NCBI GenBank assembly: GCA_964387845.1
Contig: CAYLXA010000001.1
Location: 192,001-256,000 of the forward strand
Source: an uncultured bacterium
GTDB taxonomy: Bacteria > Omnitrophota > Omnitrophia > Omnitrophales > Abzuiibacteriaceae
Direction of reading: 5' to 3'
Length of the DNA stretch: 64,000 nt
Part shown: positions 1 through 64,000 of the stretch, piece by piece
Layout: the number at the start of each line of letters is the position of its first letter
Numbering within the stretch: the stretch's first letter is position 1
Position numbers and translations under genes: made by a program
The notes under the pieces: generated by a model
Told to the model about the DNA's origin: nothing
What the model saw: only the letters and a program-made list of their open reading frames with translations
The model's database searches: none

Positions 1-320
1 ACCGCACCGTCCACAATCGCTTGTTTTAGTTCCGCAATACCGATACCGGAAAGAATGGTGATGGCCATTTTAGGCCCGATCCCCGAGACACTCATGAGAA
101 GCCGGAAAAGTTCGCGCTCTTCTTCGGTTGAAAATCCGTACAAAATTTGCGCGTCTTCACGCACAACAAAATGGATCAACAATTTCACATGCTGGCCGGT
201 GTTCGGCAACTTTTGATGTGTTGAAATCGGAACAATGAGCTCATAACCGACACCATGTGTTTCAATCACCACGTGCGCCGGTGATTTTTCAATTAATGTT
301 CCGGAAATATAGCTATACAT
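1..320 (-). CDS. ruvA: Holliday junction branch-migration protein RuvA; the N-terminal ~106 aa are present and the C-terminus lies beyond the window start
   Basis: My own translation of the reverse strand from the ATG at 320-318 gives MYSYISGTLIEKSPAHVVIETHGVGYELIVPISTH...LLMSVSGIGPKMAITILSG, i.e. the RuvA OB domain plus the GIGPK helix-hairpin-helix. The start overlaps the ruvC stop by 8 nt, the classic yebC-ruvC-ruvA order. Confidence 0.8.
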   Translation of the reverse strand, partial: MYSYISGTLIEKSPAHVVIETHGVGYELIVPISTHQKLPNTGQHVKLLIHFVVREDAQILYGFSTEEERELFRLLMSVSGIGPKMAITILSGIGIAELKQAIVDGA

Positions 321-828
321 AATTTGCTTTACCGAGCGCTATTTTTTTCTGAATGTTCCAACTGCTGGTATGAAGATGACAGTAAGCAATCGCAAGCGCA
401 TCCGCCGCATCGGGCAGCGGCAATTCTTTCATTTTGAGGACCTGCTTGACCATAAATTGAATTTGCTCTTTCGACGCCCTGCCGTTGCCGCAAATTGATT
501 CCTTGATCCGGTTCGGCATATATTCCGAAACGGGAATGTTGTGCTCCATCGCGGCCAGCATCGCGATCGCACGCGCTTCGCCGATTTTCACGGCAGCTTT
601 GAAATCCTTGCTAAAAAAGACGCTTTCAATCGCAACGGTTTCGGGCCGGTAAATGGAGAAAACTTCCTTTAAACCGCCGTAAATCATCCGCAAACGCTCG
701 GCCAACGGCTTTTTTTCGCCGGCTTCGATTGTTTCATGATGAATGGCCGTGATCATGCCGGATGCGGATTTTTCGACAATGCCAACGCCTGTTCGGATGG
801 TTCCCGGGTCGACTCCTGCGACGCGCAT
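313..828 (-). CDS. ruvC: Crossover junction endodeoxyribonuclease RuvC
   Basis: 171 aa; MRVAGVDPGTIRTGVGIVE N-terminus, the RNase H-like RuvC pattern; located between yebC and ruvA. Confidence 0.9.
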   Translation of the reverse strand: MRVAGVDPGTIRTGVGIVEKSASGMITAIHHETIEAGEKKPLAERLRMIYGGLKEVFSIYRPETVAIESVFFSKDFKAAVKIGEARAIAMLAAMEHNIPVSEYMPNRIKESICGNGRASKEQIQFMVKQVLKMKELPLPDAADALAIAYCHLHTSSWNIQKKIALGKANYV

Positions 829-1025
829 GCAAACCTTCTTTCGTTGACTAATCGTTTAATTCCGGAAGCACTAATTTGGCAATTGTCTGCTTCAACTTTT
901 CTACAATGAGAGCGACAAAAGATGTTCCGGAATTTTCCTGCCACAATTCCTGCTGAACCGAACGATTTTCGCTTTTTGCCATCTTTTGTTTTTTCTCTAA
1001 ATTACGGCTTTAAAAGAAGCTTTGA

Positions 1026-1772
1026 TTAGCCGAGTTCTTTCATGACTTCGGGCGGAATATCGCAATTGGTGTAAACGTTCTGCACATCATCATGATCTTC
1101 CAAAGCATCGACCAAATCCAGAACGGCACGCGCTTGGGCTGCATCAGCGGGCGCCATGTTCTTGGGAATCATCTGCAAAGCGGCAGATTCGTATTTAATC
1201 CCGGCATCGTCCAGCGCTTTTTTGACTTTTTCAAAATCTTGCGTCGACGTGGTAACTTCGAATTTATCATCCGACTTAACAAGATCATCCGCACCGGCGT
1301 TGACCGTTACATCCATCAACTGATCTTCGGACGCTGCACCAGCATCAAGAACAATCAAGCCTTTCTTTTCAAAAAGCCACGCCACGGATCCGGCACCGGC
1401 CATGTTGCCGTTTTTCTTGGTGAAAATACTACGGATTTCGGACGCCGTCCGGTTTTTATTGTCCGTCAGGCAATTCACCAAAATGGCGACTCCGGCTGCG
1501 CCGTAACCTTCGTAAGCCACTTCTTCGTAACTGACGCCTTCCAGTTCGCCGGTTCCCTTTTTAATGGCACGTTCGACATTGTCAGACGGCATGTTGGCCG
1601 CTTTGGCCGTTAAAATGGCCGTGCGCAGGCGCGGGTTCGTGTTGGGATCGCCGCCGCCCATTTTTGCCGCAACCGTGATTTCTCGGATAATCTTCGTAAA
1701 AATTTTACCGCGCTTGCTGTCGACCAGCGCTTTTTTATGTTTGATACTGGCCCACTTCGAATGACCGCTCAT
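1026..1772 (-). CDS. yebC: YebC/PmpR-family DNA-binding transcriptional regulator
   Basis: 248 aa; MSGHSKWASIKHKK signature N-terminus, full-length family match; conserved position upstream of ruvC. Confidence 0.9.
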   Translation of the reverse strand: MSGHSKWASIKHKKALVDSKRGKIFTKIIREITVAAKMGGGDPNTNPRLRTAILTAKAANMPSDNVERAIKKGTGELEGVSYEEVAYEGYGAAGVAILVNCLTDNKNRTASEIRSIFTKKNGNMAGAGSVAWLFEKKGLIVLDAGAASEDQLMDVTVNAGADDLVKSDDKFEVTTSTQDFEKVKKALDDAGIKYESAALQMIPKNMAPADAAQARAVLDLVDALEDHDDVQNVYTNCDIPPEVMKELG

Positions 1773-2608
1773 AACTTACCGACCTCCGTTGCGACTAAAA
1801 TAGCGTCTTTGGTTGAGGCAACATCGTGAACGCGGACAATATCAGCGCCGCGCTCCACAAGAAGCGCCGCCATCGCAGATGACGAAATATCGCGCGCTTC
1901 CGGATCTTTGCCTGTTAATTGGCCCAAAAATGATTTTCGGGATGCGCCGACCAGAATCGGGCGCGATAAATTTTTAAATTGAGAAAGCTCGCGGATAATT
2001 TCAAGATTTTGTTCGGCAGTTTTTGCAAATCCGAGCCCCGGGTCAATGGCGATTTGCTCTTCCGAAATACCGGCCGCTGAAGCAATCCGGATGCTTTGCG
2101 AAAGTTCATTCAAAATATCCTGAATTAAATTTTGGTAGTTTGTCAGTGTCTGCATTGTTTGCGGATTGCCGCGGCGGTGCATCACCACAAGCCCTGCGCC
2201 GTAGCGATTTACGCTTTCGGCCAATTTTGGGTCCTGACGAAGGCCGCTCACATCATTAATGATGTGCGCGCCCATTTTGAGCGCTTCTTCGGCGATTTCT
2301 GATTTGGTTGTATCGATCGAAACGGAAATGGCGATTTGCTTCAAAATTTCGCGCAAAACGGGAAAAAGCCGGCGCGCTTCTTCGTCTGCGGAAATCATGG
2401 GTGCATTGGGGCGTGTCGACTCTGCGCCAACGTCAAGAATGTGGGCGCCTTCGGCTTCCATGCGTTTCGCTTGCTCGAGAGCTTTTTCGATATTGAAATA
2501 CCGGCCGCCGTCTGAGAATGAATCGGGAGTGAGGTTGAGAATCCCCATGATCAGGGGTTTCTCGAAAGTCAGCTTGCCTTGTCTAATTTTCCATGTCGGA
2601 CAAGTCAC
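1769..2608 (-). CDS. folP: Dihydropteroate synthase
   Basis: GILNLTPDSFSDGGRY pterin-binding motif; 279 aa; 4-nt overlap with yebC. Confidence 0.9.
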   Translation of the reverse strand: MTCPTWKIRQGKLTFEKPLIMGILNLTPDSFSDGGRYFNIEKALEQAKRMEAEGAHILDVGAESTRPNAPMISADEEARRLFPVLREILKQIAISVSIDTTKSEIAEEALKMGAHIINDVSGLRQDPKLAESVNRYGAGLVVMHRRGNPQTMQTLTNYQNLIQDILNELSQSIRIASAAGISEEQIAIDPGLGFAKTAEQNLEIIRELSQFKNLSRPILVGASRKSFLGQLTGKDPEARDISSSAMAALLVERGADIVRVHDVASTKDAILVATEVGKL

Positions 2609-2616
2609 GGCTCGAT

Positions 2617-4575
2617 TTATGGGGTTGGATTGGCTGTTCCGTTAAAACCAATGATTTCTTTAACTTCAACGCTGTCCAAAACTTCTTTTTCGAGCAAGCG
2701 CTCGGAAAGCTTTTTCAAATTATGGATATTGTCGCCCAAAAGTTTTTTGGTCCGGACGTAGGCATCGTCCACAATCCGGCGGACTTCTTCGTCGATTGCA
2801 ACCGCTGTGCTTTCGGAATAGTCTTTATCACGCAGCATGTCGCGGCCCAAGAAAACTTCACGGTCTTTTTTACCGAAAGTCAAATTGCCGAGCCGTTTGC
2901 TCATTCCAAATTCACAAACCATCCGCTGAGCATAGCTGGTCGCGACTTCAAGATCGTTGGAAGCGCCGGTCGTAATTTCTTTAAAAACCAATTCTTCCGC
3001 CACGCGGCCGCCGAGACAAACCGCGATTTTGTCCGTGATTTGTTTCTCGGTCATCAAATAACGGTCTTCATTCGGTAAATGGAGCGTGTAACCAAGCGCT
3101 GCTTGTCCGCGCGGAATGATGGAAACTTTGTGTAATTGATCGGTATCGCCCGTCACGTAAAGCGTCATGAGGGCATGCCCGGATTCGTGGACCGCGACGA
3201 TTTCCTTTTCTTTCTTTGAAATCACGCGCGACTTCCGCTCGGGGCCCGCCATCACGCGCTCGATCGATTCCTCAAGCTCGCGCTGCTCAACCGCTTCTTT
3301 GCTGCGCCGTGCGGCTAACAGTGCGGCTTCATTCACAAGATTGGCCAAATCTGCGCCGGAAAATCCGGGTGTCTGTTTGGCGATTTTCTCCAAGTCAACA
3401 CCGGACGCTAATTTCACGCTCTTCACATGAACCTGCATGATCGCTTCACGGCCTTTGATGTCAGGGCGGTCAATAATGATTTGACGGTCAAAACGGCCCG
3501 GACGCAAAAGCGCAGGATCTAAGACATCGGGCCGATTGGTGGCGCCGATCATGATGACGCCAGCCTGTGTATCAAATCCATCCATCTCAACCAGGAGTGC
3601 ATTCAAGGTCTGCTCACGTTCATCATGTCCGCCGCCGATTCCGGCAAAACGCTGACGGCCCACCGCATCAATTTCATCGACAAAAATAATGGCGCCGCGT
3701 CCGCTGGTTTTCGCCGCGCGTTTTCCTTGTTCAAACAAATCACGCACGCGTGCCGCACCAACGCCGACAAACATTTCGACGAAATCCGAACCGCTAATCG
3801 AATAAAACGGAACATTCGCCTCGCCAGCAACCGCCTTAGCCAGCAATGTTTTTCCGGTTCCCGGAGGACCCATCAAAAGAACACCTTTCGGGATCCGTCC
3901 GCCCAGCTTTTGAAATTTCTTAGGATCTTTCAGAAATTCGATAATTTCCTGGAGCTCTTCTTTGGCTTCATCCACACCCGCCACATTTTTAAACGTAATT
4001 TGGCCTTGCTGTTCTTGGCCCATTAATTTTGCGCGGGATTTTCCAAACGAAAAAATTTTTCCGCCGCCCTGCTGGACACCGCGGTAAACGAAAAACCAAA
4101 AGAAGCCGATCAGCAACACAACCGGCAAAACAGAATAAATTAAATTTTTCCAGAAAGTCTGCGGCTGTACGACGCGGAAATCCTGAATGTTTTGCCGCAT
4201 CAAGGGAATGATTTCAACGTCATTCAGAGGAATCGTGACTTGGAAATATTTGCCGTCTCGGAGTTTGCCGCGAATCACATTATCTGCCATTTCAGCCGAA
4301 ATAATTTCGCCGCTATCCGTATTTTTTTCTACCCGGGAATAGAATTCGCTATAAGAAATCTGCTGGATTTCCATGCGCGGAAGCAGGAGCTGCAGCAAAA
4401 TAAAGAAAATAAGCGGAACTAAAAAGAAAACAGCCATTCGTTTTCTTTCCGGATCGGGCGGTTTTCCGGGCACCCCCGGACGTTTCTTATTAGAAGCCAG
4501 TCCTTCGGGATTCCCGCCGGGTTGGTAAAAATTAGGTGATTCTTTTTGGTCTGCCATAGTTGGAAATCTTATCAC
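2617..4575 (-). CDS. ftsH: ATP-dependent zinc metalloprotease FtsH
   Basis: N-terminal TM segments, AAA Walker [19 protein letters not shown], Zn-binding HESGHAL; 652 aa. Confidence 0.95.
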
Positions 4576-4626
4576 GGATAAACTGTTCCCTCAAGTGAAA
4601 TCGGAAGTATTTGAAAAATAAAGGAC

Positions 4627-6048
4627 TTACGATGATTTTAAGCTTGGATTGACACTTAATTTTAGAAAAGAGGTGGTCTGGGGAGTCACCTTGACGGATT
4701 CCGACATCGCAATACCGGGGATCCAATCCATCCGGTTTTTGGAAAAAACGAGCGGCAGCCGGTCGCGTAAACCATGTGGAATTTTGCGGCGAATCAAAAA
4801 ATCCTTCAATTTACTCGGCTGTGACTGGCCCAAAGGCTGAAATAAATCGCCCGGGCGCCGGCTCCGGATTTGAAGCGGAAATTGAACGCTGCCCGCATCC
4901 ATAATCACAAAATCTTCCCGGCGCTTCTTCAAATGCTTTGGGCGCTTCGAAAGCTTTGTAGCTTCAATGGTCATGCCTGACTCGGCAATATTGATTCTGC
5001 CGCCAAGTTTTAATGAATACCGGAATCCGTCTTCCCCGCTTTTCTTTTTTAATGTTAACGGTCGATTTGAATATCGGAGCAAAATTCTATTTTCAGATAC
5101 TGAACAAAGAAGATTCCCGGGAAACGACGTGGCGAACATTGATTTTTCCGAAAACAGAGCTTTAAAAGCAAACCAGTGTTTGGATTCAAATTCCAATTCG
5201 CCCAAATGCCGCACTGCAAGCTGCAAAAGCCGGAATTGAATTGCTTCCGGCAGCTTTGCAAATTTTAATTTTGCAAACGAAACATCATTACGGCTTAATT
5301 TGCCCAACTTTTTAAATTGCCGTTCGGATTCGGAATTCAGAAAATCAATATCGGCCGCAAGTGTTTGCGGCAGGCGCGCCAGCACTTTCTTGATTCCGGG
5401 ACTGAATTTTTTTTCAAGGAAAGGAATGAGCTCCAGCCGGATCCGGTTCCTGACAAACTGAACCGATTCGTTGCTTTTGTCTTTGCGGAACGTAAACCGG
5501 TGTTTTTTTAAGAATTTCAGAATCGCGGCTTTTTCGATATCGATAAACGGACGCGCAAATTTGATTTTGTTCCGGAAAAATACAGGCCGAGAGCCGCCGA
5601 GCCCTTGGATGCCTGACCCCGAAAGAAAACGCATGAGGACCGTTTCGGCTTGATCGTCCATCGTATGCGCCAGCAACACAGCATCAAACTTTTTCTCTTT
5701 TGCGAGCTTCACCAAATACGCATAGCGCAAATCGCGCGCGGCTTCCTCGATCGATAACCTTTTTAATTTTGCTTCGCGGCGGACGTCGACTTTTGCGGCA
5801 TAAAAAGGAATTTGGAGAGATGTGGCCAGATTTTTAACAAACTTTTCATCGCGCCCGGAATCCCGGCCGCGCAATTGGTGATTCACATGCGCAACGCTTA
5901 ATTTGATTTTGTGTGATTGCGCATAATCGGCAAAAAAATGAAGCAGCACGGTCGAGTCCGGCCCGCCGGAACACGCAACGCAGACGGAACGGGCGTTTTT
6001 CAGCATTTGGCAACGCCGGATGGTTTTTAAAACATCGTTTTCAAACAT
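4627..6048 (-). CDS. tilS: tRNA(Ile)-lysidine synthetase
   Basis: PP-loop SGGPDSTVLLH; 473 aa; conserved tilS-ftsH neighbourhood. Confidence 0.85.
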   Translation of the reverse strand: MFENDVLKTIRRCQMLKNARSVCVACSGGPDSTVLLHFFADYAQSHKIKLSVAHVNHQLRGRDSGRDEKFVKNLATSLQIPFYAAKVDVRREAKLKRLSIEEAARDLRYAYLVKLAKEKKFDAVLLAHTMDDQAETVLMRFLSGSGIQGLGGSRPVFFRNKIKFARPFIDIEKAAILKFLKKHRFTFRKDKSNESVQFVRNRIRLELIPFLEKKFSPGIKKVLARLPQTLAADIDFLNSESERQFKKLGKLSRNDVSFAKLKFAKLPEAIQFRLLQLAVRHLGELEFESKHWFAFKALFSEKSMFATSFPGNLLCSVSENRILLRYSNRPLTLKKKSGEDGFRYSLKLGGRINIAESGMTIEATKLSKRPKHLKKRREDFVIMDAGSVQFPLQIRSRRPGDLFQPLGQSQPSKLKDFLIRRKIPHGLRDRLPLVFSKNRMDWIPGIAMSESVKVTPQTTSFLKLSVNPSLKSS

Positions 6049-6056
6049 GGCAAGGT

Positions 6057-6761
6057 TTACGCCGGAACAGGCGCCAAAGCTCTGGCAAGGTCTGCGGCCG
6101 GAAACTGGCCGGGCGCCGAACTTTTTCCGATAAATCCATAACTTAAGAGCGATCCCAAAAACGGAAACACGAGGCGTGAAGCGCTGCCGATTTTACCCAT
6201 GGAAATCACGATCAGATTTTTTCCGCGGTTTTCCGCAAGAAAATCCATCATCCGTGTAAAATCTTCACGCGTCTCGGCGGCGGCTGCGATTTTGATAATA
6301 TCCGCGCCCGCTGATTTTGATTTTTTCAAAACGGAACGCAAATTTTGGTTAGACGGTGTTTTTTTAAAATCATGAAAAGACACGACAACTGCTTTGCGGT
6401 TTCTTTTCGCAAGCCGGGCCACAGACCGGCAGATCGGGCTGCCAAGCTCCACGTCGACGGCGTCAACCGATTTGATAATTTTTTCGAAAAGTTCGAGGCG
6501 GTCTTTTTCGGAACCGGAAAAGTGGCCGCCTTCTTTCTTAATGCGGATCGTTCCGATCACCGAAAATCCGGATTTTTTTAAAGCTTTCAACGCCTTCAGG
6601 ATTGATTCCGCGCGCGACGGGTTGAAGCGATCAATTCTCAATTCAACCAGCTGAATTCCGGACTTTTTGAGTATTTTGAAAGCAGACGCATTCGGCGCTT
6701 GCTGCAAAACCGCGCAGATAGTGGGTTTAACGCCTAATGTGACTTTTCCGATTTGGGGCAT
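6057..6761 (-). CDS. aroD: 3-dehydroquinate dehydratase, type I
   Basis: VELRIDRF, SFHDFKKTP (cf. E. coli SNHDFHKTP) and SAPGQ motifs; 234 aa. Confidence 0.8.
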   Translation of the reverse strand: MPQIGKVTLGVKPTICAVLQQAPNASAFKILKKSGIQLVELRIDRFNPSRAESILKALKALKKSGFSVIGTIRIKKEGGHFSGSEKDRLELFEKIIKSVDAVDVELGSPICRSVARLAKRNRKAVVVSFHDFKKTPSNQNLRSVLKKSKSAGADIIKIAAAAETREDFTRMMDFLAENRGKNLIVISMGKIGSASRLVFPFLGSLLSYGFIGKSSAPGQFPAADLARALAPVPA

Positions 6762-6797
6762 GATGATTGTCCGATCTGAAAATTGAAAATCGAAACT

Positions 6798-6870
6798 TGG
6801 CGGGGGGCGGGATCGAACCGCCGACGCGAGGCTTATGAGTCCTCTGCTCTACCAACTGAGCTACCCCGCC
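6798..6870 (-). tRNA. tRNA with CAU anticodon; elongator tRNA-Met or lysidine-modified tRNA-Ile2
   Basis: Reverse strand folds as GGCGGGG-TA-GCTC-AGTTGGTA-GAGC-A-GAGGA-CTCATAA-GCCTC-GCGTC-GGCGG-TTCGATC-CCGCC-CCCCGCC-A. It has a 7-bp acceptor stem, a G1-C72 pair (so not an initiator), and anticodon CAT; CCA is not encoded. Confidence 0.8.
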
Positions 6871-6987
6871 GGAAAAAGAGCATGCCATTATATGAAACAC
6901 TTTGACTTAATTCAATGATATTGAAAGTCTCCCGGAACCGAATGCCCGCTCTACAAATGGGGCTCAGAACATGTTAAAATTCAGCTT

Positions 6988-7761
6988 GTGATCATTCACT
7001 CACCCCTTAAAAATATCGGGATTTTAACCCTGACCGCCGCGCTTTCACTTCCGCCGGCCATACTTTACGCAGCACCGTCGTTGATCAAAACCATCCTGCG
7101 CGCCAATCAATCGACGGTTGCCATTTTGGCGGAATCCGGCGGAATGACGCCGATTGCCGCAAAGCCATTTGTGGTCCAGGAAACCGGTGAAATTTTGATC
7201 GCCATGGCGTACCGGGGCGTCAAATATAACCGGACGGGTTCCGGCATTATTTTGCACAGCTCGGGCTTTATTGCCGCAAACCATCACGTGGTCGATGAAG
7301 CCGGGCGCATCACGGTCACTTTGCCTAATGGCACTAATTATGAAGCTGAAATTGTACACAAGGCACCCGAAAGTGATATCGCGATTTTAAAAATCAAAGC
7401 GCCCGATGAACTAATTTCCGTAGAACTTGCCGATTCCGACACGATTCAGCTGGAAGACAAAGTTTACTTGATCGGTAATTCGGAATTGATTAAAAACACG
7501 CTCAGCGAAGGAAAAATCACGGGGATAGGCGAAAGCACAAATCCTTCCGAAAACGGCAGAAAACAAAACGCCATCATCGAAGTGAATTTTGAACTGCACA
7601 AAGGCGACAGCGGCTCGCCTATTCTCAATCAATACGGCGAATGTCTGGGTATCGTAACGGCCGGACGAGAAGGGCAAAGCGCGACCTACGTGATTCCTTC
7701 CAACTTAATCAAGGCGCATTTCAAGAATTATTCGAAGCAGAATCCGGTGGAAACAATGTAG
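6988..7761 (+). CDS. Secreted trypsin-like (S1/HtrA-type) serine protease
   Basis: Signal-peptide-like N-terminus; catalytic-Ser motif HKGDSGSPIL and GIVTAG; 257 aa, with no PDZ domain visible. Confidence 0.7.
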   Translation: MIIHSPLKNIGILTLTAALSLPPAILYAAPSLIKTILRANQSTVAILAESGGMTPIAAKPFVVQETGEILIAMAYRGVKYNRTGSGIILHSSGFIAANHHVVDEAGRITVTLPNGTNYEAEIVHKAPESDIAILKIKAPDELISVELADSDTIQLEDKVYLIGNSELIKNTLSEGKITGIGESTNPSENGRKQNAIIEVNFELHKGDSGSPILNQYGECLGIVTAGREGQSATYVIPSNLIKAHFKNYSKQNPVETM

Positions 7762-8107
7762 GAGCGTATTCCGCTTTCGGGATTGGAATTTCCGAAACCG
7801 GTTTTGATTTTTTAAGTAATTCTAAACACACCGATAAATCTGAAATTAATCTTTCGACATTCAAACCCATCATCGCCGGCTGATACGGCTCTAAATATGT
7901 CATCGAAGATTCCAACAAGCCTTTGGCGCCGCTCAAAGTTCCTTTGCGCAATAAATGAAGCGCGGCGGCGGCTTGAATCACGCCTTTGTAGAAATCTTTG
8001 TGAATTCCCCTTGTTTCAAGCCACAGGCCTTCGATTACTTCATGGGACTCAAAAAATTCTTCACGATTAAACAACTCCAGCCCCTTCACAAATCGATCGT
8101 CAACCAT
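7721..8107 (-). CDS. DUF309-family protein
   Basis: FNREEFFESHEVIEGLW...YKGVIQAAAALHLL resembles the DUF309 pattern; 128 aa. Confidence 0.55.
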   Translation of the reverse strand: MVDDRFVKGLELFNREEFFESHEVIEGLWLETRGIHKDFYKGVIQAAAALHLLRKGTLSGAKGLLESSMTYLEPYQPAMMGLNVERLISDLSVCLELLKKSKPVSEIPIPKAEYAPTLFPPDSASNNS

Positions 8108-8110
8108 GAA

Positions 8111-8530
8111 TCACAAATGCTTGGCAAGATATTTTAAAATATCGATTTGTGTCACAATCCCAACCAAAGCTTTATCAGATTGGACAATCGGAATAGCGCC
8201 GTATTTAAATTCAGCCATCATTTTGACTGCTTTGGAAATAGGATCGTCCGCATGCAAGGCGGCAGGATCCGGCGTCATATAATGCTTCAAGATAAATTCG
8301 TCCAGTTCATCAGGATCATAATAAGGCCCGTCATCCGTTTCCCGCGGCCGGGCGGCCCGAAGCAAGTCGCGCTGCGTAATGATGCCGATCAATTTGTTGC
8401 CCGAATCAACCACCGGCAAATGGCGGATCTTGTTCAGGCGGAGTTTTTCTTCCACATGGCTGAAAGGCTCGTCTTCTTTAATTGAAATGACTTTGGTTAT
8501 CATGATTTCTTTCACCGGAATATCGAGCAT
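8111..8530 (-). CDS. CBS-domain pair protein
   Basis: Two CBS-like segments (ITKVISIKEDEP...HLPVVD and GAIPIVQSDKALVGIVTQIDILK); 139 aa. Confidence 0.7.
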   Translation of the reverse strand: MLDIPVKEIMITKVISIKEDEPFSHVEEKLRLNKIRHLPVVDSGNKLIGIITQRDLLRAARPRETDDGPYYDPDELDEFILKHYMTPDPAALHADDPISKAVKMMAEFKYGAIPIVQSDKALVGIVTQIDILKYLAKHL

Positions 8531-8543
8531 GTGATTTCCTTTC

Positions 8544-10370
8544 CTAATTTACTTCCTGCAGCGACATGACAGGCGCATACAGCCCTTTTTGCTCCCGCGT
8601 CCACCAAGCGCCCGTCGCTTTTCGTGTTTTAAAATCCGTAAAATGGTATTCATACAAAACAGCGCGCAAATATTGAGGCGCTTTCTCCGGAAACGGATTT
8701 TTCTTCATCAATCCGAGCACTTCCTTCGAATTTTCCAGGATCTTTTTCGAAAAGGCAATCAACCAGCGGTTGTTTTGAAAACGCCCGAGCGCGGCAAACC
8801 ACATCTGCCAATCCAGGCGCGGCTGGTGCGGAATATTAAATTTCGGACGGCGCGTCACATCGCCGGGCTTATATTGAAATTCATATTCAAGCCACGTTTC
8901 ACCGTCTTCCGATCCCTCAATCATAATTTCCGGGCGTTTCGTGGTCATGACGGCAAACAAACCGTAACCATTGACGACTTGAAAAGACGACACGATTTCG
9001 GACAGAAAACGGATCGGCCGGAGGACGTAAGGGCGGCCGAAAAGCCGGTCAAGCGATTGCCCAACCGAAACCACCAACAACACGACGAGCATCATCACCG
9101 TCATTTTTTTCCGCAATGAAAGCGCCGGTGCACCATTTTGCCGAACGGATTTCTCACTTTCTTTCCGCCAGCCAAGCGTGCCGAGCACTTGGTCATCGAG
9201 CAGCATCAAGCAAAGCGCCATCGTGAGCAGATTGAAAAAGCAATAATTACCGGTTGCGAGAATGACGATCTGAAATGTGATTAATAGACTGTAAGCCCAA
9301 AGTCTTATTTTTTTCGGCGAGAAAATAAAAAACGGCACAATGAGCTCAATCGCAAACATGTACACGGCCGACACTTTTTGAAACCAGAGCGGCAGCTGGT
9401 GTATATACCACGCAACCCAGGTCGGAAGCGGCTGAGTTTCGTAATGATACAGAAGCGCCGTCAAATCGCGCCAAGTGGCATCACCGCTTGCCAGCTTCAC
9501 AAATCCGGAGAAGAACATCAAACGAAACAATAAAAATTTTAAAAGCCAAACGGCGAGCTTCGGCGGCTCGGGGCTTTCGGCTAGATGGTCAAACCGTTTG
9601 AAAGGCGATAAAAAAATGGTGAGAAATCCCGCTTCAAGCAAAAGCGCATCCCATTGGAATGATAAGAACTCGCGCCCGACATTTGCGATGGATAAATAAA
9701 ACAGCCACAACAAAAAGGAAACAGGTCCCGGATAAACGCCGGCGATTAATAGAATGGAACCGATGGTTCCGGCCGCACAAATGAAGTGGAGGGCAAAATC
9801 GTTTGCGCCGAACCAAAACAAAGTCGGCAGCAAAAAGAATTTTTCGAGCCCGATTTTTTCGGAAACCGCATTTAAAAAACTCTGGGCCGGCAAAATACCG
9901 TCTGTTCCCAAAAGCGCCGAGATCTGGGTCCACATCGAAACAAATGCAAGCAAATAAATGAAACCGATGGATTTTACGAAAATCCAGCGGACAATCGACA
10001 TTGGCGGAGCGCAAAGAGTGCAGGATTCGCCGGATTTTGAAAAAAACAGGCGGTTTTGCGCGACCAACTTGTAAACGAATTCTGAGACAGGTTTAAACAG
10101 CGGAACATGCTGATAGGCCCGCAAAAGCCACCGGTAGCGCGGCGACACCGACAAAACCCGGAAAGCGGCTTCTGCGGCGCGGTAGACGGAACCATCCGGG
10201 TCAACCAACTGAATCGCCTGACGGAATTGCGATTCGGGAATCTGCGGAAACTGAGCAGTAACTTCTTGGTAAGGCGCGTAATCAATCGCGGCGCCCGTTA
10301 TTTTCTTGGAGCGGTTAACCCAGCGAGTGCAAAAGGCACAATCGCCGTCGTAAATGAGGAGCGGTTTCAT
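8544..10370 (-). CDS. Fusion protein: N-terminal DCC-family thiol-disulfide oxidoreductase (DUF393) plus lipase-maturation-factor (LMF)-like polytopic membrane domain
   Basis: N-terminus MKPLLIYDGDCAFCTRWV (the DCC CxxC motif) followed by ~10 hydrophobic segments with LMF-like layout; 608 aa. Confidence 0.6.
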   Translation of the reverse strand: MKPLLIYDGDCAFCTRWVNRSKKITGAAIDYAPYQEVTAQFPQIPESQFRQAIQLVDPDGSVYRAAEAAFRVLSVSPRYRWLLRAYQHVPLFKPVSEFVYKLVAQNRLFFSKSGESCTLCAPPMSIVRWIFVKSIGFIYLLAFVSMWTQISALLGTDGILPAQSFLNAVSEKIGLEKFFLLPTLFWFGANDFALHFICAAGTIGSILLIAGVYPGPVSFLLWLFYLSIANVGREFLSFQWDALLLEAGFLTIFLSPFKRFDHLAESPEPPKLAVWLLKFLLFRLMFFSGFVKLASGDATWRDLTALLYHYETQPLPTWVAWYIHQLPLWFQKVSAVYMFAIELIVPFFIFSPKKIRLWAYSLLITFQIVILATGNYCFFNLLTMALCLMLLDDQVLGTLGWRKESEKSVRQNGAPALSLRKKMTVMMLVVLLVVSVGQSLDRLFGRPYVLRPIRFLSEIVSSFQVVNGYGLFAVMTTKRPEIMIEGSEDGETWLEYEFQYKPGDVTRRPKFNIPHQPRLDWQMWFAALGRFQNNRWLIAFSKKILENSKEVLGLMKKNPFPEKAPQYLRAVLYEYHFTDFKTRKATGAWWTREQKGLYAPVMSLQEVN

Positions 10371-11182
10371 TCTTTCATCTTTTTTAAAATCAACGCGGCG
10401 GTTTCTTCAATCGCGCGGTCGGAAATGTCAATCACCTGCCATTCAAATTTTCGATAAATTCCTCTCGCCCATTTGATTTCCTGATGAATGGCTTCTAAAT
10501 CAACGTAACTGCCCGGGACTTCGTCCCATTCCCTTTTACGCTTAATACGGACCTCCATCAGCTTCTCGGGCGTGATCGTAAATCCAATGACACGACGGTC
10601 GCCTTTTAGCCTTTCAAATTCGGCGGTCATATCCACTTGAGGCGCAATCGGGATATTGGCTACTTTGAAGCCTTTTGTTGCCAAATAAATGCTCGTCGGC
10701 GTTTTGGAAGTTCTTGAAGGCCCGACCAAAATGATGTCTGCTTGCTTTAAATTTCCGAATCCAGCGCCGTCATCATGATTGTTCGTAAACTCGATGGCGG
10801 CCACGCGGCGGAGATATTCATCGTCAATCGGGTGAATCGCTTTGGCATTCCAATCCGGCTTCGTTTTTAAATGCTGGATTAAAAAATCGGTCGGCGGGCC
10901 GGTAAGGTCGAAGACCGGGATTTTTTTCTTTTTTGCTTTCTTCTCAATGGAGTTTTTTAATTCTCGAGACACAACCGTATGAAATAAAACACTGTTGTGA
11001 TTGTGCATTTCGCCGAGAGCTTTGGCAACGCCGGCTTCATCTTCTACAAAATTAAACTTGGTCAGCGAAATCGGATCATTCGGAAACTGGGTGATGAGCG
11101 CATTGGTGAAACGTTCGCCCAATTCCCCCGTTGAATCGGAAATGAGATAAATATTTTTCGGCTTGGCTTCTGTTTTCGCCAT
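10367..11182 (-). CDS. PEP synthetase / pyruvate phosphate dikinase regulatory protein (PSRP, kinase/pyrophosphorylase)
   Basis: NIYLISDSTGELGERF N-terminal and ADIILVGPSRTSKTPTSIYLA C-terminal P-loop-like motifs, matching PpsR/YdiA; 271 aa. Confidence 0.85.
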   Translation of the reverse strand: MAKTEAKPKNIYLISDSTGELGERFTNALITQFPNDPISLTKFNFVEDEAGVAKALGEMHNHNSVLFHTVVSRELKNSIEKKAKKKKIPVFDLTGPPTDFLIQHLKTKPDWNAKAIHPIDDEYLRRVAAIEFTNNHDDGAGFGNLKQADIILVGPSRTSKTPTSIYLATKGFKVANIPIAPQVDMTAEFERLKGDRRVIGFTITPEKLMEVRIKRKREWDEVPGSYVDLEAIHQEIKWARGIYRKFEWQVIDISDRAIEETAALILKKMKE

Positions 11183-11191
11183 AAAGTTGAC

Positions 11192-11671
11192 TTACCCGCC
11201 GTAGTGCCACGGCGTATCGGACATAACCAAAAAATCGGCATCTTGAGGCAATTGAGCTTCCACAACTTCGGCAATGACGAGCGCATGATCGCCGAAACCT
11301 TCCGCCACCTGCTTGACCTCGCATTCCAAATAACCGATCGCATCATCCAAAATCGGCGCGCCGGTTTTCTCGGTGCGAAACGCATATTGGCCAAGCCGGT
11401 TCCCCTCGCGCGTTGCCGATTTGAAAAAGTGCTCGATAATCGCTTTGCCGTTCTTCCCCACAAAATTCACCGTGAGGACTTTACCTTCCTTAATCATTTC
11501 AAGCGATTTGGTTGCGTTCCGGACGCCAATCGCAACCGCAGGCGGGTTCATCGACACTTGTGTGAGCCAGCTCCCCGTAAATCCGTGCAATTCATTTCCG
11601 GATTTAACGCCGATCACGTAAAGCCCGTACGGGATTTTTCTGAGTAATTTCTTTTTAATATCGGGATTCAT
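11192..11671 (-). CDS. Flavin reductase-like domain protein
   Basis: IPYGLYVIGVKSGNELHGFTGSWLTQVSMNPPAVAIGV flavin-reductase fold signature; 159 aa. Confidence 0.7.
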   Translation of the reverse strand: MNPDIKKKLLRKIPYGLYVIGVKSGNELHGFTGSWLTQVSMNPPAVAIGVRNATKSLEMIKEGKVLTVNFVGKNGKAIIEHFFKSATREGNRLGQYAFRTEKTGAPILDDAIGYLECEVKQVAEGFGDHALVIAEVVEAQLPQDADFLVMSDTPWHYGG

Positions 11672-12009
11672 TAGATTTCCTTTTTTGCAAGCAATGCAAT
11701 TGCCTTATCCAAAATAGCCGGGAGATCTTTTTCTTCGACATACTTAAACCAAAGATTATCGGGCATCAGCAAAACATTGGCGCCTTCACTGCAAACGTCT
11801 AAGCATCCGGTGCGGCTGACGCGGATTTTGTGATTAAGGCCGCGCGCTTTTACCATTTCTTTTAAAGTTTCCCGGAGTTTGACGCCGTTTCGATGCGCGC
11901 AGCAAGCACCTTCTGTCTTTTCATTTTCACAAACTAGAATATATTTTCCGAAACGCGATTCCGAAATTTCCATGTCGATAATTGTAGCCGATGGAAAATC
12001 ATGGCTCAA
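11671..12009 (-). CDS. Thioredoxin-like (2Fe-2S) ferredoxin
   Basis: Four Cys in a CC...C...C pattern (EGACCAHRNG ... TGCLDVCSEG) typical of NuoE-like 2Fe-2S ferredoxins; 112 aa. Confidence 0.55.
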   Translation of the reverse strand: MSHDFPSATIIDMEISESRFGKYILVCENEKTEGACCAHRNGVKLRETLKEMVKARGLNHKIRVSRTGCLDVCSEGANVLLMPDNLWFKYVEEKDLPAILDKAIALLAKKEI

Positions 12010-12057
12010 CCATTAAATCCTGTTCACGGATCGTCAACTTTTTGATAAATTAGCGTT

Positions 12058-13017
12058 ATGCATCGCGCACTGAGGCTTCTCTTTTTATCCGCTTTGATCG
12101 CCATCTTCGCCGCTTCAAACCCAACCCGTGCAGAAGAATCCGATCAAAATCCGGAGGCAATTCAGAAAAGTTTTCAGATCGCGCTCGCTAACTCTATCGC
12201 ACAACTGCGTAAAATCGAGGCCGGAAAAAAATACAAACTCCGGTCCATCAATGACTCCATCCGTTCAACTATCCGGGCTGCTGATGCACTCATGCAATAC
12301 GGCAGTTACCAGCAATCAGAACGGCTCCTTAAAGAAGCTCTCGACGCTTATCCTGAAAATATTATCGCTGCACTGATCCTGGCCGATGTTTTTGAATCTC
12401 AAGGAAAGCAGCAGGAAGCCAACCGGGCTTACGAGCAATTTTTGAAAGAAGGCGAAAAAGCCAGCCAGCTGACGAATGACGTAACCAGCTTCGAAGCACG
12501 GGCGGCTTTCGCGGCGTATGTGCGCGAAAAATTGGCCGCTCAGCAAATTTTCCCGCCCAAACCGCGCGGCTACAGTTTTCTGCCGCTTTCGCTCCGGCTT
12601 CAGACCGGTGAAAAATCATGGCTCCTGAGTTTTGTCGCGGGCGGCCTTCCGATGCTGATGGTTGTAACCTCCATTATTTTCATTCTCAGAAAAATATTTA
12701 ACCTTTATGAACCGAACGTGGCGTTAATCGACAAAATCGTTTTTGGATTGTTCATGACTTTTCTTTCCGCTTATATTTTGTGGTCCCTTCATCTTTTTTT
12801 GAATTTGCCGCCGCTTATCAAACCGGTTGAGTATGAAATTTTGGCACTGGTATGCATCGGTATTTCACTTTCCATTTTCAATGTGATTATGGAAAACCGC
12901 AGGAAAGAAGAGCGGTTCAAAAGCGACCCAACCCTTCAGAAATGCCCGCACTGCAAACGTTATATCGAGAAATTGATGGTGATCTGTCCGGTTTGCAACC
13001 GGGAAATTAAGGATTAG
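12058..13017 (+). CDS. Hypothetical secreted/membrane protein with TPR-like helical region, three TM helices and a C-terminal CxxC...CxxC zinc ribbon
   Basis: Signal peptide, hydrophobic segments at ~190-270, CPHCKRYIEKLMVICPVCNREI at the C-terminus. Confidence 0.45.
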   Translation: MHRALRLLFLSALIAIFAASNPTRAEESDQNPEAIQKSFQIALANSIAQLRKIEAGKKYKLRSINDSIRSTIRAADALMQYGSYQQSERLLKEALDAYPENIIAALILADVFESQGKQQEANRAYEQFLKEGEKASQLTNDVTSFEARAAFAAYVREKLAAQQIFPPKPRGYSFLPLSLRLQTGEKSWLLSFVAGGLPMLMVVTSIIFILRKIFNLYEPNVALIDKIVFGLFMTFLSAYILWSLHLFLNLPPLIKPVEYEILALVCIGISLSIFNVIMENRRKEERFKSDPTLQKCPHCKRYIEKLMVICPVCNREIKD

Positions 13018-14482
13018 CCTGCTGAGACACAGGCTCTTCGGAAGATTTTTTGGGTTTTAAAAGTTGAGCGAGGCCCTGCTCAAGCAGCTCCGCCCCAACC
13101 GTTTGAATCGTGCGAGCCGCCAAATTTCCGAAATCGGGCTGCGGGACTGCGCCCGGAACTCGGCCGCGATAAATAAACGGGATTGTTAGCTGGCCTTCGG
13201 GGCCTAGAATCAGCGACAGCTCTTTTACTTTTTTCAACATCGCTTCGCTAAGCACTTGGCCGATTACCAATGAACCTTTCAGATCAATAAAGCCATCCAG
13301 CCCGGCCGAACCTTTGAGGCCCATCGCATAGTCTTGATGCGTCAGTTCAATCGACTGAAGCGTCACGGCCTGATTCGAAATTTTATAGTTGGTTTTAAAT
13401 TGATCGAATTGCGTATCGTTACTTTTTAAAAGCACATCAAACCGCGGGCCCAGATCAAATTCAAAAAGAGCACCGATGCCCGGGATTTGCGTGATGCGCT
13501 CCAAATTTTCCCGAAGCAAATTTTTGTTCTTGAGCGCGCCCGAATCAATCGTCACGTAACCGGCGCTGCTCAACGTTCTTTGTAAATCCTCCGCCTGACT
13601 GCCGCGTGCGCTTGCCGTTAATTCCGCAGACAAAATTCCCGTAAAATACTCGCCGCGCTTCTGCTCTGCCGTTAAAAATGTGGAAAGATCCAAACGATCG
13701 ATTTTGATTTTGAAAGTTCCGGAAGGAATTTCGAATAAATGATCCAGCGACCCCGAAATCTGGATTGATTGATCGAGGCGCGCGTCAAATTCTAAACTGC
13801 TTTCCGGATAGGAGAACCGGCCTTCAGCTGAAAAATATTTCCGCTCACCGAGCAGCAATTCCCCGCTCGTTTTGAACGCAACCGGCGATTTAAACGAAAT
13901 GTTGCGCAGTTCCAAGTTCAGTTTTTCAACCGAAATCACAAGCGGCGGATGCGCTGTTATGTCCCGGTAAACCAAACTTCCGTTTGAAATGAGCACTTTA
14001 GAGATTTTGAAATCGGAAATCTCGGGAGGAAGCGCGGCCGAAGCGGTGCTGGGAGACGGTTGAGACGCTCCGGTTTGAAGCGAAAGCGCCGGCGCAGAAT
14101 TGCCCGTATTTTCGATAAAGATTTTTGGAGATTCGAGCAGGCATTCCGAAATTTCGATCTCTTTGCGAAAAAGCGGGGCAACTTCCAGATTCAGAAAAAA
14201 ACGATCCGCTTCAAATGAAATTTTCGGCGAGTCCGTTGCGCGGGGCTCTCCGAGCGTGAATTGGTCAACTTGAAGCGCAAGGCCGTTCCTGAATTTCAGC
14301 GACAGAGAACCGATTTCGGCAGGACGGCCGATTGTCTGCGAAATTTGTTTTTCGATGGTAGATTTGTAGCGATTCGCATCAAATGTTGCCACAAAAATCG
14401 CAAGTGTAATGGCAACCATTAAAATAATAATGAAAAACGCGATCAATATTTTTTTCATAAAGTTATCAATGCGCAGTGTCAC
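13007..14482 (-). CDS. AsmA-family outer-membrane assembly protein
   Basis: N-terminal TM anchor MKKILIAFFIIILMVAITLAIFV, then a long beta-rich periplasmic region with AsmA-like N-terminus; 491 aa. Confidence 0.6.
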   Translation of the reverse strand: MTLRIDNFMKKILIAFFIIILMVAITLAIFVATFDANRYKSTIEKQISQTIGRPAEIGSLSLKFRNGLALQVDQFTLGEPRATDSPKISFEADRFFLNLEVAPLFRKEIEISECLLESPKIFIENTGNSAPALSLQTGASQPSPSTASAALPPEISDFKISKVLISNGSLVYRDITAHPPLVISVEKLNLELRNISFKSPVAFKTSGELLLGERKYFSAEGRFSYPESSLEFDARLDQSIQISGSLDHLFEIPSGTFKIKIDRLDLSTFLTAEQKRGEYFTGILSAELTASARGSQAEDLQRTLSSAGYVTIDSGALKNKNLLRENLERITQIPGIGALFEFDLGPRFDVLLKSNDTQFDQFKTNYKISNQAVTLQSIELTHQDYAMGLKGSAGLDGFIDLKGSLVIGQVLSEAMLKKVKELSLILGPEGQLTIPFIYRGRVPGAVPQPDFGNLAARTIQTVGAELLEQGLAQLLKPKKSSEEPVSQQANP

Positions 14483-14748
14483 TCATCATGAACAACATCA
14501 TCGTCGTCTTTATGCTTTAAATCATTCATGCGATCAGGGTCGCTTTTTATTTTCAAGAGCGCCCTTTCAATCCTCTGCAAGTCCTGCGGAGACGGCTGAA
14601 TCACCCGTTCTTCAATTTGATTCAAATAACTTTCGGGCATTCCGGTCAATGCCGCAAGTTCCAGCAGTTCGACTTTGAGCTCATTCCGTAAAATTTTTAA
14701 TTCGTGCAAATTCATGAATGCCTCGCCCTGTGTTCTTTTAGTATACAT
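14479..14748 (-). CDS. Small hypothetical protein; real start is probably the internal MNLHELK
   Basis: ORF only; helical, possible HTH; 4-nt coupling with the downstream gene. Confidence 0.3.
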   Translation of the reverse strand: MYTKRTQGEAFMNLHELKILRNELKVELLELAALTGMPESYLNQIEERVIQPSPQDLQRIERALLKIKSDPDRMNDLKHKDDDDVVHDE

Positions 14749-15146
14749 TTATTCATCACAACATGAAGCCCCGCCGCGCGGGCTTTTTCAGCGGATTCAT
14801 TATGCACAATGCCTTCTTGCATCCAAATCACGCGGGCTTTCAGCCGGATGGCCGCATCCACGATTTCCGGTATCGCTTCCGGCTTTCTGAAAATATCCAC
14901 AATATCAATTTTTTCTTTAATTTCGTCTAAACTATGATAGCTCTTCTCGTTGAATATCTCGTCGACGTTGGGATTAACGGGAATAATACGGTAGCCCTGA
15001 AATTTCAAATATTGCGCGACCCGGTAGCTGGGCCGGTCGGGCTTTTCGGATAAGCCAACGACTGCGATTGTTTTGGAAGTTTCTAAAATTCCGTCAATTT
15101 CGGCGGATTTTGCATTGGTTTTGGGGAATTCACATTCTCCAGCCAT
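14712..15146 (-). CDS. CoA-binding domain protein (YccU-like)
   Basis: KTIAVVGLSEKPDRPSYRVAQYLKFQGYRIIPVNP Rossmann-like CoA-binding signature; 144 aa. Confidence 0.75.
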   Translation of the reverse strand: MAGECEFPKTNAKSAEIDGILETSKTIAVVGLSEKPDRPSYRVAQYLKFQGYRIIPVNPNVDEIFNEKSYHSLDEIKEKIDIVDIFRKPEAIPEIVDAAIRLKARVIWMQEGIVHNESAEKARAAGLHVVMNKCILKEHRARHS

Positions 15147-15280
15147 TAAAACTCCTTATCAAATTGCGGCTCTTTTAACCGATATATAGTATCAAAATGA
15201 TTGTTTAAATCAAAATTCATATTTATACTCTTATCGTTTCTCAGTTTATAAAATCGGCTAACTAGAAAAGAACAACCTTT

Positions 15281-16744
15281 ATGAATCCTGTTCTGTTTTC
15301 CATCATTGTGATCGCGGCTTGCTTCGGCATTTTCTATCTTTTCATGAAGAAGCAGGAAGACCTCCAGCGGCGAGAAAATATGCCGCAACCGAGCGGCGAT
15401 ACACCTCAAGGCGAAGTCACGGACACCATTTATCAGGAAATCAGCAAACTAAACGTTCCGACTTTTGCGAAGTCTCAAGTTTCACAAACCCTCGCCAAAA
15501 TTGTCGATCAGGAAATCCACAAAACCAAAGCCTACGTTTCCCAGCAAGTCGAGAAAAAATACACGAAAGTCCTGGAAGAAAAAACAAAAGAAGTTAAGGT
15601 CATTACGCAAAAGTATGAGGCAAGCGAGAAAAAATACGAAGGCGTGGTAAAAGAGAAAAAACAAACCGAGGCCGTGATGAAATCTATCGCGGAAGGGTTG
15701 GTTGTTGTGAATGAAAAAGGCGAAACGCTGCTCATGAATCCGGCCGCCGAGAAAATTCTCGGGGTCAGCAAGGAAAATTTGGTCGGTAAAAACGTTTCCA
15801 CCGCGCAAAAGGAAGGCAAGGTGATTTCACTTGCCCAGCAAACACCCGGTAAAGAAGAAAGCGAAATCACGGTCGTCAGCGAAGACGACAACACAAAGCG
15901 TGTCATCCGTTCCAGCACGGCCGTCATTCAAAATGAATCCGGGCAAACCGTCGGCATGGTGTCGGTTTTAACGGACGTTACCAAGCAAAAAGAGCTTGAT
16001 GAATTAAAAAATAAGTTTGTCTCGAACGTTTCGCACGAACTTCGCGCGCCGATGAATTGCATCAAAGAGTCGATTAATTTATTGCTTGAGCGCTTTGCAG
16101 GCGAAGTGAACCCCGAGCAACAGAAAATTCTGGAGCTTGCCAAACGCAATATCATCCGGCTTTCCGATTTGATTAATGACCTTCTGGATTTGGCCAAATT
16201 GGAATCCAAAGAATACAAATTGAAATATTCCACGTTCCGCCTGGAGGGGTTATTGCATCAAGTCGTTGCAACCTTTGATGCCTGGGCAAAAAGCAAGAAA
16301 GTTACTCTGGAATTCAAAAGCAATCCCGCTTCAATCGAAATTGAAGCCGATCATGACAAAATCATTCAGATTTTGACCAACCTGGTCAGCAACGCGCTTA
16401 AGTTTACGCCTGAGAACGGTAAAATTACGCTGGATGCCAAGTTGCTGCTTGGTGATACGCCGGGAGCACAAGGTTACGTGCAGGTCACCGTACAAGATTC
16501 GGGTGTCGGCATGACACAGGAAGACATTAAAAAACTGTTCCAAAAATTCGTGCAAGTGAGCTCCGCAACCAAAACAACCGCGACCGGCACAGGGCTTGGC
16601 CTTGCGATCGTCAAGGAAATCTGCGATATGCACGGCGGCCGCGTATGGGTTGAAAGCGAAGTCGAAAAAGGCAGCCGTTTTATGTTCGTGCTTCCCCAGC
16701 GCAATCCAAAACCTGAAGCTGCGCCGGCGGCTCAGGCCGCTTAA
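15281..16744 (+). CDS. Membrane-anchored PAS-domain sensor histidine kinase
   Basis: N-terminal TM, PAS region, HisKA H-box SHELRAPMN, HATPase_c G-boxes (DSGVGM, GTGLGLAIV); 487 aa. Confidence 0.85.
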   Translation: MNPVLFSIIVIAACFGIFYLFMKKQEDLQRRENMPQPSGDTPQGEVTDTIYQEISKLNVPTFAKSQVSQTLAKIVDQEIHKTKAYVSQQVEKKYTKVLEEKTKEVKVITQKYEASEKKYEGVVKEKKQTEAVMKSIAEGLVVVNEKGETLLMNPAAEKILGVSKENLVGKNVSTAQKEGKVISLAQQTPGKEESEITVVSEDDNTKRVIRSSTAVIQNESGQTVGMVSVLTDVTKQKELDELKNKFVSNVSHELRAPMNCIKESINLLLERFAGEVNPEQQKILELAKRNIIRLSDLINDLLDLAKLESKEYKLKYSTFRLEGLLHQVVATFDAWAKSKKVTLEFKSNPASIEIEADHDKIIQILTNLVSNALKFTPENGKITLDAKLLLGDTPGAQGYVQVTVQDSGVGMTQEDIKKLFQKFVQVSSATKTTATGTGLGLAIVKEICDMHGGRVWVESEVEKGSRFMFVLPQRNPKPEAAPAAQAA

Positions 16745-16760
16745 TCCATAGGTTTATCGG

Positions 16761-18575
16761 ATGACAACCGCCGCAACGGACGATAATTTTTTGGCGAAAG
16801 GCGTCACATGGAATTTGGCCGACTTGTACGCTTCCCCGAATGATCCAAAGATTGAAAAAGATTTGAAGCTTGCCGAATCAAAATCGATTGATTTCGAAAA
16901 GAAATATAAACCGCTGTTCAAAAAAATTGCCGCTGATTTTCCGATTTCAGAACTTCTTTCCGATTACAAAGAAATTGTGACCCTGATGACTAAGCTCGGG
17001 GTTTACTCGCATCTGGCGTTTGCCGAACAAACCAACGCGCCCGGCATCGGCTCATTTCTGCAAAAAATCCGTGTCGCGCTCACCGACATCCAGTCTCACT
17101 TGCTTTTTTTTGACGTTTGTTGGAACCAGCTCGATCAAAAAACTGCGGAAATGCTCATGCAGAATCCGAAAGTAAAAGCCGACGTCCATTATCTTGAAAG
17201 AATGCGGGCTTTTGCACCTTACACACTAAGTGAAAACGAAGAAAAAATCATGGCCGTGAAATCCAATACCAGCGGCTCGGCTTTCTCGCGGTTGTTTGAT
17301 GAAATTATGAACAACATTCCGTTTTATATTGAAGAAAACGGAAAAAAGGTCAAAAAAAGCGAAGCCGAAGTGCTTTCGCTTTTTCATTCCAAGAACCGAG
17401 AAGAACGAAAACGCGCATCCGACAGTTTGGCGGAAGGCCTGAATGCCAACACGCACATCCTGACGTACATTTACAACATGATTTTGGCCGATCACCGCTC
17501 AAGCCTCAAAATCCGAAATTATAAACACCCGATGGATTCCATGAATTTGTCGAATGAAATCAGCTTTGAGATGGTTTCCAATTTAATCAAAACGGTCAAA
17601 AGCGCTTATCCGATTGCGCATCGTTATTACAATTTGAAAAGAAAATTGATCGGCCTGAGCGAACTTTACGATTATGACCGCTACGCGCCGATTGACACCG
17701 CCGAAGAAAAAATTGGCTTCGACAACTGCCAGAAAATCGTACTTTCGGGATATTATGAATTTTCTGAAGAAGTCGGAAAAATCGCAGAAGAATTCTTCAC
17801 AAAGCGCTGGATTGACGCCGAAATCCGGCAAGGCAAGCAAGGCGGCGGATTTTGCGCGCAAACAACACCCGACCTTCATCCCTATATTTTGGTCAATTAC
17901 ACCGGCAGCGCACGCGATGTGATGACCGTCGCGCACGAGCTCGGACACGGGCTTCATCAGTATTTGGCCGGAAAGCGTGTCGGAATCCTGCAGTCGGACG
18001 CGCCGCTTACGATGGCCGAAACGGCGTCTGTTTTTGGCGAAATGCTGATTTTTGAGAAAATCCTAAGTGCTGAAAAGGATCCTAAAAAGCGGCTTGCGCT
18101 CCTTTGCGGCAAAATCGACGATAACTTTGCGACGGTTTACCGACAGATTTGCATGACCGATTTTGAACTCATGAGCCACGAAACCGGTTTGAAACAAGGC
18201 GAGCTTTCAAGCGATCAGTTGAGTGACTTTTGGATCAAAGCTAACGCAGAATTTTACGGAAAAAGCGTCATTTTAACGGACAACTACCGCCACGGCTGGA
18301 AATACATTCCTCACTTCGTTCATTCGCCGTTTTACTGCTACGCTTATTCTTTCGCGCAGCTTTTCGTGCTGACTTTGTTCCAAAAATACAAACAAGATCA
18401 AAAGTCATTCATCCCGAAATATTTGGAAATGCTCTCACTCGGCGGGTCAAAAAAACCGGAAGAAATCGCGGACATTGCGGGATTAAATCTGAGCGATCCC
18501 AACTTTTTTAAAGCCGGCATTCAACTCTTGGACAAGCTGGTCAGCCAGGCCGAAGCGCTTGCCTCAGCGAATTGA
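16761..18575 (+). CDS. pepF: M3-family oligoendopeptidase F
   Basis: HELGHGLH zinc-binding motif and overall M3B length (604 aa). Confidence 0.85.
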   Translation: MTTAATDDNFLAKGVTWNLADLYASPNDPKIEKDLKLAESKSIDFEKKYKPLFKKIAADFPISELLSDYKEIVTLMTKLGVYSHLAFAEQTNAPGIGSFLQKIRVALTDIQSHLLFFDVCWNQLDQKTAEMLMQNPKVKADVHYLERMRAFAPYTLSENEEKIMAVKSNTSGSAFSRLFDEIMNNIPFYIEENGKKVKKSEAEVLSLFHSKNREERKRASDSLAEGLNANTHILTYIYNMILADHRSSLKIRNYKHPMDSMNLSNEISFEMVSNLIKTVKSAYPIAHRYYNLKRKLIGLSELYDYDRYAPIDTAEEKIGFDNCQKIVLSGYYEFSEEVGKIAEEFFTKRWIDAEIRQGKQGGGFCAQTTPDLHPYILVNYTGSARDVMTVAHELGHGLHQYLAGKRVGILQSDAPLTMAETASVFGEMLIFEKILSAEKDPKKRLALLCGKIDDNFATVYRQICMTDFELMSHETGLKQGELSSDQLSDFWIKANAEFYGKSVILTDNYRHGWKYIPHFVHSPFYCYAYSFAQLFVLTLFQKYKQDQKSFIPKYLEMLSLGGSKKPEEIADIAGLNLSDPNFFKAGIQLLDKLVSQAEALASAN

Positions 18576-19025
18576 AGCAGAAACATTCTGTCCGATTATC
18601 ATCCGGTCGTCTTCGATATCCAAATCAAACTCTGCAAAATCGATAAACGCGTTTTCAATCGGAATCCCGACGGCCCTCTCATCATCTTCGGTCCATTCGC
18701 CGAGCGCTTTTAAAACCTCAACATCCGCTTCGATTTGAGATTCCAACGAAATGGTTTTCTGTAAAACTAACTTTTCGCTGGATGCCGGTGCTTGTGTCAA
18801 ATTCGGCCATTGCCAAATCAACAAGCCGGCTGCTAATACCAAAGCAACGCTGAACACAACAGCGCCGGTGCCGAATGCCGGCATTCCTCCTTTTGATTTC
18901 AGAATCTCCTTCTCAACGGAATCTGAAAAATGATGCAGCGTACTTTCGGGAACTTTCTGATCCCGAAACTGCTTCAGGTTTTTCATCCACGATTCGTCCA
19001 TCTGGTTAAATGAATCTTCTTTCAT
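18564..19025 (-). CDS. Putative anti-sigma factor (single-pass membrane protein)
   Basis: Immediately downstream of and overlapping the ECF sigma gene; cytoplasmic N-terminus, one TM (AVVFSVALVLAAGLLIW), periplasmic C-terminus. Confidence 0.5.
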   Translation of the reverse strand: MKEDSFNQMDESWMKNLKQFRDQKVPESTLHHFSDSVEKEILKSKGGMPAFGTGAVVFSVALVLAAGLLIWQWPNLTQAPASSEKLVLQKTISLESQIEADVEVLKALGEWTEDDERAVGIPIENAFIDFAEFDLDIEDDRMIIGQNVSASIR

Positions 19026-19669
19026 AACCGCCCCCCTTCCATTTCCAATATTCCCGCCAACTTTTCACGCATTTTCTGTCCCGCCTGCCACAAATGCGCT
19101 TTCACGGCACCTTCACTCAATTCCATGCTTTCGGCAATTTCCAAAAGACTCAAACCTTCCAAATACCGGAGTGCAAATGCGCTGCGCTGTTGAAAAGGCA
19201 GGGTTTCAAGCGCCGCAAAGATCGCCGACTGAATTTCCTGATTCATGACTGTTCTTAATGCGCTTGGAGCCGAAGACGGCGCCTGATCAAGCGGGTTTGC
19301 CACTTCACCCTTCTCATTCGTGAAACTTGCCGCAATTGGCGGCTGTTTTTGTGCTCTCCGTTTCCGGAGAAAATCTTTGCAGCTATTCATCAAAATCCGG
19401 TACAGCCATGTCGAAAACTTGCTGCTGCCTTTAAACTGCGGAAGATTTTGGTACACTTTCACGAATGATTCTTGCGCCACATCGCGCGCATCTTCAAGAT
19501 TGCCCAGAAACGAAAATGCCGCGTGAACGGCGCGTTCTTGATGAGCCTTCACCAGCTCACCGAACGCTTTAACATCTCCGCCGCGTGCTTTTTCGATTAA
19601 TTCCTTTTCAATCGAAGCCTGCGTTTTAAGTTCTGGCATTCTTCTCTCTCCGGGCCTTCTTTTTTTCAA
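19022..19669 (-). CDS. ECF-type RNA polymerase sigma-70 factor; start is probably the internal MPELK at ~19639
   Basis: Region 2 (FSTWLYRILMNSCKDFLR) and region 4 (LSLLEIAESMELSEGAVKAHL) motifs. Confidence 0.85.
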   Translation of the reverse strand: MKKRRPGERRMPELKTQASIEKELIEKARGGDVKAFGELVKAHQERAVHAAFSFLGNLEDARDVAQESFVKVYQNLPQFKGSSKFSTWLYRILMNSCKDFLRKRRAQKQPPIAASFTNEKGEVANPLDQAPSSAPSALRTVMNQEIQSAIFAALETLPFQQRSAFALRYLEGLSLLEIAESMELSEGAVKAHLWQAGQKMREKLAGILEMEGGRL

Positions 19670-20285
19670 AATGGTTATTCAAACGCGGATGATTTTCCTT
19701 AAATTGCCTGACCCGGTCAGGATTGTTTTGTTTCCATTCTGCGAACTGTTGCCGTTTTTCCCGTTTCATTTGTTCAAACTTTTCGGGATTTTCTTCCTTC
19801 ATCCTCTTCCACTCTTCGCGCTTTTGCTGCCATTTCTGCTGTTTCTCCGCAAATTTCGGATGTTCCTGTAAAAATTTCTGATAGCGTTCCGGATTTTCTG
19901 ATTTCCAGTGCTCGAACTTCGCGCGGCGCTCCTTCATCATTCCGCGGAATTTTTCCGGATTCTCCTCTTTTAATTGCTGGAGTTTTTCTTTCCGCTCGGA
20001 AATAAACTTTTCCTTCATTTGTTCGTATTTTTCAGGATCGCTCTGCTTCAAGTTTTCCATCCGCTGACGAATCCCGTCTTTACGCTCCAGCGCAAGCCGC
20101 TTGAATTCCTCCGGATTTTCTTCCCGGAGCTGTTTCCATTTTTGAATCCTGGCCTGGATTTCTTCCTGACTTAACTCAGATTGAGAACCAGTTTCGGCCG
20201 ACACGGGCGGCGCAAATAACCCGGCGGTAAAACCAATCAACATCACGAGCGGTATTGCAGCTTGTGTAAAATGTTTGCGATTCAT
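19626..20285 (-). CDS. Secreted, highly charged repetitive protein with iterated (E/Q)NPE(K/R)(F/Y) motifs
   Basis: Signal peptide, then at least seven ENPEEF/DPEKY/ENPEKF/ENPERY/EHPKF/ENPEKF/NNPDRV units spaced ~20-25 aa apart; first gene of the sigma/anti-sigma operon. Confidence 0.5.
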   Translation of the reverse strand: MNRKHFTQAAIPLVMLIGFTAGLFAPPVSAETGSQSELSQEEIQARIQKWKQLREENPEEFKRLALERKDGIRQRMENLKQSDPEKYEQMKEKFISERKEKLQQLKEENPEKFRGMMKERRAKFEHWKSENPERYQKFLQEHPKFAEKQQKWQQKREEWKRMKEENPEKFEQMKREKRQQFAEWKQNNPDRVRQFKENHPRLNNHFEKKKARREKNART

Positions 20286-20426
20286 GGGTATCTCCTGTTT
20301 GCATTTTCTGATAAAAGTAAGCCTTTTTCAATCCTGCTAACTTAGACGCCAAACCGCTTAAAAGGTTTAACTGCAAATATTAGGTGTTTTGTGATAAGCT
20401 AGCCCCATATCAACAAGGAGAAAACA

Positions 20427-20939
20427 ATGGAACGTAAAGGTGAAATTACATTTAAAGGAAACCCACTAACCCTTTTAGGCAATACGCCCAAAGTCGGCGA
20501 TACGGCTCCGGATTTTACGGCCGTCAACGGTGCTTTGCAGCCTGCGAAATTGTCTGATTTTAAAGGCCAAACGGTCGTGATCAGTGCAGTCCCTTCGCTG
20601 GATACTCCAGTTTGTGAAATTCAAACCAAGAAATTCAATCAGGAAGCCGCGGGCCTCAACGCCAAAATCCTAACAGTCAGCATGGATTTGCCGTTTGCAC
20701 AAAAGCGGTTTTGCGATGCGCACAGCATTCAAAATGTTACGGTCGTTTCTGATTACAAAGACCACGATTTTGCGAATAAATACGGTCTCTTAATCAAGGA
20801 ACTCGGGCTCATTGCAAGAGCCGTTTTGGTTGTGAATTCCAAAGGCAAAATCACGCACGCGGAAATCGTTAAAGAAGTCACGCAGGAACCGAATTACGGA
20901 GCAGCGCTCGGCAAAGTTAAAGAAGCAGTCGCCGCTTAA
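20427..20939 (+). CDS. tpx: Thiol peroxidase
   Basis: Full-length Tpx family match; peroxidatic Cys in SAVPSLDTPVCEIQ. Confidence 0.9.
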   Translation: MERKGEITFKGNPLTLLGNTPKVGDTAPDFTAVNGALQPAKLSDFKGQTVVISAVPSLDTPVCEIQTKKFNQEAAGLNAKILTVSMDLPFAQKRFCDAHSIQNVTVVSDYKDHDFANKYGLLIKELGLIARAVLVVNSKGKITHAEIVKEVTQEPNYGAALGKVKEAVAA

Positions 20940-20953
20940 GCTTTCAAAGCAAA

Positions 20954-20986
20954 AAACCCTTTCTCAAATCGAGAAAGGGTTTTTTG
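20954..20986. terminator. Bidirectional rho-independent terminator between convergent tpx and orn
   Basis: aaaaaACCCTTTCTCaaatcGAGAAAGGGTttttt: a 10-bp perfect stem flanked by an A-run and a T-run. Confidence 0.8.
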
Positions 20987-20989
20987 TTT

Positions 20990-21538
20990 CTACTTAAAAT
21001 AAGTCTTTCGGTAAAATATCAACTCTTCAATCGATTCCCGGATATCGGTTAAAGAACGGTGAGATTCCTGCTTTTTGGGTAGGTCTTTATTCTTCGGATA
21101 CCAGCGTTTCACAAGTGTTTTGATGGTGCTCACATCAATATTTCTGTAATGAAAATAATCCGCAAGCTTCGGCATATACTTCATCAAAAATCGGCGATCA
21201 TGGTCGATTGAATTTCCGCACAGCGGCGATTTTTTCGGCAGACAGTATTTTTTGACAAATTTCAGAATAAGCGCTTCGGCTTTCTTGGTGCTGATTTTTG
21301 AAGCTTTCACGGCATCAATCAACCCCGATTGGCCGTGATGTTTTTGATTCCACGCGTCCATCTGCTTCAAAATCTTGGCCGGCTGATGAATCGCCAGATT
21401 TGGCCCCTCTTCGATGATATTTAAATCGGAATCCGTCACTATTGCGGCAATTTCGATAATCCTCTCTTTTTCAACATCAAGACCGGTCATCTCAAGGTCA
21501 ATCCACACAAAATGATCTGCGTTCTGTTTTTTCGTCAT
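20990..21538 (-). CDS. orn: Oligoribonuclease
   Basis: HFVWIDLEMTGLDVEKERIIEIAAIV DEDDh exonuclease motif I; 182 aa. Confidence 0.9.
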   Translation of the reverse strand: MTKKQNADHFVWIDLEMTGLDVEKERIIEIAAIVTDSDLNIIEEGPNLAIHQPAKILKQMDAWNQKHHGQSGLIDAVKASKISTKKAEALILKFVKKYCLPKKSPLCGNSIDHDRRFLMKYMPKLADYFHYRNIDVSTIKTLVKRWYPKNKDLPKKQESHRSLTDIRESIEELIFYRKTYFK

Positions 21539-22122
21539 GACAATGCTTTCTGAATCAAAGCTTCCTCTCTGGGTTGATACGACAATGTTAATGCAATTTT
21601 CTGTGCTTCGGGCGTCATCTTTTTCCAGGTTTTGCGTAAAATGTCGACCATTTTAACGGGTTCTGTTTTTTCGGCAAGCTCCGAAAATTGAAATTCCAGG
21701 AACATAAGGCTCAGGGCATCTTCCAAAACCCGGCCTTCCGGATCTTTCGGAAAATTCTTTTTTAAAATTAAAGTTTTGACACGCTGGACAAAATCTTCCG
21801 GAAATCCGATTTCTTGAAGAACGGTTCCAACTTTCTCGGCATGAAACTTTTTCAAATCTTCACGCCATTTCAAATATCCGACGCGCGTCATTGGGTATGT
21901 ATTTCTCGGAATCGACCAACGTGCAATATGCTGGCCACGCGCCGCGATTAAAAGCGCTTCCGTCGCGTCAGGTTTTAATTTTTTGACCCAATCGGTCAAA
22001 CGCTCGGAATAAATAAGTTCCCGTGCTATTTTTTTCCCGTCTGCCAAATCCTGATTAGGATCTTTTGCGTTTTCCGCATCAATCAGCCGGATAGCTTTTT
22101 CAAATTTTGGATCACCTGTCAT
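21535..22122 (-). CDS. Conserved hypothetical protein (possibly DUF4202 family)
   Basis: ORF translationally coupled to cyaY and orn; family assignment from memory only. Confidence 0.45.
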   Translation of the reverse strand: MTGDPKFEKAIRLIDAENAKDPNQDLADGKKIARELIYSERLTDWVKKLKPDATEALLIAARGQHIARWSIPRNTYPMTRVGYLKWREDLKKFHAEKVGTVLQEIGFPEDFVQRVKTLILKKNFPKDPEGRVLEDALSLMFLEFQFSELAEKTEPVKMVDILRKTWKKMTPEAQKIALTLSYQPREEALIQKALS

Positions 22123-22436
22123 GACAAACGAACGGGGTTGCCAATTTGACTGCTGATCAAACGCTCTAAATCCTGAAACAATTCGACGCCGCGCTTATCA
22201 CAAACCCATTTGCCGTCTTTCAGCACAAAATGCCATCCGCCGCCGGGCTCGGCAAGCCAAAGCTGATGAACCGGCGTTTGACGACTCACAATCAAAGGCG
22301 CGCCGTCCTCAATTTGAATCACGAGCTTTCCGTCTGAGAGCTCGGCCTCAACACGATCAAGCTCGAGTTTGTCCAAGATCGAAACAAGACAATGTAAAGT
22401 CTCGTCGACAATTTTTAAATATGCTTTGGTTTCCAT
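22119..22436 (-). CDS. cyaY: Frataxin-like iron donor protein CyaY
   Basis: IVSRQTPVHQLWLAEPGGGWHFVLKDGKWVCDKRGVELFQDL aligns with E. coli CyaY [40 protein letters not shown]. Confidence 0.8.
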   Translation of the reverse strand: METKAYLKIVDETLHCLVSILDKLELDRVEAELSDGKLVIQIEDGAPLIVSRQTPVHQLWLAEPGGGWHFVLKDGKWVCDKRGVELFQDLERLISSQIGNPVRLS

Positions 22437-22443
22437 TCAACCG

Positions 22444-22791
22444 TTACAGCCGTTTTTCTATTTCTTTGATATTGTTAAGACAATTCTGCAACGCCGCATA
22501 CGAACCCTCCACATCCTTCGGGCTTGCATAAGACGGCCCGAGCGCGGAATAAATTTTGTAAGATTCTTCAAACATCTGCCCTGCCTTCATATAAAGCTGG
22601 ATTGCAAGTTCTAAACTGGCTCGATCTGGTGTCCCCGCCAGCGTTTTTTCGGCTTGCCGCACAAGCTCCTGCGCAGCCGTTGCGGTGCTGTTGGCATCAC
22701 TTAAGTACTGCGTCGGAGAATCTGCGAAAAGCAAAGTCGAAGACCACAAAACCGCACTGAACAACAATCCTATGCAAAATTTTTTTGTCAT
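22444..22791 (-). CDS. Hypothetical secreted protein
   Basis: Signal peptide MTKKFCIGLLFSAVLWSSTLLFA; 115 aa; no recognisable domain. Confidence 0.45.
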   Translation of the reverse strand: MTKKFCIGLLFSAVLWSSTLLFADSPTQYLSDANSTATAAQELVRQAEKTLAGTPDRASLELAIQLYMKAGQMFEESYKIYSALGPSYASPKDVEGSYAALQNCLNNIKEIEKRL

Positions 22792-23023
22792 GAAAGTCTC
22801 CTATTTTATCTGCAAAAGTAAGCCGGTCATGGTATCGGGCCGATCAAAAATATTGGGCGAATATCGCATGAATTCGCAGGGCTTTCAACTGCTTTCCCGC
22901 GCCGCTAATTTTTTGAAAACTTCTCGTGCATGAATGCTCAAGATAGTGCTATAATGCCCCATATTAAAGTTTGCTGGTTTTAAACTAAGAATAATAACAA
23001 AACGAACTAAGGAGTATGTGCCA

Positions 23024-23278
23024 ATGGCAAAAGCAAATTCAGCGTTCATGAAACCTTTGACGGTTAGTTCTGAGCTCGCAACGGTTGTCGGAAAAGGTCC
23101 GATGGCCCGCAGTGAAGTAGTTAAGAAGCTCTGGGCATACATTAAGAAGAACAACCTTCAAGATGCAAAAAACAAACGGAATATTAATGCGGATGCCAAT
23201 TTGAAAGCAGTGTTCGGCGGCAAATCAGTCGTCAACATGTTTGAAATGACAAAGCTCGTTTCAAAGCATTTGTCATAA
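23024..23278 (+). CDS. SWIB/MDM2-domain protein
   Basis: LTVSSELATVVGKGPMARSEVVKKLWAYIKKNNLQDAKNKRNINADANLKAVFG...MFEMTKLVSKHL is a canonical standalone SWIB signature. The ATG at 23024 follows an AAGGAG RBS; the track start at 23018 is GTG. Confidence 0.8.
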   Translation: MAKANSAFMKPLTVSSELATVVGKGPMARSEVVKKLWAYIKKNNLQDAKNKRNINADANLKAVFGGKSVVNMFEMTKLVSKHLS

Positions 23279-23296
23279 ATTCGCCTTCTAAACGCA

Positions 23297-23348
23297 AAAC
23301 CGCACTCACCGGTACACATGCATTTCTACCAGTGAGTGCGGTTTTTTT
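23297..23348 (+). terminator. Rho-independent terminator after the SWIB gene
   Basis: aaaaCCGCACTCACcggtacacatgcatttctaccaGTGAGTGCGGttttttt. Confidence 0.75.
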
Positions 23349-23448
23349 CTCTCACCCAGACTCATTTTCATTAAATAACCAATTTGATTGATAAAAAATG
23401 AGTCTGACCCCAATGCGTTGTTGGCAGCATTGGGGCTACCATTCAAAA

Positions 23449-23646
23449 TTAGCGAGCGCGCGGCGCTTTCCCTGCTAACTCAAATCCCTTGCGCTTCACA
23501 GCCTTTGCCATTCTTGCCAAGGCCTCGCCGGGCGAACGGCCTTCGGTTAGATTATTCATGCAAATTGCGGCAAACCCGCGCCGGTTCTTGATTTTAAAAA
23601 TGGATACACGGCCGGTTGAAAGCTTCTTTAAAATTTTCTTTGCCAT
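23449..23646 (-). CDS. Small basic hypothetical protein (65 aa)
   Basis: Excellent RBS (AAAGGAGttttt-ATG); sequence MAKKILKKLSTGRVSIF...EALARMAKAVKRKGF. Two hairpins (23354-23431) follow its stop. Confidence 0.5.
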   Translation of the reverse strand: MAKKILKKLSTGRVSIFKIKNRRGFAAICMNNLTEGRSPGEALARMAKAVKRKGFELAGKAPRAR

Positions 23647-23741
23647 AAAAACTCCTTTCTTTGAAAAGTAAGCCGGATTAACGTACTTAACTTAACGGAC
23701 TTTTGATTCAAAGTATTGAGAAAATTAAATCTGGAAAGGTG

Positions 23742-24212
23742 CTAGGAGAAAACTTTCGGAAAACCGACGCGTAAGTAGTAAATGAAATGGCATTCACAAA
23801 TCGAATCGGAATCGACGGTTTTGATAACCACGGATACCGGTAAATCAGCTTTTTTTGATTCCTTAAGCTGCGTCAAAGTTTTTTCAATGAGCAAAGGATC
23901 TGCCTTTGCTTCCGCGATTAATTCTTTCGAAGTTGCTTTCAAAAATGAGATATCGCCTTTTTTGGTGATCAGCAGATTTTCGGAAAGATTCAGGAAGGTT
24001 CCGCACAATGTTCCACCGGCAACTTCAGCCAGCGTAAAAAGCGAGCCGGCCTGATAAGTTTTAAAATGATTGAGAAGTCCTTGGGCCGGATTCATGGCGA
24101 GAGAAACAGAACCGTATTCAGCATGCTTTACACGGATTCCAAGCGGCCGGACAAACGGAATCCGGTCAATATAAGCTTGCAGTGATTCAAGTGTTAAGGA
24201 TGCGGGCTGCAT
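23742..24212 (-). CDS. Hotdog-fold thioesterase-like protein (PaaI/DUF4442-like)
   Basis: 156 aa; pattern and length of the hotdog fold; weak call. Confidence 0.45.
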   Translation of the reverse strand: MQPASLTLESLQAYIDRIPFVRPLGIRVKHAEYGSVSLAMNPAQGLLNHFKTYQAGSLFTLAEVAGGTLCGTFLNLSENLLITKKGDISFLKATSKELIAEAKADPLLIEKTLTQLKESKKADLPVSVVIKTVDSDSICECHFIYYLRVGFPKVFS

Positions 24213-24259
24213 GCGGCATTATTGCGCAAATTCGCTGTCTGTTGCAAGGGCAGAAATGA

Positions 24260-27200
24260 TCAATCGTACCAGTTCATGTTGAATTTCTGCTTGCAGTGTT
24301 CGCACATCCAAAACTGGCGCTTGCGCATTTTCAAGCTTGAACCATACAGCATCAGCGGAACGCCGATTAAGACGGGAAGCAAAATGCATCCTATGATGAT
24401 TAACATGCGAGCAGTCGTTGAACGTATGTTTTCGGTATGCAAAAGGTCGATTTGCCTGGTTGCCTTGTTACAGCTCGGACAGCGGATCATATCCGGAAGC
24501 CCCTCGCCTTTTGTATCTCCCAAAATTCCAAGCGATTCAACGGCGTTGGCGCGTACCGTCGCATCGGGATCTGCGAGCAATTGGATCAAACCGAATGCCG
24601 CACGCTTAACACCGATCCGGCCGAGTGCTTGTGAACATTTAGCACGTACACTGGGTGCGGTATGCGTCAAAAGTTCCATTAATGGATCAACCGCTCTTTG
24701 ATCACCAATTCTTCCAAGCGCCTCAGCCGCATTGGCTTGGATCGTAGAATCCGTTTCTGACAGAGCTTGAATGAGCGAATCGGCCGCGCGCTGGTCGCGG
24801 ATTCTGCCCAATGCTTCGGCTGATTTTGCGCGAACTTCGGAATCATAATCCTTAAGCGATTGGATCAACGGAAAGCAGGCTGCCGGATCGCCGATTTTTC
24901 CCAAAATTTCAGCTGCTTTTGCCCTTAACGTATAATCCGGCTCTTTCAAAGAAGGGATCAAATACGGCACAACCGCATCCCCGAGCAGCGCCAAGTAATG
25001 CGCAACTTTGTTTCGGACATTCGGATCCGGATCTCTCATGGCATCTACCAAGCAAATAATGGCTTTTTTGCCTCCGATTTTCCAGACTACTTCGAAAATT
25101 TTGATCCGCATATTGTTATCCGCATCTTTGGACGATTCAATAAGCCCGTCCAACGCCGAACCTCCGATAGCGCCCAAAGCCCATGCCGCTTTTGCCTGCA
25201 CCGTAAAATCCGGATCTTTTCGGAGAATTTTAATTAAAGGATCGACTGCATGCTTATCTTTAATTTCGCCCAGCACTTCCACAACTTTCCCGCGAACTGC
25301 TGCTTCCGAATCCTTCAATGCCTCAAGCAAGTACTGAACAGCAGAACTACCTAAGGCACCGACCGCTTCTCCGGCCTTCGCGCGGACCAAATGGTTTTCG
25401 TCTTTCATGGCAACCACGAGCGAGCGGATGGCTCTCTTGTCTTTTATTTTCCCCAGAACTTCGGCTGATTTAGCTCGGACACTGGCAGATTTATCGTCCA
25501 ATGTCTTAATTAGAGGCTCAACCGCACGCTTATCGGCAATCTTGCCAAGCGCATCCGCAACTCTTGTCCGGACCGTTTCCAATTCGCTTTCCAGCGTATC
25601 TACCAGCGGATGAACGGCACGTTTATCGCCAATTTCACCCAAGCCCTCAATCGCTCTCGACTGCACATTTTCATCGCCTGTTTTCAAAACATCAATCAGC
25701 GCGAATGTGGCGCGTTTATCGCCGATTTTGCCTAAGATTTGCGCTGCCTGAGCGCGCAGACGAAGATTTTCATGTGAAAGTGCTTTAATGAGCGGTTCGA
25801 CGGCACGCGGGCCAATGAGGGCCAACACCCAGCTTGCTTGATTACGGACGTGATGATTGGTATCTTTCAGTGCGTTAATGAGCGGCTCGATAGCCTTCGG
25901 ATCGCCAATTTGGCCCAAGTGCTCCGTTGCTTTGAGCCGTACTTTTGGATCACTGTCCTTGAGGGCCTGGATCAGAAGCGGGACCACATCTTTTTCGCCG
26001 ATTTTGCCAAGCGTTTCGGCTGCTTTCGCGCGCACTTCCTGATCCGGATCGCCCAAAATTTGGATCACGGGATAAATCGCTTCTTTATTGCCTATGCGCC
26101 CGAGCGCTTCGGCTGATTTTGCCCGGACAATCGCATCTTTATCTTGAAGTATTTTAATAAGCGGCAGCACGGCCTTCTGGGTATTAATTTTTCCGAGTGC
26201 TTCGGCCGATTTTCCGCGTACGTAACGGTTTTCATCCTTAAGCGATACGATCAAAATCTCTACCGTCGGCTCACCGATACTCACCAAAGCCGTAACGGCC
26301 GAATTCCGGACACGTTCATTTTTGTCTTTAAGCGCTTGTATGAGCGCGGGAATCGCAGGAACGCCGATTTCGGCAAGCGCCCAGGCTATTTCCTCCCGCA
26401 CGTTGTCGTTTTTATCGTTTAATGCCTGGATGAGCGGTTCGATTGCTTTCGCATCGCCAATGCGCCCCAAAAATTCAGCTGCTTTATAGCGCACGGTTGA
26501 GTGGCCGTCGTGCAATGCTTGCGCAAGCGGCATTTCGGCTTTTCGATCCGCGATTTTGCCGAGCGCTTCAACTGCTTTGGTGCGTACGTTTTCATTAGAA
26601 TCCCTGATCGCCCGAATCAAAAGTTCGACGGGACTGATTTCCTGCAGCTTTTTAAGCGCCTCCTCGGCTTTTGATTTCACCTCACCGCTTGAGCGCTTAA
26701 CTAATTGCGAAATGGGATCGATGGCCTGCTGATCGCAAATCTTACCGAGCGCTTCCACTGCCGCTGCTTGGACATTTGGATCCGAATCATTCAAAGACTG
26801 AATAAGTTGTGGAACTGATTTTTGATCGGCGATTTGGCCCAAAGCCTCGGCGGCTCTGGCACGCACAATCCCGTCGGCATCTTTTATTAACAGCTGCGTA
26901 AGCGGAAAGCTGACTTTGCGGTCGCCGATTTTTCCTAAAATTTCGGCGATTTTGGCACGGACAATCGGATCTTTGTCTTTGATGGATGCAACCAAAAGCC
27001 CCATCGCGCTTCTCCCGATATTCTGAAGAACGACCATCGACTCATGCCGCACCCAATCATTTTCATCATTTAAAACACGAATCAGCGAGCCGACTGCCGG
27101 CCCTTCAATCAGGCTGAGCGCCCAGGCAGCTTCTTTACGGACATTCTCATTAGTGTCCCGTAGAATTTCAATCAGGGGCGGTACGGCCAAAGCACCCATG

Positions 27201-27583
27201 TTGCCGAGCATCTTGGCAGTTTTAGAACGCACGGTTTCATCTTTCTCGCGGCGCAAAAGGTGAATGAGCGGAAGAACGCATTCGGGGTCTTCGATAACGC
27301 CAAGCGCTTCAGCGGCTGCATCTCTCACTTTCGAATCAGTATCTTTCAGGCATTTAATCAAAGGTTCGACAGCCTGCCGGTCTTTTAGATGGCCTAAGAG
27401 TTCGGCAGCTTTTGTCCGGACATGTGTATCTTCATCTTTGAGCGCAGCGATAAAAACGGACACTTCACGCCGGTCGCCGATCGAAGCAAGCTGTTCCAAC
27501 GACTCCCTGCGCAGAGGCCACTCTTTGGCATGCTGAATACTATCAATCAGCTCATCAGCTGCTGTCCGTTGTGCGTTGGCCAC
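24260..27583 (-). CDS. Giant HEAT-repeat (PBS-lyase type) protein with C-terminal TM helix and split CxxC zinc ribbon
   Basis: About 30+ tandem ~31-aa units of the form VRxxAAEALGxIGDxRAVEPLIxxLKDxDxxV fill residues 1-1030. Then CPSCNKATRQ...TM (LIIIGCILLPVLIGVPLMLYG)...CEHCKQKF. Confidence 0.85.
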   Translation of the reverse strand: MANAQRTAADELIDSIQHAKEWPLRRESLEQLASIGDRREVSVFIAALKDEDTHVRTKAAELLGHLKDRQAVEPLIKCLKDTDSKVRDAAAEALGVIEDPECVLPLIHLLRREKDETVRSKTAKMLGNMGALAVPPLIEILRDTNENVRKEAAWALSLIEGPAVGSLIRVLNDENDWVRHESMVVLQNIGRSAMGLLVASIKDKDPIVRAKIAEILGKIGDRKVSFPLTQLLIKDADGIVRARAAEALGQIADQKSVPQLIQSLNDSDPNVQAAAVEALGKICDQQAIDPISQLVKRSSGEVKSKAEEALKKLQEISPVELLIRAIRDSNENVRTKAVEALGKIADRKAEMPLAQALHDGHSTVRYKAAEFLGRIGDAKAIEPLIQALNDKNDNVREEIAWALAEIGVPAIPALIQALKDKNERVRNSAVTALVSIGEPTVEILIVSLKDENRYVRGKSAEALGKINTQKAVLPLIKILQDKDAIVRAKSAEALGRIGNKEAIYPVIQILGDPDQEVRAKAAETLGKIGEKDVVPLLIQALKDSDPKVRLKATEHLGQIGDPKAIEPLINALKDTNHHVRNQASWVLALIGPRAVEPLIKALSHENLRLRAQAAQILGKIGDKRATFALIDVLKTGDENVQSRAIEGLGEIGDKRAVHPLVDTLESELETVRTRVADALGKIADKRAVEPLIKTLDDKSASVRAKSAEVLGKIKDKRAIRSLVVAMKDENHLVRAKAGEAVGALGSSAVQYLLEALKDSEAAVRGKVVEVLGEIKDKHAVDPLIKILRKDPDFTVQAKAAWALGAIGGSALDGLIESSKDADNNMRIKIFEVVWKIGGKKAIICLVDAMRDPDPNVRNKVAHYLALLGDAVVPYLIPSLKEPDYTLRAKAAEILGKIGDPAACFPLIQSLKDYDSEVRAKSAEALGRIRDQRAADSLIQALSETDSTIQANAAEALGRIGDQRAVDPLMELLTHTAPSVRAKCSQALGRIGVKRAAFGLIQLLADPDATVRANAVESLGILGDTKGEGLPDMIRCPSCNKATRQIDLLHTENIRSTTARMLIIIGCILLPVLIGVPLMLYGSSLKMRKRQFWMCEHCKQKFNMNWYD

Positions 27584-27841
27584 AATGAATAAACTCCTTC
27601 CTGACGCGGATACACTTTTCTTGTGCGTCGAGAGATTTAAAGCCGGTATGGCTTAAAAATTGCAGCTAAAACGATCTACATAAAGTGTCCCATATTTTTT
27701 AAAACTTACAAAATAGGCACGGTAAGCATGATGCACGGTTTTGAGAATTGCCGGAACGGACAGGTAAAATGACTTCCTAAATGGTCAAAGGAAGTCTCGG
27801 GGCTAGAATTTCAAACGCGGGATAAAGCATTCGAGAAGAGC

Positions 27842-28204
27842 TTATCGAGCGGCTTGGATTTTGCGGATTTGGCTGATCAACTTACTACTGTCGAACGGTT
27901 TTTTAAGAAACCCTTGCGCACCTTCCAAACGAAAAACGTCTTCCATGAGCGAAGCGGTTCCTGTCATGATAATGACCGGGATTTTCTTGGCTGTTACTGA
28001 ATTGATTTTCTTGAGCGCCGTGAGACCGTCCATCTCGGGCATGATCACATCCATCACAATCAAATCCGGCGGATTAGATTCGATGACTTTCAGGCCGCCC
28101 GAAATACCGGAGGCATCTTCCACCTGGAAGCCTTCCGATGCCAGGCGCATGCTAAGCGCCATTCGCAAATCATCGTCATCGTCGATTATTAAAATACGGT
28201 TCAC
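27842..28204 (-). CDS. Stand-alone response-regulator receiver (CheY-like)
   Basis: ILIIDDDDDLR...DLIVMDVIMPEMDG...KIPVIIMTG with the conserved Asp; 120 aa. Confidence 0.8.
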   Translation of the reverse strand: MNRILIIDDDDDLRMALSMRLASEGFQVEDASGISGGLKVIESNPPDLIVMDVIMPEMDGLTALKKINSVTAKKIPVIIMTGTASLMEDVFRLEGAQGFLKKPFDSSKLISQIRKIQAAR

Positions 28205-28247
28205 AATGCCCTCGTTTGAAATGATTTACGACAAATCCGAGAAAAAA

Positions 28248-28847
28248 TTAACCCGTTGATTTTGCGCTCTCTGCTTGTGTCTTTACTTTTTCTAATTGCT
28301 TCCTGACTAATTCCAAGTTGTGTTTGGCGCGTTCGTAATCGGGATTTAGCTTAGTTGCCTTCAAAAAATGCTTTTCGGCTTCCTTAAACTTCTCCTGCTG
28401 AGCAAGGATGGTGCCGTAACTGTTCTGAATTTGTGCAGATTTCGGAAACCGCTTTACAGCTTCATCATAAATTTTCAACGCATCTTCATAAAGTTCGATA
28501 CTGCCTAACGCGATACCTAAATTGTTATAGGCCTCGATATAATCGGGATTCAGTTCGATTGCTTTGCGGTAATGTTTGATCGCGTCTTGAACTTTTCCGA
28601 TTGCCACAAAAGTATTCGCTAAATTGTTGTGTGCATTCACATGATTGGGATCTTTGCGGACCGTTTCTTGATAATATTTGATCGCATCATCCATTTTACC
28701 CTGCTTAATGGCTTCGTTACCCCGGTGGTAGGATTGTTCGGCACCCCTTGGTCCGCTTGAATTGACAAGGTAAATAGTCGTGGCAAGAGCAGCAATAACC
28801 ACAATCGCGACTATAAACTTTAGAGTTGGGCTAGGCAATAATTTCAT
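28248..28847 (-). CDS. Membrane-anchored TPR-repeat protein
   Basis: N-terminal TM, then 4-5 TPR units (AIKYYQETVRKDPNHVNAHNNLANTF...); 199 aa. Confidence 0.8.
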   Translation of the reverse strand: MKLLPSPTLKFIVAIVVIAALATTIYLVNSSGPRGAEQSYHRGNEAIKQGKMDDAIKYYQETVRKDPNHVNAHNNLANTFVAIGKVQDAIKHYRKAIELNPDYIEAYNNLGIALGSIELYEDALKIYDEAVKRFPKSAQIQNSYGTILAQQEKFKEAEKHFLKATKLNPDYERAKHNLELVRKQLEKVKTQAESAKSTG

Positions 28848-28917
28848 ACGATAGATTTAAAAATGTCTGCATACAATAAATCGGAATAATTGGAAATGCA
28901 AGCAGAAGATGAACGGT

Positions 28918-29463
28918 TCATTTGACGCGAGCCATCAAGCTTTCTACAATCCGAATCGACGGAAGCAGCCGCAAATTACTTTTTTGCTTAATAGCTTTGA
29001 GATACCGGCTCGTTTTTCGTACGGTTTTTGGCAATTGATTGGACGCAGCGGTAGAGACATCAAGTAAATTATCATGAATGTCGGCGAGCTTGATTAATTT
29101 GACTTCATCCGGCGCGTCCCGCAGCTGCTTGGCGTATGCCGCTTCGCACTCTTCTTCCGGCAAGCGCTTGTCCTTTGACATGAGCGCCGCCCACCGGGCA
29201 ACATCGCGCCCGAAACGCTCTTCAATATCGTCAAAATCTTTGTCGGTATCTTCGATCACGTCATGCAATACCGCGGCAGCCAAAATCTTTTCATCTTTAA
29301 CACCGAATACATGCCGTAAAGTCATGCAGACGCGGAACACATGCGCCGCATAAGGTGTTTTGTTGTCTTTGCGGTATTGCCCTTCATGAGCACGTGCCGC
29401 AAGCGAAATGGCCCGCGCTAAAAGTTCAAAATTACTTTTCGCTGATTTTGATTTACGCTTCAT
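28918..29463 (-). CDS. HD-domain small (p)ppGpp hydrolase-like protein (SpoT/RelA-type HD domain only)
   Basis: [20 protein letters not shown]...[13 protein letters not shown]...[12 protein letters not shown]...KLADIHDNL matches the alarmone-hydrolase HD signature; 181 aa with no synthetase domain. Confidence 0.65.
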
Positions 29464-32400
29464 ACGCTAAATTGGGCGAAAGCCATTTTTCAATTTCCTT
29501 TAAATTCATCTGCTTGCGTTTCGCATAGTCAGAGGTTTGATCTTTGTCAATCCGTCCGACGGCAAAATACTTGGCCTGCGGATGTGCGAAATAAAGCCCG
29601 CTCACGGATGCGGCCGGCCACATCGCGCAGCTTTCGGTCAATTTAATGCCCGCATTTTTTTCGGCTTGCAAAAATTGAAACAGAGTGCGCTTCTCCGTGT
29701 GATCAGGGCAAGCCGGATAACCCGGCGCCGGGCGGATGCCGCGGTATTTTTCTTTGATTAAATCTTCATTTGAGAATTTTTCGTCTTTGGCATAACCCCA
29801 ATATTCTTGCCGGACCCGTTCGTGCAGCCGCTCGGCAAAAGCTTCCGCCAGCCGGTCCGCAAGCGCTTTGGTCATGATTGAATGATAATCGTCATTTTCT
29901 GACTCAAACTTTTTTACCAATGAATCTATTTTAATACCGGCCGTGACCGCAAAAACGCCAAGATAATCTTTCGCGCCGGAATTTTTTGGCGCAATAAAAT
30001 CAGAAAGCGCAAAATAAGGATCATTTTCCGATTTAAGAACCTGCGATTGCTGCCTTAAAGTATGAAAAATGGCCGCCACTTTATTCCGCTTCTCATCCTC
30101 ATAAACTTCAATATCGTCGCCCACGCTGTTGGCCGGATAAAGCGCAAATACCGCATTCGCTGCAAGCGACTTTTGTGCGATCATTTTTTGCAGGAGCCGC
30201 CCAGCATCTTCAAAAAGCTTTTTGGCTTCTTTGCCGATTACTTTGTCTTCTAAGATCTGCGGATATTTCCCTTTCAGTTCCCACGTTTGGAAAAACGGCG
30301 TCCAGTCGATGTAATTTGCGAGTTCATCCAGCGGATAATTTTTGAGAATTTTCAAACCCGGAAACGCAGGCTTCACGATTTTTGTTTTTGCCCAATCGGT
30401 TTTGAATGCACGCTCCCTGGCTTGTGAAATCGGGAGATACTTCACATCTTCTTTTTTCCCAAGGTGCTCCTTCCGGATTTTTTCGTAATCCTCTTTCTTT
30501 TCTGCCGCAAATTTCTCTTTGATCTGCGGAGCCAAAATATTCGATGCCATATTGACGCTTCGTGAAGCATCCAGCACATGGACGGTCGGGCCGCTATATT
30601 GCGGCGCAATCTTAACGGCAGTATGCGTAATCGAGGTCGTTGCACCGCCGATAAAAAGCGGCACCTTAAAGCCCTGGCGTTCCATTTCCTTGGCCACGTG
30701 CACCATTTCATCCAAACTCGGCGTAATCAGGCCGCTCAAGCCAATCACGCTCACGTTTTTTTCTTTGGCGGTTTCCAATATTTTTTCGCAAGGCGTCATG
30801 ACACCGAGATCAATGATTTCATAGTTGTTGCACGCGAGCACAACACCCACAATATTTTTTCCGATATCATGCACATCGCCCTTCACGGTTGCGAGCAGAA
30901 TTCTCCCGGCTGTTTTCGCGCCGGTTTTTTCTTTTTCTTTCTCAATGTAAGGCGTGAGAATGGAAACGGCCTTTTTCATAACACGAGCTGATTTAACCAC
31001 TTGCGGCAAAAACATCTTCCCCGATCCAAAAAGATCCCCCACAATGTTCATGCCGCTCATGAGCGGGCCTTCAATTACATCGAGAGGCTTAGGATATTTC
31101 TGACGTGCTTCCTCAACGTCTTGATCAATGTAATCCGTGATGCCGTGCACAAGCGCATGCGCAAGACGTTCTTCAACCGGCGCCTTCCGCCATTTTTCAT
31201 CCTTAACGGTAACTTTCCCCTGCTTTTTCGCAGTTTCGGCAAACTTCAAAAGCCGCTCGGTTGCATCCGGCTTTCGGTTGAGGACAACATCTTCGACAAG
31301 CCCCAAAAGATCTTTTGGAATTTCATCGTAAACGGTAATCAAACCGGCGTTCACAATTCCCATGTCCATACCGGCTTTGATTGCGTGAAATAAAAATGCC
31401 GAGTGCATGGCTTCGCGAATGCTGTTGATGCCGCGAAATGAAAACGAGAGATTGCTGATGCCGCCTGAAATATGGACAAGCGGAAAACACCTTTTAATTT
31501 CGCGTGCGGCTTCGATAAATTCCACGGCATAATTGTTGTGCTCTTCCATTCCCGTGGCAACCGTCAAAATATTCGGGTCAAAAATAATATCCTGCGGCGG
31601 AAAATGAATTTTCTCAGTCAGTAATTTGTAAGCACGCGAGCAAATTTCGATTTTACGCTTGGCCGTATCGGCCTGCCCTTTTTCATCAAATGCCATCACA
31701 ATGGCTGCGGCGCCATATTGGCGGATCTTGCGCGCTTGCTCCAAAAATTTCTCCTCACCTTCTTTGAGCGAAATTGAATTCACAACGCCTTTGCCTTGAA
31801 TACATTTCAGGCCGGCTTCGATGACAGTCCATTTGGAAGAATCGATCATGATCGGCACGCGCGCGATATCGGGTTCAGACGCTATCAGATTCAAAAATTT
31901 CGTCATCGCCGCTTCGGAATCAAGCAAACCTTCGTCAAAATTGATATCAATGATCTGCGCACCGGCCTCCACTTGCTGCCTAGCAACTTTCAAGGCTGAG
32001 TCATAGTCATTACTTTTGATAAGTTCCGCAAACTTGGGCGATCCCGTCACGTTAGTCCGTTCGCCGACATTCACAAAATTGGTTTCGGGCGTAATCACAA
32101 GCGGCTCAAGCCCCGAGAGGCGGGTGTACGGTTTCAATTTCGGCGGAACACGCGGCGGATATTTCGCGGCAAGCTCGGCGATTTTCTGAATGTGCGCAGG
32201 CGTTGTGCCGCAGCAGCCGCCGATAATGTTGAGAAATCCGTTTTTCAGGAATTCCTCAATCACTTTGCCCATGATTTCCGGAGAATCGTCGTAGCCGCCG
32301 AATTGATTCGGAAGCCCGGCATTCGGATGTGCGCTGGTATAAAACTCCGAAAAATTGGAGAGTTCCTCAACGTACGGACGAAGCTCTTTGGCGCCGAGCG

Positions 32401-33130
32401 CGCAATTAAATCCGAGTGATAACAAATTGGCGTGTGACATTGAAATTGCAAACGCTTGCGCCGTTTGGCCCGACAGCGTGCGGCCGCTGGCATCTGTAAT
32501 GGTCCCCGAAACCATAATCGGAAAGTGTTTCTTTACTTTTTTGGAATATTCCTCAATCGCAAAAAGTGCGGCTTTGGCGTTCAGCGTATCAAAAACGGTT
32601 TCGACCAATAAAATATCGGCACCGCCGTCAATCAATCCCCGGATTTGTTCCGTATAAGCATCCACCAATTCATCAAACGAGACCGCACGAAAACCGGGAT
32701 TGTTCACATCGGGCGACAGCGATGCCGTCCGGTTGGTCGGGCCGATGGACCCTGCAACAAAACGGGGCTTTTTTGGGTTTTTGTCCGTAAATTCGAGCGT
32801 GAGCTTTTTGGCAAGCTGCGCACCTTGAACATTCAAATCGTAAACCAGATTCTCCATTTTGTAATCTGCCATGGAAATCCGCTGTGAATTAAACGTGCTG
32901 GTTTCCAAAATATCGGCGCCGGCTTCAAGATAAGCCCGATGGATATCGGAGATAATTTTAGGCTGCGTCAGGACAAGGAGGTCGTTATTGCCCTTCACGC
33001 TCACGGGGTGGTTGGCAAACTGCTTTCCGCGATAACCGGCCTCATCAAGCCCATAAGTCTGGACCATGGTGCCCATGGCACCGTCAAGAATCAAAATCCG
33101 CTTTTTAAGTTCCTGGGTAATATCGGTCAT
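29453..33130 (-). CDS. metH: Cobalamin-dependent methionine synthase
   Basis: 1225 aa with Hcy-binding, pterin-binding, B12-binding ([10 protein letters not shown]) and AdoMet activation regions in order. Confidence 0.95.
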
Positions 33131-33193
33131 AAGTGGGATATTTTAGCAGACTTAGGGCAAAAACGCTTTAGAACTTTAAGAATACAAAGGGGG

Positions 33194-34438
33194 CTAAATA
33201 ATAAAGGCAAACGGCAAATGCAGAAGCGCCCAAAAAGCATATTTGAAGATGGTTTCCTTCCGGGCTTTCTTAGCCAAAACAGCGAAATAAATACCTTTCA
33301 TGATGGTATTACTCATCATGGTGAGCAAAATAGCAGACACAACAATACTCTGAATATCGGCAGTCCGGTGAATCATAGACAAAACAAACGGATCGACATC
33401 CACAACGCCGACAATGATCGACAAAAGATAAAGTCCGGCATCGCCAAAAAATTGTTTACAGAGCTCTATAATAATTGAGATTCCGACAAATAAGGCAGCG
33501 AAAATCAAAGCCGGACGGACTTCAAACGGATTCTTAAATGATTTAACAGCGCTCTTCGTGACAGAGCGCTCGTCCTGGGCAGTCGATAACGCAAGCCCTG
33601 CGCCGATAGCTGCCAGCACGAGCAGTTTCGGCCATAGATAAGCGATAAAATTTGAGTTCACAAACGAAACCAGCACCAGAATCCGAAGATACATAACACT
33701 GCTTGCTAAAAGAGTTGCTCGAAGCGCGTTCTTCGATTGTGCAGGCGACTGCTGGGCAATGCGGCCAGCGGCAATGCTGACAGCAGTTGACGAAACAATG
33801 CCGCCCATGATTCCCGAAAGCCAAAGGCCGACATTATTGCCGAAACGTTTGATCAAAAAATAGCCGCCGAAACTGATGCTTGAAACCATGATTACAATCA
33901 TCCAAATGGCTGCCGGATTGAGATTAAATTGCGTATAATTCCGGTTTGGCAGGACCGGGAAAATAATGACTGTCACCACAAGAAACCTGAGTGCGGCCAG
34001 AAATTCTGATTTTTCCAGGTTGGCAACTTGGTCTTCTATTTTTGCCTTCTCAGAAAGTAAAAGTGTGCTGATAATGCCGATCGTGATTGGAATCGTCACG
34101 TTCGCCATCAAGCAAAGCGCTCCGATTACAAATGTCAGAAGCGACATGACTTGGCTGGTCCATCCGAAATGTTCTTCCTGAATTTTAGCAAGATAAGTCA
34201 CAACCACGAGCGCCGTCATTGAAATCAATCCGACGGCGAATGCGAATCCAACGTTATAGTAACTTAGAATTGCGCAGCCGAATCCATAAAGTGAAATAAG
34301 GGTATAAGTTCTGACCCCTGCGCGATAGCGGTCGTCTTGGCGGGAGCTTTCGCGTTCAAGCCCGATCAAAATTCCGAGTGTAAACGCAAGAAAAAACCTG
34401 AATAAAAAAGTCCATTCAAACAAATTTAAATCGACCAT
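33194..34438 (-). CDS. MgtC/SapB-family membrane protein with C-terminal DUF4010-like extension
   Basis: N-terminus LFEWTFLFRFFLAFTLGILIGLERESSRQ (MgtC signature); 414 aa and polytopic. Confidence 0.65.
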   Translation of the reverse strand: MVDLNLFEWTFLFRFFLAFTLGILIGLERESSRQDDRYRAGVRTYTLISLYGFGCAILSYYNVGFAFAVGLISMTALVVVTYLAKIQEEHFGWTSQVMSLLTFVIGALCLMANVTIPITIGIISTLLLSEKAKIEDQVANLEKSEFLAALRFLVVTVIIFPVLPNRNYTQFNLNPAAIWMIVIMVSSISFGGYFLIKRFGNNVGLWLSGIMGGIVSSTAVSIAAGRIAQQSPAQSKNALRATLLASSVMYLRILVLVSFVNSNFIAYLWPKLLVLAAIGAGLALSTAQDERSVTKSAVKSFKNPFEVRPALIFAALFVGISIIIELCKQFFGDAGLYLLSIIVGVVDVDPFVLSMIHRTADIQSIVVSAILLTMMSNTIMKGIYFAVLAKKARKETIFKYAFWALLHLPFAFII

Positions 34439-34532
34439 GCCGGCTTAGCCCTTTGCTTTTTGATTCAAACTGTCTCCACTTGTTAACGAACGGAAACACT
34501 AGAATCTTTAACCGTTTCAAATTCCGTTTTCG

Positions 34533-35180
34533 TCAAGATTTGCTCCGCTTTTTCTCCATCGCTCTGATATAACCCGCGCGGCCAGAGCCTTCTTTGTACA
34601 TTTCGTAGTGCACTTTATTTTTTTTGTAATATTGCTGATGATAATCTTCGGCCGGGAAAAAATCACCGGCAGGTTCAATGGAAGTGACGATCGGACGGTC
34701 GTACCAGCCGGAATTCACAATTTTTTCTTTGGAGGCCTGCGCAAGCTTCTTCTGCTCATCATCCAAATAGAAAATTGCGGTCCGGTATTGGGACCCTCGG
34801 TCGGCAAACTGCTGATCAACCGTTGTTGGATCGATGTTTTTCCAAAACACATCGAGCAATTTTTCATAGTCTACTTTTGACGGATCGTAGGCAACTTCAA
34901 TCACCTCTGCATGGCCACTTGCGCCCGATGAAACTTCTTCATAAGACGGATTGCTCGTTTTTCCGCCGGCGTACCCGACGCGGGTTTTAACAACACCTTC
35001 CGTTTGATCGAACGGCGGCTGCATGCACCAAAAACATCCCCCTGCAAAAATTGCGGTTTTCAAATTCATATCGGATTCCTCTTTCGCTTGAAGATTGATG
35101 TTAAACAAAACTGAAAATATTAAAAGGAGTGCAATCTTTTTCATTCTTTTGCGATTAAATGCTGAATCACGGTTTCGCAC
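34533..35180 (-). CDS. msrA: Peptide methionine sulfoxide reductase MsrA (secreted form)
   Basis: Signal peptide, then the GGCFWC active site. Confidence 0.9.
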   Translation of the reverse strand: MRNRDSAFNRKRMKKIALLLIFSVLFNINLQAKEESDMNLKTAIFAGGCFWCMQPPFDQTEGVVKTRVGYAGGKTSNPSYEEVSSGASGHAEVIEVAYDPSKVDYEKLLDVFWKNIDPTTVDQQFADRGSQYRTAIFYLDDEQKKLAQASKEKIVNSGWYDRPIVTSIEPAGDFFPAEDYHQQYYKKNKVHYEMYKEGSGRAGYIRAMEKKRSKS

Positions 35181-36265
35181 AGAAACCGGCCGCGGGCCGT
35201 TAAGGCAACTCGATGCCCGGTTTTTGACAAAAGATTATTTTCAACTAAAAAGTCCAGCCGGTTTGATATGCGCGGCTTACTTAAAAGGAAATCGCCCATA
35301 TCAACACCCTGCCTGAGCCGGAGGCCGGTCATGAGATTTTCAATTTCACGTTCCTCGGCTGAAATTACGTCTTCGGTGTCATTCGCAAAATTTCCCGCTT
35401 CACACTTTTTGAAATAACGTGCCACATCGAGCGCGAATTGATAGCGGACGCCGTGCATATAAGAAAATGCGCCCGGCCCAAGTCCTAAATATTCCTGATT
35501 GTGCCAATAAATTAGATTATGCTTTGATTCGAATCCGGGCTTTGCGAAATTAGAAACCTCATACGGTAAAAATCCGGCTTCGGATAAAATTGATTCGGCG
35601 CTTGCGAACATTTGCTCGTGTGTATCGCTTGCAGGCAAACTCAATTTTCCCTGCTTCTGCATCCGGCCATAAACCGTTTTTTCGTGAACGTCTAAATCAT
35701 AAAGCGATACTTGCTGGGCACCCAACTCGAATGCGCGCCTAATTGAATCCTCGACATCCCGTATGGTTTGGTTCGGCAATTTGAGAATAAAATCCACGCT
35801 GATATTCTGAAAACCGGTTTCCCGCAAAAGCTCCATGGTGCGCATAATATCCGCAGCCGAATGAGTTCGGCCCATGGCTTTCAAGAGTTCGTCATTGAAT
35901 GATTGCGCGCCTACACTCATCCTATTTATTCCTAGATCCTTGTAGAATAATAATTTATGACGATCCGCGTCGCCGGGATTGATTTCGCAGGTGAACTCGT
36001 AACCGTTTTCAAATTCAAACTTGGCACGCAGCATCGCCAAAAGCTTTGACATTTCCTGCGACGATAAAAGCGAAGGCGTTCCGCCGCCCAAATAGAGCGT
36101 ATCGAAACGGAGCGTGCCGTATTTTTCCGCTGCAAAATCAATTTCTTTCCCAAGATTTTTGAAAAAACGCTTCCGTACTTCCGCAGAGTGATTCACTGTA
36201 ATCACAAAATCGCAGTAGAAACATTTCTTCGAACAAAATGGGATATGGACGTAAAGGCCGCGCAT
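35141..36265 (-). CDS. hemW: Radical-SAM heme chaperone HemW (HemN-like); start taken at the internal ATG (MRGLYVHIPFC)
   Basis: CxxxCxxC radical-SAM motif PFCSKKCFYCDF; HemN_C-like C-terminus. The track ORF extends 19 aa upstream through the uppP 3' end. Confidence 0.85.
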   Translation of the reverse strand: MRGLYVHIPFCSKKCFYCDFVITVNHSAEVRKRFFKNLGKEIDFAAEKYGTLRFDTLYLGGGTPSLLSSQEMSKLLAMLRAKFEFENGYEFTCEINPGDADRHKLLFYKDLGINRMSVGAQSFNDELLKAMGRTHSAADIMRTMELLRETGFQNISVDFILKLPNQTIRDVEDSIRRAFELGAQQVSLYDLDVHEKTVYGRMQKQGKLSLPASDTHEQMFASAESILSEAGFLPYEVSNFAKPGFESKHNLIYWHNQEYLGLGPGAFSYMHGVRYQFALDVARYFKKCEAGNFANDTEDVISAEEREIENLMTGLRLRQGVDMGDFLLSKPRISNRLDFLVENNLLSKTGHRVALTARGRFLCETVIQHLIAKE

Positions 36266-36269
36266 GAAA

Positions 36270-37040
36270 CTATCGGATGATGAACCAGAATGAGAGTGCG
36301 ATAAAAATCCGGTAAAGGCCAAACAGGATAAACGTATGGTTTTTCACAAATTCAAGCAGCCATTTGATGCAAAAAATCGCAACCACAAAAGAAGTTAGAA
36401 ACCCTACAGCCAAGAAAATAAACTGATCGGATGAGAAAGTATAGGCGCTCTTCATTAAATCAAGGCCGGTTGCAGCCAGCATCGTCGGGACCGCCAATAA
36501 AAATGAAAACTCGACGATTAACTTCCGGTCAAGCCCGAGCATTAACCCGCCCACGATCGTTGCGGCAGATCTCGAAACGCCCGGAATCATGGCGAGCGAC
36601 TGAAAGACACCGATCAGCACCGCACTTTTAAACGGCATATCAGAAATCGAATTGACCGGCGTTTCTTTGTCCTTAAACCATAATTCAAATAAAATCAGGA
36701 AAATACCGCCGGCAAACAAGGACCACAAAACGACTTCCGTGCTTTCCAGCAGGACTTCCTTGATAACCTTGTACAAAAACAATCCGAGAACGGCGGTGGG
36801 AATAAAAGCGGCGATGACACGCGTGAGCGCTTTGAAATCGATTAAGAGCGATCTCCAATATAAAACTACCACGGCCAAAATGGCCCCGAGCTGAATCGCT
36901 ATTTCAAAACTTTTCAAAAAATCTGTTTGCTTAAGCCCAAGCAGTTTTGCGGTTAGAATCAGGTGGCCCGTAGATGAAATGGGGAGAAACTCCGAAGCGC
37001 CCTCAACAATTCCGAAGATAACTGCATGAAATAAATCCAT
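36270..37040 (-). CDS. uppP: Undecaprenyl-diphosphatase
   Basis: GASEFLPISSTGHLIL signature; eight TM segments; 256 aa. Confidence 0.9.
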   Translation of the reverse strand: MDLFHAVIFGIVEGASEFLPISSTGHLILTAKLLGLKQTDFLKSFEIAIQLGAILAVVVLYWRSLLIDFKALTRVIAAFIPTAVLGLFLYKVIKEVLLESTEVVLWSLFAGGIFLILFELWFKDKETPVNSISDMPFKSAVLIGVFQSLAMIPGVSRSAATIVGGLMLGLDRKLIVEFSFLLAVPTMLAATGLDLMKSAYTFSSDQFIFLAVGFLTSFVVAIFCIKWLLEFVKNHTFILFGLYRIFIALSFWFIIR

Positions 37041-37084
37041 AGGCAGACATTATAGAATGAAACAAAAATTTGATAAATGAAGTT

Positions 37085-37510
37085 TTAGGAGGTCTTGCGC
37101 CAGATATGTTTTATCGCTTCAAGTCGCCCCGAACACTCGTCGCGGACTAATTGAAAGGACAACTGATTGCCCCGAAGTTCCGGTATGTAGACACCATCGC
37201 GGCCGCATTCGGGAATAATCAATCCGCCTTTGTCATTAAAAATCATTTGCCCATTGACGAGCTGGTAATAGCCCAAAATGTCCGGATTCTTGTCGCCCTC
37301 TGAATCAATTTTAAACTCACGGCTCCCTAAAAACTCGACGGTTTTATAAGCACCGGGTCCGCCGTTCACTTTCCAGGTACCAATGAGCGATTCGGGCGTA
37401 ACGCTTTGGATAGAGGGCTCTTTTTGACAACTCGAGAAGAGCATTACCGGCAGTAATCCTAGAACGATAAAAATGAGGGCGGATGATCGTTTGCGGCTCA
37501 TTGGCGTCAT
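37085..37510 (-). CDS. Hypothetical lipoprotein
   Basis: Signal peptide with lipobox LFSSC; 141 aa; start lies 10 nt from the att fragment. Confidence 0.5.
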   Translation of the reverse strand: MTPMSRKRSSALIFIVLGLLPVMLFSSCQKEPSIQSVTPESLIGTWKVNGGPGAYKTVEFLGSREFKIDSEGDKNPDILGYYQLVNGQMIFNDKGGLIIPECGRDGVYIPELRGNQLSFQLVRDECSGRLEAIKHIWRKTS

Positions 37511-37520
37511 TTAAAAGCGA

Positions 37521-37565
37521 TGGTAGCGGGGGCCGGATTTGAACCGACGACCTTCAGGTTATGAG
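37521..37565 (-). other. 45-nt 3' fragment of an initiator-like tRNA-Met (anticodon loop through CCA) lacking any 5' half; putative att site (displaced tRNA end) of the integrated element
   Basis: Reverse strand reads CTCATAACCTGAAGGTCGTCGGTTCAAATCCGGCCCCCGCTACCA, near-identical to the 3' half of E. coli tRNA-fMet (..CTCATAACCCGAAGGTCGTCGGTTCAAATCCGGCCCCCGCAACCA). The upstream 30 nt do not form a D-arm or acceptor 5' strand. Confidence 0.7.
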
Positions 37566-37647
37566 TGCCCCACTCGTTCTTGTTACTTTTGTTTAATTTT
37601 GCTTAACTCTTGTTGTTATTATGAGTTAATTGAAATGGTTTTTGTTG

Positions 37648-38856
37648 CTAGTTCTTACAATTGTTTCTTATTTGTGCTGGTTTTGTTAGCACCATGTTAG
37701 CACGGCTTCCAAAAACTTCTTCATCCAATCTCTTCCCTACACCTTCATAAACAACCGGTAGCAAGTGTCCATATCGGTCAAGTGTTGTCTGAATAGAAGC
37801 ATGCCCTAATTGCGACTGAATAAGCTTAATATTTTCCCCCTGTGAAATCAAGAGGGTCGTGTAAGTATGTCTAAGGTCGTGAAACCGCACCCTTCTTAAT
37901 CCAGCCTTTTTGAGAGCACTAGAAAAATCCCGTTTCACCAAATTATCGGGATCCAGCGGATCGCCGTTTACATTGCAAAATATCAGATCGTGAAGTTTGG
38001 GAGGGAACAACTCACGGTATAAATTCAGTCCTTTCTCTAGAACTTTCGACATAACGATTGTTCTTATAGACCTTCTTGATTTTGGTGTAATAAATTTCCA
38101 ACGGTTACAATTCGTTTCTTTAATTTCGCGCCAACAGCGCCAATATAAACTCCTTCTCACGAAAATTATCTTCCGATTCCAGTCGATGTCTTTCCACTGG
38201 AGACCAAGCAACTCCCCTCTTCTCATCCCCGTCAGCACAGCTGTTAAAATGATGGTTCTTAGAGGTTCATCAGAGTTCTTTAAGAGAAGTCTGATATCTT
38301 GCGGTGTAAGAAAATCCATTTCTCTTTGCTCTTCTCGAATTCTGTCAATATCTGCCGCTGGATTTTCAAAGATATATTTCCATTTTCGAGCATGATTAAA
38401 CATGGTTTTTAAAAGGGACAGGTGGTGATTTACCGTCTTGGCGCTTCTTTTATCGTTTAACTCTGAAATGAATTTCTGAATATCATGCGGACGGATACCT
38501 AAAATAGCTCGGTCTCCCAACGCCGGAACAATGGTTGAATTAATCATTGACTCATAATTTCGGAATGTTGAGTCTTTAATAGAAACTCGAGCATAACTGT
38601 CTAGCCATTTCTTTGAAAATTCGGAAAACAAAATCTTGGGTGGCGCAAAGAAAGTTCCTTTATTAACGGATGAGAGTATTTCACTCAGCCTAGCCTCTGC
38701 GTCCTTTTTCTTCGGGCCAATGCGTTCCCACTTTTGCAAACGGCCTGACCTGAATATGATATAGTAGGCTGCTGATTGATGGCTGCATTTGCCGACACCG
38801 TCAGTCGCGTTTTTCCTGCATTTTCCACACCGCCATACGATACTACCTCTTGCCAT
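37648..38856 (-). CDS. int: Tyrosine-type site-specific integrase
   Basis: C-terminal catalytic box VRFHDLRHTYTTLLISQG...LGHASIQTTLDRYGHL (R..H-R-H..Y). Start taken at MARGSIVW; the track start at 38877 is further upstream. Confidence 0.9.
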   Translation of the reverse strand: MARGSIVWRCGKCRKNATDGVGKCSHQSAAYYIIFRSGRLQKWERIGPKKKDAEARLSEILSSVNKGTFFAPPKILFSEFSKKWLDSYARVSIKDSTFRNYESMINSTIVPALGDRAILGIRPHDIQKFISELNDKRSAKTVNHHLSLLKTMFNHARKWKYIFENPAADIDRIREEQREMDFLTPQDIRLLLKNSDEPLRTIILTAVLTGMRRGELLGLQWKDIDWNRKIIFVRRSLYWRCWREIKETNCNRWKFITPKSRRSIRTIVMSKVLEKGLNLYRELFPPKLHDLIFCNVNGDPLDPDNLVKRDFSSALKKAGLRRVRFHDLRHTYTTLLISQGENIKLIQSQLGHASIQTTLDRYGHLLPVVYEGVGKRLDEEVFGSRANMVLTKPAQIRNNCKN

Positions 38857-38907
38857 GACTGCCTCCAGGATTAGCAAGATTTATTGTACCGTATTTCGGT
38901 CTATTTA

Positions 38908-39117
38908 TCAACGCTTTCTTACAGGACGGCCGGCTTTTCTCCGTGTTTGAAGGTAATATCTGATGGAAGGCTCTTCTATAAGCCAGATTTTCGCGGTGTT
39001 CGTTATTTGCGCTTCCCTGCCCCTGATTAATCGCTTTCGAAGTAGGCGACGCAGATAACCCGGTGTCAATTTGTACTTCTTTGATGCTTCGAGTGTCGTT
39101 AGCATGACGTTTGCCAA
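38908..39117 (-). CDS. Small HTH DNA-binding protein (excisionase/MerR-like HTH_17)
   Basis: LEASKKYKLTPGYLRRLLRKRLIRG HTH; basic C-terminal tail; 69 aa. Preferred over the overlapping 99-aa ORF in another frame. Confidence 0.5.
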   Translation of the reverse strand: MANVMLTTLEASKKYKLTPGYLRRLLRKRLIRGREAQITNTAKIWLIEEPSIRYYLQTRRKAGRPVRKR

Positions 39118-39131
39118 AAGAAATATTTGCC

Positions 39132-39329
39132 TTATGATACATTATTTCTGCTCGTTTGGAAGAACCTTATTACCTCATCCTGATTGAAGCGAACGTACTT
39201 TCCCATCTTGATATGCGGAATTGCCTTTTGGCCCAAGCGTGTACGCTGATAAATCCACGTTTTAGGAACTCGCAATACTTTTGAAAGTTCACTAACTGTG
39301 ACCAAATTCTCAGACTGATTTCGTATCAT
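39132..39329 (-). CDS. AlpA-like phage transcriptional regulator/excisionase HTH protein
   Basis: LVTVSELSKVLRVPKTWIYQRTRLGQKAIPHIKMGKYVRFNQDEV is the AlpA-family pattern; 65 aa. Confidence 0.6.
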   Translation of the reverse strand: MIRNQSENLVTVSELSKVLRVPKTWIYQRTRLGQKAIPHIKMGKYVRFNQDEVIRFFQTSRNNVS

Positions 39330-40076
39330 TTAGGATTGCCCCGGCAAACGCGCATTTAACTCGCTATATGTCTGCATATCACCGATATCCTTCCAAATGC
39401 CTTCAATGCGCATTGCCACAGTCGGAACCATTCTATAAAGCCATGTAATGAAATCGCCGATCCTGTCGGGCTCATGCTTGTAGATTTTTAGATACTTATA
39501 AATCATGAAAGGAATTTCTTTCGGCAACAAGTAGACTCCAGCGCTCACTAAAGTCGATTTTGGCGCGCGGGGCTTTTCATCAAAACTTGTAATAATATGG
39601 TCTTCGTTCATTTCAATGACGCCGTACTTCTTGGCTTGTTCAATATTCTTAATGTCATAGCAAGCCAACACCGGTTTTGGCAGATGATGAAGCGCCTGCA
39701 GGATGAAATGATTCAGGGGGTAATCAAAATAATTGTCACTCGCCAAGACCAAATACTCCGAACCTCTCACTCGGGAGTCGCAGACTGCATAATAAAGGTC
39801 TAAAACAGCGCCGTTTCTTTCGTCATTGGAATTTATCCCATTATTCAATATATGAATTGGAAACACGTATTTTTGAAATGACTTCCAATACACAAATTGC
39901 TCATAAAACCGGTTGTTCGTCACAATCAAAACAGAATCTGGTTTAGTCTTGGCGACATTTTCCATCAAATGCTCCAACAGGTATTTACCACCAATATCAA
40001 GCAGCGCTTTAGGCTTACCGAGAGTTAATGGATAAAGCCTTGTCCCAAATCCTCCCGCGAGAATGATCGTGTTCAA
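39330..40076 (-). CDS. Sugar-1-phosphate nucleotidyltransferase (NDP-sugar pyrophosphorylase)
   Basis: ILAGGFGTRLYPLTLGKPKALL matches the LAGGxGTRLxPLT motif of G1P nucleotidyltransferases; 248 aa. Confidence 0.75.
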   Translation of the reverse strand: MNTIILAGGFGTRLYPLTLGKPKALLDIGGKYLLEHLMENVAKTKPDSVLIVTNNRFYEQFVYWKSFQKYVFPIHILNNGINSNDERNGAVLDLYYAVCDSRVRGSEYLVLASDNYFDYPLNHFILQALHHLPKPVLACYDIKNIEQAKKYGVIEMNEDHIITSFDEKPRAPKSTLVSAGVYLLPKEIPFMIYKYLKIYKHEPDRIGDFITWLYRMVPTVAMRIEGIWKDIGDMQTYSELNARLPGQS

Positions 40077-41023
40077 TTCCGCACCTCTACATTCGGAATT
40101 TTCAGCACAAAGTCTGATTTGATTTGAACAAATCCGCGTAAACCCGGCACAAGACCCATCGGCGGATTGGTAAGCCGGACAAGAATTCGTGAGACATATT
40201 TTGTCCGGTAGATTTTCACGATTGTTTCTTCAACCTTAGCGTCTTTTTCGGAGATTTCGCCGTCGAAATTCCCCCGCACTGAATTAAACGTTACTCTAGC
40301 CCTGTCACCTACTTTTACATGGTTCAACTTCTCTTCTGTGATAAATGCCTCAAAATAGAACTCCTTGGGATTGAACAAAATACCAAGTTTTTCTCCTTGT
40401 TTGAAATAGCTCCCGATCCTCGGCTCAAGTTCACCTAGAAATATCCCGTCAAACGGCGCTTTAATTAGGAGCGATTCTTTGCGAAGTTGAAGCAGGTTTA
40501 AATACAGTGTTGATTGTTCAACGGCCTTAGCTTTCGCATTAAGTTTATCCTTAGCGGTATTTGCTTTGAATTCTTCATTATCAAGGTCAAGTTTTGAAAT
40601 AACTCCGTTTTCATACAAGACTCGCGCACTTTCTACGCGTTGACCCGCCAAGGCACTTTCCTTCTCCATTAGTTTTAACTCGTTTTCTTCAATTTCCTTC
40701 TTTTGAAGCAAATTCACAATTTCCAATTCAAGGTCTGGATTTTCGAATTCAAAAAGGATGTCATTGATATGGACCTCCTGCGCATTTCGAATATAGGCCT
40801 TCTTCAAAACACCTTCAGTCATGAGCTGAATATCGAGTTCCTGAGCGGATTTAGCCTTTCCTTCAATTGGGGACAGCATGGCGGGAACAATCTGAAATGC
40901 GAAATGCGCTGATAAAAGCAAGGCGAAAACCATTAATATTATTTTTATTTTTTTAAAAAGGTTCACCTTCTTTAATGGTTTATTTTTTTCTGATTCATCC
41001 AAAAGATTAGGTTCTTGTGTCAT
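40073..41023 (-). CDS. HlyD-family membrane-fusion/periplasmic adaptor protein
   Basis: N-terminal TM, lipoyl-like hairpin, coiled coil, and the LIKAPFDGIF signature. The ATG at 41023 sits behind an AAGGAT RBS; the track start at 41152 is upstream inside the GT2 gene. Confidence 0.65.
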   Translation of the reverse strand: MTQEPNLLDESEKNKPLKKVNLFKKIKIILMVFALLLSAHFAFQIVPAMLSPIEGKAKSAQELDIQLMTEGVLKKAYIRNAQEVHINDILFEFENPDLELEIVNLLQKKEIEENELKLMEKESALAGQRVESARVLYENGVISKLDLDNEEFKANTAKDKLNAKAKAVEQSTLYLNLLQLRKESLLIKAPFDGIFLGELEPRIGSYFKQGEKLGILFNPKEFYFEAFITEEKLNHVKVGDRARVTFNSVRGNFDGEISEKDAKVEETIVKIYRTKYVSRILVRLTNPPMGLVPGLRGFVQIKSDFVLKIPNVEVRN

Positions 41024-42570
41024 ATAGTATTTATCCTTTTTCTGTGCATAGTTTTTGCTGAGTAATAAACAAGCGGAATAGAGAACAAAAGTGATGTGAA
41101 AATGGGGACTGCTGCCATATGGGGAAACGGTGTTCCTTGTGCTAGGTACCAAATACCCGTCAGTCCAATCACGGTCCCGGGCAACAACGCATCAATAGTT
41201 TCTGTCCACGTGATTTGCTCAAACGGATTTTTCTTCATGGGCTGCCAAATAAGCTTTTTAAGGGGGAGCGTCAGTATGTCAAATGCGGTGTAAACAAAAT
41301 TGCCCGCATAGATGAGCGTTGCAACAGTAATCTCATAGAGGAAGCGCTTAATATCATCAAATGTACGGATAAGGACTGCCTTGTGAAAGTAATTCACGAA
41401 AAGACTAAAGATCAAGATTCCGCAAAGCATCTCATTGGCCGGTTGCCCCAGGCATACGGTATTAACTTTAAATGAAATCAATTCACCGAATAGATAACTT
41501 TGCGATAAGAGGCCCAAGAGAAGCCAAAAGAGAAAAACCGGCTGCATGACGTAGCAGTAAATACCGTAAAAAGTCAAAAAACGGATAATAGGGCTGATGG
41601 ACTTCCTATATATAAGCGGAATCCCCTGCAAAGTGCCCTGCGCCCACCTAGATTCCCTGCGTCTTGATTCCAAATAATTAGAAGGCGTTTCATCATATGT
41701 CGTCACATCTGAAATAAACGCCACCCTTAATCCCAACTCATCGAGCAAGGCGGTGTCCCAGTTGTCATGTGAGAGCAGTCCTTTTGGCAGTTGAATTCTC
41801 TTAAACTGCTTTGCTCGTACGAGATGCTGATGGCCGAAAGAGATGGACTTCCTAAAGAGCGAAAAAAGAGTCGTGAAGTAAAGTCTCTGGCTTGATTCCG
41901 ACGCCAATCCTTCAAATTTGGCATAGTAAGTCTTAGCGTGCGCGGTTTTAATCAGCGTTTGAAATATGGCGATGTCCTCATTCTCCGGGTGTTGAGCCTT
42001 CCTCAGTAACTTGAGTACCGTTCTTGGAGGCACCATTGAATCGGCATCGCAGACATACAAATATTCATACACCGGATGACTGGATAGAAATTCGCTTAAA
42101 TTGCCTTGTTTCCGCTCAAAAGGTTCAGGCCGCCTTCTGTAAAACACTTTACGCCCAAGCGTTGCTTCGAGTTTTACTTGAAGTTGAAATTCTGATGGTT
42201 CATAGGCCGCGTCTGAATCACTCAGTATCCAAAAATCAACCCCGGGAAGCTGATTGTTCCTAAATGAATAAAGCATTCTTTCAAAGAGGCCGTCTTTCTC
42301 ATTTCGAATAAAATAGCAAAGCGCCGTTTTCGGAAAACGATTCACATACACTTCTTTCAGATGATGAGGCGGCGCAAACAAAAACATCAAAGCTAGGAGA
42401 AAAAGATAGATGACGTTAAGGAACAGGAAACCGAATCCGGCGATCCATCCGATTAAAATCAGACTCGACTGATATGCCGTAATCTGGTCCAAGACTAAAA
42501 ATACCGCGAGAGCATCCAGCCCGGCCAGCAACGCGATAAACCAATATTCCCGCAACCGCTTTTGTGTCAT
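41020..42570 (-). CDS. Polytopic family-2 glycosyltransferase, OpgH/MdoH-like processive beta-glycan synthase
   Basis: DSD and CDADS (DxD) motifs, RRRESRWAQG (Q/RxxRW processivity motif), and TM bundles at both ends; 516 aa. Confidence 0.7.
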   Translation of the reverse strand: MTQKRLREYWFIALLAGLDALAVFLVLDQITAYQSSLILIGWIAGFGFLFLNVIYLFLLALMFLFAPPHHLKEVYVNRFPKTALCYFIRNEKDGLFERMLYSFRNNQLPGVDFWILSDSDAAYEPSEFQLQVKLEATLGRKVFYRRRPEPFERKQGNLSEFLSSHPVYEYLYVCDADSMVPPRTVLKLLRKAQHPENEDIAIFQTLIKTAHAKTYYAKFEGLASESSQRLYFTTLFSLFRKSISFGHQHLVRAKQFKRIQLPKGLLSHDNWDTALLDELGLRVAFISDVTTYDETPSNYLESRRRESRWAQGTLQGIPLIYRKSISPIIRFLTFYGIYCYVMQPVFLFWLLLGLLSQSYLFGELISFKVNTVCLGQPANEMLCGILIFSLFVNYFHKAVLIRTFDDIKRFLYEITVATLIYAGNFVYTAFDILTLPLKKLIWQPMKKNPFEQITWTETIDALLPGTVIGLTGIWYLAQGTPFPHMAAVPIFTSLLFSIPLVYYSAKTMHRKRINTI

Positions 42571-43814
42571 GAAAGCATACCTCGCTTGAGCGCTTCCAGT
42601 TTCGCCTCGAGAATGCGGAAATTCGCAACACCTTGAATGAAATAAATCCGCGACTTTAAATAATCCTGATAAGCTTCAAAAACCTGAAGACGAGAGGCTT
42701 CGTTAACAATCATTTTCGTTTTTTCATTCTCATAGACCTCTTTCTTTTCCCGTTCAGCGGCTTTGTCTGCCTGAATCTTCTTCCTCGCAACTTCTAATTG
42801 AACCGACATGGCCTTGATCTGCCGTTCAAACTGTTTTATCTCAATCTCACCCTGCAGTTCCGCTTCCTCAACTTCCAGTCTTTTAGCTTGCACGAGATCC
42901 CGTGTCCGTCCAAAGTCCCAAATGTTCCACACGCCTTCAACGCCGAATTCGTAACGGTTCTGGTCCAGAAAGGAATCCTTGGCAACCTTGTACCGGTTTA
43001 GAACTGAAATCTGTGGATAAAGCGAAGAGCGCTCCCTCTTTTCTTCCAATCGCTTTTCTTGGGCGCGCAGCTTCACTTCCTGATAAATGGGATTTTCAGA
43101 ATATTGACTCAAGTCCGGTTTGAACCGTTTAAGATCTTGGAGGGGTTCAAGATCAATGCGAAAATCATCGGGCAGTTTCAAGAGATCTCGCAATAGGTCA
43201 ACCCCGTAATCCATCGTTTTCTTATGACTGACGAGCTCATACTGCGCAGATTTGTATAACGCTTCTGCGCGGTAAACTTCACGTTTTGTAATGAGCTCTT
43301 TTTCATGAAGCGCTTTAAAAGAGCGGTAAATCCTCTCTGACTCTTTCAGCCATTCTTGAGCAAGCAGAGTCATTTCCTTTTCCGTTATTGTTTGAATGAA
43401 AAGCGTCCTGACCTCAAACTGAACGCGCTCACGCTCATTTGAAATCTCGAGCTTCACCTGCTCTTTCTTAACAGAATGAATTTGCGCTTCGCTCCGTGCT
43501 TTCCATCCGTCAAATACCGGAAACACGATTTCGTTGGTCCAAAATAAAACGCCGGAATCCTTCTGCGTGACGGCTGCGCCGTAAGCGCTCGTTCTTACAT
43601 AAGGCCAGCAGAACTTCTTGGCATGTTTCAGCAGCGCTTGTTCCTTTTCAAGGCGGATTTGAAGCAGACGGATGCCCTCGTTGTCATTGAGCACCCGTTC
43701 AAAAGCTTCGTCCAACGTTAAGAGCTTTCCCGCTGGAAGGCCTTCTTCCGGAAACGCGGATGCCGCGTTTCCAAGAAGAAGCATGATGAGTAAACCTGCC
43801 CGCAACAATCTCAT
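42567..43814 (-). CDS. TolC-like outer-membrane factor
   Basis: Signal peptide, then two halves of long helical/coiled-coil repeats typical of the outer-membrane-efflux-protein (OEP) family; 415 aa. Confidence 0.55.
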   Translation of the reverse strand: MRLLRAGLLIMLLLGNAASAFPEEGLPAGKLLTLDEAFERVLNDNEGIRLLQIRLEKEQALLKHAKKFCWPYVRTSAYGAAVTQKDSGVLFWTNEIVFPVFDGWKARSEAQIHSVKKEQVKLEISNERERVQFEVRTLFIQTITEKEMTLLAQEWLKESERIYRSFKALHEKELITKREVYRAEALYKSAQYELVSHKKTMDYGVDLLRDLLKLPDDFRIDLEPLQDLKRFKPDLSQYSENPIYQEVKLRAQEKRLEEKRERSSLYPQISVLNRYKVAKDSFLDQNRYEFGVEGVWNIWDFGRTRDLVQAKRLEVEEAELQGEIEIKQFERQIKAMSVQLEVARKKIQADKAAEREKKEVYENEKTKMIVNEASRLQVFEAYQDYLKSRIYFIQGVANFRILEAKLEALKRGMLS

Positions 43815-43819
43815 CCTGT

Positions 43820-44065
43820 TTAGTCCGCCTTCCCGCTGCCCGTCTCGTCCATCAGCCGCTCAATGCCCTGCTTGAATTCGGCCAGCTTCGTCACGGCGAT
43901 AAACAATCCCTTTCCCGTGGCTTCTTTTGAGCCGTCTTCATGTATGTGATAGACCTGAATGTCCGCATAGGGCTTTCCCTTGTAATCCTTCACCGCAAAC
44001 TGCACTTCTTCGTATTTTGATTTTTCGAAGCTGTGCACCTTTCTCTTGTCGTAATATCTGCTCAT
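43820..44065 (-). CDS. PC4/YdbC-like ssDNA-binding protein (paralog 1)
   Basis: 81 aa; ...QVYHIHEDGSKEATGKGLFIAVTKLAEFKQGIERL parallels the 55142-55369 paralog (..RVFFADAVTGEARPTKKGVTINCALIGELIEGLRRA). Confidence 0.45.
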   Translation of the reverse strand: MSRYYDKRKVHSFEKSKYEEVQFAVKDYKGKPYADIQVYHIHEDGSKEATGKGLFIAVTKLAEFKQGIERLMDETGSGKAD

Positions 44066-44083
44066 GCTTGTTCTCCTTTTTCA

Positions 44084-44980
44084 TTAAATCCCGTCCAGCA
44101 AAATCACCTGAATCGGGGTAAACCCGTCAACCGTGACGGATGTCTCGACTTTTACGTTCCGTAAATCCTGCCGGGCCTGGCCCGTTAAATTCTGGGCAAG
44201 GTTCATTCTGAGATTATCTTCCAATGAATAGGGGTCTCTGCTCACACCGCCTGCAAACAGACTCACCCCCGCAAGCGCTGTTTCGCCCACCGCTTTCAGA
44301 ATCCTCATGTCCGTCTGCTTGCTTACGCGCCCTTTGATGCCCGCTGAACCGTCCTCTGAAAGGGCAATCGCTCGAATCCGCCTTTCACTGCCGTCAGGCA
44401 TAATCAAAAGTTCAAAACGTACGTTGATGCGGTTGAGACTTTTTAAGACACCCGCTTCACCTAGAAACTTGGAATCCTTGGGGATAACAACTTTTCCTTC
44501 TGCTTCAAAATCTTTTGTAATAACCGCGGTTACAGGCGCCGCGACATTGAATGAAAAGATCGTATCCTTCACGAAGGCGGGAATCTTCGTGCCGGATGGA
44601 ATATTAAATTTCTGAAGCGTGGTTGATTGCGTGCCGTAAACGCTTTGGCTTCTTTTTTCCTCTTCCTTAAAAAGAAAGACATCGATATCCGTGTTGTAGT
44701 TTCTTGCTTTCCTGACCGGCCTTGCGCCGGAGAGTGCGGATGGTTTACCGTTTGATGCCTTAGGCGGCCCCGCAAAATCCGATTGGCCAAATATCTTCCT
44801 GCCGGCAGTCTCAGAATTCTTCGTGGGTTCCCCCTTATCCGTGCGCCTTTTCTGCTTGGCGCTTTGAGAATAGAAGAGAACAAGAATCATGAGCACAAGC
44901 AGTAAGACCAGCAAGACCCTGTGCTTCTTCGCCGCGCGCAACAATGTTAAGAGAGATGTCGATTTTCTAAATTCAGTCAT
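44084..44980 (-). CDS. trbI: T4SS VirB10/TrbI-family protein
   Basis: N-terminal TM, Pro/Ser-rich linker, and C-terminal IPSGTKIPAFV...VTAVITKDFEAEGKVVIPKDSKFLGEAG...RINVRFELLIMPDGSERRIRAIALSEDGSAGIKGRV matching the TrbI beta-barrel pattern. Confidence 0.65.
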   Translation of the reverse strand: MTEFRKSTSLLTLLRAAKKHRVLLVLLLVLMILVLFYSQSAKQKRRTDKGEPTKNSETAGRKIFGQSDFAGPPKASNGKPSALSGARPVRKARNYNTDIDVFLFKEEEKRSQSVYGTQSTTLQKFNIPSGTKIPAFVKDTIFSFNVAAPVTAVITKDFEAEGKVVIPKDSKFLGEAGVLKSLNRINVRFELLIMPDGSERRIRAIALSEDGSAGIKGRVSKQTDMRILKAVGETALAGVSLFAGGVSRDPYSLEDNLRMNLAQNLTGQARQDLRNVKVETSVTVDGFTPIQVILLDGI

Positions 44981-44990
44981 AATTATTTCC

Positions 44991-46007
44991 TCAATCTAGC
45001 CAGCGAAAGCCTTCGATCCGTAAGTTGCGCTCTCCCTCATCTTCAAACAGGAGGACTACCGGCTTTTCGCCTTTCTTCAAGGATCGTCTGTCAAATTGAA
45101 TGATGCCGTACTGATAAGAATCCGGAGCTACGCTTTTTTCACTCTTAAGATCAGACGGCAGTTCGACCAAGCCTTCTTTGACTTTGCGCAGACCCAAAGA
45201 TTTTTTCTCATAAGTCTGAAGCCCTACGACCATTTCCCTGATTTTGTAATCTGTTTTCGATAAATTACGAATACTGAACCTAAGATACGCTTTCTCGCCA
45301 ATCGTGGAGATGGTTAATAGGTTGAGCCTCACACCGCCCTCCTCTGCGTAATCTTTCAGCTGAACCGCTTCATTTCCTTTTTTGATTTCCTCTTTCAATT
45401 TTTCTTCGGACAAGTCCTCGGCTTTCGCATCAAGCGCTTCTTCCTTCTGTTTAAACTTTTCTTTTATAGCCGTTTCGGTTTCGTTAACCCGCTTTTCAAA
45501 TGCGTTGTCTACGATCATGTCCTCATCCGGATACCTGAAATCAATTACGAAATCAGCTGTTTCGGGTTTCCCGACCGTAACATCAAAAGTAAGCCGCGAG
45601 GATTGCGTCATGATAGTCAGATTTGTCCGCGCATCAGGATCATCCGTGACCGGTTTTATAATGACTTCCTTCTCAAAAACGCCGACTTTGAAGAGTTCCT
45701 GATCTCCGATAAACACCTTGAGCGCGGGCTCTGGCAGATCGATTGTGGAAGCATAACCGAGAGCTGTTTGGAGTTTGTAAACCACGTTCGGCCTCATGCT
45801 TGCGGAGTAAATCCTCTTCTCGCTAACGGAATTCCTATTGATCCGTTTTCTTTCGGCTACAGCGTCCTGCGGCACCTGGTCTGGGTTGGCGACGCTAAGC
45901 TCTGCTTGCTCTACGCTATTTAAATCCTTCCCAAATTCCTCTGCGCAATAGCCATCGTGCGCAAGTGCAATTAAAATTACTGCGATTAAAGTAAAGCATT
46001 TCATCAT
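44991..46007 (-). CDS. T4SS VirB9/TrbG-like secreted protein
   Basis: Signal peptide; 338 aa and beta-rich; position between the VirB8-like and VirB10-like genes. Confidence 0.5.
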   Translation of the reverse strand: MMKCFTLIAVILIALAHDGYCAEEFGKDLNSVEQAELSVANPDQVPQDAVAERKRINRNSVSEKRIYSASMRPNVVYKLQTALGYASTIDLPEPALKVFIGDQELFKVGVFEKEVIIKPVTDDPDARTNLTIMTQSSRLTFDVTVGKPETADFVIDFRYPDEDMIVDNAFEKRVNETETAIKEKFKQKEEALDAKAEDLSEEKLKEEIKKGNEAVQLKDYAEEGGVRLNLLTISTIGEKAYLRFSIRNLSKTDYKIREMVVGLQTYEKKSLGLRKVKEGLVELPSDLKSEKSVAPDSYQYGIIQFDRRSLKKGEKPVVLLFEDEGERNLRIEGFRWLD

Positions 46008-46663
46008 GATTTCTGTTCATCCTTTCTTGACAAATCATTGAGAATCAACTCTTTGTAACCATCCACAAGAAGACCTTCGGGCGTGTTTGAACTTCGGGAG
46101 ACTTTCTTTAAAACGATATCTGCGCGGAATAAGATTTCCTCCCGGAAGGACGGTTCGTCATATCTCGAGATTCGCCTGACACCAAGGAGCGAAACAACCG
46201 CGGCATCGGGTGCATCACGCTCGATTTTCGTTTCTTTAAATTCAAGTTGGGTGTCAATTTGAGCGGTCTTCAGTTTTTCAACCAAGCCCGAATCAATAAG
46301 TGATTTTCTAGCCTCATGTTGAAGCCTCGTGGTCATTAAATTGAAGGCTTCCGCGAGGTCTTTTGTGACTGTGTACGAATTAAAGCCCGTATATCTGAGC
46401 GTAAACCGTTTTGATAGGGCAATGATTTCATGGTGCGTGGGCTCGTTATGTTTTGGCAGGTCTCGAATTACTTGTGCGCCCTCAACTTCTGAAACTCTGA
46501 TGACTACCGGAGGTTTCATGCCTAATATGACGGAACCCGCAAAGGCAAGCAGCACGATGAAGGCAAGTATAAGGTTGGCTTTCCTTAAGAATTGAATTTC
46601 CATTTCGAGGTCGCCAAAAGCTTCAAAGTAGCGGCGTTTGACCTTTGCAATGATTTCGCTCAT
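46004..46663 (-). CDS. T4SS VirB8/TrbF-like bitopic protein
   Basis: Cytoplasmic N-terminus, single TM (ILAFIVLLAFAGSVILG), and a ~150-aa periplasmic domain; synteny. Confidence 0.5.
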   Translation of the reverse strand: MSEIIAKVKRRYFEAFGDLEMEIQFLRKANLILAFIVLLAFAGSVILGMKPPVVIRVSEVEGAQVIRDLPKHNEPTHHEIIALSKRFTLRYTGFNSYTVTKDLAEAFNLMTTRLQHEARKSLIDSGLVEKLKTAQIDTQLEFKETKIERDAPDAAVVSLLGVRRISRYDEPSFREEILFRADIVLKKVSRSSNTPEGLLVDGYKELILNDLSRKDEQKS

Positions 46664-47505
46664 GAATTTCCTCCTGAGTAATTCGTCTGCCCTCTGCGGC
46701 TAGGAGTGAACCGGACAGCCGGAATGTGCCGCACGATTCTTTCCATGATTCTTCCGCCGATGCCGAACACTCGTCCGCCCGCCTGCGTGAAACCTTCTGC
46801 GCCCCGGATCATCATCAAAGAAATCATGGGCACAAAGAAAAGTATGATCAAAATGATGATGACGTTCATCGCAAACAAATCAAGATTGAGCGTTTGGGTA
46901 TTGGTGTAAAACTCGAAGAAATTAAGTTCGAAGAGAATACGGACAAAAAGAGACAACACGACGTTCCAATTCAACACTTCAAAGAGCCAGCGTACCCATA
47001 TCCGTGCCATGCCGGGCTGGAAAATACCGACACCCAAGAAGACAGGCCCTGAGATATAAAGCGCTGAAAGGAAAACGATCCTCACCCATCCAAATCCCCG
47101 AAGAATTGCGTAGGATATGTTGTAAGTTCCCTGCATCATCAAATCGAGAAAAGTCATCTTAAGAAGCGCAAGCATTCCCAGGTCATGATTTTGACGATAA
47201 GCCGTGAAAATCTTCTGTATCTGGTCTTTAAATTCTTCAGCCGGCATGAAGAAATTGGCAAGCAAATCCATTCCTCTTGAAACTTCTTCAAAGAAGGGCG
47301 TATAAATTGAATAAAGGCCGGTGATGAGCAGGACTCGGACGAAAAGTCCCGCGTAGTCGCTCCGCCCCTCCATTCCGTGCAAAAATTCTTTAATCAAGGC
47401 GAGTGTTAGAAACACGAAGATAAAACTGTAGCCGACTTCCCGAACCTCATGATAGAAGGCCGCGAAAATAGTGATGATTTCTTGGGTGGTGGGAAGTGAA
47501 CTCAT
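46660..47505 (-). CDS. T4SS VirB6/TrbL-like polytopic membrane protein
   Basis: 281 aa with at least five TM helices; synteny between the VirB5-like and VirB8-like genes. Confidence 0.5.
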   Translation of the reverse strand: MSSLPTTQEIITIFAAFYHEVREVGYSFIFVFLTLALIKEFLHGMEGRSDYAGLFVRVLLITGLYSIYTPFFEEVSRGMDLLANFFMPAEEFKDQIQKIFTAYRQNHDLGMLALLKMTFLDLMMQGTYNISYAILRGFGWVRIVFLSALYISGPVFLGVGIFQPGMARIWVRWLFEVLNWNVVLSLFVRILFELNFFEFYTNTQTLNLDLFAMNVIIILIILFFVPMISLMMIRGAEGFTQAGGRVFGIGGRIMERIVRHIPAVRFTPSRRGQTNYSGGNS

Positions 47506-48296
47506 CAGCCCGGCCTTCCCAAACTTTCAATACCAAGCTGCATCTCGCGCATATATTTAAGACGCTCCCGCTCGAAGCGCTTTTCATCGCGCGACACTTG
47601 CTCTAATTTGGTTGCTTCAACCTCAAGCAACTTGGCGAATATTTCCTGATTCTCTTGCGTAACGACAATCAATTTTCCGGAGGCATCCGCTGAAAGTCTT
47701 GCCGCCCCTTTTGGACTTGCCGTCTGCGATAATTCTTGAATGGTCTCGCCCGCTTGCTTTGTTTCATCTGAGCGCTTTCTAATTTCATGCGCCATTAAGT
47801 AAGCTTCGCCCACCTGCGATTCATCAAATGTGATATAGGGACGCTCCACAGATTGAGGGTCCATTCCATGAATGGTTTCAATATAGGACTTGATGCCTGA
47901 CGGGTCGCCGTAACCTTCAAGTATGGTCCCCAAATTTCGGATGGCGTCTTGTTCAACGGACGGTTCGAATCCAGCAAGGAATCCATCCCGAAATGTCGAC
48001 TGTGAATCTCTGAAGGCCCGCGCCGCATCCTGGACAAAACTTCTCACGAATTCTTCGATGCCAGCGTTAAAGCGCATCATTTCCTGATACGTGTTTTCAA
48101 GTTCCGTAAGCTGATCGAATAATACGATAATTTCCTGTGCAAACTGATTTTCCATCAAGGAATTGCGAAGTTCATTCAGCGCGGCATTGACAAAATCAAT
48201 CACAGGCAGATCCGCCTTCGCTGTGCCGGGGCAGACGGCTAGGCTTGCTGCTAAGTAAAGCGAGATGACCGTCAACCTTAATTTTGGTGATTTCAT
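47505..48296 (-). CDS. T4SS VirB5/TrbJ-like secreted coiled-coil protein
   Basis: Signal peptide, helical region; 263 aa; synteny after VirB4. Confidence 0.45.
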   Translation of the reverse strand: MKSPKLRLTVISLYLAASLAVCPGTAKADLPVIDFVNAALNELRNSLMENQFAQEIIVLFDQLTELENTYQEMMRFNAGIEEFVRSFVQDAARAFRDSQSTFRDGFLAGFEPSVEQDAIRNLGTILEGYGDPSGIKSYIETIHGMDPQSVERPYITFDESQVGEAYLMAHEIRKRSDETKQAGETIQELSQTASPKGAARLSADASGKLIVVTQENQEIFAKLLEVEATKLEQVSRDEKRFERERLKYMREMQLGIESLGRPG

Positions 48297-50773
48297 ATGG
48301 CAGGAGCCTCCTTACGCCACGTGATTCCTCGCGGATATTTACCCGCGAGTATTCTCAGCCGTTCCAACTCACTCAAACTTGGCTCCATTGCGCGGAGCCT
48401 TTCCTCCTCGATTTGGTCGTTGGGCTCTGTTGTTGCAATCCAGTAGTCAAGGGGCGAGGGCTCAAGCTTAGCCGTGACAGCTTTGTTAAAAAACTTGATG
48501 AAGATTTCGGAGAAAACACCGGGCCTTATTTCCAATTCTTCGCAAGCGCTGACCTCATTCGGATTCAGGTCAAACTTAGACAGCAATTCATGCCCCTTTT
48601 GAAGCTTTAAAATGTATTTCACGTAGGAATTGGAAAGAATGGCGGGTGCCGCCTTTGATTGAAGAAAATCCACAGGGCTTTGGCTGATTGAAAGAACGAG
48701 ACCGTTTGTCTTTCTGGCTGTTCTGTAAAGCTCTTCAATCAGCTTTGAGCCGACATCGTCATTAAAAAAGCGCCATCCTTCGTCAATGACAATGATTTTG
48801 CGGAGCGAAATGTCACCCAGTTTTCTAGCAATGGCGGATCGGATCACAAAAAAAAGAATGGATTGCAGTTCAGGGTGCTGTGAAAGCTTGCCCAAGTCAA
48901 AAACAATGAATCGGTTATCAAAAGTCAGGCTGCTTTGCCGGTTCAAGAGCCTGCCAAAGCGACCTTCGGTCCACATGCTTAAATTCTTTGAGAATTGATA
49001 CGCTTTCCGCTTGTCCTCGTCATCACCCGCCGCATAATTTCGAAGAATCATTTGCACATCGCCCAAAAGAGGTCGGTGTGTATCCTGAATGCTTTCGTAG
49101 ACTTTCAGAATTGATTGTTCAAGAATTCGAAGCTCTGAACTTTTCACTCTCTCCCTCTCAGAGACCATCTTTTCAAGCAGGGTGCTCAGAAAACCTAAAA
49201 GATCGGCGTTCACTTCGCCGGGCTTTGGGAATAATTGACGTTTCTCAGGAAATAGGTTAAGCGCATATTCTTCCGTGCAGTCGATTTGCAAGTAATGACC
49301 GTCAAATAAACGCGCAAGTTTTTTATAACTGCCGCCCATATCGATTACGATAACGTGATTCCGATCTCCTGCGATGAGAAAACTGCTCAGCAAATGATTC
49401 GCAGTGAATGACTTCCCGGAACCCGTGCTCCCAATCATGACTGCATGCTTCGCCGGAAGCGACGGATCAAAAAGATTAAGCGCAAACCCTTCGTCTTCGT
49501 GAGTTTTGAGCAAAATATCGAAGTCATCCGTTCCCTTCCATTCTTCCCCGAGCGGCAATAGATGGCTCAATGCGCCTGTTAAGACAGGAAACACGGATTG
49601 ATTTTGATCGGCCTGCAGGGGTAAATGTGACAGAAACAACGTGTCATGCTCCAAATGATCGAAGATTCCGACTGAGCCGCCCAGTTTCGGGAAAGCTTTC
49701 AAAACAGCTTCCTTCTTACGAGCAAGCGCCGCTTCGTCCTTTGCCTTAATGAGCACAGAAAGCGAGATATCAAAGACGCTTTCGCCTTGCTCGGCCATTT
49801 GATGAAGAAATGATTCGTATTGGGACGCCTTTTGCCTTGCAAAGTGATCCTCTGAAATCCGGAAGAAGGCGTTTGCGTGCGCGAAATTGGCTCTGATTCG
49901 AAGCTTGCCAATTTCTTTGTCCTGGTCTTTCTTCCTAAGAGTAATCATCCATTCTGAATCATCCGGCATAAGGCGATCAAATGACTTAATCATTTTCAAG
50001 CCGACATGGCCGGGCAGCGTCCTTAAATTAGCAGCCGAATGAAAATAACCGTCCATATAAAGCGAATTTCTGTAAATTTTGGGCGGATGAAGCAAGAGCC
50101 GCGACCTCAGCGTTTCAAACTTGGGATTGGTTAATGGATTCTCCTGAAACGCGTCTTCGTATCGGACAATCTGAGATAGTGAAGGATTAAGTTTCCTGTA
50201 GTACTCGCGGATAACGTCCATTGCGGAAAGTCTCTCGACCGTGACACCCAAGGCCTTCAACGCCGTGATGATCAACGACTCAGCTTGAAGCAGATAAGCC
50301 TTGCCTTCTTCATGATTTGAGCGATGAAATGATCTTGACCGCTTCCGTTTTTTCTCAGGGCTTAAATGGCTTAAAAACAAAAAAATTTCCTTTTTTACCA
50401 AACGCGAATTTGTTAGTACATTTACTTTCTCCCGCACGATCACGTTGACCAATGGGTCTTGGCGTGAGGTGTTCGCTTGACACCTCCCGAGCATCTCATC
50501 GTCGCCCCGGCTTGAGCGTTTAACGAATGACAATAAAATCCCTGAGGGCAGCCGATTCAGCAGTTTCTGAAGTTCATGCATGAACGCGACTATTTCGGCG
50601 TCATCATAAAGAAGGTAATCAACACCTGAAACTTTATAGACAAGCGCCATTCGCCCTGAAACCCCGACGGCTAAGCCATCTTCTTCAACAGCCATGAGAT
50701 CAAGTGCCGGGAAAAATGGAACGCGTTGCAGTGAGTCGCTCAATTCTTTAATCGTCAGCAATGTTTCCATCAA
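48293..50773 (-). CDS. T4SS VirB4/TrbE ATPase
   Basis: 826 aa; Walker A MIGSTGSGKSF, Walker B IVIDEGW; CagE/TrbE/VirB4 organisation. Confidence 0.9.
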   Translation of the reverse strand: MMETLLTIKELSDSLQRVPFFPALDLMAVEEDGLAVGVSGRMALVYKVSGVDYLLYDDAEIVAFMHELQKLLNRLPSGILLSFVKRSSRGDDEMLGRCQANTSRQDPLVNVIVREKVNVLTNSRLVKKEIFLFLSHLSPEKKRKRSRSFHRSNHEEGKAYLLQAESLIITALKALGVTVERLSAMDVIREYYRKLNPSLSQIVRYEDAFQENPLTNPKFETLRSRLLLHPPKIYRNSLYMDGYFHSAANLRTLPGHVGLKMIKSFDRLMPDDSEWMITLRKKDQDKEIGKLRIRANFAHANAFFRISEDHFARQKASQYESFLHQMAEQGESVFDISLSVLIKAKDEAALARKKEAVLKAFPKLGGSVGIFDHLEHDTLFLSHLPLQADQNQSVFPVLTGALSHLLPLGEEWKGTDDFDILLKTHEDEGFALNLFDPSLPAKHAVMIGSTGSGKSFTANHLLSSFLIAGDRNHVIVIDMGGSYKKLARLFDGHYLQIDCTEEYALNLFPEKRQLFPKPGEVNADLLGFLSTLLEKMVSERERVKSSELRILEQSILKVYESIQDTHRPLLGDVQMILRNYAAGDDEDKRKAYQFSKNLSMWTEGRFGRLLNRQSSLTFDNRFIVFDLGKLSQHPELQSILFFVIRSAIARKLGDISLRKIIVIDEGWRFFNDDVGSKLIEELYRTARKTNGLVLSISQSPVDFLQSKAAPAILSNSYVKYILKLQKGHELLSKFDLNPNEVSACEELEIRPGVFSEIFIKFFNKAVTAKLEPSPLDYWIATTEPNDQIEEERLRAMEPSLSELERLRILAGKYPRGITWRKEAPAI

Positions 50774-51033
50774 ATTTCCTCCCGTGTCTGTGTGAAATAG
50801 GCGGGCATGAAAAAATAACGAATCAAATTCTTAGTAAACCTGTCTGCCTTATTCCTTTTGTAATATCTGAGAAATAAATAGACCGCGAAGACAAATGAAA
50901 GATTGACCATGAGATTCTTTGAGCCGAGAAAGACCATAAGATAGACCGCTAACAAACCAAGCAAGTCCATCCATTCAAGACCGAAGAATTTGTTTTTTTG
51001 TGTAATCATTGGATACATCGTTATTGGCTTCAT
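50770..51033 (-). CDS. T4SS VirB3/TrbD-like small membrane protein
   Basis: 87 aa with two TM helices; translationally coupled between the VirB2-like and VirB4-like genes. Confidence 0.55.
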   Translation of the reverse strand: MKPITMYPMITQKNKFFGLEWMDLLGLLAVYLMVFLGSKNLMVNLSFVFAVYLFLRYYKRNKADRFTKNLIRYFFMPAYFTQTREEI

Positions 51034-51034
51034 G

Positions 51035-51337
51035 CTAAAACCCCGTCACATTCTTTATTAAGTCAAGCACTGCTCGGGCAAGCATAATGAGCGCTCCGCC
51101 CCCTGCTGCCAGGGCACCGCGCCTCATGCCTTGTTCATTTCCAAGCGCCATTGAAATACCAGATACCGCAATTCCGATCACAAGTATTCCAGGACCTACG
51201 CTCTGTATTAGAAAAGTCCCAACAGCATCCAGGAAATAGCCCAACTCTTCTTGATTCTGCGCCTCCGCATACGCAATGCCCGCGTGAAGATAAATAGCCG
51301 TCAGTATCACAAGATATTTCGCAATCATTTTCCGCAT
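51035..51337 (-). CDS. T4SS pilin VirB2/TrbC-like; start taken at the internal ATG (MRKMIAKYL)
   Basis: Long signal peptide ending AYA, then two hydrophobic helices (GILVIGIAVSGISMALG / ALAAGGGALIMLARAV) typical of conjugative pilins. The track start at 51430 is a TTG. Confidence 0.6.
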   Translation of the reverse strand: MRKMIAKYLVILTAIYLHAGIAYAEAQNQEELGYFLDAVGTFLIQSVGPGILVIGIAVSGISMALGNEQGMRRGALAAGGGALIMLARAVLDLIKNVTGF

Positions 51338-51412
51338 ATATTCACCTTGGGGGATAGCGGGGTCAATTTTGACCCCGCCCTTTGGAACAGCCGCATGCGC
51401 TGTAAAAGTCCC

Positions 51413-51456
51413 CTCATAGATGTTGTGCAAAAACGGGCATTTCGTAACAAGAAATT
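51413..51456. promoter_or_regulatory. Conserved ~45-nt element (copy 1), ~75 nt upstream of the pilin gene; candidate promoter/operator
   Basis: ctcatagatgttgtgcaaaaacGGGcatttcgtaacaagAaaatt is about 90% identical to 58630-58674. Confidence 0.5.
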
Positions 51457-51468
51457 TAAAATCCCATC

Positions 51469-51837
51469 TTAAAATTTATTTTTCAGTATCTGGATTCCCA
51501 CATATTTCTTGAGTTTGGTCGCAGCCCTGCGTATATGCATCCGTACGATCGCGCTATCTGAAATATTCAACTCTTCTGCTATTTCCAGATTGCTCAATCC
51601 TTGCAATGTTAATCTGACGCACTCACGCTCTCTCTTAGACAGCCCGGCACGACTTATGGCTCGTCTTGCCATTTCTTTCTGTTCATTTTCAATCAGCACC
51701 TCGACCGGCGAGGGCTGAGTGGCCACCTTCTTCAGAATTTCTTGATGCAAATCGGTTTTTGGGTCATTTTCGATCTTCTGAAAATCGACACCGATACGCA
51801 CCGTTCTCTTTGTTTTCCATTGAGTGTTGTTTTCCAT
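51469..51837 (-). CDS. LuxR/GerE-type HTH transcriptional regulator
   Basis: C-terminal LSKRERECVRLTLQGLSNLEIAEELNISDSAIVRMHIRRAATKL; 122 aa. Confidence 0.7.
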   Translation of the reverse strand: MENNTQWKTKRTVRIGVDFQKIENDPKTDLHQEILKKVATQPSPVEVLIENEQKEMARRAISRAGLSKRERECVRLTLQGLSNLEIAEELNISDSAIVRMHIRRAATKLKKYVGIQILKNKF

Positions 51838-51997
51838 TTTCCACCTCCATATGGTGGAAAATGGGCGAATACCTCCTTCTATAACTCTTTAACTAATAAA
51901 TACTTACGATAATTTTATAGGCGAATATACGGATAGACACAAAAAAAGACACCTGTAAGCGGACGAGGGCGGAAGGAATTCCGCCCTCGTTTCACAC

Positions 51998-52312
51998 TTA
52001 ATTCCTAATCCTCCGGATTGTTGAGATCCAAGCTTGAAGATCGCGATTCAAGAATCGCAACCGTTCAGCAATGTTTGCCATTGGAGGCTTCTGCTCGATG
52101 ACCTCAATACTCTTTGCGCCTGCCGAATTCGGCTGTCTGGCTTGGAGCCATCCCGCAAACGATTGGGCAAAGAAGCAAATTGCTAAGACCACCGGAGCGA
52201 TGAGAAACATTAAATTGATAAAGGCAGCCAGCATGCACTTCAGCAAGAAAATGGTGAAATTCCGCAGCCTGCCTAATGCCTTTTTTATTTCGGTTAGAAT
52301 GAATTGTTTCAT
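51998..52312 (-). CDS. Hypothetical membrane protein
   Basis: 104 aa with one or two TM helices; no recognisable domain. Confidence 0.35.
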   Translation of the reverse strand: MKQFILTEIKKALGRLRNFTIFLLKCMLAAFINLMFLIAPVVLAICFFAQSFAGWLQARQPNSAGAKSIEVIEQKPPMANIAERLRFLNRDLQAWISTIRRIRN

Positions 52313-52324
52313 TTTGAATTATCC

Positions 52325-53362
52325 TTATACGAGTTGATATTGCCGGTTTTGAATTTCCAAGTTACTTTCCTCCTTTTCGTACTCCGTTAGATAATCAAAG
52401 CTGCAATCTTCACAGAATGAGCCGCCGGTTGCTTCGTCATAAAAGAGTTTGCCGGCTTCCACTTGGTCTTTACACAGTGAACATAGAAGCTTTGATTTTT
52501 CAGTGATGTTTGAATCTTCGAGAAATCCCATATACCGAAGCTCATCAAAGCTGTAGAGATAGGGATTCCCCGGCACTTTGAAGTCATCCTCTGTGAGCGA
52601 CTTGCGCATCGGGTTCTCCATCTCGCAAGGTATTTTTCGCATGGGACATTTTTCAGAAAGTTCTTCAACGTTAATTTTGTAAAGCACGTTGGATTGAATC
52701 TCGAGAAAATTGCCTTTCATGAAGTTTCTTGCAAGAGCGTATTGCAAGTGGATTTTCTCGCTCGACCAAAGCAAGGTTTTGAACTTAGGGACATAAACAG
52801 CGTAAAGCGTCCGTTCAACATTTCGGATGAGATAAAGCGTTTTCCTGTCATCCGTTTGCATGAATGCCAACGCAAAATCCCCAAACATCATCGAAAGCCG
52901 TTCAGCGACTTCTCTGTCGGAGGAGGCGCCATCCAAAACACGGAATACCGCCTCGCTATCGACGTCAGTTTTTTGCTCCGTGTTAAATCGTTTGAGAAGT
53001 TCAGTTCGATTTAGAAAATGCCCATTGTGCACACCGGCAAAATTCTCCGAGACAAACGGATGACAATTCCGGGATGAGATTGCTCCTACTGTGGCAAGCC
53101 GCGTATGGCCCAGAACAATGAGCGTATCCGCACCGATTTTCTTGATGACGTTACGCATCCGGACGGTGCGCAAAAGCTCGCTCGCTGGTCTGGCTTCCTT
53201 GAAAACGGTCATGCTCTCTTCTGCTGCTGTGAGCAATCCAGTTCCGTCTTGACCTCTTGTTTCATTGAGAAAAGCCAAATCCATCACTACGCCTTGAAGC
53301 CTCAGTTTCTCTGCTCCGCTTAAGGGCAGGGCCTCTCTCACAAATCCGAATATTCCACACAT
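52325..53362 (-). CDS. Class-II (Ntn) glutamine amidotransferase domain protein with C-terminal Cys-rich zinc ribbon
   Basis: N-terminal MCGIFGF, the Cys-2 nucleophile hallmark of GAT-II/Ntn hydrolases; ...HTRLATVG...NCHPF; C-terminus CSLCKD...CEDCSFDY. Confidence 0.65.
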   Translation of the reverse strand: MCGIFGFVREALPLSGAEKLRLQGVVMDLAFLNETRGQDGTGLLTAAEESMTVFKEARPASELLRTVRMRNVIKKIGADTLIVLGHTRLATVGAISSRNCHPFVSENFAGVHNGHFLNRTELLKRFNTEQKTDVDSEAVFRVLDGASSDREVAERLSMMFGDFALAFMQTDDRKTLYLIRNVERTLYAVYVPKFKTLLWSSEKIHLQYALARNFMKGNFLEIQSNVLYKINVEELSEKCPMRKIPCEMENPMRKSLTEDDFKVPGNPYLYSFDELRYMGFLEDSNITEKSKLLCSLCKDQVEAGKLFYDEATGGSFCEDCSFDYLTEYEKEESNLEIQNRQYQLV

Positions 53363-53410
53363 GGTAAGTCTCCTTAGGTTTAATTGGGATTGAACTACTG
53401 AAGTGATAAA

Positions 53411-54685
53411 TTACTTTTGAACAGCTGCCAGAGTGGGAGCTGTTTCGAAGAACTTCTCGGGATGAAACTTTAAGATCCTTTGCTCGATGTAATTCCGAAT
53501 CTTCGTCCGGAATTTCAGCAGCACGCAGAATGCCTCAAACTGTTCTTTGAATGAAGCAAACTCCGAAAACCTGAAGTCTCTTTGACGCTTTGACTCGTCT
53601 ACGATCGCTTGGCAGATCACAATGAAATTTGTAATCTTAAGCGGGTTCGTTGTTCCCGAGTGATAGCGAAACTCCACTGAACGCCTGAAGAACCAAGAGT
53701 GAATGTTGACACCGAAGTATCTTGAGTTGTCAAACTTAGACTTCGTATCCACTCGCGCATTCCTTCTGCCGTACCAGAGCCGCTTTAAATCCATCTCATC
53801 TTTGACTTTGAACCGGAACCGTGATTTGGGAAATCGATTGAGCGGCACGGAGTAAGAACCGGAAAACCTTGATTCCGGAAGCATGGCATAAATCACCGGC
53901 TCAAACGCCACCGCAATCTTCAGCAATTTCTTGATGTTCTGAAAATCAAGATCCCGCCCATCAATGTGGACATGAAGACCGCAGCGCTTGTCCACGAAGT
54001 AATTCCAGTCAAGCAGCTTTTGAGTGAAAATGGCGATTTCGTTAAAGCCGTCATCGCCTTGAAGAATCGGGCTCGCAAATTCCATGCCCCAATCTCCCAG
54101 AGAGCCGTCATGCTGTTTGCTCCAAGCGCCCACTTCATCAACCGGAAGATGCATTTCCTCATCCCGAAGTATGGCTTCAATTTCCACGCCGTATTTTCTT
54201 TTTGATTTGCACAGTTTGAATTTAGCCGACGAAAATTCATGGTGCTGAATCAGCTCGCCGTTCTCCACCATGCGGTCGTAACAGTCTTCACAGTAAGTTG
54301 ACTCCCCTCTTCTAAAGCAGCGGGTAGAGTCAACCTCAGAACCGCAATCCTCGCAGAAGATTATGTTTTCAGATTCACAGGCGGAGCAGTAATAGACGTC
54401 CTGCAAATCTGAATAACGAGCGTCCTCTGACGCCGCATATTCCCCGCAGGCATTGCATTCCCTGTAATTGGCGTGAAAGCAGCTTTCACAAAGCCTCAAC
54501 CCTGCAACTGCAAAGGATTCGTCAAGCCACATGGGACGTTCGCATTTCCCGCACGGCTTCACACGTTTTTCAAAACACGCCGGGCAAAGATACCGGTCTT
54601 GATAGGTTTTAAACAAATCGACGTTTACGACAACACTGCAGGACGGGCATTTCTTTTCTTCTGCCCGTATTTCCAAAAGTTCCAT
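53411..54685 (-). CDS. Putative amidoligase (glutamine-synthetase/GCS2-like, Amidoligase_2-type) with N-terminal array of six CxxC zinc ribbons
   Basis: N-terminal 150 aa contain CPSC, CPAC, CGKC, CESC, CNAC, CSAC, CEDC, CEDC pairs. The C-terminus has YGVEIE, GLHVHIDG and VEFRYHSGT motifs reminiscent of the amidoligase family. Confidence 0.5.
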   Translation of the reverse strand: MELLEIRAEEKKCPSCSVVVNVDLFKTYQDRYLCPACFEKRVKPCGKCERPMWLDESFAVAGLRLCESCFHANYRECNACGEYAASEDARYSDLQDVYYCSACESENIIFCEDCGSEVDSTRCFRRGESTYCEDCYDRMVENGELIQHHEFSSAKFKLCKSKRKYGVEIEAILRDEEMHLPVDEVGAWSKQHDGSLGDWGMEFASPILQGDDGFNEIAIFTQKLLDWNYFVDKRCGLHVHIDGRDLDFQNIKKLLKIAVAFEPVIYAMLPESRFSGSYSVPLNRFPKSRFRFKVKDEMDLKRLWYGRRNARVDTKSKFDNSRYFGVNIHSWFFRRSVEFRYHSGTTNPLKITNFIVICQAIVDESKRQRDFRFSEFASFKEQFEAFCVLLKFRTKIRNYIEQRILKFHPEKFFETAPTLAAVQK

Positions 54686-54709
54686 GGCTCATCTCCTTTT
54701 CTATTGTTT

Positions 54710-54898
54710 TCAAACTGTCTGGTGATCTTGGCTTTGGTTTTTAACTGACATGCGATCTCTGCGCTTTCGCTCATAGAGACGCTTTAATATCCACAAGGGA
54801 ACGAACGTCCAATACCCTCTTGGCCTTCCTGTCCACTCCGAAAGCTGGTCCGCATAAACTGATTTGTCTTCTGAGTCAAAAATGATGTAGGGATTCAT
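54710..54898 (-). CDS. Small hypothetical protein (62 aa)
   Basis: AAGGAG RBS directly after a hairpin; sequence MNPYIIFDSEDK... Confidence 0.35.
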   Translation of the reverse strand: MNPYIIFDSEDKSVYADQLSEWTGRPRGYWTFVPLWILKRLYERKRRDRMSVKNQSQDHQTV

Positions 54899-54965
54899 GG
54901 CAAGCTCCTTAAGTGAGAGGGCGGAAACTTTTTATTTCCGCCCTCTTTGTGTGACATGGCTTTGA

Positions 54966-55061
54966 TCAGCGCAGGACAATGGCCCAGCCGAACCGAACAA
55001 AATCTGTAATAAGATCCGGCATCAGCATTGCTTTGGCGCGTGAAACAATCAGCGTCTTCAT
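54966..55061 (-). CDS. Candidate 31-aa peptide MKTLIVSRAKAMLMPDLITDFVRFGWAIVLR
   Basis: Hand-translated; strong RBS AAAGGAGGT 8 nt upstream; flanked by two related GC-rich hairpins. Confidence 0.3.
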   Translation of the reverse strand: MKTLIVSRAKAMLMPDLITDFVRFGWAIVLR

Positions 55062-55141
55062 GGAATAAACCTCCTTTGAAAAGACAAAGGGCGAAGAATC
55101 GCTTCTCCGCCCTTTGCTTAATAGTTTGATCGAAGTTCTTA

Positions 55142-55369
55142 CTAGCTGACTTGGACTTGCTGTTCAGCTCTGCGCAAACCTTCAATCAGTTCGCCGATGA
55201 GCGCACAGTTAATTGTGACGCCTTTCTTCGTCGGCCGCGCTTCGCCCGTTACGGCATCAGCGAAAAAGACCCTGACATCAACGTAATCACGGTCTTTGTA
55301 CTTGCCGACTGAGATTTTAACTTCTTCGTTTTCATTACGTTTAAAACTGTAAATTTCCTGCTTTTCCAT
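55142..55369 (-). CDS. PC4/YdbC-like ssDNA-binding protein (paralog 2)
   Basis: 75 aa; ...VGKYKDRDYVDVRVFF...KKGVTINCALIGELIEGL is the PC4-like pattern; AAGGAGA RBS. Confidence 0.5.
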   Translation of the reverse strand: MEKQEIYSFKRNENEEVKISVGKYKDRDYVDVRVFFADAVTGEARPTKKGVTINCALIGELIEGLRRAEQQVQVS

Positions 55370-55454
55370 TTGAATTCTCCTTTTTTTGATTTAATGTTGG
55401 TTTATTTGAGCTTTAGTGTTTGGTCTCTTTCGCTTGAACCTCCTTTCTAAGAAC

Positions 55455-55499
55455 AAAAAAGGGGAAGAAGCCTGCTGAACAGACCTCTTCCCCTCTTTT
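55455..55499 (-). terminator. Rho-independent terminator downstream of the coupling-protein gene
   Basis: aaaaaaGGGGAAGAAGcctgctgaacagaCCTCTTCCCCtctttt; flanked by a 15-nt direct repeat ttttgatttaatgtt (55384-55398 and 55496-55510). Confidence 0.65.
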
Positions 55500-55536
55500 G
55501 ATTTAATGTTAAATTAGGACTTAATTAGCGATTAAC

Positions 55537-57360
55537 TCATCGTTTGGCTCCTCTTATCTTTTCAAATTTATGCGCAGTATCACTGAGCGTTTGAAACTGA
55601 TCGCTTTCGTCTTGAACGATTTCAGGCTTTGCGCTTTCACGTTTCCAATGCTCTGTTGCCCGCTCACGTTCATCTTTAATCTTCATGTGTATCCATGTTA
55701 AATTAATGTCTGTTTCAGAGGACAGCCGCAGATAATCAATTTTAAAACTTGGATATTTCATGACAACAATCGCTTCGCCGCGTCCAAGTGAACGAACCAA
55801 GTCAGGGTCGATGCGAAACGTCTGCGCTTCTCTGACAGATCCTCGCCCTGTCATGTCTGTGCCGAGCATGCCGGATTCAGTCTGATACGTGGAAACAAAA
55901 GTTCTTCGGGAGCCTCCAATTTTTGAATATTTGTCAATCGAGAATGGGTCATCCTGACGCATGATGATTTTTACGTTTGTGTTCTCGAGGATTTGCTGCT
56001 GAAAGGTCATGCGCTTCGCCGCGAGGTCAGCCAGGCTTTGGTGAAGAAGCGTTACAGCAAGTTTGGCGCCGCGCGCTTTATTCATGAAATCGATGAAGTT
56101 CTCGTAGACAAAGCTTGAAAATTCATCCACGTACACAGGAAAAAAGTGCCGCTCACCCTCTTCCATCTGCGTTTGAATGTAGTTGGAAACTGTTTTAATG
56201 TCCTGCAGGATGAGACGCCCGAATCTTTTCGCCGTTTCTTCGTAGCCCTGCGTATTGAGTGCGAAATAGACAATTTTATTCTTCTGATAAACCTCTAGGA
56301 GGTCAATTTTTGATTCCTGAGAATCCGTCAGTCTTGAAAACTCTGATTTAGTTACGAGGCCTAAATCCGCGATGAATCCAGAGAGAAACTTGGTATTATC
56401 ATGAAACATGTCTTTCATGACTTCCAAGTCCTTCGACATCCGGATATCGTCAAGCTGCGCTATCAGCGCTCGTAATTGATTCTTGTCCGTTAAAAGCTCA
56501 TACAAATCCCGGAACCTGACTTTTCTGTTCAAACTCACCAAAGCTCTGAGCAATGTCAATGCGGCTTCTTCCGCCTTTTTTCTGTAAAATTCCTCGCGCC
56601 ATTCAGTAGAGCCGATCAGTTTGTCCTTAATCTCTGATGCGTTTCCGCGCAAGAGTGGGTTGTATGTGTCCGATATTTCCGGATGTGATAGCGAGAAGAA
56701 TAGAAAGTCATCTTTCCTGCCGTTAATTTGAACAAAGTAACGAATCTTCGCCAATAATTCCAAATCGCCCTTGGCGTCCACGACTATCGCCCCGCGGCCT
56801 CGCTCGATATCCCTTTTAAGCAGCGGAAGCATGACTGATTCTGTTTTACCAACGCCCGTTGAACCTACAACATGCGTATGCATGAGCCTCATGTCATCCG
56901 TTAAGTAACAGCCCTTGCCCGACCAATAACTCGTACCCAGATAAGCTTGATTCGCCTCAACCGCCGTTTTTTGCTTCGTGATTTCTCTCGAAGAAATTCT
57001 CTTCAATCTGCGTTTCTTATCGTCAGAGGATGTATCTTTCGAATTCTTCATTGCATATCCCGTCAACATGAAAAACGGCAATGTAATCAACAAATAGGCG
57101 CTGTAGAGGCACGTAGCCGCGACTCCCGCTTTCGTCCAAGGTCTCGCCTCAAACCTTTCAACAAACCCATTTAAATATTTAATTGACCAAATGGTCGTAA
57201 GCGCTGCAAGCAAGGTGCTCAAATAAGCTATTATCTTGACCCAAGAACTAGATTGATTCTTGACCCATCCGTCAAGCTTCTTGCCCAACCATACCGGAAC
57301 GGATACGAAAAGGAATTCAAACGTTGACCCCGTAAGGCCCTTTGACGGCTTCTCATTCAT
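55537..57360 (-). CDS. Type IV coupling protein (VirD4/TraG/TraD family)
   Basis: Two N-terminal TM helices; Walker A VVGSTGVGKTES, Walker B-like IVVDAKGDLE, and the TraG/VirD4-like C-terminal all-alpha region; 607 aa. Confidence 0.8.
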   Translation of the reverse strand: MNEKPSKGLTGSTFEFLFVSVPVWLGKKLDGWVKNQSSSWVKIIAYLSTLLAALTTIWSIKYLNGFVERFEARPWTKAGVAATCLYSAYLLITLPFFMLTGYAMKNSKDTSSDDKKRRLKRISSREITKQKTAVEANQAYLGTSYWSGKGCYLTDDMRLMHTHVVGSTGVGKTESVMLPLLKRDIERGRGAIVVDAKGDLELLAKIRYFVQINGRKDDFLFFSLSHPEISDTYNPLLRGNASEIKDKLIGSTEWREEFYRKKAEEAALTLLRALVSLNRKVRFRDLYELLTDKNQLRALIAQLDDIRMSKDLEVMKDMFHDNTKFLSGFIADLGLVTKSEFSRLTDSQESKIDLLEVYQKNKIVYFALNTQGYEETAKRFGRLILQDIKTVSNYIQTQMEEGERHFFPVYVDEFSSFVYENFIDFMNKARGAKLAVTLLHQSLADLAAKRMTFQQQILENTNVKIIMRQDDPFSIDKYSKIGGSRRTFVSTYQTESGMLGTDMTGRGSVREAQTFRIDPDLVRSLGRGEAIVVMKYPSFKIDYLRLSSETDINLTWIHMKIKDERERATEHWKRESAKPEIVQDESDQFQTLSDTAHKFEKIRGAKR

Positions 57361-58088
57361 CCCAAGATGGAGCGTAGAGGAATTCTGGATGCCTTATTCA
57401 TCAGCTCCGCATCTTTCTTTTTCAGTAAGAGCTCATCATAGAGCACAAAGCAAAGCTTATTCTGAGGAACTTCAATGTCCAATAGCCAGCTCTTCACCAT
57501 GTGCCAAGACAGGATATAAATCACCAGGGTGAAATCATTTAGACGGCTGTATTTCGCAAACCTTGTCTCATACCTTTCCCGTTCCCTGAAGGAATTTTCA
57601 AGTTCAATCGCAATTCTCTGCCCGCTTACTTCGATGACCGCGTCAGGAAAAAATTCCCGGTCGTGCTCTTCTTTTCTGACAACCCGTTCGCTCAGCCATT
57701 TAACACCCTTAAAGTCCCGAAACAGGCACCGCAACGTCGCCAACTTGAGCGTATGCTCTATCGTATATTGGTTGATATCCCCGATTTCTCCAAAGCCACG
57801 GTCCAGCCCTTTCTCTTTCAAGACATCTATCCCCTCAGCCGTCAGCAGAAAAAGTCTCACTTTTTCTGATTTCGCCTTCTGGACATCCAAAGTCCTAATA
57901 AATCCTGCATCAACAAGCTTGCTCAAACGCTGCCTTGCAGTTCCTGACCTCACTTCGCTGTCAGGCCAAAATGCCGAGTAAATTTGATTCGCCATCATGT
58001 ACTTTTGTTCATTCAAGTACGTGAATATCTCGATATCACGCTCTGTAATGACGACACGCCGCAATTTATCCAATAAGTTTTCAGCCAC
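57357..58088 (-). CDS. Replication-relaxation family protein (winged-helix N-terminus); candidate non-canonical relaxase/accessory factor
   Basis: N-terminal wHTH ERDIEIFTYLNEQKYMMANQIYSAF...RQRLSKLVDAGFI; 243 aa; translationally coupled to the coupling-protein gene. Confidence 0.4.
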   Translation of the reverse strand: MAENLLDKLRRVVITERDIEIFTYLNEQKYMMANQIYSAFWPDSEVRSGTARQRLSKLVDAGFIRTLDVQKAKSEKVRLFLLTAEGIDVLKEKGLDRGFGEIGDINQYTIEHTLKLATLRCLFRDFKGVKWLSERVVRKEEHDREFFPDAVIEVSGQRIAIELENSFRERERYETRFAKYSRLNDFTLVIYILSWHMVKSWLLDIEVPQNKLCFVLYDELLLKKKDAELMNKASRIPLRSILG

Positions 58089-58141
58089 AGATTCACTCCC
58101 TCGCCATGGAAAGCCGGTTGGGCCCTTCCATGGCTTGCGAA

Positions 58142-58549
58142 TTACCGAATGGCCAGATCGGCCATTTTCCTCGCTAGATTTCTTGTTTCACTGACCGTAT
58201 TGCCAATGCTCCTTAAGTCATCCCTCAAGTTCAGCTGCCTATCCTTAAACCGATTTGGCGTCTTTGGCGCTTGAACAGGCTTCATCTGATAAACTTTTGG
58301 GGCTACCGTCAAACGAGCCTCCCTTGCCGCTGGTTCAATCTTACTCACACCCGCCTCAGCGTCTTTTGTCCATTGCAATTTCATGACCTGTTTTACGAGA
58401 TAAGCAGGCAGAGTCAGCCCTATTGCCGTTGACCCGATGATCATCCAGCAAGAAATACTGATACTTACAAGCTTAACTCCTAGTTTTCTCAGCTTGAGAT
58501 CCGTACGATCAACCGTTTCACTGACTTGCTTTTCAATTTCTTTCAACAT
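58142..58549 (-). CDS. Hypothetical membrane protein
   Basis: 135 aa with one TM helix; preceded by the conserved 45-nt element. Confidence 0.35.
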   Translation of the reverse strand: MLKEIEKQVSETVDRTDLKLRKLGVKLVSISISCWMIIGSTAIGLTLPAYLVKQVMKLQWTKDAEAGVSKIEPAAREARLTVAPKVYQMKPVQAPKTPNRFKDRQLNLRDDLRSIGNTVSETRNLARKMADLAIR

Positions 58550-58629
58550 TGTGGAACTCCTTATGTGGAAGCTTTATCGCTTCAAGTCTTTCATCCAAGT
58601 TTATGCTTGGCGGTTTCTGTTTATTTTTC

Positions 58630-58674
58630 GAAATGTTCTCTCATAGATGTTGTGCAAAAACAGCCATTTCGTAA
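58630..58674. promoter_or_regulatory. Conserved ~45-nt element (copy 2), ~80 nt upstream of the 58142-58549 gene
   Basis: ctcatagatgttgtgcaaaaacAGCcatttcgtaacaagCaaatt; see copy 1. Confidence 0.5.
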
Positions 58675-58761
58675 CAAGCAAATTCAATTAACAGATGGAA
58701 AATATTTTTTTATGTCTATTAATGAACTCAATTCATTCAACTCACCACTTCCTCACGAGCA

Positions 58762-58852
58762 CCTGTCCAAAAACCCTATCTCTCTACACACACCACACCC
58801 ACTGACAAGTACCCCTCGATTACGGATGGGAGAGATAGGGTTTTTGGACGGG
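58762..58852. repeat. Long perfect inverted repeat (20-bp arms, extendable to 23 bp with one G-U pair, 45-nt loop); candidate oriT or structured RNA
   Basis: 58765-58784 gtccaaaaaccctatctctc and 58830-58849 gagagatagggtttttggac; lies in the 455-nt non-coding gap between the STAND gene and the relaxation/T4CP block. Confidence 0.6.
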
Positions 58853-59004
58853 GACTCTCCCCGACGCTTGTGCGAAGTGAGGAAGTTACGTAGAATGCTT
58901 CAGTTACGAAGGAAGCGATGAATTCAAGTTCCCCTAAGTTACAATTTTTTGCGGGGATGAATGCGGAAATTTAAAATTAAACAAACATGTTCTTACGGTA
59001 ATGC

Positions 59005-62000
59005 TTATATAGTAGCCTCTGCGTCTTGGGTAAGCTCTTGTTTCATTTGTTCATCGCCGTAATTTCCAACATCTAAATAAAATTGATGCGCAGGGTGTTC
59101 TACACTAAAAAGCTTTGCGGTTTCCTTACCGCGAGTTGCTAGATTTTGGCTCTTTGCTGAGACTTCTCCAAATGACCTTGATGATCCCCCGCTAATTGCT
59201 ATTCCAAATAGATTGGATTTTACACGTTTAAGGCATTCAGCAGATTTATTTGAAGCCAATAGAATCAACTCTCCAACAAAAGCGTGCTCGTTAAATATAA
59301 AATTATCCTCCGCGTCTCTGACTAAAAGAGATATGCCCACAAGTTTATTTACAGTAGGATTTTTAAACCACTCTTTTAATATAGCTAAAGATTTAGCCGA
59401 ATACCCATCTGAAACTGCCCGAAAAAGCTTTTCAAGCCAAAAACGATCCGCTGTTTTTGCTAAAGACAGATTTCGAACTACTCTTACGTGCTTCTCATAT
59501 CCCATCATCGTGGAAATACCTTTATAAGCAGTGTCAAATCCTAAATACGGAAGGGGCGTATAATTTTCTCTTCTTGTAAGTTTTTTGACGGGCTTAGTTG
59601 ATTGACTATATAAATAGCGTGCAACTAAAAACTCAACGGCTGCCTGCGGATATTTTCTACAAACAAAAGAAAGGAATTCCTCAACATGGAAATCCTGCCG
59701 TTCAAAGATGTTAAATTTAACCAATTTGCTTAATAAGGATTTTAATTCGGTTTCATTCAGCTTAGAAAATGGAATGCCATAGTTCTCATTATAAATTTCA
59801 AAAAATTGGTCGAGCACTATTCCTCTTTCTTTCAAATCAATGCCCACAGCAAGTTTCTTAGCAGCTTCCGCATCAACCTGCCCTAGTTTTTGAAGTGCCT
59901 GAAGCGCCGTGCCAAAAATATTGTCGTTGCTATGTTTGAGTAAATACCCTACATTCTGGATATCCTCTTTAAAGGGTTTTTCTAAAAGGCCGCCCCAAGC
60001 GTAGGCATGAGCAATGTTGTGGTAGACGATTTGCCTTTTTGTTTTTAGTCCTTGTTTAATTAACGCCCTACTGATTTCTCGATAACTTTCCAATCCATTC
60101 AAGGGCCATAAAATTGATGAGCAAAATTTTTCCACTTCACCATTCTTTCTAGCGAGGCAAAGCTTAAATAATTTTACGGCGAAATCGGGATTGAGTTTTG
60201 TAATTTGAGAAAGAAGGTAATTGGGGTTAGCTGATCTTTTGTAGTGATTTAAATCGCGTAATCTTTTTTCTAAAACCATTAACAACTGACGAGGATTCTT
60301 AGCCTGTTTCAATAAGATTTCAGCTACCCCGCTCACCTCTTTTGCCGTTATTTCAGTTTGTTTACTAAAATCATGCTTTTTATTAACAAATTCTTCGAAA
60401 TCGTGAGCTATCGCACGGACAAGACGATATTCGAAATTCTCCGGTATAAGCTCATAAATACTTTTGATTTTTTTCTTTAATTCGTCGTGCCTTCCAAACA
60501 AACTAAACCAACGAAGTTGCGATCTTACGGCAAGTCGGAAACAGGACGACTTAATGATCTTTAATTTTCTTTTAACCAATTCGAGAATTGATAACTGTTC
60601 TGGCAAATAAACATCTTGCTCTGACTTTCCAGCGCGACGACCGTATAGTCCATGAGAATAGCTCAATGCTTTTAAGAGAGTATAAAGAGCTTCCATTAAC
60701 ATCTTTGGCGGGGCATCCGGTTGGATGAAGGAGCCAAGTAATTCTATAGTGCTATTACGCAAGTTTTTCACGGCTTCGTAATTTAAAGGCAAAGACCTGA
60801 AGGACATGCTTCCTTCATCGTACGAAGACTCTTCAATCTCTTTCGCGAGGAATTCTTCCAAAATATTCAAAGGTGTATAACGGTAAATAAAGTTATTTTT
60901 CTTGGCCACGGTTTCTTTAAGGAAGGCAAAAACTTTCTTATTGTAAACAAGGGGCTTTCCGACTTGATATTCAGCCAACTCTTTTAAGATTCTAACGGAA
61001 TGCTGCGGATGAGGATTTAATTCTCTTTCGTCAGTTTTTGCAATTTCCCAGAGAATTTTACAGGCAGGAGTGACATATTCTAAATTAAAGGCTATCTTTT
61101 TTAATATAGATGGAATTTTTTCCAATACATGACGATGCTTCCAGAAATCTCCATATAATTGCTTCTTAGGATTAGGGCGTGCGGGCGCTTTAATGGCGTG
61201 GTTTACTAGCTCTAATGCTTTATCAGGTTGATAATACGCCGACTCTTCGATTTCTTCCAAGATTTTAGTTCGCTCATAATGATCAGCTTTTCTAAAATCT
61301 TCGTGGATTTTTTTCCAAACGGAACTTAAAAGATCTACATTCAAGGCATTTTTTCTTGCTCGCCACTCTACTTCAGAAATATTTTTAAGAATGTTTTTTG
61401 CTAGAGTTGATTTAAATTTCTCATACACATGATCAGCAAATTTAGTGCTTGAGCCATCTTTGGCAATACAGGCTGAGTGAAGAATATGATCACTCAATAA
61501 ATCAGGAGCAAGCCTTGCCAACGCTCCGCGTCTTATCAAAACCCCTTTTTCTTCCATCGCATCAAATGCTTTGACAATATCAAAAACAGGACACGCAAGA
61601 AGTTCGGACAATTGTTTCCGTAACTCCTCGTTATTCAATCTCACTGGGGCAAGCACAGAAAGATATTGAAGAAGCTTATCTGCTAATCCCGGATTGGAGT
61701 AATTTTCTCCTTTAAGTTCATCTATAAATTTATCTAAAACGGTTCTTTGAAATTCATCGCTTTTGCTTATTTTGTATGGATGCAGCTTTTTATCGCGAAT
61801 TAATTTGCTGGCAATTACCGCTGCCAGGGGGCAGTCTCTGGTCATAGCCACGATATATTTAATCAGGCCAGAATCATGTCCGACAATGCTTTCAACGATT
61901 TCTTCTAAATCAACCTTTTTCAAATCACTTAACTCCGGAGGCCGTTCGATTTCGTTTAACAAAAGATTTGTATGCGCCAATACACTATCGACAAATTCTT

Positions 62001-62919
62001 TTCCGCGAGGGCGAATAGACAAAATGATTTTGATTTCGTCTTTCCGTGGAGAGTTGAAAATTGATAAAAGGTTGGGAAGACTCGTATATCTATGAGCATC
62101 ATCAATAACCAAAATGCTGCGGCCAGCCGGAAGAAGAGAAATTGTTTCAGTAGTTAGAACAAAGTTTTCACGAACAAATAAGACCCTAGCCCACTCACTC
62201 ACACCCACTTCTTGTTTTTTAGAAAATTCTAATAATAATTTACTTTTACCAATGCCGCCTCTTCCCGTAAGAACGATTACCTTCTTATCCGAGTTTGCAA
62301 AAGCTTCTAGACTAGACAATTCTGAGCTACGACCGACAAGATTAATCTCATGAGAAAATAAAACATCGCGCCGTAAGAGCGTACGAAAAAAATCTTGATA
62401 CGAAACAAGCGGCCCCTTTTTTCTATCTTCAAACTCCTTATAGGCGCTTATTGCGTTTAAAAATTCCTCACGAAGCTGATCAGACTCTGAAAATCTCTTA
62501 AATGTTCGCTCTTGTGCAACCTTATCAAAAAAAGCTTGGTGTTTCTTTTTTACTTCCAGGTCTTCGTCTTTAGGCTGCCATTCTTTTCCATTCGGAGTTT
62601 TTAAAAAAACAAAAACTTTTAAGCCTAAGCGGGTAGCTCGCTCATATTCTATTTGAGTATAAGAAATGCCAGCTTTGGGATTTACGGTTCCATACAGAGG
62701 CCCGATTAACAAGACAACGCAATCAGATCCCTCTAGATGCCGAAGACACGTTTCTTCAGGCGTATCAGGACTTGAAGGAAACCATTCCATTGCAGAAAAT
62801 TCTGTACCTTGTGCCGGAGTTAAACCTAAGAGGTTATTCCGTTCATCATTTAGACCAGCTTGTGGTGAACTTAAGAAGATTTTGAACTTTTTGAGGTCAG
62901 CCATTGAAAACTCTTCCAA
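59005..62919 (-). CDS. STAND-class P-loop NTPase with DUF4062-like N-terminal domain and ~900-aa C-terminal helical-repeat domain (Avs-like candidate antiphage protein)
   Basis: N-terminus KIFLSSPQAGLNDERNNL...CLRHLEGSDCVVLLIGPLYGT...ISYTQIEYERATRLGLKVFVF (FLSS motif); Walker A VIVLTGRGGIGKSKLL, Walker B SILVIDDAHRY; the remainder is all-alpha and repetitive; 1304 aa. Confidence 0.7.
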   Translation of the reverse strand: MEEFSMADLKKFKIFLSSPQAGLNDERNNLLGLTPAQGTEFSAMEWFPSSPDTPEETCLRHLEGSDCVVLLIGPLYGTVNPKAGISYTQIEYERATRLGLKVFVFLKTPNGKEWQPKDEDLEVKKKHQAFFDKVAQERTFKRFSESDQLREEFLNAISAYKEFEDRKKGPLVSYQDFFRTLLRRDVLFSHEINLVGRSSELSSLEAFANSDKKVIVLTGRGGIGKSKLLLEFSKKQEVGVSEWARVLFVRENFVLTTETISLLPAGRSILVIDDAHRYTSLPNLLSIFNSPRKDEIKIILSIRPRGKEFVDSVLAHTNLLLNEIERPPELSDLKKVDLEEIVESIVGHDSGLIKYIVAMTRDCPLAAVIASKLIRDKKLHPYKISKSDEFQRTVLDKFIDELKGENYSNPGLADKLLQYLSVLAPVRLNNEELRKQLSELLACPVFDIVKAFDAMEEKGVLIRRGALARLAPDLLSDHILHSACIAKDGSSTKFADHVYEKFKSTLAKNILKNISEVEWRARKNALNVDLLSSVWKKIHEDFRKADHYERTKILEEIEESAYYQPDKALELVNHAIKAPARPNPKKQLYGDFWKHRHVLEKIPSILKKIAFNLEYVTPACKILWEIAKTDERELNPHPQHSVRILKELAEYQVGKPLVYNKKVFAFLKETVAKKNNFIYRYTPLNILEEFLAKEIEESSYDEGSMSFRSLPLNYEAVKNLRNSTIELLGSFIQPDAPPKMLMEALYTLLKALSYSHGLYGRRAGKSEQDVYLPEQLSILELVKRKLKIIKSSCFRLAVRSQLRWFSLFGRHDELKKKIKSIYELIPENFEYRLVRAIAHDFEEFVNKKHDFSKQTEITAKEVSGVAEILLKQAKNPRQLLMVLEKRLRDLNHYKRSANPNYLLSQITKLNPDFAVKLFKLCLARKNGEVEKFCSSILWPLNGLESYREISRALIKQGLKTKRQIVYHNIAHAYAWGGLLEKPFKEDIQNVGYLLKHSNDNIFGTALQALQKLGQVDAEAAKKLAVGIDLKERGIVLDQFFEIYNENYGIPFSKLNETELKSLLSKLVKFNIFERQDFHVEEFLSFVCRKYPQAAVEFLVARYLYSQSTKPVKKLTRRENYTPLPYLGFDTAYKGISTMMGYEKHVRVVRNLSLAKTADRFWLEKLFRAVSDGYSAKSLAILKEWFKNPTVNKLVGISLLVRDAEDNFIFNEHAFVGELILLASNKSAECLKRVKSNLFGIAISGGSSRSFGEVSAKSQNLATRGKETAKLFSVEHPAHQFYLDVGNYGDEQMKQELTQDAEATI

Positions 62920-63071
62920 TATTACTCTGGTGATTTGCGCTCTTTCTTATACATGATTCCATGACAAGAAATTATATCCTAATTTAGAGTTCCCCCATAA
63001 AACTAATTGGGGGGCAATTAGACTTAAACGAGGATCCTCACACTGCCCCAATCTCACTAGCGCGCAAAAAC

Positions 63072-63428
63072 TCACGCTGAGGAATTATCAAGTGAAATCG
63101 ATAAGAGCCAATGGCCATTGTGCTGATTTTTGATTTTTTTAAGATTTTCATACCGTTTAAACAAATCATCCGGCAAACGTTCAAGGGCGTTTTCGATATG
63201 CTTATTGACAGTCTTTGGCTTAATTTTCATGGCTTGAGCGATTTCCTTCCGCTTCATGAAAAGCGAGAGAATAAAAGACGCCTTCTGGCTTGCCGTCAGC
63301 GAACGGAATAAGACCGGAGAACGGGGATTAATCTTTTCAGAGAACACGCGAGAGTTTGATTGGTCTCGCTCCTGCTCTCTGACAAGTTGTTCTAATTCCG
63401 GTGAAAACTTTTTAAATTGTTTTGGCAT
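63072..63428 (-). CDS. Small sigma-70 region-4-like HTH regulator
   Basis: LTASQKASFILSLFMKRKEIAQAMKIKPKTVNKHIENALERL; 118 aa. Confidence 0.5.
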   Translation of the reverse strand: MPKQFKKFSPELEQLVREQERDQSNSRVFSEKINPRSPVLFRSLTASQKASFILSLFMKRKEIAQAMKIKPKTVNKHIENALERLPDDLFKRYENLKKIKNQHNGHWLLSISLDNSSA

Positions 63429-63576
63429 AAGTTCTGAGAAATAAAACCGATTTCCTCAGAAGTCTCTTATGCCTGGCCGGCTTGCTGGAACGCGCTTCCT
63501 TTTGATCAAAATCAAAAGGCCAGCAGCGCTCCTGCCTCCAGCGTTAAGCCGACTTTCTGAAAACTTAGTTGGACTT

Positions 63577-63766
63577 TTACACGATAAGCCTGATTGGACT
63601 GTCCACGATTATTTCAGCGCGGACACCGAAACGGCCGGGTCGATCTATTCGTTGCTTGGGGACAATGGCGAGCTTGCCATTAATAATCTTAAGCCTGACT
63701 TCGCCAAATTCTACTTCCCCAAGAAAGTCTTCCATCTTTATTTCGGGGTGATCCATTTCTCTTGGC
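63577..63766 (-). CDS. Small hypothetical protein (start taken at MDHPEIK)
   Basis: Strong RBS AAAGGAGGTG 9 nt upstream of the ATG at 63766; about 62 aa. Confidence 0.35.
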
Positions 63767-64000
63767 ACCTCCTTTTCTGTTGAAAGCTGTTATAAAAATC
63801 CAGTTTGAGCATTTTGAATATGACTCAACTTTAATCGGCGATGATGCACTGGTCAAGAAAATCGGTGCACATTTTGAGAGTTATCTACTCACAGTAGATG
63901 AATATCCATCCACACTAGATATTTTTTAGACAAAGATTTGCAAAAGCTTTTTATAAAGTCGGGTGATTTATCTGTAACGATGACTAACCTAACCTACGCA

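What the first reader, a model, noticed from the sequence alone, without database searches (positions are those of the whole stretch)
51413..58674. Two copies of a conserved ~45-nt element placed 75-80 nt upstream of the pilin/T4SS operon and of a second ICE operon
ctcatagatgttgtgcaaaaac-N3-catttcgtaacaag-N-aaatt occurs at 51413-51456 and 58630-58674 with only ~4 mismatches, while surrounding DNA is unrelated. Both copies have the same orientation relative to the downstream minus-strand genes. This looks like a shared promoter/operator for element-encoded regulators (the LuxR-type gene at 51469-51837 sits immediately upstream of copy 1), enabling coordinate control of transfer genes.
Basis: seen in the sequence. 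Interest (0 to 1): 0.55.

Follow-up and report, generated by a model that had tools for sequence, protein, structure and literature searches.

The report
Shared control region of two transfer operons
A roughly 76-base sequence sits in front of both the DNA-processing operon and the pilus/secretion operon of an integrated conjugative element, and comparison with related elements indicates it is a shared, regulator-specific promoter region that switches the two transfer operons on together.

Summary
The repeat is real. It has two copies, both reading on the minus strand, at 51408-51483 and 58635-58710.

Each copy lies upstream of a transfer operon of an integrative conjugative element (ICE). Copy 1 is 75 nt upstream of the pilin/VirB3/VirB4 operon. 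Copy 2 is 90 nt upstream of the 135-aa/relaxase-like/coupling-protein operon.

In all eight related ICEs where both regions were visible, a similar element occurs at these same two positions and was found nowhere else in the fetched DNA. Two copies within one ICE are near-identical from about -45 to +8, and similarity falls to background outside. Between ICEs an upstream block differs. A core is kept: a T-tract, then TAT(A)G, then a purine run.

The strongest evidence is a natural swap between L012 and L017. These two ICEs are 80-100% identical in DNA, but the helix-turn-helix (HTH) half of the small LuxR/sigma-region-4-type protein encoded just upstream of copy 1 has been replaced. Both element copies changed in parallel at about -32 to -24.

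Nothing has been mapped experimentally.

The core has no sigma-70 geometry, although the host tRNA promoter is canonical. Which RNA polymerase form reads it is unknown.

This is a known regulatory logic (TraR/tra box, SetCD) in an undescribed ICE family.

The parts
51408..51483 (-). Element copy 1 (pilin/T4SS side). Reading on the minus strand: distal A/T tract plus AAGATGGGATTT (51457-51483, overlapping the stop codon of the regulator gene); specificity block CTTGTTACGAAATG (51438-51451); 3 variable nt (51435-51437); core GTTTTTGCACAACATCTATGAG (51413-51434); purine run GAGGGGAC (51408-51415).
58635..58710 (-). Element copy 2 (relaxase/coupling-protein side). Specificity block at 58665-58678, variable nt at 58662-58664, core at 58640-58661, purine run GAGAGAAC at 58635-58642.
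51469..51837 (-). GerE-1, 122 aa: a stand-alone LuxR/GerE / sigma-region-4-type HTH protein. It is the proposed specificity factor for the upstream block. Its gene ends inside the distal part of copy 1, with no terminator in between.
   Evidence: Pfam GerE 2.4e-11 and Sigma70_r4_2 1.2e-07; family profile best matches NarL/GerE DNA-binding domains in the PDB; AF2 model with fold matches to sigma region 4 and LuxR-type domains; HTH/block co-variation
51035..51337 (-). TrbC/VirB2-type pilin gene, the first gene of the mating-pair-formation operon driven from copy 1. It is followed by TraL/VirB3 (50770-51033), TraC/VirB4 (48293-50773), and further genes up to VirB9 (44991-46007) and VirB10 (44084-44980).
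51338..51415 (-). Pilin-operon leader. The 5' purine run pairs with a pyrimidine run just 5' of the Shine-Dalgarno sequence and encloses a GC-rich hairpin. The same architecture is seen in 8 loci, with matching sequence variants on both sides of the helix.
55537..58549 (-). DNA-processing operon driven from copy 2: a 135-aa membrane protein (58142-58549), a Replic_Relax relaxase-like protein (57357-58088) and a TraG/TraD-type coupling protein (55537-57360). It ends at a strong terminator (55456-55498).
58550..58642 (-). Relaxase-operon leader, 93 nt from the core G to the ATG. It contains twin hairpins at 58595-58610 and 58568-58583.
63072..63428 (-). GerE-2, 118 aa: a second small LuxR/sigma-region-4-like protein. 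In L012 and L013 its orthologue lies directly upstream of the relaxase-side element. In the window a STAND NTPase gene (59005-62919) separates them. Its role is unknown.

Best explanation
The two copies are the regulatory regions (promoter plus operator) of the ICE's two transfer operons. Each has two functional parts.

1. An asymmetric, lineage-specific block lies about 24-36 nt upstream of the end of the core. This is where a -35 element would sit. It is the recognition site of the HTH of GerE-1, the small LuxR/sigma-region-4-type protein encoded just upstream of copy 1.
2. A family-wide core consists of a T-tract, a short variable stretch, (C/T)TAT(A)G and a purine run. Transcription is inferred to start at or just before the purine run.

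Because both operons carry the same site, one regulator controls DNA processing and pilus/secretion genes together. Activation is the more likely direction, because the core lacks a usable sigma-70 -35/-10 pair.

Shown here: the repeat and its limits; its conservation at exactly these two positions across the ICE family; concerted evolution of the two copies; co-variation of the block with the regulator's HTH; the absence of RNA structure and of sigma-70 geometry.

Inferred: binding, the transcription start, the direction of regulation, and which RNA polymerase form is used.
For: Occurrence and limits
- Exactly two copies are in the window, with none expected by chance.
- Similarity is confined to about -70..+8.

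Conservation across the family
- The same two-copy arrangement, upstream of the 135-aa/relaxase/T4CP operon and of the pilin/VirB3/VirB4 operon, is found in L007, L009, L011, L012, L013, L015 and L017. The ends of the L016 contig fall in the two copies.
- Coupling-protein identity to the window ranges from 75% down to about 46-50% across these loci.
- Within one ICE the copies are 0.76-0.83 identical (0.62 in L011). Copies from diverged ICEs are 0.43-0.67 identical.

The regulator
- A GerE-1 orthologue is always the gene immediately upstream of the pilin-side copy.
- GerE-1 is a LuxR/sigma-4-type DNA-binding protein.

Natural swap between L012 and L017
- The flanking DNA, the core and the leaders are 80-100% identical.
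- The N-terminal half of GerE-1 is 78% identical, but the HTH half is only 32% identical.
- Both element copies read TTCTGTGGAGACCCC in L012 and TGCTACGGAAmCCCC in L017.
- W versus L009 differ at the same positions, about -32..-28 and -24.

Other observations
- The 61-nt element has no RNA fold (z = +1.1) and no Rfam match. This favours a DNA-level signal.
- The purine run is part of the folded pilin leader in 8 loci, with matching variants: GAGGGGA/UCCCC, GAGAGGA/UCCUCUC and GGGAGGGC/GCCCUCC.
- The relaxase-side leader has a nearly constant length of 79-93 nt. Both points fit a start at the 3' edge of the core.
Against: - No transcription start and no protein binding has been mapped.
- The core has no sigma-70-like -35/-10 pair at 16-18 bp spacing, while the host tRNA promoter is canonical, TTGAAT-17-TATAAT.
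- If transcription starts at the purine run, the -12..-7 stretch is the least conserved part of the element and is C-rich in some lineages. How the DNA is opened is therefore unexplained.
- The block has no dyad symmetry, which is unusual for LuxR-type dimers.
- The HTH/block co-variation rests on one clean sister pair plus looser comparisons.
- On the pilin side the block is physically adjacent to the HTH-coding DNA, so only the relaxase-side copy counts as an unlinked change.
- GerE-2 or another factor could be the true binder.
Confidence: 0.65

Rival explanations
1. The site and binder are the same, but GerE-1 is a repressor. It would sit over the -35 region of two promoters that are otherwise active, and transfer would be induced when it is removed.
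For: A protein bound at about -35..-24 can block RNA polymerase. Stand-alone LuxR-type proteins such as B. subtilis GerE both activate and repress (own knowledge). The co-variation shows specificity but not direction.
Against: Neither copy has a recognisable sigma-70 promoter that could be active unaided, although the host uses the canonical consensus. The regulator gene lies directly upstream with no terminator before copy 1. That layout suits positive feed-forward.
Confidence: 0.2
2. The core is a promoter for non-standard transcription machinery. Candidates are a dedicated single-subunit (T7-like) polymerase, or host core polymerase redirected by sigma-4-only adaptor proteins. The conserved core would be the polymerase recognition sequence.
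For: The layout resembles T7/SP6 promoters (..CACTATAGGGAGA, own knowledge): a T-rich tract at about -18..-14, a lineage-specific stretch, TAT(A) at about -4..-1, G at +1 and a purine-rich start. Examples are CTATAGGAGAAC in L010 and CTATAGTGAGAGAAC in L013. There is no sigma-70 or sigma-54 geometry (and inspection). The purine run is transcribed.
Against: No polymerase-like gene was seen in the ICE part of the window or in the ICE DNA covered by any related locus (Pfam; gene tables). GerE-1 and GerE-2 have no sigma region 2. The 104-aa and 135-aa neighbours are membrane proteins.
Confidence: 0.1
3. The element acts as RNA. Transcription would start further upstream, for example from the regulator gene's own promoter, and the conserved sequence would be a processing site or a protein-binding leader that defines stable 5' ends for the two operon mRNAs.
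For: No terminator separates gerE-1 from copy 1. The sequence just 3' of the core begins a conserved leader fold. In W, L007 and L009, CAUCU can pair with the Shine-Dalgarno region.
Against: The element has no structure of its own (z = +1.1) and no Rfam match. The block co-varies with a DNA-binding HTH domain. The distal part overlaps coding sequence. Copy 2 is preceded by an inverted repeat and variable cargo, not by a conserved upstream gene.
Confidence: 0.08
4. The repeat is a DNA-processing or recombination site, such as a second nick site or a remnant of duplication, and not a transcription signal.
For: Copy 2 lies about 55 nt downstream of a conserved 20-bp inverted repeat next to the relaxase operon. 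L003 carries four tandem copies.
Against: Copy 1 has no adjacent inverted repeat, because coding sequence abuts it. Two nick sites in direct orientation would split the element on transfer. The orientation and distance to the downstream start codons are conserved in every lineage. Similarity has sharp limits and has been maintained over deep divergence.
Confidence: 0.03

Closest known systems
TraR / tra box control of Ti-plasmid conjugation (Agrobacterium)
   Same: A LuxR-family HTH protein encoded by the element recognises the same operator in front of the Dtr (DNA transfer and replication) operons (traAFBH/traCDG) and the Mpf (mating-pair formation) operon (traI-trb). In class II promoters the box overlaps the -35 region (PMC3907764).
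   Different: [quoted passage not shown] Here the block is asymmetric. GerE-1 is 122 aa, with only an HTH domain and a short N-terminal extension. The core lacks sigma-70 elements. The two operons are co-directional and 7 kb apart.
SetCD (SXT/R391 ICEs) and AcaCD (IncC plasmids) regulons
   Same: A master activator encoded by the element binds a conserved box near the -35 element of several transfer promoters, giving coordinate activation (PMC4344509; PMC8373056, listed).
   Different: SetCD and AcaCD are FlhDC-like heteromers with a 19-bp box at many promoters. Here the factor is a LuxR/sigma-4-type protein, only two sites were found per ICE, and a further roughly 25-nt invariant core extends to the inferred start site.
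B. subtilis GerE, and sigma region 4 bound to -35 DNA
   Same: These are the closest sequence and fold relatives of GerE-1: a small HTH domain that contacts promoter DNA around -35.
   Different: GerE works with sigma-K holoenzyme on sporulation promoters, and sigma region 4 is part of a full sigma factor. GerE-1 has no sigma region 2, and its partner polymerase form is unknown.
T7/SP6-type phage promoters
   Same: A roughly 20-nt conserved sequence ends in TATA, followed by G and a purine-rich initial transcript. Specificity positions differ between related elements (own knowledge; sequences).
   Different: No single-subunit polymerase gene was found in the window or in any related locus. An additional -35-like block co-varies with an HTH protein.

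Membership tests
Shared activator-box transfer promoters (TraR/tra box, SetCD, AcaCD type) | The same cis motif lies upstream of two or more transfer operons of one element, in a fixed orientation. | tested here: met
   Two copies in the window. The same arrangement is seen in 8 related ICEs.
Shared activator-box transfer promoters (TraR/tra box, SetCD, AcaCD type) | An element-encoded transcription factor binds the motif. | not testable with these tools
   Only indirect support is available: conserved synteny of the regulator gene and HTH/block co-variation in L012 versus L017.
Shared activator-box transfer promoters (TraR/tra box, SetCD, AcaCD type) | The box lies at or near -35 of a mapped transcription start. 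| not testable with these tools
   No start site data exist. If the start is at the purine run, the specificity positions fall at about -32..-24.
TraR / tra box specifically | An 18-bp operator with dyad symmetry, and a regulator with an N-terminal autoinducer-binding domain. | tested here: not met
   No dyad in CTTGTTACGAAATG or its variants (inspection). GerE-1 has only GerE/sigma-r4 Pfam hits and is 122 aa.
Sigma-70 housekeeping promoter | -35 and -10 hexamers at 16-18 bp spacing, with A at position 2 and T at position 6 of the -10. | tested here: not met
   No hit at either copy. The host tRNA promoter scores 10/12. TTGTTA-17-CACAAC lacks the invariant T, and this stretch is not conserved in other lineages.
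Sigma-54 promoter | GG-N10-GC (TGGCAC-N5-TTGC). | tested here: not met
   By inspection: copy 2 has GG-N8-GC, copy 1 has no GG, and L012-type cores have no TTGC.
T7-like single-subunit RNA polymerase promoter | A cognate single-subunit RNA polymerase gene in the same element. | tested here: not met
   No RNA_pol-type Pfam hit and no unexplained ORF of 800 aa or more in the ICE part of the window or in the loci. ICE DNA beyond position 64000 was not seen.
Structured RNA element (Rfam family, antitermination RNA) | A match to a curated family, or a stable conserved secondary structure within the repeat. | tested here: not met
   No Rfam hit at the gathering or E<=1 threshold. The 61-nt element folds no better than shuffles, with z = +1.06 and +1.14.
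oriT nick region | An inverted repeat immediately 5' of the conserved site at each copy. | tested here: not met
   Copy 1 abuts coding sequence and has no inverted repeat. The 20-bp inverted repeat lies only upstream of copy 2, about 55 nt away.
LuxR/GerE-type HTH proteins (for GerE-1) | A C-terminal four-helix HTH matching PF00196 above its cut-off. | tested here: met
   GerE 43.5 bits against a cut-off of 23.5. NarL and GerE are the top PDB sequence hits. The model has the expected helices.

The most novel reading that the evidence does not exclude
The conserved core (T-tract, short variable stretch, TAT(A)G, purine run) may be a promoter class that works without a canonical -10 element. It could be read by host core polymerase recruited through the sigma-4-only protein GerE-1, possibly helped by the PC4-like single-strand-binding protein conserved in these ICEs. 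Alternatively it could be read by a polymerase not yet seen in the fetched DNA. Under this reading, this ICE family of uncultured bacteria runs its transfer genes on a private transcription system with exchangeable specificity modules.
Probability: 0.15. Interest if true: 0.8.

Novelty: new variant of a known kind. Interest (0 to 1): 0.45.

Why it matters
If correct, this gives a compact and testable regulatory map for an undescribed ICE family. Its coupling-protein relatives carry source names from Omnitrophota, Nitrospirae and candidate-phyla genomes. The map is one small HTH protein, two identical sites and two operons. The natural swap of HTH and operator in L012/L017 offers a ready-made specificity experiment. 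The non-canonical core raises the question of how these promoters are opened. In practice the element is also a sequence tag that locates both transfer operons, and it explains why assemblies break there.

Tried and rejected
- Plasmid database search (blastn, distant mode) with 601 nt around copy 1: no match.
- Viral contig scan with the 20-mer core: no match.
- Genome-collection scan with a 23-base pattern: one locus only, L003.
- Metagenome scan: one related contig with two copies, plus one chance hit in 65% GC DNA, L005.
- Rfam at the gathering and E<=1 thresholds: nothing relevant. Two microRNA models hit the inverted repeat at E about 1, which is noise.
- RNA folding of the element: no structure.
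- Split sigma factor idea, with the conserved 104-aa neighbour as sigma region 2: rejected, because that protein and the 135-aa protein have transmembrane segments and no Pfam hit.
- Full sigma factor idea for GerE-1 and GerE-2: rejected. There is no region 2, and the best PDB sequence hits are NarL/GerE. The fold search cannot separate sigma-4 from LuxR-type domains, with all E > 0.001.
- Sigma-54, ECF-type and Bacteroidetes-type geometries, checked by inspection: none fits all lineages.
- Dyad or direct-repeat symmetry in the upstream block: none is consistent across lineages.
- A third copy upstream of the PC4/amidoligase genes or of gerE-1: none found.
- A plus-strand (antisense) promoter reading: no convincing hexamers.
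- Taxonomy of the host through cluster look-up: no names were returned.

Full report
**Observation**

The 22-mer CTCATAGATGTTGTGCAAAAAC is present exactly twice in the 64-kb window, at 51413-51434 and 58640-58661. No match was found in 100 dinucleotide-preserving shuffles, even with three mismatches allowed. In both copies CATTTCGTAACAAG follows after three variable bases (sequences).

Read on the minus strand, which is the strand of all neighbouring genes, the element is CTTGTTACGAAATG-N3-GTTTTTGCACAACATCTATGAG followed by a purine run.

A profile built from this and related copies hits 51408-51483 (E=3.7e-19) and 58635-58710 (E=2.5e-18). Nothing else in the window scores below E=0.29.

Identity between the two copies, anchored on the G of TATG, is:
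- 0.92 from -25 to 0
- 0.85 from -45 to -25
- 0.56 from -70 to -45
- 0.17-0.30 further out on either side

The repeat is therefore about 76 nt long with sharp limits. It is not the edge of a larger duplication.

**Context**

The region belongs to an integrative conjugative element (ICE). The genes were annotated by Pfam.

Copy 1 lies 75 nt upstream of a TrbC/VirB2 pilin gene (51035-51337). That gene is followed by TraL/VirB3, TraC/VirB4 and further type IV secretion genes up to VirB9 and VirB10.

Copy 2 lies 90 nt upstream of a 135-aa membrane protein gene (58142-58549). That gene is followed by a Replic_Relax relaxase-like gene and a TraG/TraD coupling protein gene, and the operon ends at a strong terminator (55456-55498).

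Between the two operons lie a PC4-like gene, an amidoligase/glutamine amidotransferase pair, a 104-aa membrane protein gene, a terminator, and a separately promoted gene for a 122-aa LuxR/GerE / sigma-region-4-type protein (51469-51837, here called GerE-1). The stop codon of GerE-1 lies inside the distal part of copy 1.

A second small protein of the same type, GerE-2 (63072-63428), lies further upstream, beyond a STAND NTPase cargo gene.

The host uses ordinary promoters. The tRNA gene at 6798-6870 is preceded by TTGAAT-17-TATAAT.

**What the element is not**

- It matches no Rfam family at either threshold.
- As RNA the 61-nt element folds no better than shuffled sequence, with z = +1.06 and +1.14.
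- No sigma-70-like hexamer pair was found at either copy.
- By inspection it does not have the GG-N10-GC spacing of sigma-54.
- Copy 1 has no inverted repeat beside it, so a nick-site reading does not hold for both copies.

**Relatives**

GerE-1 is very rare in the protein collection, with only two clusters found. DNA pattern scans found one genome contig and one metagenome contig.

Homologues of the coupling protein were more useful. Their few source names point to Omnitrophota, Nitrospirae and candidate-phyla genomes. Through them I fetched ten related ICE loci.

Both regions were visible in eight ICEs: the window, L007, L009, L011, L012, L013, L015 and L017. In each of these, one element precedes the 135-aa/relaxase/coupling-protein operon and one precedes the pilin operon. 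No further copy was found in any of the fetched loci.

In L010 and L014 only the relaxase side could be read, and it carries the element. Contig L016 begins in one copy and ends in the other.

Several other assembly contigs (L001, L002, L008) start or stop inside the element. This is what a repeat does to a de Bruijn assembly.

**Pattern of conservation**

Within an ICE the two copies are 0.76-0.83 identical over -50..+8 (0.62 in L011). Copies from diverged ICEs are only 0.43-0.67 identical. The two copies therefore evolve in concert.

Three layers can be distinguished.

1. A family-wide core: a T-tract, 6-12 lineage-specific bases, and (C/T)TAT(A)G. Examples:
   - GTTTTTGCACAACATCTATG (window)
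   - GTTTTTGCCCAAGACTATAG (L010)
   - GTTTCGAyCCCCCTATAG (L012, L017)
   - CTTTTAGCCCCCTATAG (L013)
2. A purine run just after the core that is specific to position, not to lineage. It is of the GAGGGGA type in front of pilin genes and of the GAGAGAAC type in front of the relaxase operon in most lineages.
3. An upstream block that is specific to lineage and the same in both copies:
   - CTTGTTACGAAATG (window, L007)
   - yTTGCAGTCrAAGG (L009)
   - TTCTGCGAAAyC (L011)
   - TTCTGTGGAGACC (L012)
   - TGCTACGGAAmCC (L017)
   - CTTGCCGACT (L013)
   - GAAACGAACCTGTTAATTGA (L015)

**The natural swap**

L012 and L017 are sister ICEs. Their DNA is 80-100% identical through the 113-aa gene, the first half of gerE-1, the core, both leaders and the pilin gene.

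The C-terminal HTH half of GerE-1 is only 32% identical (27/84), against 78% (45/58) for the N-terminal half. Both element copies, about 9 kb apart, carry the same set of about five substitutions in the upstream block.

The pilin-side block is contiguous with the replaced coding DNA and could have travelled with it. The relaxase-side block is unlinked.

The window and L009 differ at the same positions, about -32..-28 and -24 relative to the core G. The window and L007 share both the block and a nearly identical recognition helix.

This is the main argument that the upstream block is read by the GerE-1 HTH.

**Nature of GerE-1**

- Pfam gives GerE (2.4e-11) and sigma-70 region 4 hits.
- A family profile finds NarL and GerE DNA-binding domains first in the PDB, with ECF sigma factors weaker. 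GerE-2 behaves the same way.
- An AlphaFold model (pLDDT 75, from seven sequences) shows a disordered N-terminus, one extra helix and the four-helix HTH.
- Foldseek matches sigma region 4 and LuxR-type domains alike, none below E=0.001.
- There is no sigma region 2. The conserved neighbouring 104-aa and 135-aa proteins have transmembrane segments, so a split sigma factor is not supported.
- In L015 and L016 the positional orthologue carries two sigma-4-like HTH domains.

**Where transcription probably starts**

In all eight pilin leaders the purine run pairs with a pyrimidine run just upstream of the Shine-Dalgarno sequence, closing a domain that contains a GC-rich hairpin. The two sides change together: GAGGGGA/UCCCC, GAGAGGA/UCCUCUC and GGGAGGGC/GCCCUCC.

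The relaxase-side leader has a nearly constant length, 93 nt in six lineages and 79-86 nt in the others, with two hairpins that show some compensatory changes.

The purine run is therefore transcribed, and the start lies at the 3' edge of the core or upstream of it. If it lies at the edge, the GerE-1 block occupies the place of a -35 element.

A difficulty follows. The -12..-7 stretch is then the least conserved part of the element and is C-rich in some lineages, so there is no normal -10 element. The layout recalls T7/SP6-type promoters, but no polymerase gene was seen in any locus. This point is open.

**Best explanation and rivals**

The two copies are the regulatory regions of the two transfer operons. 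A GerE-1-specific operator sits at about -35, and a shared core lies at the start site. This gives coordinate control, probably activation (confidence about 0.65).

Rivals:
- Same site, but GerE-1 represses (0.2).
- Private transcription machinery reads the core (0.1).
- An RNA-level processing or leader signal (0.08).
- A DNA-processing or recombination site (0.03).

**Comparison with known systems**

The logic matches TraR and its tra boxes on Ti plasmids. There a LuxR-type protein activates Dtr (DNA transfer and replication) and Mpf (mating-pair formation) operons from boxes overlapping -35 (PMC3907764). It also matches the SetCD and AcaCD regulons, where a box lies near -35 of several transfer promoters (PMC4344509; PMC8373056).

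It differs in four ways:
- The block is asymmetric, not a dyad.
- The regulator is a bare HTH domain without a signal-binding domain.
- Only two sites were found per element.
- The core lacks sigma-70 elements.

I file it as a new variant of a known kind of control in an ICE family that, as far as my searches show, has not been described.

Noticed in passing
window 58748-58849 (minus strand): A perfect 20-bp inverted repeat, GTCCAAAAACCCTATCTCTC ... GAGAGATAGGGTTTTTGGAC, is followed by GCTCGTGAGGAAG. An inverted repeat plus a GCTCGG(T/G)GAGGAAG-like box is kept upstream of the relaxase-side element in L007, L009, L010, L011 (partial), L012, L014, L015 and L017. This is a good oriT candidate.
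   Followed up: partly
window 58568-58610 (minus strand); loci L007-L017: The leader of the relaxase operon has a nearly constant length (79-93 nt). It contains two hairpins, CCAAG-CATAAA-CTTGG and GAAGC-GATAAA-GCTTC, with compensatory variants (CCCAG/CTGGG, TGGTC/GCCA, CAGC/GCTG) and similar A-rich loops. Their function is unknown.
   Followed up: partly
window 51338-51415 (minus strand): The pilin leader folds into a closed domain. The 5' purine run pairs with a pyrimidine run next to the Shine-Dalgarno sequence, around a GC-rich hairpin. In L012 and L017 that hairpin is followed by a T run and looks like a terminator or attenuator.
   Followed up: partly
L003 1-461 (CAZBOT010000043.1, MAG labelled Candidatus Saccharibacteria): Four tandem copies of the element, one of them degenerate, lie about 110 nt apart. 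Each is followed by a different stretch of about 45 nt and an A/T run, upstream of the relaxase-operon leader, and the contig ends inside the first copy. They could be stacked promoters, small RNA units or recombination products. The family's T4SS includes VirB9- and VirB10-type outer-membrane components, which may argue against a Saccharibacteria host, so the taxonomic label may be a binning error.
   Followed up: no
window 59005-62919 (minus strand): A 1304-aa DUF4062 / STAND NTPase gene sits between GerE-2 and the relaxase-side element and looks like defence cargo. The same slot holds different cargo in relatives: YceI and others in L007, an RHS protein in L014, and helicase/RmuC/SMC genes in L015.
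   Followed up: no
window 51469-51483; L007, L009: The C-terminal residues KNKF plus the stop codon of GerE-1 are encoded by the element's distal A/T tract, AAAAATAAATTTTAA. They are conserved in W, L007 and L009 while the preceding residues vary. This is an overlapping DNA-level constraint on a protein end.
   Followed up: partly
L001, L002, L008, L016 contig ends: Short-read assembly contigs start or stop inside the element. L008 and L016 span exactly from one copy to the other. These are repeat-induced assembly breaks and could be used to find such ICEs.
   Followed up: partly
L015 21111-21635; L016 10314-10925: In more distant ICEs the positional orthologue of GerE-1 is longer (174 and 203 aa) and carries two sigma-region-4-like HTH domains in tandem.
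   Followed up: no
window 55142-55369 (minus strand) and every related locus: A PC4-like (transcriptional coactivator p15 / single-strand DNA-binding) gene directly follows the coupling-protein gene in every ICE of this family that was examined.
   Followed up: no
window 51998-52312 and 58142-58549 (minus strand): The 104-aa and 135-aa proteins share an architecture: an N-terminal helix, a transmembrane segment and a C-terminal basic helix with an RDL-like motif. They may be paralogues. Neither has a Pfam match.
   Followed up: no
L005 3733-3752: The 20-mer core also occurs once in unrelated 65% GC metagenome DNA. None of the flanking element sequence is present, so it is taken as a chance match.
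   Followed up: yes

What the first reader, a model, noticed from the sequence alone, without database searches (positions are those of the whole stretch)
52325..54685. Zn-ribbon-rich amidoligase plus class-II glutamine amidotransferase gene pair embedded between T4SS and coupling-protein genes
The downstream ORF starts MCGIFGF (a Cys-2 Ntn nucleophile, GAT-II). The upstream ORF has six to eight N-terminal CxxC pairs and a C-terminal domain with GVEIE / HVH / EFR-type motifs consistent with the glutamine-synthetase-like amidoligase family. An amidoligase plus GAT-II pairing is a known but functionally uncharacterised peptide/metabolite-ligation module of mobile elements. Here it sits inside a conjugative element and could modify a transfer protein or host target, or make a small amide-linked metabolite. 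Both proteins carry extra zinc ribbons that are not part of the standard families.
Basis: partly seen in the sequence, partly recalled or inferred. Interest (0 to 1): 0.75.

Follow-up and report, generated by a model that had tools for sequence, protein, structure and literature searches.

The report
Amidoligase–glutaminase pair in a conjugative element
Two adjacent genes inside an integrative conjugative element encode a zinc-ribbon-tagged glutamine-synthetase-like ligase and a class-II glutaminase; this enzyme pair is long known from phages and still functionally untested, and here it is a fixed backbone component of a family of conjugative elements found in Omnitrophota genomes.

Summary

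The pair lies in an integrative conjugative element, between the coupling-protein/PC4 genes and the pilin/VirB4 genes. At about 50% identity the same order recurs in about 20 loci, and all the named ones are Omnitrophota MAGs. The pair is as conserved as the transfer genes, so it is backbone, not cargo.

At about 30% identity the pair is common in phages, often inside larger modules whose extra genes are absent here.

The most likely mechanism is a two-subunit, glutamine- and ATP-dependent amidotransferase. The strongly acidic zinc-ribbon modules would direct it to a macromolecular target during establishment in a new host. The target is unknown.

The pairing was described computationally in 2009, and I found no experimental characterisation. 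Verdict: a new member of a known, uncharacterised kind, of moderate interest.

The parts
53411..54685 (-). Zinc-ribbon amidoligase gene (424 aa)
54263..54658 (-). Array of four zinc-ribbon modules (residues 10-141; eight CxxC pairs), net acidic
   Evidence: CxxC positions. Four repeated hairpin-hairpin-helix units in the model. C77-C135 are at least 90% conserved across ICE and phage clades. Net charge is -13 here, with a family median of -23.
53414..54208 (-). Glutamine-synthetase-like catalytic domain (residues 160-424)
52325..53362 (-). Class-II (Ntn) glutamine amidotransferase gene (345 aa), 48 bp downstream of the amidoligase
   Evidence: ORF. GATase_6/7/4. GlmS and PurF NCBIfam hits. AF2 model with pLDDT 90.8. 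Foldseek top hits PurF and the GlmS glutaminase domain.
52403..52492 (-). C-terminal zinc ribbon of the GAT-II (residues 291-320), same module type as the amidoligase repeats
   Evidence: C294, C297, C317 and C320 are conserved. Against the unit HMM, real tails score a median 13.8 bits; Cys-preserving shuffles score -0.5.
54710..54898 (-). Small ORF (62 aa) immediately upstream of the amidoligase; conserved only in the closest relatives
   Evidence: tblastn 43-49% in L002-L004 and L022. A 61-aa ORF is called in L155/L156. Absent from most other loci.
51998..52312 (-). Single-pass membrane protein (104 aa), 12 bp downstream of the GAT-II; family present in all related ICEs but not always adjacent
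55142..55369 (-). PC4-like ssDNA-binding protein gene, conserved upstream neighbour
   Evidence: Pfam PC4, E = 5e-11. Detected (one or two copies) in 17 of the 20 related loci examined; two of the other three contigs begin at the amidoligase.
55537..57360 (-). Type IV coupling protein (VirD4/TraG-like)
   Evidence: Pfam T4SS-DNA_transf and TraG-D_C.
57357..58088 (-). Replic_Relax family protein (only relaxase candidate seen)
   Evidence: Pfam PF13814, E = 5e-7.
44084..51430 (-). Mating-pair-formation genes: TrbI/VirB10, CagX/VirB9, three unassigned ORFs, VirB4/TraC, TraL/VirB3, TrbC/VirB2
   Evidence: Pfam. Syntenic in related loci.
51469..51837 (-). LuxR/GerE-type regulator between the pair and the pilin gene
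   Evidence: Pfam GerE, E = 2e-11.
37648..38877 (-). Tyrosine integrase marking the left end of the element
   Evidence: Pfam Phage_integrase. Host housekeeping genes run up to BacA at 36270-37040.
54916..54946 (-). Hairpin (GGGCGGAAA...TTTCCGCCC) upstream of orf62; one of three with the same stem
   Evidence: 3 matches against 0.01 expected. Conserved with compensatory changes in L155.
51963..51990 (-). Hairpin of the same type downstream of orf104, closing the orf62-amidoligase-GAT-II-orf104 unit

Best explanation
The two genes encode the two subunits of a glutamine- and ATP-dependent amidotransferase.

Proposed steps:
1. The GAT-II subunit uses its N-terminal cysteine to hydrolyse free L-glutamine and release ammonia.
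2. The glutamine-synthetase-like subunit phosphorylates a carboxylate on its substrate with ATP.
3. It then captures the ammonia, converting -COOH to -CONH2.

Both subunits carry the same acidic zinc-ribbon module, four copies on the ligase and one on the glutaminase. These modules either hold the subunits together or dock both onto the same macromolecular target, most likely a basic, possibly DNA-binding, protein.

The pair is a backbone gene set of this ICE family, placed next to the PC4-like ssDNA binder and (in relatives) RadC. Its relatives sit among replication and recombination genes of phages. I therefore infer that it acts when the element's DNA enters or establishes in a new cell, in host takeover or counter-defence.

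Shown: domain families, folds, intact catalytic residues, strict adjacency, backbone conservation, shared zinc module and acidity.
Inferred: subunit complex formation, ammonia transfer, the amidation chemistry, the kind of target and the timing.
For: - Amidoligase_2 domain and GS/GCS2 fold, with invariant acidic, His and Arg residues.
- The GAT-II retains Cys2 plus Arg88 and Asp135, which bind the free alpha-carboxylate and alpha-amino groups of glutamine, and the Asn113-Gly114 oxyanion pair. All are invariant or nearly so.
- The GAT-II is closer to the ammonia-channelling glutaminases PurF and GlmS (E = 8e-9 by sequence; Foldseek 7e-14) than to YafJ/EgtC-type hydrolases (3mdn E = 0.002; EgtC E = 1e-5).
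- The genes are adjacent in every ICE locus that has sequence downstream (gaps 47-60 bp). In phages they are often separated by 0-4 bp or overlap.
- Both evolve at the rate of core transfer genes: 45-53% identity, against VirB4 37-42% and T4CP 46-58%.
- The zinc ribbon on the GAT-II is the same module as the ligase repeats. Among the loci examined it occurs only where the ligase has them.
- The modules are strongly acidic.
- Conserved neighbours are PC4 and RadC.
- Split synthetase plus GATase subunits encoded by adjacent genes have precedents: MurT/GatD (PMC3267633, abstract seen) and archaeal GMP synthase (PMC13329287).
Against: - No fusion of the two domains was seen among the listed homologues, so there is no Rosetta-stone support.
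- No multimer model could be computed, so neither the complex nor an ammonia tunnel is shown.
- The closest structural relatives of the ligase (YbdK, GCL, GS) activate glutamate rather than a macromolecular carboxylate.
- Some phage ligases with zinc ribbons pair with GAT-IIs that lack them.
- The transfer origin and transfer direction are unknown, so 'early entry' is not established.
- No PADLOC hit and no literature link to anti-defence.
Confidence: 0.4

Rival explanations
1. Gamma-glutamyl tagging cycle. The ligase activates the gamma-carboxylate of free glutamate (as GCL, YbdK or PuuA do) and attaches it to an amine on a target. The GAT-II acts not as an ammonia donor but as a gamma-glutamyl amidohydrolase that removes or processes the tag, as EgtA and EgtC do in ergothioneine synthesis.
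For: - The GAT-II gives a weak EgtC hit (E = 1e-5). Its conserved Arg88 and Asp135 would equally bind a gamma-glutamyl-X substrate.
- Gamma-glutamyl(amine) cyclotransferase genes lie within 6 kb of the module in 23 of 80 viral loci and in LUZ24-like phages (PMC3890496).
Against: - No GGACT or any other phage accessory family is present in the ICE loci.
- A writer and an eraser as the only two conserved genes would form a futile cycle.
- The GAT-II is closer to PurF and GlmS than to the EgtC/YafJ type.
Confidence: 0.2
2. Envelope modification. The pair amidates a cytoplasmic cell-wall or surface-polymer precursor, as MurT/GatD does for lipid II, to alter the surface of the host. This could serve entry or superinfection exclusion, or adapt the wall to the T4SS. 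It is the idea attributed to Iyer et al. 2009 for phage phiEco32.
For: - The suggestion is quoted in PMC10580990 and PMC11318856.
- The chemistry has the MurT/GatD precedent (PMC3267633).
- A conserved membrane protein follows the pair.
- The ICE also carries OEP, HlyD, GT2 and NTP-transferase envelope genes.
Against: - The acidic multi-zinc-ribbon array is not expected for a small lipid-linked substrate.
- The membrane protein is separated from the pair by inserted genes in many loci.
- In phages the pair sits among replication and recombination genes, not lysis or envelope genes.
Confidence: 0.12
3. Nucleic-acid or nucleotide modification. The pair amidates or extends a carboxyl-bearing base modification or nucleotide, contributing to DNA hypermodification that protects incoming DNA from restriction.
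For: - Amidoligase and amidotransferase genes co-occur with thymidine-hypermodification clusters in viral metagenomes (PMC8989533).
- DUF1599 ('nucleotide modification associated domain 1') lies near the pair in 38 of 80 viral loci, and a Pyr_excise-type glycosylase in 17 of 80.
- The ICE neighbours are the ssDNA binder PC4 and RadC.
Against: - The ICE loci contain no hydroxymethylase, base kinase, aGPT-Pplase, DUF1599 or glycosylase.
- The zinc-ribbon modules are strongly acidic, which is unfavourable for DNA binding.
- The viral co-occurrences may only reflect a shared phage backbone, because the 80 loci are related to each other.
Confidence: 0.1
4. Ordinary auxiliary metabolic cargo, such as nitrogen or glutamine metabolism or small-metabolite synthesis, with no role in transfer.
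For: Phage papers list the pair among auxiliary metabolic genes (PMC10580990). Family annotations are generic.
Against: - The position between the T4CP/PC4 and pilin genes is fixed in about 20 loci, while true cargo around it varies (RM system in L005; STAND NTPase here versus YceI in L155).
- Conservation equals that of the transfer genes.
- The zinc-ribbon targeting modules are not expected for a free metabolite.
Confidence: 0.08

Closest known systems
Phage/prophage Amidoligase_2 + class-II GATase module (predicted by Iyer et al. 2009, Mol Biosyst 5:1636; annotated in LUZ24-like, OM43/HMO-2011-type and many other phages)
   Same: Same two families, adjacent and co-oriented, often with zinc ribbons on both proteins. 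Identity is about 24-33%. Function is equally unknown.
   Different: Phage versions are often larger. They have a second ~600-aa amidoligase, a conserved ~100-aa protein and a GAT-II with 2-3 zinc ribbons, and frequently GGACT, DUF1599, ATP-grasp or COOH-NH2 ligase genes nearby. The ICE has only the two-gene core, and there it is backbone of a conjugative element.
YbdK/GCS2 carboxylate-amine ligases, gamma-glutamylcysteine ligases and glutamine synthetases
   Different: Sequence identity is only 9-16%, with no detectable sequence match to any PDB chain. This protein has the added zinc-ribbon array and a dedicated glutaminase partner.
PafA/Dop (Pup ligase and depupylase/deamidase)
   Different: No Pup-like gene, no proteasome context, and a different partner enzyme.
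MurT/GatD and other split glutamine amidotransferases (e.g. archaeal GMP synthase subunits)
   Same: Adjacent genes encode an ATP-dependent synthetase subunit and a glutaminase subunit, which together amidate a carboxylate (PMC3267633; PMC13329287).
   Different: Unrelated folds: a Mur ligase or ATP-pyrophosphatase with a class-I GATase, against a GS-like ligase with a class-II GATase here.
EgtA/EgtC of ergothioneine biosynthesis
   Same: A GCL-type ligase works in one pathway with a stand-alone class-II GATase-fold enzyme. The GAT-II gives a weak EgtC hit.
   Different: EgtC is a gamma-glutamyl hydrolase and not an ammonia donor. No EgtB, EgtD or EgtE genes are present.
Amidoligase of Clostridium perfringens conjugative plasmid pCW3 (NC_010937, WP_003479695)
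   Same: An Amidoligase_2 domain preceded by a zinc-binding N-terminal region and an acidic linker, carried on a conjugative element.
   Different: The N-terminus is a SWIM-like CxC...CxH finger and not CxxC ribbons. No GAT-II was found within the 13.3 kb stretch examined. It sits next to dcm and DUF4417. Identity is about 30% over half the protein.

Membership tests
Amidoligase_2 (PF12224), GS-like amidoligase | Profile match above the curated threshold | tested here: met
   87.9 bits against a cut-off of 22, E = 1.2e-24, residues 198-362. PHROG 'amidoligase enzyme', E = 1e-28.
Amidoligase_2 (PF12224), GS-like amidoligase | Glutamine-synthetase/GCS2-type catalytic fold | tested here: met
   [not shown]
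Amidoligase_2 (PF12224), GS-like amidoligase | Conserved acidic/His/Arg active-site residues | tested here: met
   E168, E170, D193, E202, H238, H240, R273, R322, E338 and R340 are invariant in 56 homologues. Assigning them to metal or ATP binding is by analogy, not shown.
Amidoligase_2 (PF12224), GS-like amidoligase | ATP-dependent carboxylate-amine ligation activity | not testable with these tools
   Needs an enzyme assay. No family member has been characterised in the papers I could search.
Class-II (Ntn) glutamine amidotransferase | Cysteine directly after the initiator Met as nucleophile | tested here: met
   The protein starts MCGIFGF. C2 is present in at least 90% of 36-39 homologues.
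Class-II (Ntn) glutamine amidotransferase | Glutamine-binding Arg and Asp, and the Asn-Gly oxyanion pair | tested here: met
   R88, N113, G114 and D135 are invariant and align with the PurF and GlmS motifs.
Class-II (Ntn) glutamine amidotransferase | Four-layer Ntn fold, complete domain (not a truncated synthase gene) | tested here: met
   Model pLDDT 90.8. Foldseek gives 1ao0 (PurF) at 7e-14 and 1xff (GlmS glutaminase domain) with TM 0.72 on the target. Orthologues of 336-356 aa are conserved.
Class-II (Ntn) glutamine amidotransferase | Ammonia channelled to a partner synthase | not testable with these tools
   No multimer prediction was available. This is inferred only from adjacency and co-conservation.
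Integrative conjugative element | Integrase plus T4SS (VirB2/3/4/9/10) plus coupling protein in one block beside host genes | tested here: met
   The same block occurs in the Omnitrophota loci L010-L022, L026 and L155.
Integrative conjugative element | Relaxase and oriT | tested here: inconclusive
   Only a Replic_Relax protein was found (E = 5e-7), together with an untested 28-nt inverted repeat at 58757-58857. No canonical MOB relaxase was seen among the ORFs scanned.
Integrative conjugative element | Attachment-site repeats at both ends | not tested
   The right end lies beyond the window.
Leading-region anti-defence gene | Located in the first-transferred DNA next to oriT, and counteracts a defence system | not testable with these tools
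   Transfer polarity is unknown. There are no PADLOC hits and no literature link. The only lead is the PC4 and RadC neighbourhood.

The most novel reading that the evidence does not exclude
The pair is a new kind of establishment or counter-defence enzyme shared by conjugative elements and phages. The acidic zinc-ribbon arrays would act as a DNA-mimicking dock for a basic DNA-binding host protein, such as a restriction or other defence nuclease or a nucleoid protein. The ligase, fed with ammonia by the glutaminase, would then covalently neutralise catalytic or metal-binding Asp/Glu side chains by converting them to Asn/Gln. That would make enzymatic protein carboxyl-amidation a weapon in conflicts between mobile elements and their hosts.
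Probability: 0.1. Interest if true: 0.85.

Novelty: new member of a known kind. Interest (0 to 1): 0.4.

Why it matters
The Amidoligase_2 plus GAT-II module is one of the more widespread enzyme pairs of phages. One scan found 265 viral contigs, and it occurs in many cultured phages. From what I could read, it has had no tested function since its computational description in 2009.

This window shows a stripped-down form: two genes, with matching zinc-ribbon modules on both proteins. That form is fixed in the backbone of a family of conjugative elements next to ssDNA-handling genes. This argues that the two proteins are sufficient as a unit, and that the function concerns DNA entry or establishment rather than phage-specific metabolism. 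It also gives a simpler construct to express and test. If the product proves to be a covalent modification of a host protein or of nucleic acid, it would add a new chemistry to known strategies of mobile elements against their hosts.

Tried and rejected
- **Primary paper not held.** Iyer et al. 2009 (PMC3268129) is not in the library. I rely on how later papers quote it and on my own recollection.
- **Literature searches.** Pairing 'amidoligase' with conjugative, anti-defense, anti-defence or leading region found no paper that holds both; 'Amidoligase_2' and 'PF12224' found only annotation mentions.
- **Klebsiella fimbrial-modification papers.** They concern an ATP-grasp enzyme and are irrelevant here.
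- **Zinc-ribbon array alone, word-indexed search.** It returned nothing, not even the parent protein. The exhaustive search worked, but Pfam recognised nothing useful in the non-amidoligase fusion partners.
- **PADLOC.** No hits for the pair or its neighbours.
- **Naming the source organism.** The exact-match look-up gave no name. 'Omnitrophota' is inferred from where the related elements occur.
- **orf62 or orf104 as an obligatory third subunit.** Rejected. orf62 is confined to the closest relatives, and orf104 is often separated from the pair by inserted genes.
- **Phage accessory genes hidden in the ICE.** Rejected. GGACT, DUF1599, Pyr_excise and the ~100-aa protein gave no profile hits in the window or in 20 related ICE loci.
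- **Truncated glmS/asnB/purF pseudogene.** Rejected.
- **Pilin cyclisation or modification by the ligase.** Set aside by reasoning. Pilin maturation is periplasmic or membrane-bound, whereas this enzyme would be cytoplasmic and ATP-dependent, and the phage homologues have no pilins.
- **Gat-QueC.** I recall this phage GATase fused to an ATP-dependent amidating enzyme as a chemical precedent, but could not document it in the papers read. It is offered only as recalled knowledge.
Full report
**1. Observation**

Both follow AAGGAG ribosome-binding sites.

The larger protein has exactly eight CxxC pairs in its first 135 residues. They form four Cx2C-x17-19-Cx2C units. The smaller protein has two further CxxC pairs near its C-terminus.

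The genes on either side are as described. On one side are the TrbC/VirB2 pilin, TraL/VirB3 and VirB4. On the other are a PC4-like ssDNA-binding protein, a VirD4-type coupling protein and a Replic_Relax protein.

**2. Family and fold**

Pfam places residues 198-362 of the large protein in Amidoligase_2 (87.9 bits, cut-off 22). It places the small protein in GATase_6, GATase_7 and GATase_4. NCBIfam relates the small protein to the glutaminase domains of GlmS and PurF, and more weakly to EgtC and AsnB.

In the 56-sequence alignment E168, E170, D193, S195, E202, H238, H240, R273, R322, N327, E338 and R340 are invariant.

The GAT-II model is equally confident (pLDDT 90.8). Its best structural matches are PurF and the GlmS glutaminase domain. 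The nucleophile Cys2, Arg88, Asn113-Gly114 and Asp135 are invariant or nearly so and align with the corresponding PurF and GlmS motifs.

About 35 orthologues of 336-356 aa exist, so this is a complete stand-alone glutaminase and not a gene fragment.

**3. The zinc ribbons**

In the model the amidoligase N-terminus is four repeats of about 32 residues, each two beta-hairpins and a helix. The last two units (C77-C135) are at least 90% conserved across all 56 homologues; the first two are more variable.

A profile built from 179 such units has the consensus YFTCSDCGEEVDRDDLRESENGEYYCEDCYDERED. It recognises the GAT-II C-terminal ribbon with a median score of 13.8 bits. Shuffles that keep the cysteines in place give a median of -0.5 bits and a 95th percentile of 4.4 bits. 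The two proteins therefore carry the same module.

The modules are strongly acidic. Net charge of the array is -13 here, with a median of -23 over 47 homologues. GAT-II tails range from -3 to -17 (-10 here). This argues against ordinary nucleic-acid binding and for protein-protein contact.

An exhaustive search with the array alone finds 325 proteins. Of the 147 retrieved from the best-150 list, 59 are amidoligases, 41 are small stand-alone proteins and 47 have unrecognised partners. In the loci examined, a zinc ribbon on the GAT-II occurs only where the partner ligase has ribbons, although the converse does not always hold.

**4. Genomic setting**

Host housekeeping genes (MetH, MgtC-like, MsrA, HemN, BacA) end at about 37.0 kb. 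A tyrosine integrase follows at 37648-38877. Everything from there to the window's end is co-oriented element DNA:
- an NTP-transferase/HlyD/GT2/OEP block
- the T4SS genes
- a LuxR-type regulator
- the pair
- PC4, the coupling protein and Replic_Relax
- a 1304-aa DUF4062-STAND NTPase

The element is therefore an ICE whose right end lies outside the window.

Homologues at 45-73% identity keep the order Replic_Relax, T4CP, PC4 (one or two copies), variable region (often RadC), amidoligase, GAT-II, variable region, small membrane protein, LuxR, TrbC, TraL, VirB4 and onwards. This holds in about 20 loci.

In the species-representative genome scan, the matches at 47-53% identity (L010-L022 and L026) are Candidatus Omnitrophota MAGs or unnamed 'uncultured bacterium' bins, and one MAG carries three copies. 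The window's own organism could not be named; Omnitrophota is an inference.

The pair's identities (amidoligase 47-53%, GAT-II 45-50%) equal or exceed those of VirB4 (37-42%), Replic_Relax (31-33%) and PC4 (35-43%). Genuinely variable cargo surrounds it: an RM system in L005, and the STAND NTPase here where L155 has YceI. The pair is therefore backbone and not cargo.

Locally, a strong terminator follows the T4CP gene. Three hairpins share a GGGCGG stem (3 matches against 0.01 expected) and are conserved with compensatory changes in the closest relative. They follow PC4, a conserved 31-codon ORF and orf104. Together they delimit an orf62, amidoligase, GAT-II, orf104 unit.

**5. Relatives in phages and plasmids**

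At 24-33% identity the zinc-ribbon amidoligase is common in viral contigs. Of 265 relatives found, 80 were examined, and structural relatives occur in many cultured phages.

A GAT-II lies within about 300 bp in most loci, often overlapping or 0-4 bp away. Many phages have a larger module: a ~600-aa second amidoligase, a GAT-II with two or three ribbons, a conserved ~100-aa protein, and then the zinc-ribbon amidoligase.

Recurrent neighbours are replication and recombination genes, plus DUF1599 ('nucleotide modification associated domain 1', 38 of 80 loci), GGACT (23 of 80) and a Pyr_excise glycosylase (17 of 80). None of these, nor the ~100-aa protein, is present in the window or the related ICE loci. 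The 80 viral loci are related to one another, so these co-occurrences are not independent.

Plasmid records contain only distant, unpaired amidoligases. An example is pCW3 of Clostridium perfringens, where the N-terminus is a SWIM-like finger and the gene sits beside dcm.

**6. Literature**

The papers I could search treat the pair as annotation only, or cite Iyer et al. 2009 for speculative roles in cell-wall modification, superinfection exclusion or secondary metabolism. Lee et al. (PMC8989533) note amidoligase and amidotransferase genes near thymidine-hypermodification clusters and say their functions are unknown.

I found no experimental characterisation. The 2009 paper itself is not in the library.

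**7. Mechanism**

The most economical reading is a heteromeric glutamine-dependent amidotransferase. The glutaminase keeps every residue needed to bind free glutamine and resembles the ammonia-channelling enzymes more than the gamma-glutamyl hydrolases. The ligase has the fold that forms acyl-phosphates and captures ammonia or amines. The genes are adjacent and co-conserved. Split amidotransferases encoded by adjacent genes have precedents.

The shared acidic zinc module suggests mutual tethering or co-targeting to a basic macromolecule. The PC4/RadC neighbourhood in ICEs and the replication-gene neighbourhood in phages suggest action at DNA entry or establishment.

These last steps are inference. 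I put the overall explanation at about 0.4. The rivals are a gamma-glutamyl tagging cycle (0.2), envelope-precursor amidation (0.12), nucleic-acid or nucleotide modification (0.1) and plain metabolic cargo (0.08).

**8. Verdict**

The module belongs to a kind already described computationally and widely annotated.

What is new is the setting. It is a minimal two-gene form with matched zinc modules, fixed in the backbone of a family of conjugative elements found in Omnitrophota genomes. That makes it a new member of a known, uncharacterised kind. It is of moderate interest mainly because it offers a simpler handle on a long-untested phage enzyme pair.

Noticed in passing
window 55085-55116, 54916-54946, 51963-51990 (minus strand): Three hairpins share a GGGCGG(A/G)...CCGCCC stem (3 matches against 0.01 expected by chance). 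They lie after PC4, after a 31-codon ORF and after orf104. In the closest relative (L155/L156) they are conserved with compensatory base changes. They may be attenuators or terminators that grade read-through into the amidoligase unit.
   Followed up: partly
window 54966-55061 (minus strand): A conserved 31-codon ORF (MKTLIVSRAKAMLMPDLITDFVRFGWAIVLR) with a strong AAAGGAGG ribosome-binding site lies between PC4 and orf62. It was also called as a gene in L156 and is conserved in L155.
   Followed up: partly
window 58757-58784 / 58830-58857: A 28-nt inverted repeat (89% complementary, arms 45 nt apart) lies in the intergenic region upstream of the orf135, Replic_Relax, T4CP genes. It is a candidate oriT or regulatory site.
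   Followed up: no
window 55456-55498 (minus strand): A very strong intrinsic-terminator-like hairpin (20-bp stem plus T run) lies directly after the coupling-protein gene. It is conserved in L155/L156.
   Followed up: partly
window 59005-62919 (minus strand): A 1304-aa protein with an N-terminal DUF4062 and a STAND NTPase domain looks like defence-type cargo of the ICE. It gave no PADLOC hit. The closest relative (L155) has different genes at this position.
   Followed up: partly
window 39330-43814 (minus strand): An NTP-transferase, HlyD-like, family-2 glycosyltransferase and outer-membrane efflux protein block sits between the integrase and the T4SS. The OEP and GT2 genes occupy the same position next to TrbI in L155, so the block seems to belong to the element rather than to the host.
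   Followed up: partly
L009 10001-12192 and 18796-20622; L007 1-405; viral loci L076-L121: Many phage contigs carry two or more amidoligases around one GAT-II. They also carry a conserved ~100-aa protein (consensus ...VGI..PI.IKSK.YV...LY.KAK.NPF...GWL.E...) between the GAT-II and the zinc-ribbon amidoligase. That protein has no Pfam or PHROG match.
   Followed up: partly
L074 7341-8747 (pCW3, NC_010937 41334-42740): The model conjugative plasmid pCW3 and about 95 other C. perfringens plasmid records encode a 468-aa amidoligase with a SWIM-like zinc finger and an acidic linker. It lies next to dcm and a DUF4417 gene and has no GAT-II partner within the 13.3 kb stretch examined.
   Followed up: partly
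L014, L020, L021 (one Omnitrophota MAG, AM-lipid-02-D9_bin-1187): A single MAG carries three copies of this ICE region on different contigs. This suggests either multiple related elements in one genome or strain mixtures within the bin.
   Followed up: no
[not shown]
   Followed up: no

What the first reader, a model, noticed from the sequence alone, without database searches (positions are those of the whole stretch)
57357..58088. No canonical MOB relaxase; a replication-relaxation-family wHTH protein is coupled to the VirD4 gene instead
Within ~26 kb of ICE DNA with a complete mating-channel core and a coupling protein I find no HUH (3-His motif) relaxase. The only candidate DNA-processing protein is a 243-aa winged-helix protein overlapping the T4CP stop codon. 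The relaxase may be beyond the window, or this element may use a non-canonical relaxase.
Basis: inference. Interest (0 to 1): 0.5.

Follow-up and report, generated by a model that had tools for sequence, protein, structure and literature searches.

The report
MOBC-type relaxase beside the coupling protein
The 243-residue protein is very probably this conjugative element's DNA-nicking enzyme, a divergent member of the known MOBC relaxase family (restriction-enzyme-like, not the usual HUH type), so no relaxase is missing and the finding is largely ordinary.

Summary
The ORF at 57357..58088 (minus strand, 243 aa) is real.

It passes Pfam PF13814 Replic_Relax (30.4 bits, cut-off 25.3). PF13814 is the Pfam model of the MOBC relaxase family (CloDF13 MobC, pAD1 TraX), a recognised non-HUH class with a PD-(D/E)XK nuclease fold.

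Evidence that it is a MOBC member:
- A profile comparison with a plasmid MobC gives 97.9% probability.
- The residues matching TraX-like E28, D152, E170, E172 and Y181 are all present: E27, D149, E162, E164, Y173.

No HUH relaxase is found in the element from 37.6 to 64 kb, or in the 9.4 kb beyond the window.

The module (about 133-aa membrane protein, then mobC, then T4CP) recurs in five other metagenomic loci, one of them a Candidatus Omnitrophota MAG; a sixth carries a truncated copy without a T4CP. In every locus it follows a conserved nested inverted repeat whose inner stem covaries. That repeat is a strong oriT candidate.

Verdict: a new, divergent member of a known kind. Interest is low.

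The parts
57357..58088 (-). mobC-like gene: a 243-aa MOBC-family relaxase candidate. N-terminal winged helix (about residues 16-82) plus a C-terminal PD-(D/E)XK nuclease domain (about residues 100-243). Candidate catalytic residues are E27, D149, E162, E164 and Y173.
55537..57360 (-). Type IV coupling protein (VirD4/TraD type, 607 aa). Its start codon overlaps the mobC stop codon by 4 bp.
   Evidence: PF02534, PF12696 and PF10412. TIGR03743 SXT_TraD partial match. Walker A motif and transmembrane segments. The same 4-bp overlap occurs in L003, L004, L008, L009 and L012.
58142..58549 (-). Conserved 135-aa single-pass membrane protein, first gene of the mob operon. Possibly a relaxosome or T4CP accessory; function unknown.
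   Evidence: No Pfam, NCBIfam or PADLOC hit. One transmembrane segment. Homologues sit at the same position in L003, L004, L008, L009, L010 and L012.
58747..58886 (.). Nested inverted repeat, the oriT candidate. Outer arms are 58747-58756 and 58877-58886 (ACTTCCTCAC / GTGAGGAAGT). Inner arms are 58757-58784 and 58830-58857 (28 nt, 45-nt loop). The motif TCCCCGTCC at the base of the inner stem is conserved: TCCCCG and the final CC are invariant, and the middle T is C in L008.
   Evidence: The same architecture is present in all seven loci. Inner stem: 104 of 108 cells paired and 13 of 18 positions with compensatory changes. No Rfam family matches.
58884..58916 (-). Two short direct repeats (15 nt, 18-nt spacing) that contain T(T/A)CGTAAC, flanking the nested repeat. 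Possibly a protein-binding site.
   Evidence: The pattern TWCGTAAC occurs 7 times in the window against 2.05 expected; 3 copies lie in this intergenic region and 1 in the pilin promoter region.
58631..58710 (-). 80-nt regulatory or promoter region upstream of the mob operon. It is repeated (78% identity) upstream of the pilin/T4SS operon at 51404-51483.
   Evidence: An equivalent repeat pair is present in L009 and L012.
63072..63428 (-). 118-aa LuxR/GerE-type regulator. It belongs to the conserved backbone upstream of the oriT candidate in related loci.
   Evidence: Pfam GerE. Homologous to L004_105, L008_106 and L009_118, which occupy the same relative position.
44084..51430 (-). T4SS (mating-pair formation) operon: TrbC/VirB2 pilin, TraL/VirB3-like protein, VirB4 (826 aa), three membrane or secreted proteins (263, 281 and 219 aa), VirB9-like (CagX) and VirB10-like (TrbI).
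37648..39329 (-). Tyrosine integrase (37648-38877) and an HTH_17 excisionase-like gene (39132-39329), at the left end of the element.

Best explanation
The 243-aa protein is the relaxase of this integrative conjugative element. It is a divergent member of the MOBC family (CloDF13 MobC / pAD1 TraX type).

Proposed mechanism (inferred by analogy unless noted):
1. The N-terminal winged helix recognises the transfer origin, which lies in the 58.6-58.9 kb intergenic region. The best candidate is the conserved nested inverted repeat at 58747-58886, with the flanking T(T/A)CGTAAC repeats.
2. The C-terminal PD-(D/E)XK nuclease domain makes a metal-dependent, strand-specific nick. The acidic residues D149, E162 and E164, with E27, would bind the metal. 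Y173 is the counterpart of the essential Y181 of TraX.
3. The gene is translationally coupled (ATGA overlap) to the T4CP gene. The T4CP receives the nicked strand and feeds it to the VirB-like T4SS. It may also help relaxation, as MobB does in CloDF13.

Shown here: homology, fold, conserved active-site residues, conserved synteny, the covarying DNA hairpin, and absence of any other relaxase family in the element.

Not shown: nicking itself, the nic position, and the role of Y173.
For: Homology
- PF13814 above its gathering cut-off.
- NF041423 MobC_subf, E 2.2e-15.
- tblastn against PLSDB hits 'MobC family replication-relaxation protein' on Acinetobacter plasmids, one of which (pAYTCM-4) was retrieved and is typed MOBC by MOB-suite.
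- hhalign of the family profile against that MobC: 97.9% probability, E 5.6e-13 over 173 columns.

Literature
- PF13814 equals MOBC (PMC5357655).
- MOBC relaxases are PD-(D/E)XK enzymes with a DEE motif, an N-terminal winged helix and an essential Y181 (PMC12857230, PMC6736028, PMC3424549).

Structure
- AlphaFold2 pLDDT 89.

Active site
- Window E27/D149/E162/E164/Y173 align with pTEF1 TraX-like E28/D152/E170/E172/Y181.
- H112, P148, D149, E162, E164 and Y173 are at least 90% conserved across 67 diverse homologues.
- 40 of those 67 hit PF13814 and no other family recurs.

Context
- mobC and the T4CP gene overlap by 4 bp in six loci.
- The annotated MOBC-typed plasmids pAYTCM-4 and pTEF1 also place the gene next to a T4CP gene.
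- MobB of CloDF13 is both a T4CP and a relaxation accessory (PMC7431656).
- The nested inverted repeat is conserved and its inner stem covaries.

No competitor
- No other relaxase family in 34.5-64 kb or in the next 9.4 kb.
- In the Omnitrophota locus L008, housekeeping genes end 445 bp before the LuxR-like gene, about 2.6 kb upstream of mobC, with only small ORFs lacking family hits in between. That leaves no room for another relaxase on that side.
Against: - There is no biochemical evidence for this protein or its clade.
- Identity to the prototypes is low: 19-26% (19-21% to the pTEF1 TraX-like protein and 21-23% to Acinetobacter MobC in the multiple alignments; 26.5% over the tblastn segment). 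The NCBIfam MobC score is far below the subfamily cut-off (56.6 against 200). The direct profile comparison with the pTEF1 TraX-like protein is not significant (E 0.037).
- The far end of the element is not delimited. The partner of the tRNA 3' fragment beside the integrase was not found within 73.4 kb. A second relaxase further away cannot be strictly excluded.
- Steczkiewicz et al. (PMC3424549) suggested that HTH-fused members of this family could be transcription regulators.
Confidence: 0.8

Rival explanations
1. The protein is only a DNA-binding regulator or relaxosome accessory: a winged helix with a nuclease-like domain used for binding. The true relaxase would lie elsewhere in the element, beyond the sequence examined.
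For: The distal end of the ICE is not defined, because the partner of the tRNA fragment was not found up to 73.4 kb. PMC3424549 proposed a regulatory role for HTH-fused Replic_Relax proteins. A shared operator-like repeat lies just downstream of the hairpin.
Against: The acidic triad and the Y173 position are conserved at 90% or more across the wide family, which is not expected for a purely binding domain. No relaxase occurs in 26 kb of backbone plus 9.4 kb beyond, nor in any related locus. In L008 the backbone ends about 2.6 kb upstream of mobC.
Confidence: 0.08
2. It is a replication initiator, or a dual replication/relaxation protein, for the excised circular element. Transfer nicking would then be secondary or absent.
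For: The Pfam family name derives from plasmid replication as well as relaxation (PMC3424549, Table 1).
Against: The gene is translationally coupled to the T4CP gene in every locus that has one and lies next to the T4SS regulon promoter. That is a transfer context, not a replication one. No rep-type accessory genes are nearby.
Confidence: 0.06
3. It is a restriction-like, defence or toxin nuclease carried as cargo and unrelated to transfer.
For: PD-(D/E)XK fold. Defence-type cargo lies next to the module in the window (a STAND NTPase) and in L010 (Type ISP R-M, GmrSD).
Against: No PADLOC hit. Position and 4-bp coupling to the T4CP gene are fixed across loci, whereas the adjacent cargo varies. 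The protein is homologous to MobC of MOBC-typed plasmids.
Confidence: 0.02

Closest known systems
MobC/MobB of plasmid CloDF13 (MOBC1), and the MobC of Acinetobacter plasmid pAYTCM-4 (NZ_CP121780.1, WP_049069514.1)
   Same: A protein of about 240-250 aa with a winged helix and a PD-(D/E)XK domain. It matches the same Pfam and NCBIfam models. hhalign gives 97.9% probability. The gene is adjacent to a T4CP gene on the same strand. In CloDF13 the T4CP, MobB, also assists relaxation (PMC7431656).
   Different: Identity is only about 21-26%, and the score is below the NCBIfam subfamily cut-off. The gene order is reversed: mobC then T4CP with a 4-bp overlap here, against T4CP then mobC in pAYTCM-4. 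Here the gene is part of a self-transmissible ICE with its own T4SS, not a small mobilizable plasmid. An extra conserved 135-aa membrane protein sits upstream.
TraX/TraW of the Enterococcus faecalis pheromone plasmid pAD1 (the pTEF1 homologue WP_002387611.1 was used here)
   Same: MOBC family. The catalytic positions align: E28/D152/E170/E172/Y181 correspond to E27/D149/E162/E164/Y173. It has an N-terminal winged helix and a T4CP gene (TraM-recognition-domain protein) close upstream. The pAD1 oriT also combines a large inverted repeat with short direct repeats (PMC12857230).
   Different: Identity is 19-21%, and the direct profile comparison is not significant. In pTEF1 the T4CP gene lies upstream of the relaxase gene rather than downstream, and the host is Gram-positive with a different T4SS type.
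PD-(D/E)XK type II restriction endonucleases and nickases (e.g. NgoMIV, BsaWI, N.BspD6I)
   Different: There is no sequence similarity. The domain is fused to a winged helix and is embedded in a conjugation operon rather than paired with a methyltransferase.

Membership tests
MOBC relaxases (Pfam PF13814 Replic_Relax) | Significant match to the family profile at the curated threshold | tested here: met
   PF13814 scores 30.4 bits against a cut-off of 25.3, E 5.2e-07. The homologue in L008 scores 34.4 bits. 40 of 67 wider homologues hit PF13814.
MOBC relaxases (Pfam PF13814 Replic_Relax) | Homology to a protein typed as MOBC in an annotated plasmid | tested here: met
   tblastn hits mobC of pAYTCM-4, typed MOBC by MOB-suite. 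hhalign gives 97.9% probability, E 5.6e-13. The comparison with the pTEF1 TraX-like protein is not significant on its own.
MOBC relaxases (Pfam PF13814 Replic_Relax) | N-terminal winged helix plus a PD-(D/E)XK (restriction-endonuclease-like) catalytic domain | tested here: met
MOBC relaxases (Pfam PF13814 Replic_Relax) | Acidic metal-binding motif (DEE) and the tyrosine equivalent to TraX Y181 | tested here: met
   D149, E162, E164 and Y173 align with D152, E170, E172 and Y181 of the pTEF1 TraX-like protein, and E27 with E28. These positions are at least 90% conserved in 67 sequences. The motif definition comes from PMC6736028.
MOBC relaxases (Pfam PF13814 Replic_Relax) | No HUH / 3-His motif | tested here: met
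   No HxH pattern in the protein. The only histidines are at 112, 142 and 196.
MOBC relaxases (Pfam PF13814 Replic_Relax) | Site- and strand-specific nicking at a cognate oriT, and requirement for transfer | not testable with these tools
   Only a candidate oriT was found: the conserved, covarying nested inverted repeat at 58747-58886.
NCBIfam NF041423 MobC subfamily (CloDF13-type MobC) | Score at or above the curated subfamily cut-off (200 bits) | tested here: not met
   56.6 bits, E 2.2e-15. The protein is homologous but lies outside the curated subfamily. It belongs to a small divergent clade: 14 representatives at E<=1e-30 among 1416 at E<=1e-3.
VirD4/TraD-type type IV coupling proteins (the neighbouring gene) | T4CP profile match, Walker A NTPase motif and an N-terminal membrane anchor | tested here: met
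   PF02534, PF12696 and PF10412 above their cut-offs. GSTGVGKT at residue 166 and hydrophobic N-terminal segments.
Integrative conjugative element | Integrase/excisionase, T4SS, T4CP and relaxase present, bounded by att repeats | tested here: inconclusive
   All gene modules are present. A tRNA 3' fragment lies beside the integrase at 37521-37565, but no matching repeat or intact tRNA was found up to 73.4 kb.

The most novel reading that the evidence does not exclude
This small clade is known almost only from metagenomes; one locus is in a Candidatus Omnitrophota MAG. It could represent a distinct MOBC sub-type. In it, a minimal 243-aa restriction-enzyme-like relaxase, a dedicated about 133-aa membrane protein and a translationally coupled T4CP would form a membrane-anchored relaxosome. 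That relaxosome would act on an unusual nested-hairpin oriT, possibly by hydrolytic nicking without a covalent protein-DNA intermediate, which is the unresolved question for MOBC relaxases in general.
Probability: 0.15. Interest if true: 0.45.

Novelty: new member of a known kind. Interest (0 to 1): 0.2.

Why it matters
The result mainly corrects an annotation. A scan that looks only for HUH relaxases would score this element as lacking a relaxase or as non-autonomous. In fact it carries a complete transfer set: integrase, T4SS, T4CP and a MOBC relaxase.

It also extends MOBC-driven ICEs to poorly known, uncultivated lineages. It supplies a compact, conserved candidate oriT, a covarying nested hairpin, that could be used to test how PD-(D/E)XK relaxases nick and hand DNA to the coupling protein. 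It does not open a question that cannot already be addressed with pAD1 or CloDF13.

Tried and rejected
- The paper by Francia et al. 2013 (PMC3746933) is not held. The motif definitions were therefore taken from papers that cite it (PMC6736028, PMC12857230).
- The CloDF13 record NC_002119.1 was fetched to obtain MobC. Its mob region is fragmented into short ORFs in that record and no intact MobC could be read. The Acinetobacter pAYTCM-4 MobC and the pTEF1 TraX-like protein were used instead.
- Searches for att repeats or the intact tRNA partner of the fragment at 37521-37565 found nothing convincing. This covered 58-73.4 kb with exact 12-mers, fuzzy 25-mers, local alignment and a search for a tRNA 5' half. 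The only exact match was a 16-mer at 37110 and 58573, whose positions do not fit an element boundary.
- The genome-contig scan returned a single relative, the Omnitrophota MAG, so the window's own organism was not identified. The cluster look-up gave no names or accessions. A literature search for the run accession found nothing.
- The sigma-70 promoter scan found no site in 58.4-59.1 kb. I also read the shared repeat as a possible sigma-54 promoter and rejected it because the GG-GC spacing is 8 nt, not 10.
- Rfam gave only chance-level matches in the intergenic region.
- PADLOC gave no hit for the STAND protein or the mob proteins.
Full report
**1. The observation**

The ORF at 57357..58088 (minus strand) encodes 243 aa. 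It starts at a GTG that follows a GGGAG Shine-Dalgarno sequence. The sequence at its end reads ...TTG GGA TGA with ATG AAT GAG in the +2 register. Its stop codon therefore overlaps the start codon of the 607-aa gene at 55537..57360 by 4 bp. It is the T4CP start codon: the 243-aa gene is upstream and the pair looks translationally coupled.

The downstream protein is a genuine VirD4/TraD-type coupling protein. It matches PF02534, PF12696 and PF10412. It has the Walker A motif GSTGVGKT and N-terminal hydrophobic segments.

The 243-aa protein passes Pfam PF13814 Replic_Relax at 30.4 bits against a cut-off of 25.3, E 5.2e-07.

**2. The element**

Left of about 37.5 kb the window is chromosomal: MetH, FtsH, BacA, HemN, MsrA and others. 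The element then contains, all on the minus strand:
- a tyrosine integrase (37648-38877) and an HTH_17 excisionase-like gene (39132-39329);
- cargo genes (nucleotidyl transferase, HlyD, GT2, OEP);
- a VirB-like T4SS: TrbC pilin, TraL/VirB3-like protein, VirB4, three membrane or secreted proteins, then CagX/VirB9-like and TrbI/VirB10-like proteins;
- a GerE-type regulator;
- an amidoligase/GATase pair;
- PC4-like ssDNA-binding proteins;
- the T4CP, the 243-aa protein and a 135-aa membrane protein.

No ORF hits any HUH, MOBH or MOBT relaxase family. The proteins without hits are small or membrane proteins.

A 100%-identical Logan contig extends the sequence 9.4 kb past the window end. It encodes a response regulator, a 210-aa protein, a TPR protein, a 2070-aa RHS/YD toxin and a Glucodextran_B protein. 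Again there is no relaxase.

**3. What the 243-aa protein is**

PF13814 is the Pfam model for the MOBC relaxase family. Coluzzi et al. 2017 list 'Rel_PF13814/MobC' (PMC5357655). The 2025 T4SS nomenclature review lists pAD1 TraX and CloDF13 MobC as MOBC relaxases related to restriction endonucleases, with an N-terminal winged helix in TraX (PMC12857230). Steczkiewicz et al. 2012 assigned Replic_Relax to the PD-(D/E)XK superfamily (PMC3424549). MOBC enzymes use a DEE metal-binding motif, and TraX Y181 is essential for transfer (PMC6736028).

The following tests were made here.
- *NCBIfam.* NF041423 'MobC family replication-relaxation protein' matches residues 14-193 with E 2.2e-15. The score of 56.6 bits is below the subfamily cut-off of 200.
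- *Plasmid relatives.* tblastn against PLSDB finds only mobC genes of Acinetobacter plasmids and a Thermobacillus 'replication-relaxation' gene. pAYTCM-4 is typed MOBC by MOB-suite.
- *Profile comparison.* A profile of the window protein and 15 homologues aligns to that Acinetobacter MobC with 97.9% probability, E 5.6e-13. The comparison with the pTEF1 TraX-like protein alone is not significant, but the motif columns align.
- *Active-site residues.* In the multiple alignment, window E27, D149, E162, E164 and Y173 fall on E28, D152, E170, E172 and Y181 of the pTEF1 protein.
- *Wider family.* An exhaustive HMM search finds 1416 cluster representatives at E<=1e-3, and only 14 at E<=1e-30. In a 67-sequence sample, H112, P148, D149, E162, E164 and Y173 are at least 90% conserved. 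40 of the 67 hit PF13814 and no other family recurs.
- *HUH motif.* The protein has no HxH motif.

All testable defining features of MOBC are met. Only the narrow NCBIfam subfamily threshold is not.

**4. Conserved context**

Five further loci carry the same module, [about 130-135-aa (179 aa as called in L008) membrane protein][mobC-like gene of about 240 aa][T4CP of about 605-613 aa], with the same 4-bp overlap between mobC and the T4CP gene:
- L003, a metagenome assembly (the contig ends inside the downstream gene, so its identity as a T4CP is inferred from position and the overlap);
- L004, L009 and L012, Logan contigs;
- L008, a Candidatus Omnitrophota groundwater MAG, 44% identity.

L004, L008, L009 and L012 continue into the same T4SS genes (pilin only in L012). 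L010 carries a truncated copy without a T4CP gene, next to a defence island.

A LuxR-type gene homologous to the window's 63072-63428 lies upstream of the module in L004, L008 and L009. In the window a 1304-aa DUF4062/STAND NTPase gene is inserted between them.

In L008, housekeeping genes (CdsA, HtrA, DUF2339) end 445 bp before that LuxR-like gene. The mob module therefore sits at the edge of the backbone, and no further relaxase can lie on that side.

The annotated MOBC-typed plasmids examined here also pair the relaxase gene with a T4CP gene, in the opposite order. pAYTCM-4 has a TraM-recognition-domain protein followed by mobC. pTEF1 has a T4CP gene, a small ORF and then the replication-relaxation protein. 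CloDF13 MobB is both a T4CP and an accessory for relaxation (PMC7431656).

**5. Candidate oriT**

Upstream of the 135-aa gene, every locus has a nested inverted repeat.
- The outer arms have conserved sequence, CTTCCTCAC(C)...(G)GTGAGGAAG. In the window they are at 58747-58756 and 58877-58886.
- A conserved TCCCCGTCC motif follows (TCCCCG and the final CC invariant).
- The inner stem is 18-28 bp with a 15-45-nt loop. In the window it is at 58757-58784 and 58830-58857.

The inner-stem sequence differs between loci but stays complementary. Across six distinct loci, 104 of 108 cells are paired and 13 of 18 positions show changes on both sides. No Rfam family matches.

The hairpin lies upstream of an 80-nt block (58631-58710) that is repeated at 78% identity upstream of the pilin operon (51404-51483). 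The same paired arrangement occurs in L009 and L012. This suggests a shared promoter or operator. If so, the hairpin lies outside the mob transcript and acts at the DNA level.

Two short repeats containing T(T/A)CGTAAC flank the hairpin, and the motif recurs in both promoter blocks.

This anatomy, a large inverted repeat plus short direct repeats, resembles the description of pAD1 oriT2 (PMC12857230). The function here is inferred, not shown.

**6. Mechanism proposed**

After excision by the integrase and excisionase, the winged helix of the MOBC-like protein binds the oriT region. The PD-(D/E)XK domain nicks one strand with metal ions held by D149, E162 and E164, plus E27. Y173 acts as TraX Y181 does, either as the covalent nucleophile or as a positioning residue; this is unresolved for the whole family. 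The co-translated T4CP docks the complex and pumps the strand through the T4SS. Homology, fold, residues, synteny and the hairpin are shown here. The catalytic steps rest on analogy with TraX and MobC.

**7. Rivals**

- A purely regulatory role, with a relaxase elsewhere, is disfavoured by the conserved active site and by the absence of any other relaxase in 26 kb of backbone plus 9.4 kb and in all related loci.
- A replication-only role is disfavoured by the fixed coupling to the T4CP gene.
- A defence-nuclease role is disfavoured by that coupling too, and by the absence of PADLOC hits.
- The residual uncertainty is that the far att site was not found. A tRNA(CAT) 3' fragment lies beside the integrase at 37521-37565 and has no partner up to 73.4 kb.

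**8. Verdict**

It is misframed, because the Replic_Relax protein belongs to MOBC, an established MOB class whose studied plasmids also carry a T4CP gene (adjacent to the relaxase gene in the two annotated relatives examined here). This is a new, divergent member of a known kind, found in uncultivated bacteria. Interest is low (0.2). The covarying nested-hairpin oriT candidate and the duplicated promoter block are the most useful by-products.

Noticed in passing
window 37521-37565 (minus strand): A 45-nt 3' fragment of a tRNA lies 82 nt from the integrase stop codon. It runs from the anticodon loop CTCATAA through the T-arm to CCA. ARAGORN calls no tRNA here. No intact partner or matching repeat was found in the window or in the 9.4 kb beyond it, so the far end of the element is undefined.
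   Followed up: partly
window 51404-51483 and 58631-58710; L009 1226-1279 and 10172-10225; L012 2218-2265 and 12511-12558: A 48-80-nt block is duplicated upstream of the mob operon and of the pilin/T4SS operon in three independent loci. In each locus a LuxR/GerE- or sigma70_r4-type regulator gene lies upstream of the pilin-side copy, and in the window and L009 also upstream of the mob-side copy. It looks like a shared promoter or operator. No sigma-70 consensus site was found.
   Followed up: partly
window 59005-62919 (minus strand): A 1304-aa protein with DUF4062 and a STAND NTPase domain lies in a low-GC stretch (0.38-0.41). It is inserted between the conserved LuxR-like gene and the oriT candidate. 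Related loci carry different genes at this position. It looks like defence-type cargo, but PADLOC gave no hit.
   Followed up: partly
window 52325-54685 (minus strand): An Amidoligase_2 protein (424 aa) and a class-II glutamine amidotransferase (345 aa) form a gene pair inside the transfer region. Function here is unknown.
   Followed up: no
window 55142-55369 and 43820-44065 (minus strand): Two small PC4-like (PF02229) proteins of 75 and 81 aa flank the transfer genes. PC4-like genes recur in L009 and L012. They may be the element's ssDNA-binding proteins.
   Followed up: no
window 58838 (L001 ends here); L002: The short-read (Logan) assembly of the same genome breaks inside the inner inverted repeat, so the mob module and the STAND gene fall on separate contigs. 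This is an assembly effect of the long hairpin.
   Followed up: yes
window 37110-37125 and 58573-58588: An exact 16-nt direct repeat, TTTATCGCTTCAAGTC. One copy lies inside the 141-aa lipoprotein ORF left of the integrase, the other just upstream of the 135-aa gene. My estimate is that about 0.01 such matches would arise by chance, yet the positions do not fit an element boundary.
   Followed up: partly
L010 / L011, 10001-10561: A truncated (186-aa) copy of the mobC-like gene keeps its hairpin and its 134-aa partner gene but has no T4CP gene downstream. It sits next to Type ISP R-M, PIF1 helicase and GmrSD genes. It is probably a decayed element within a defence island.
   Followed up: no
L005 (NC_002119.1, CloDF13): The PLSDB/RefSeq record of the MOBC prototype plasmid is typed 'non-mobilizable' by MOB-suite. 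Its mob region reads as fragmented ORFs, so it is unusable as a reference for MobC.
   Followed up: no
window 39330-43814 (minus strand): A cargo block next to the integrase encodes a nucleotidyl transferase, a HlyD-type membrane-fusion protein, a family-2 glycosyltransferase and an outer-membrane efflux protein. Together they look like a polysaccharide synthesis and export cassette.
   Followed up: no
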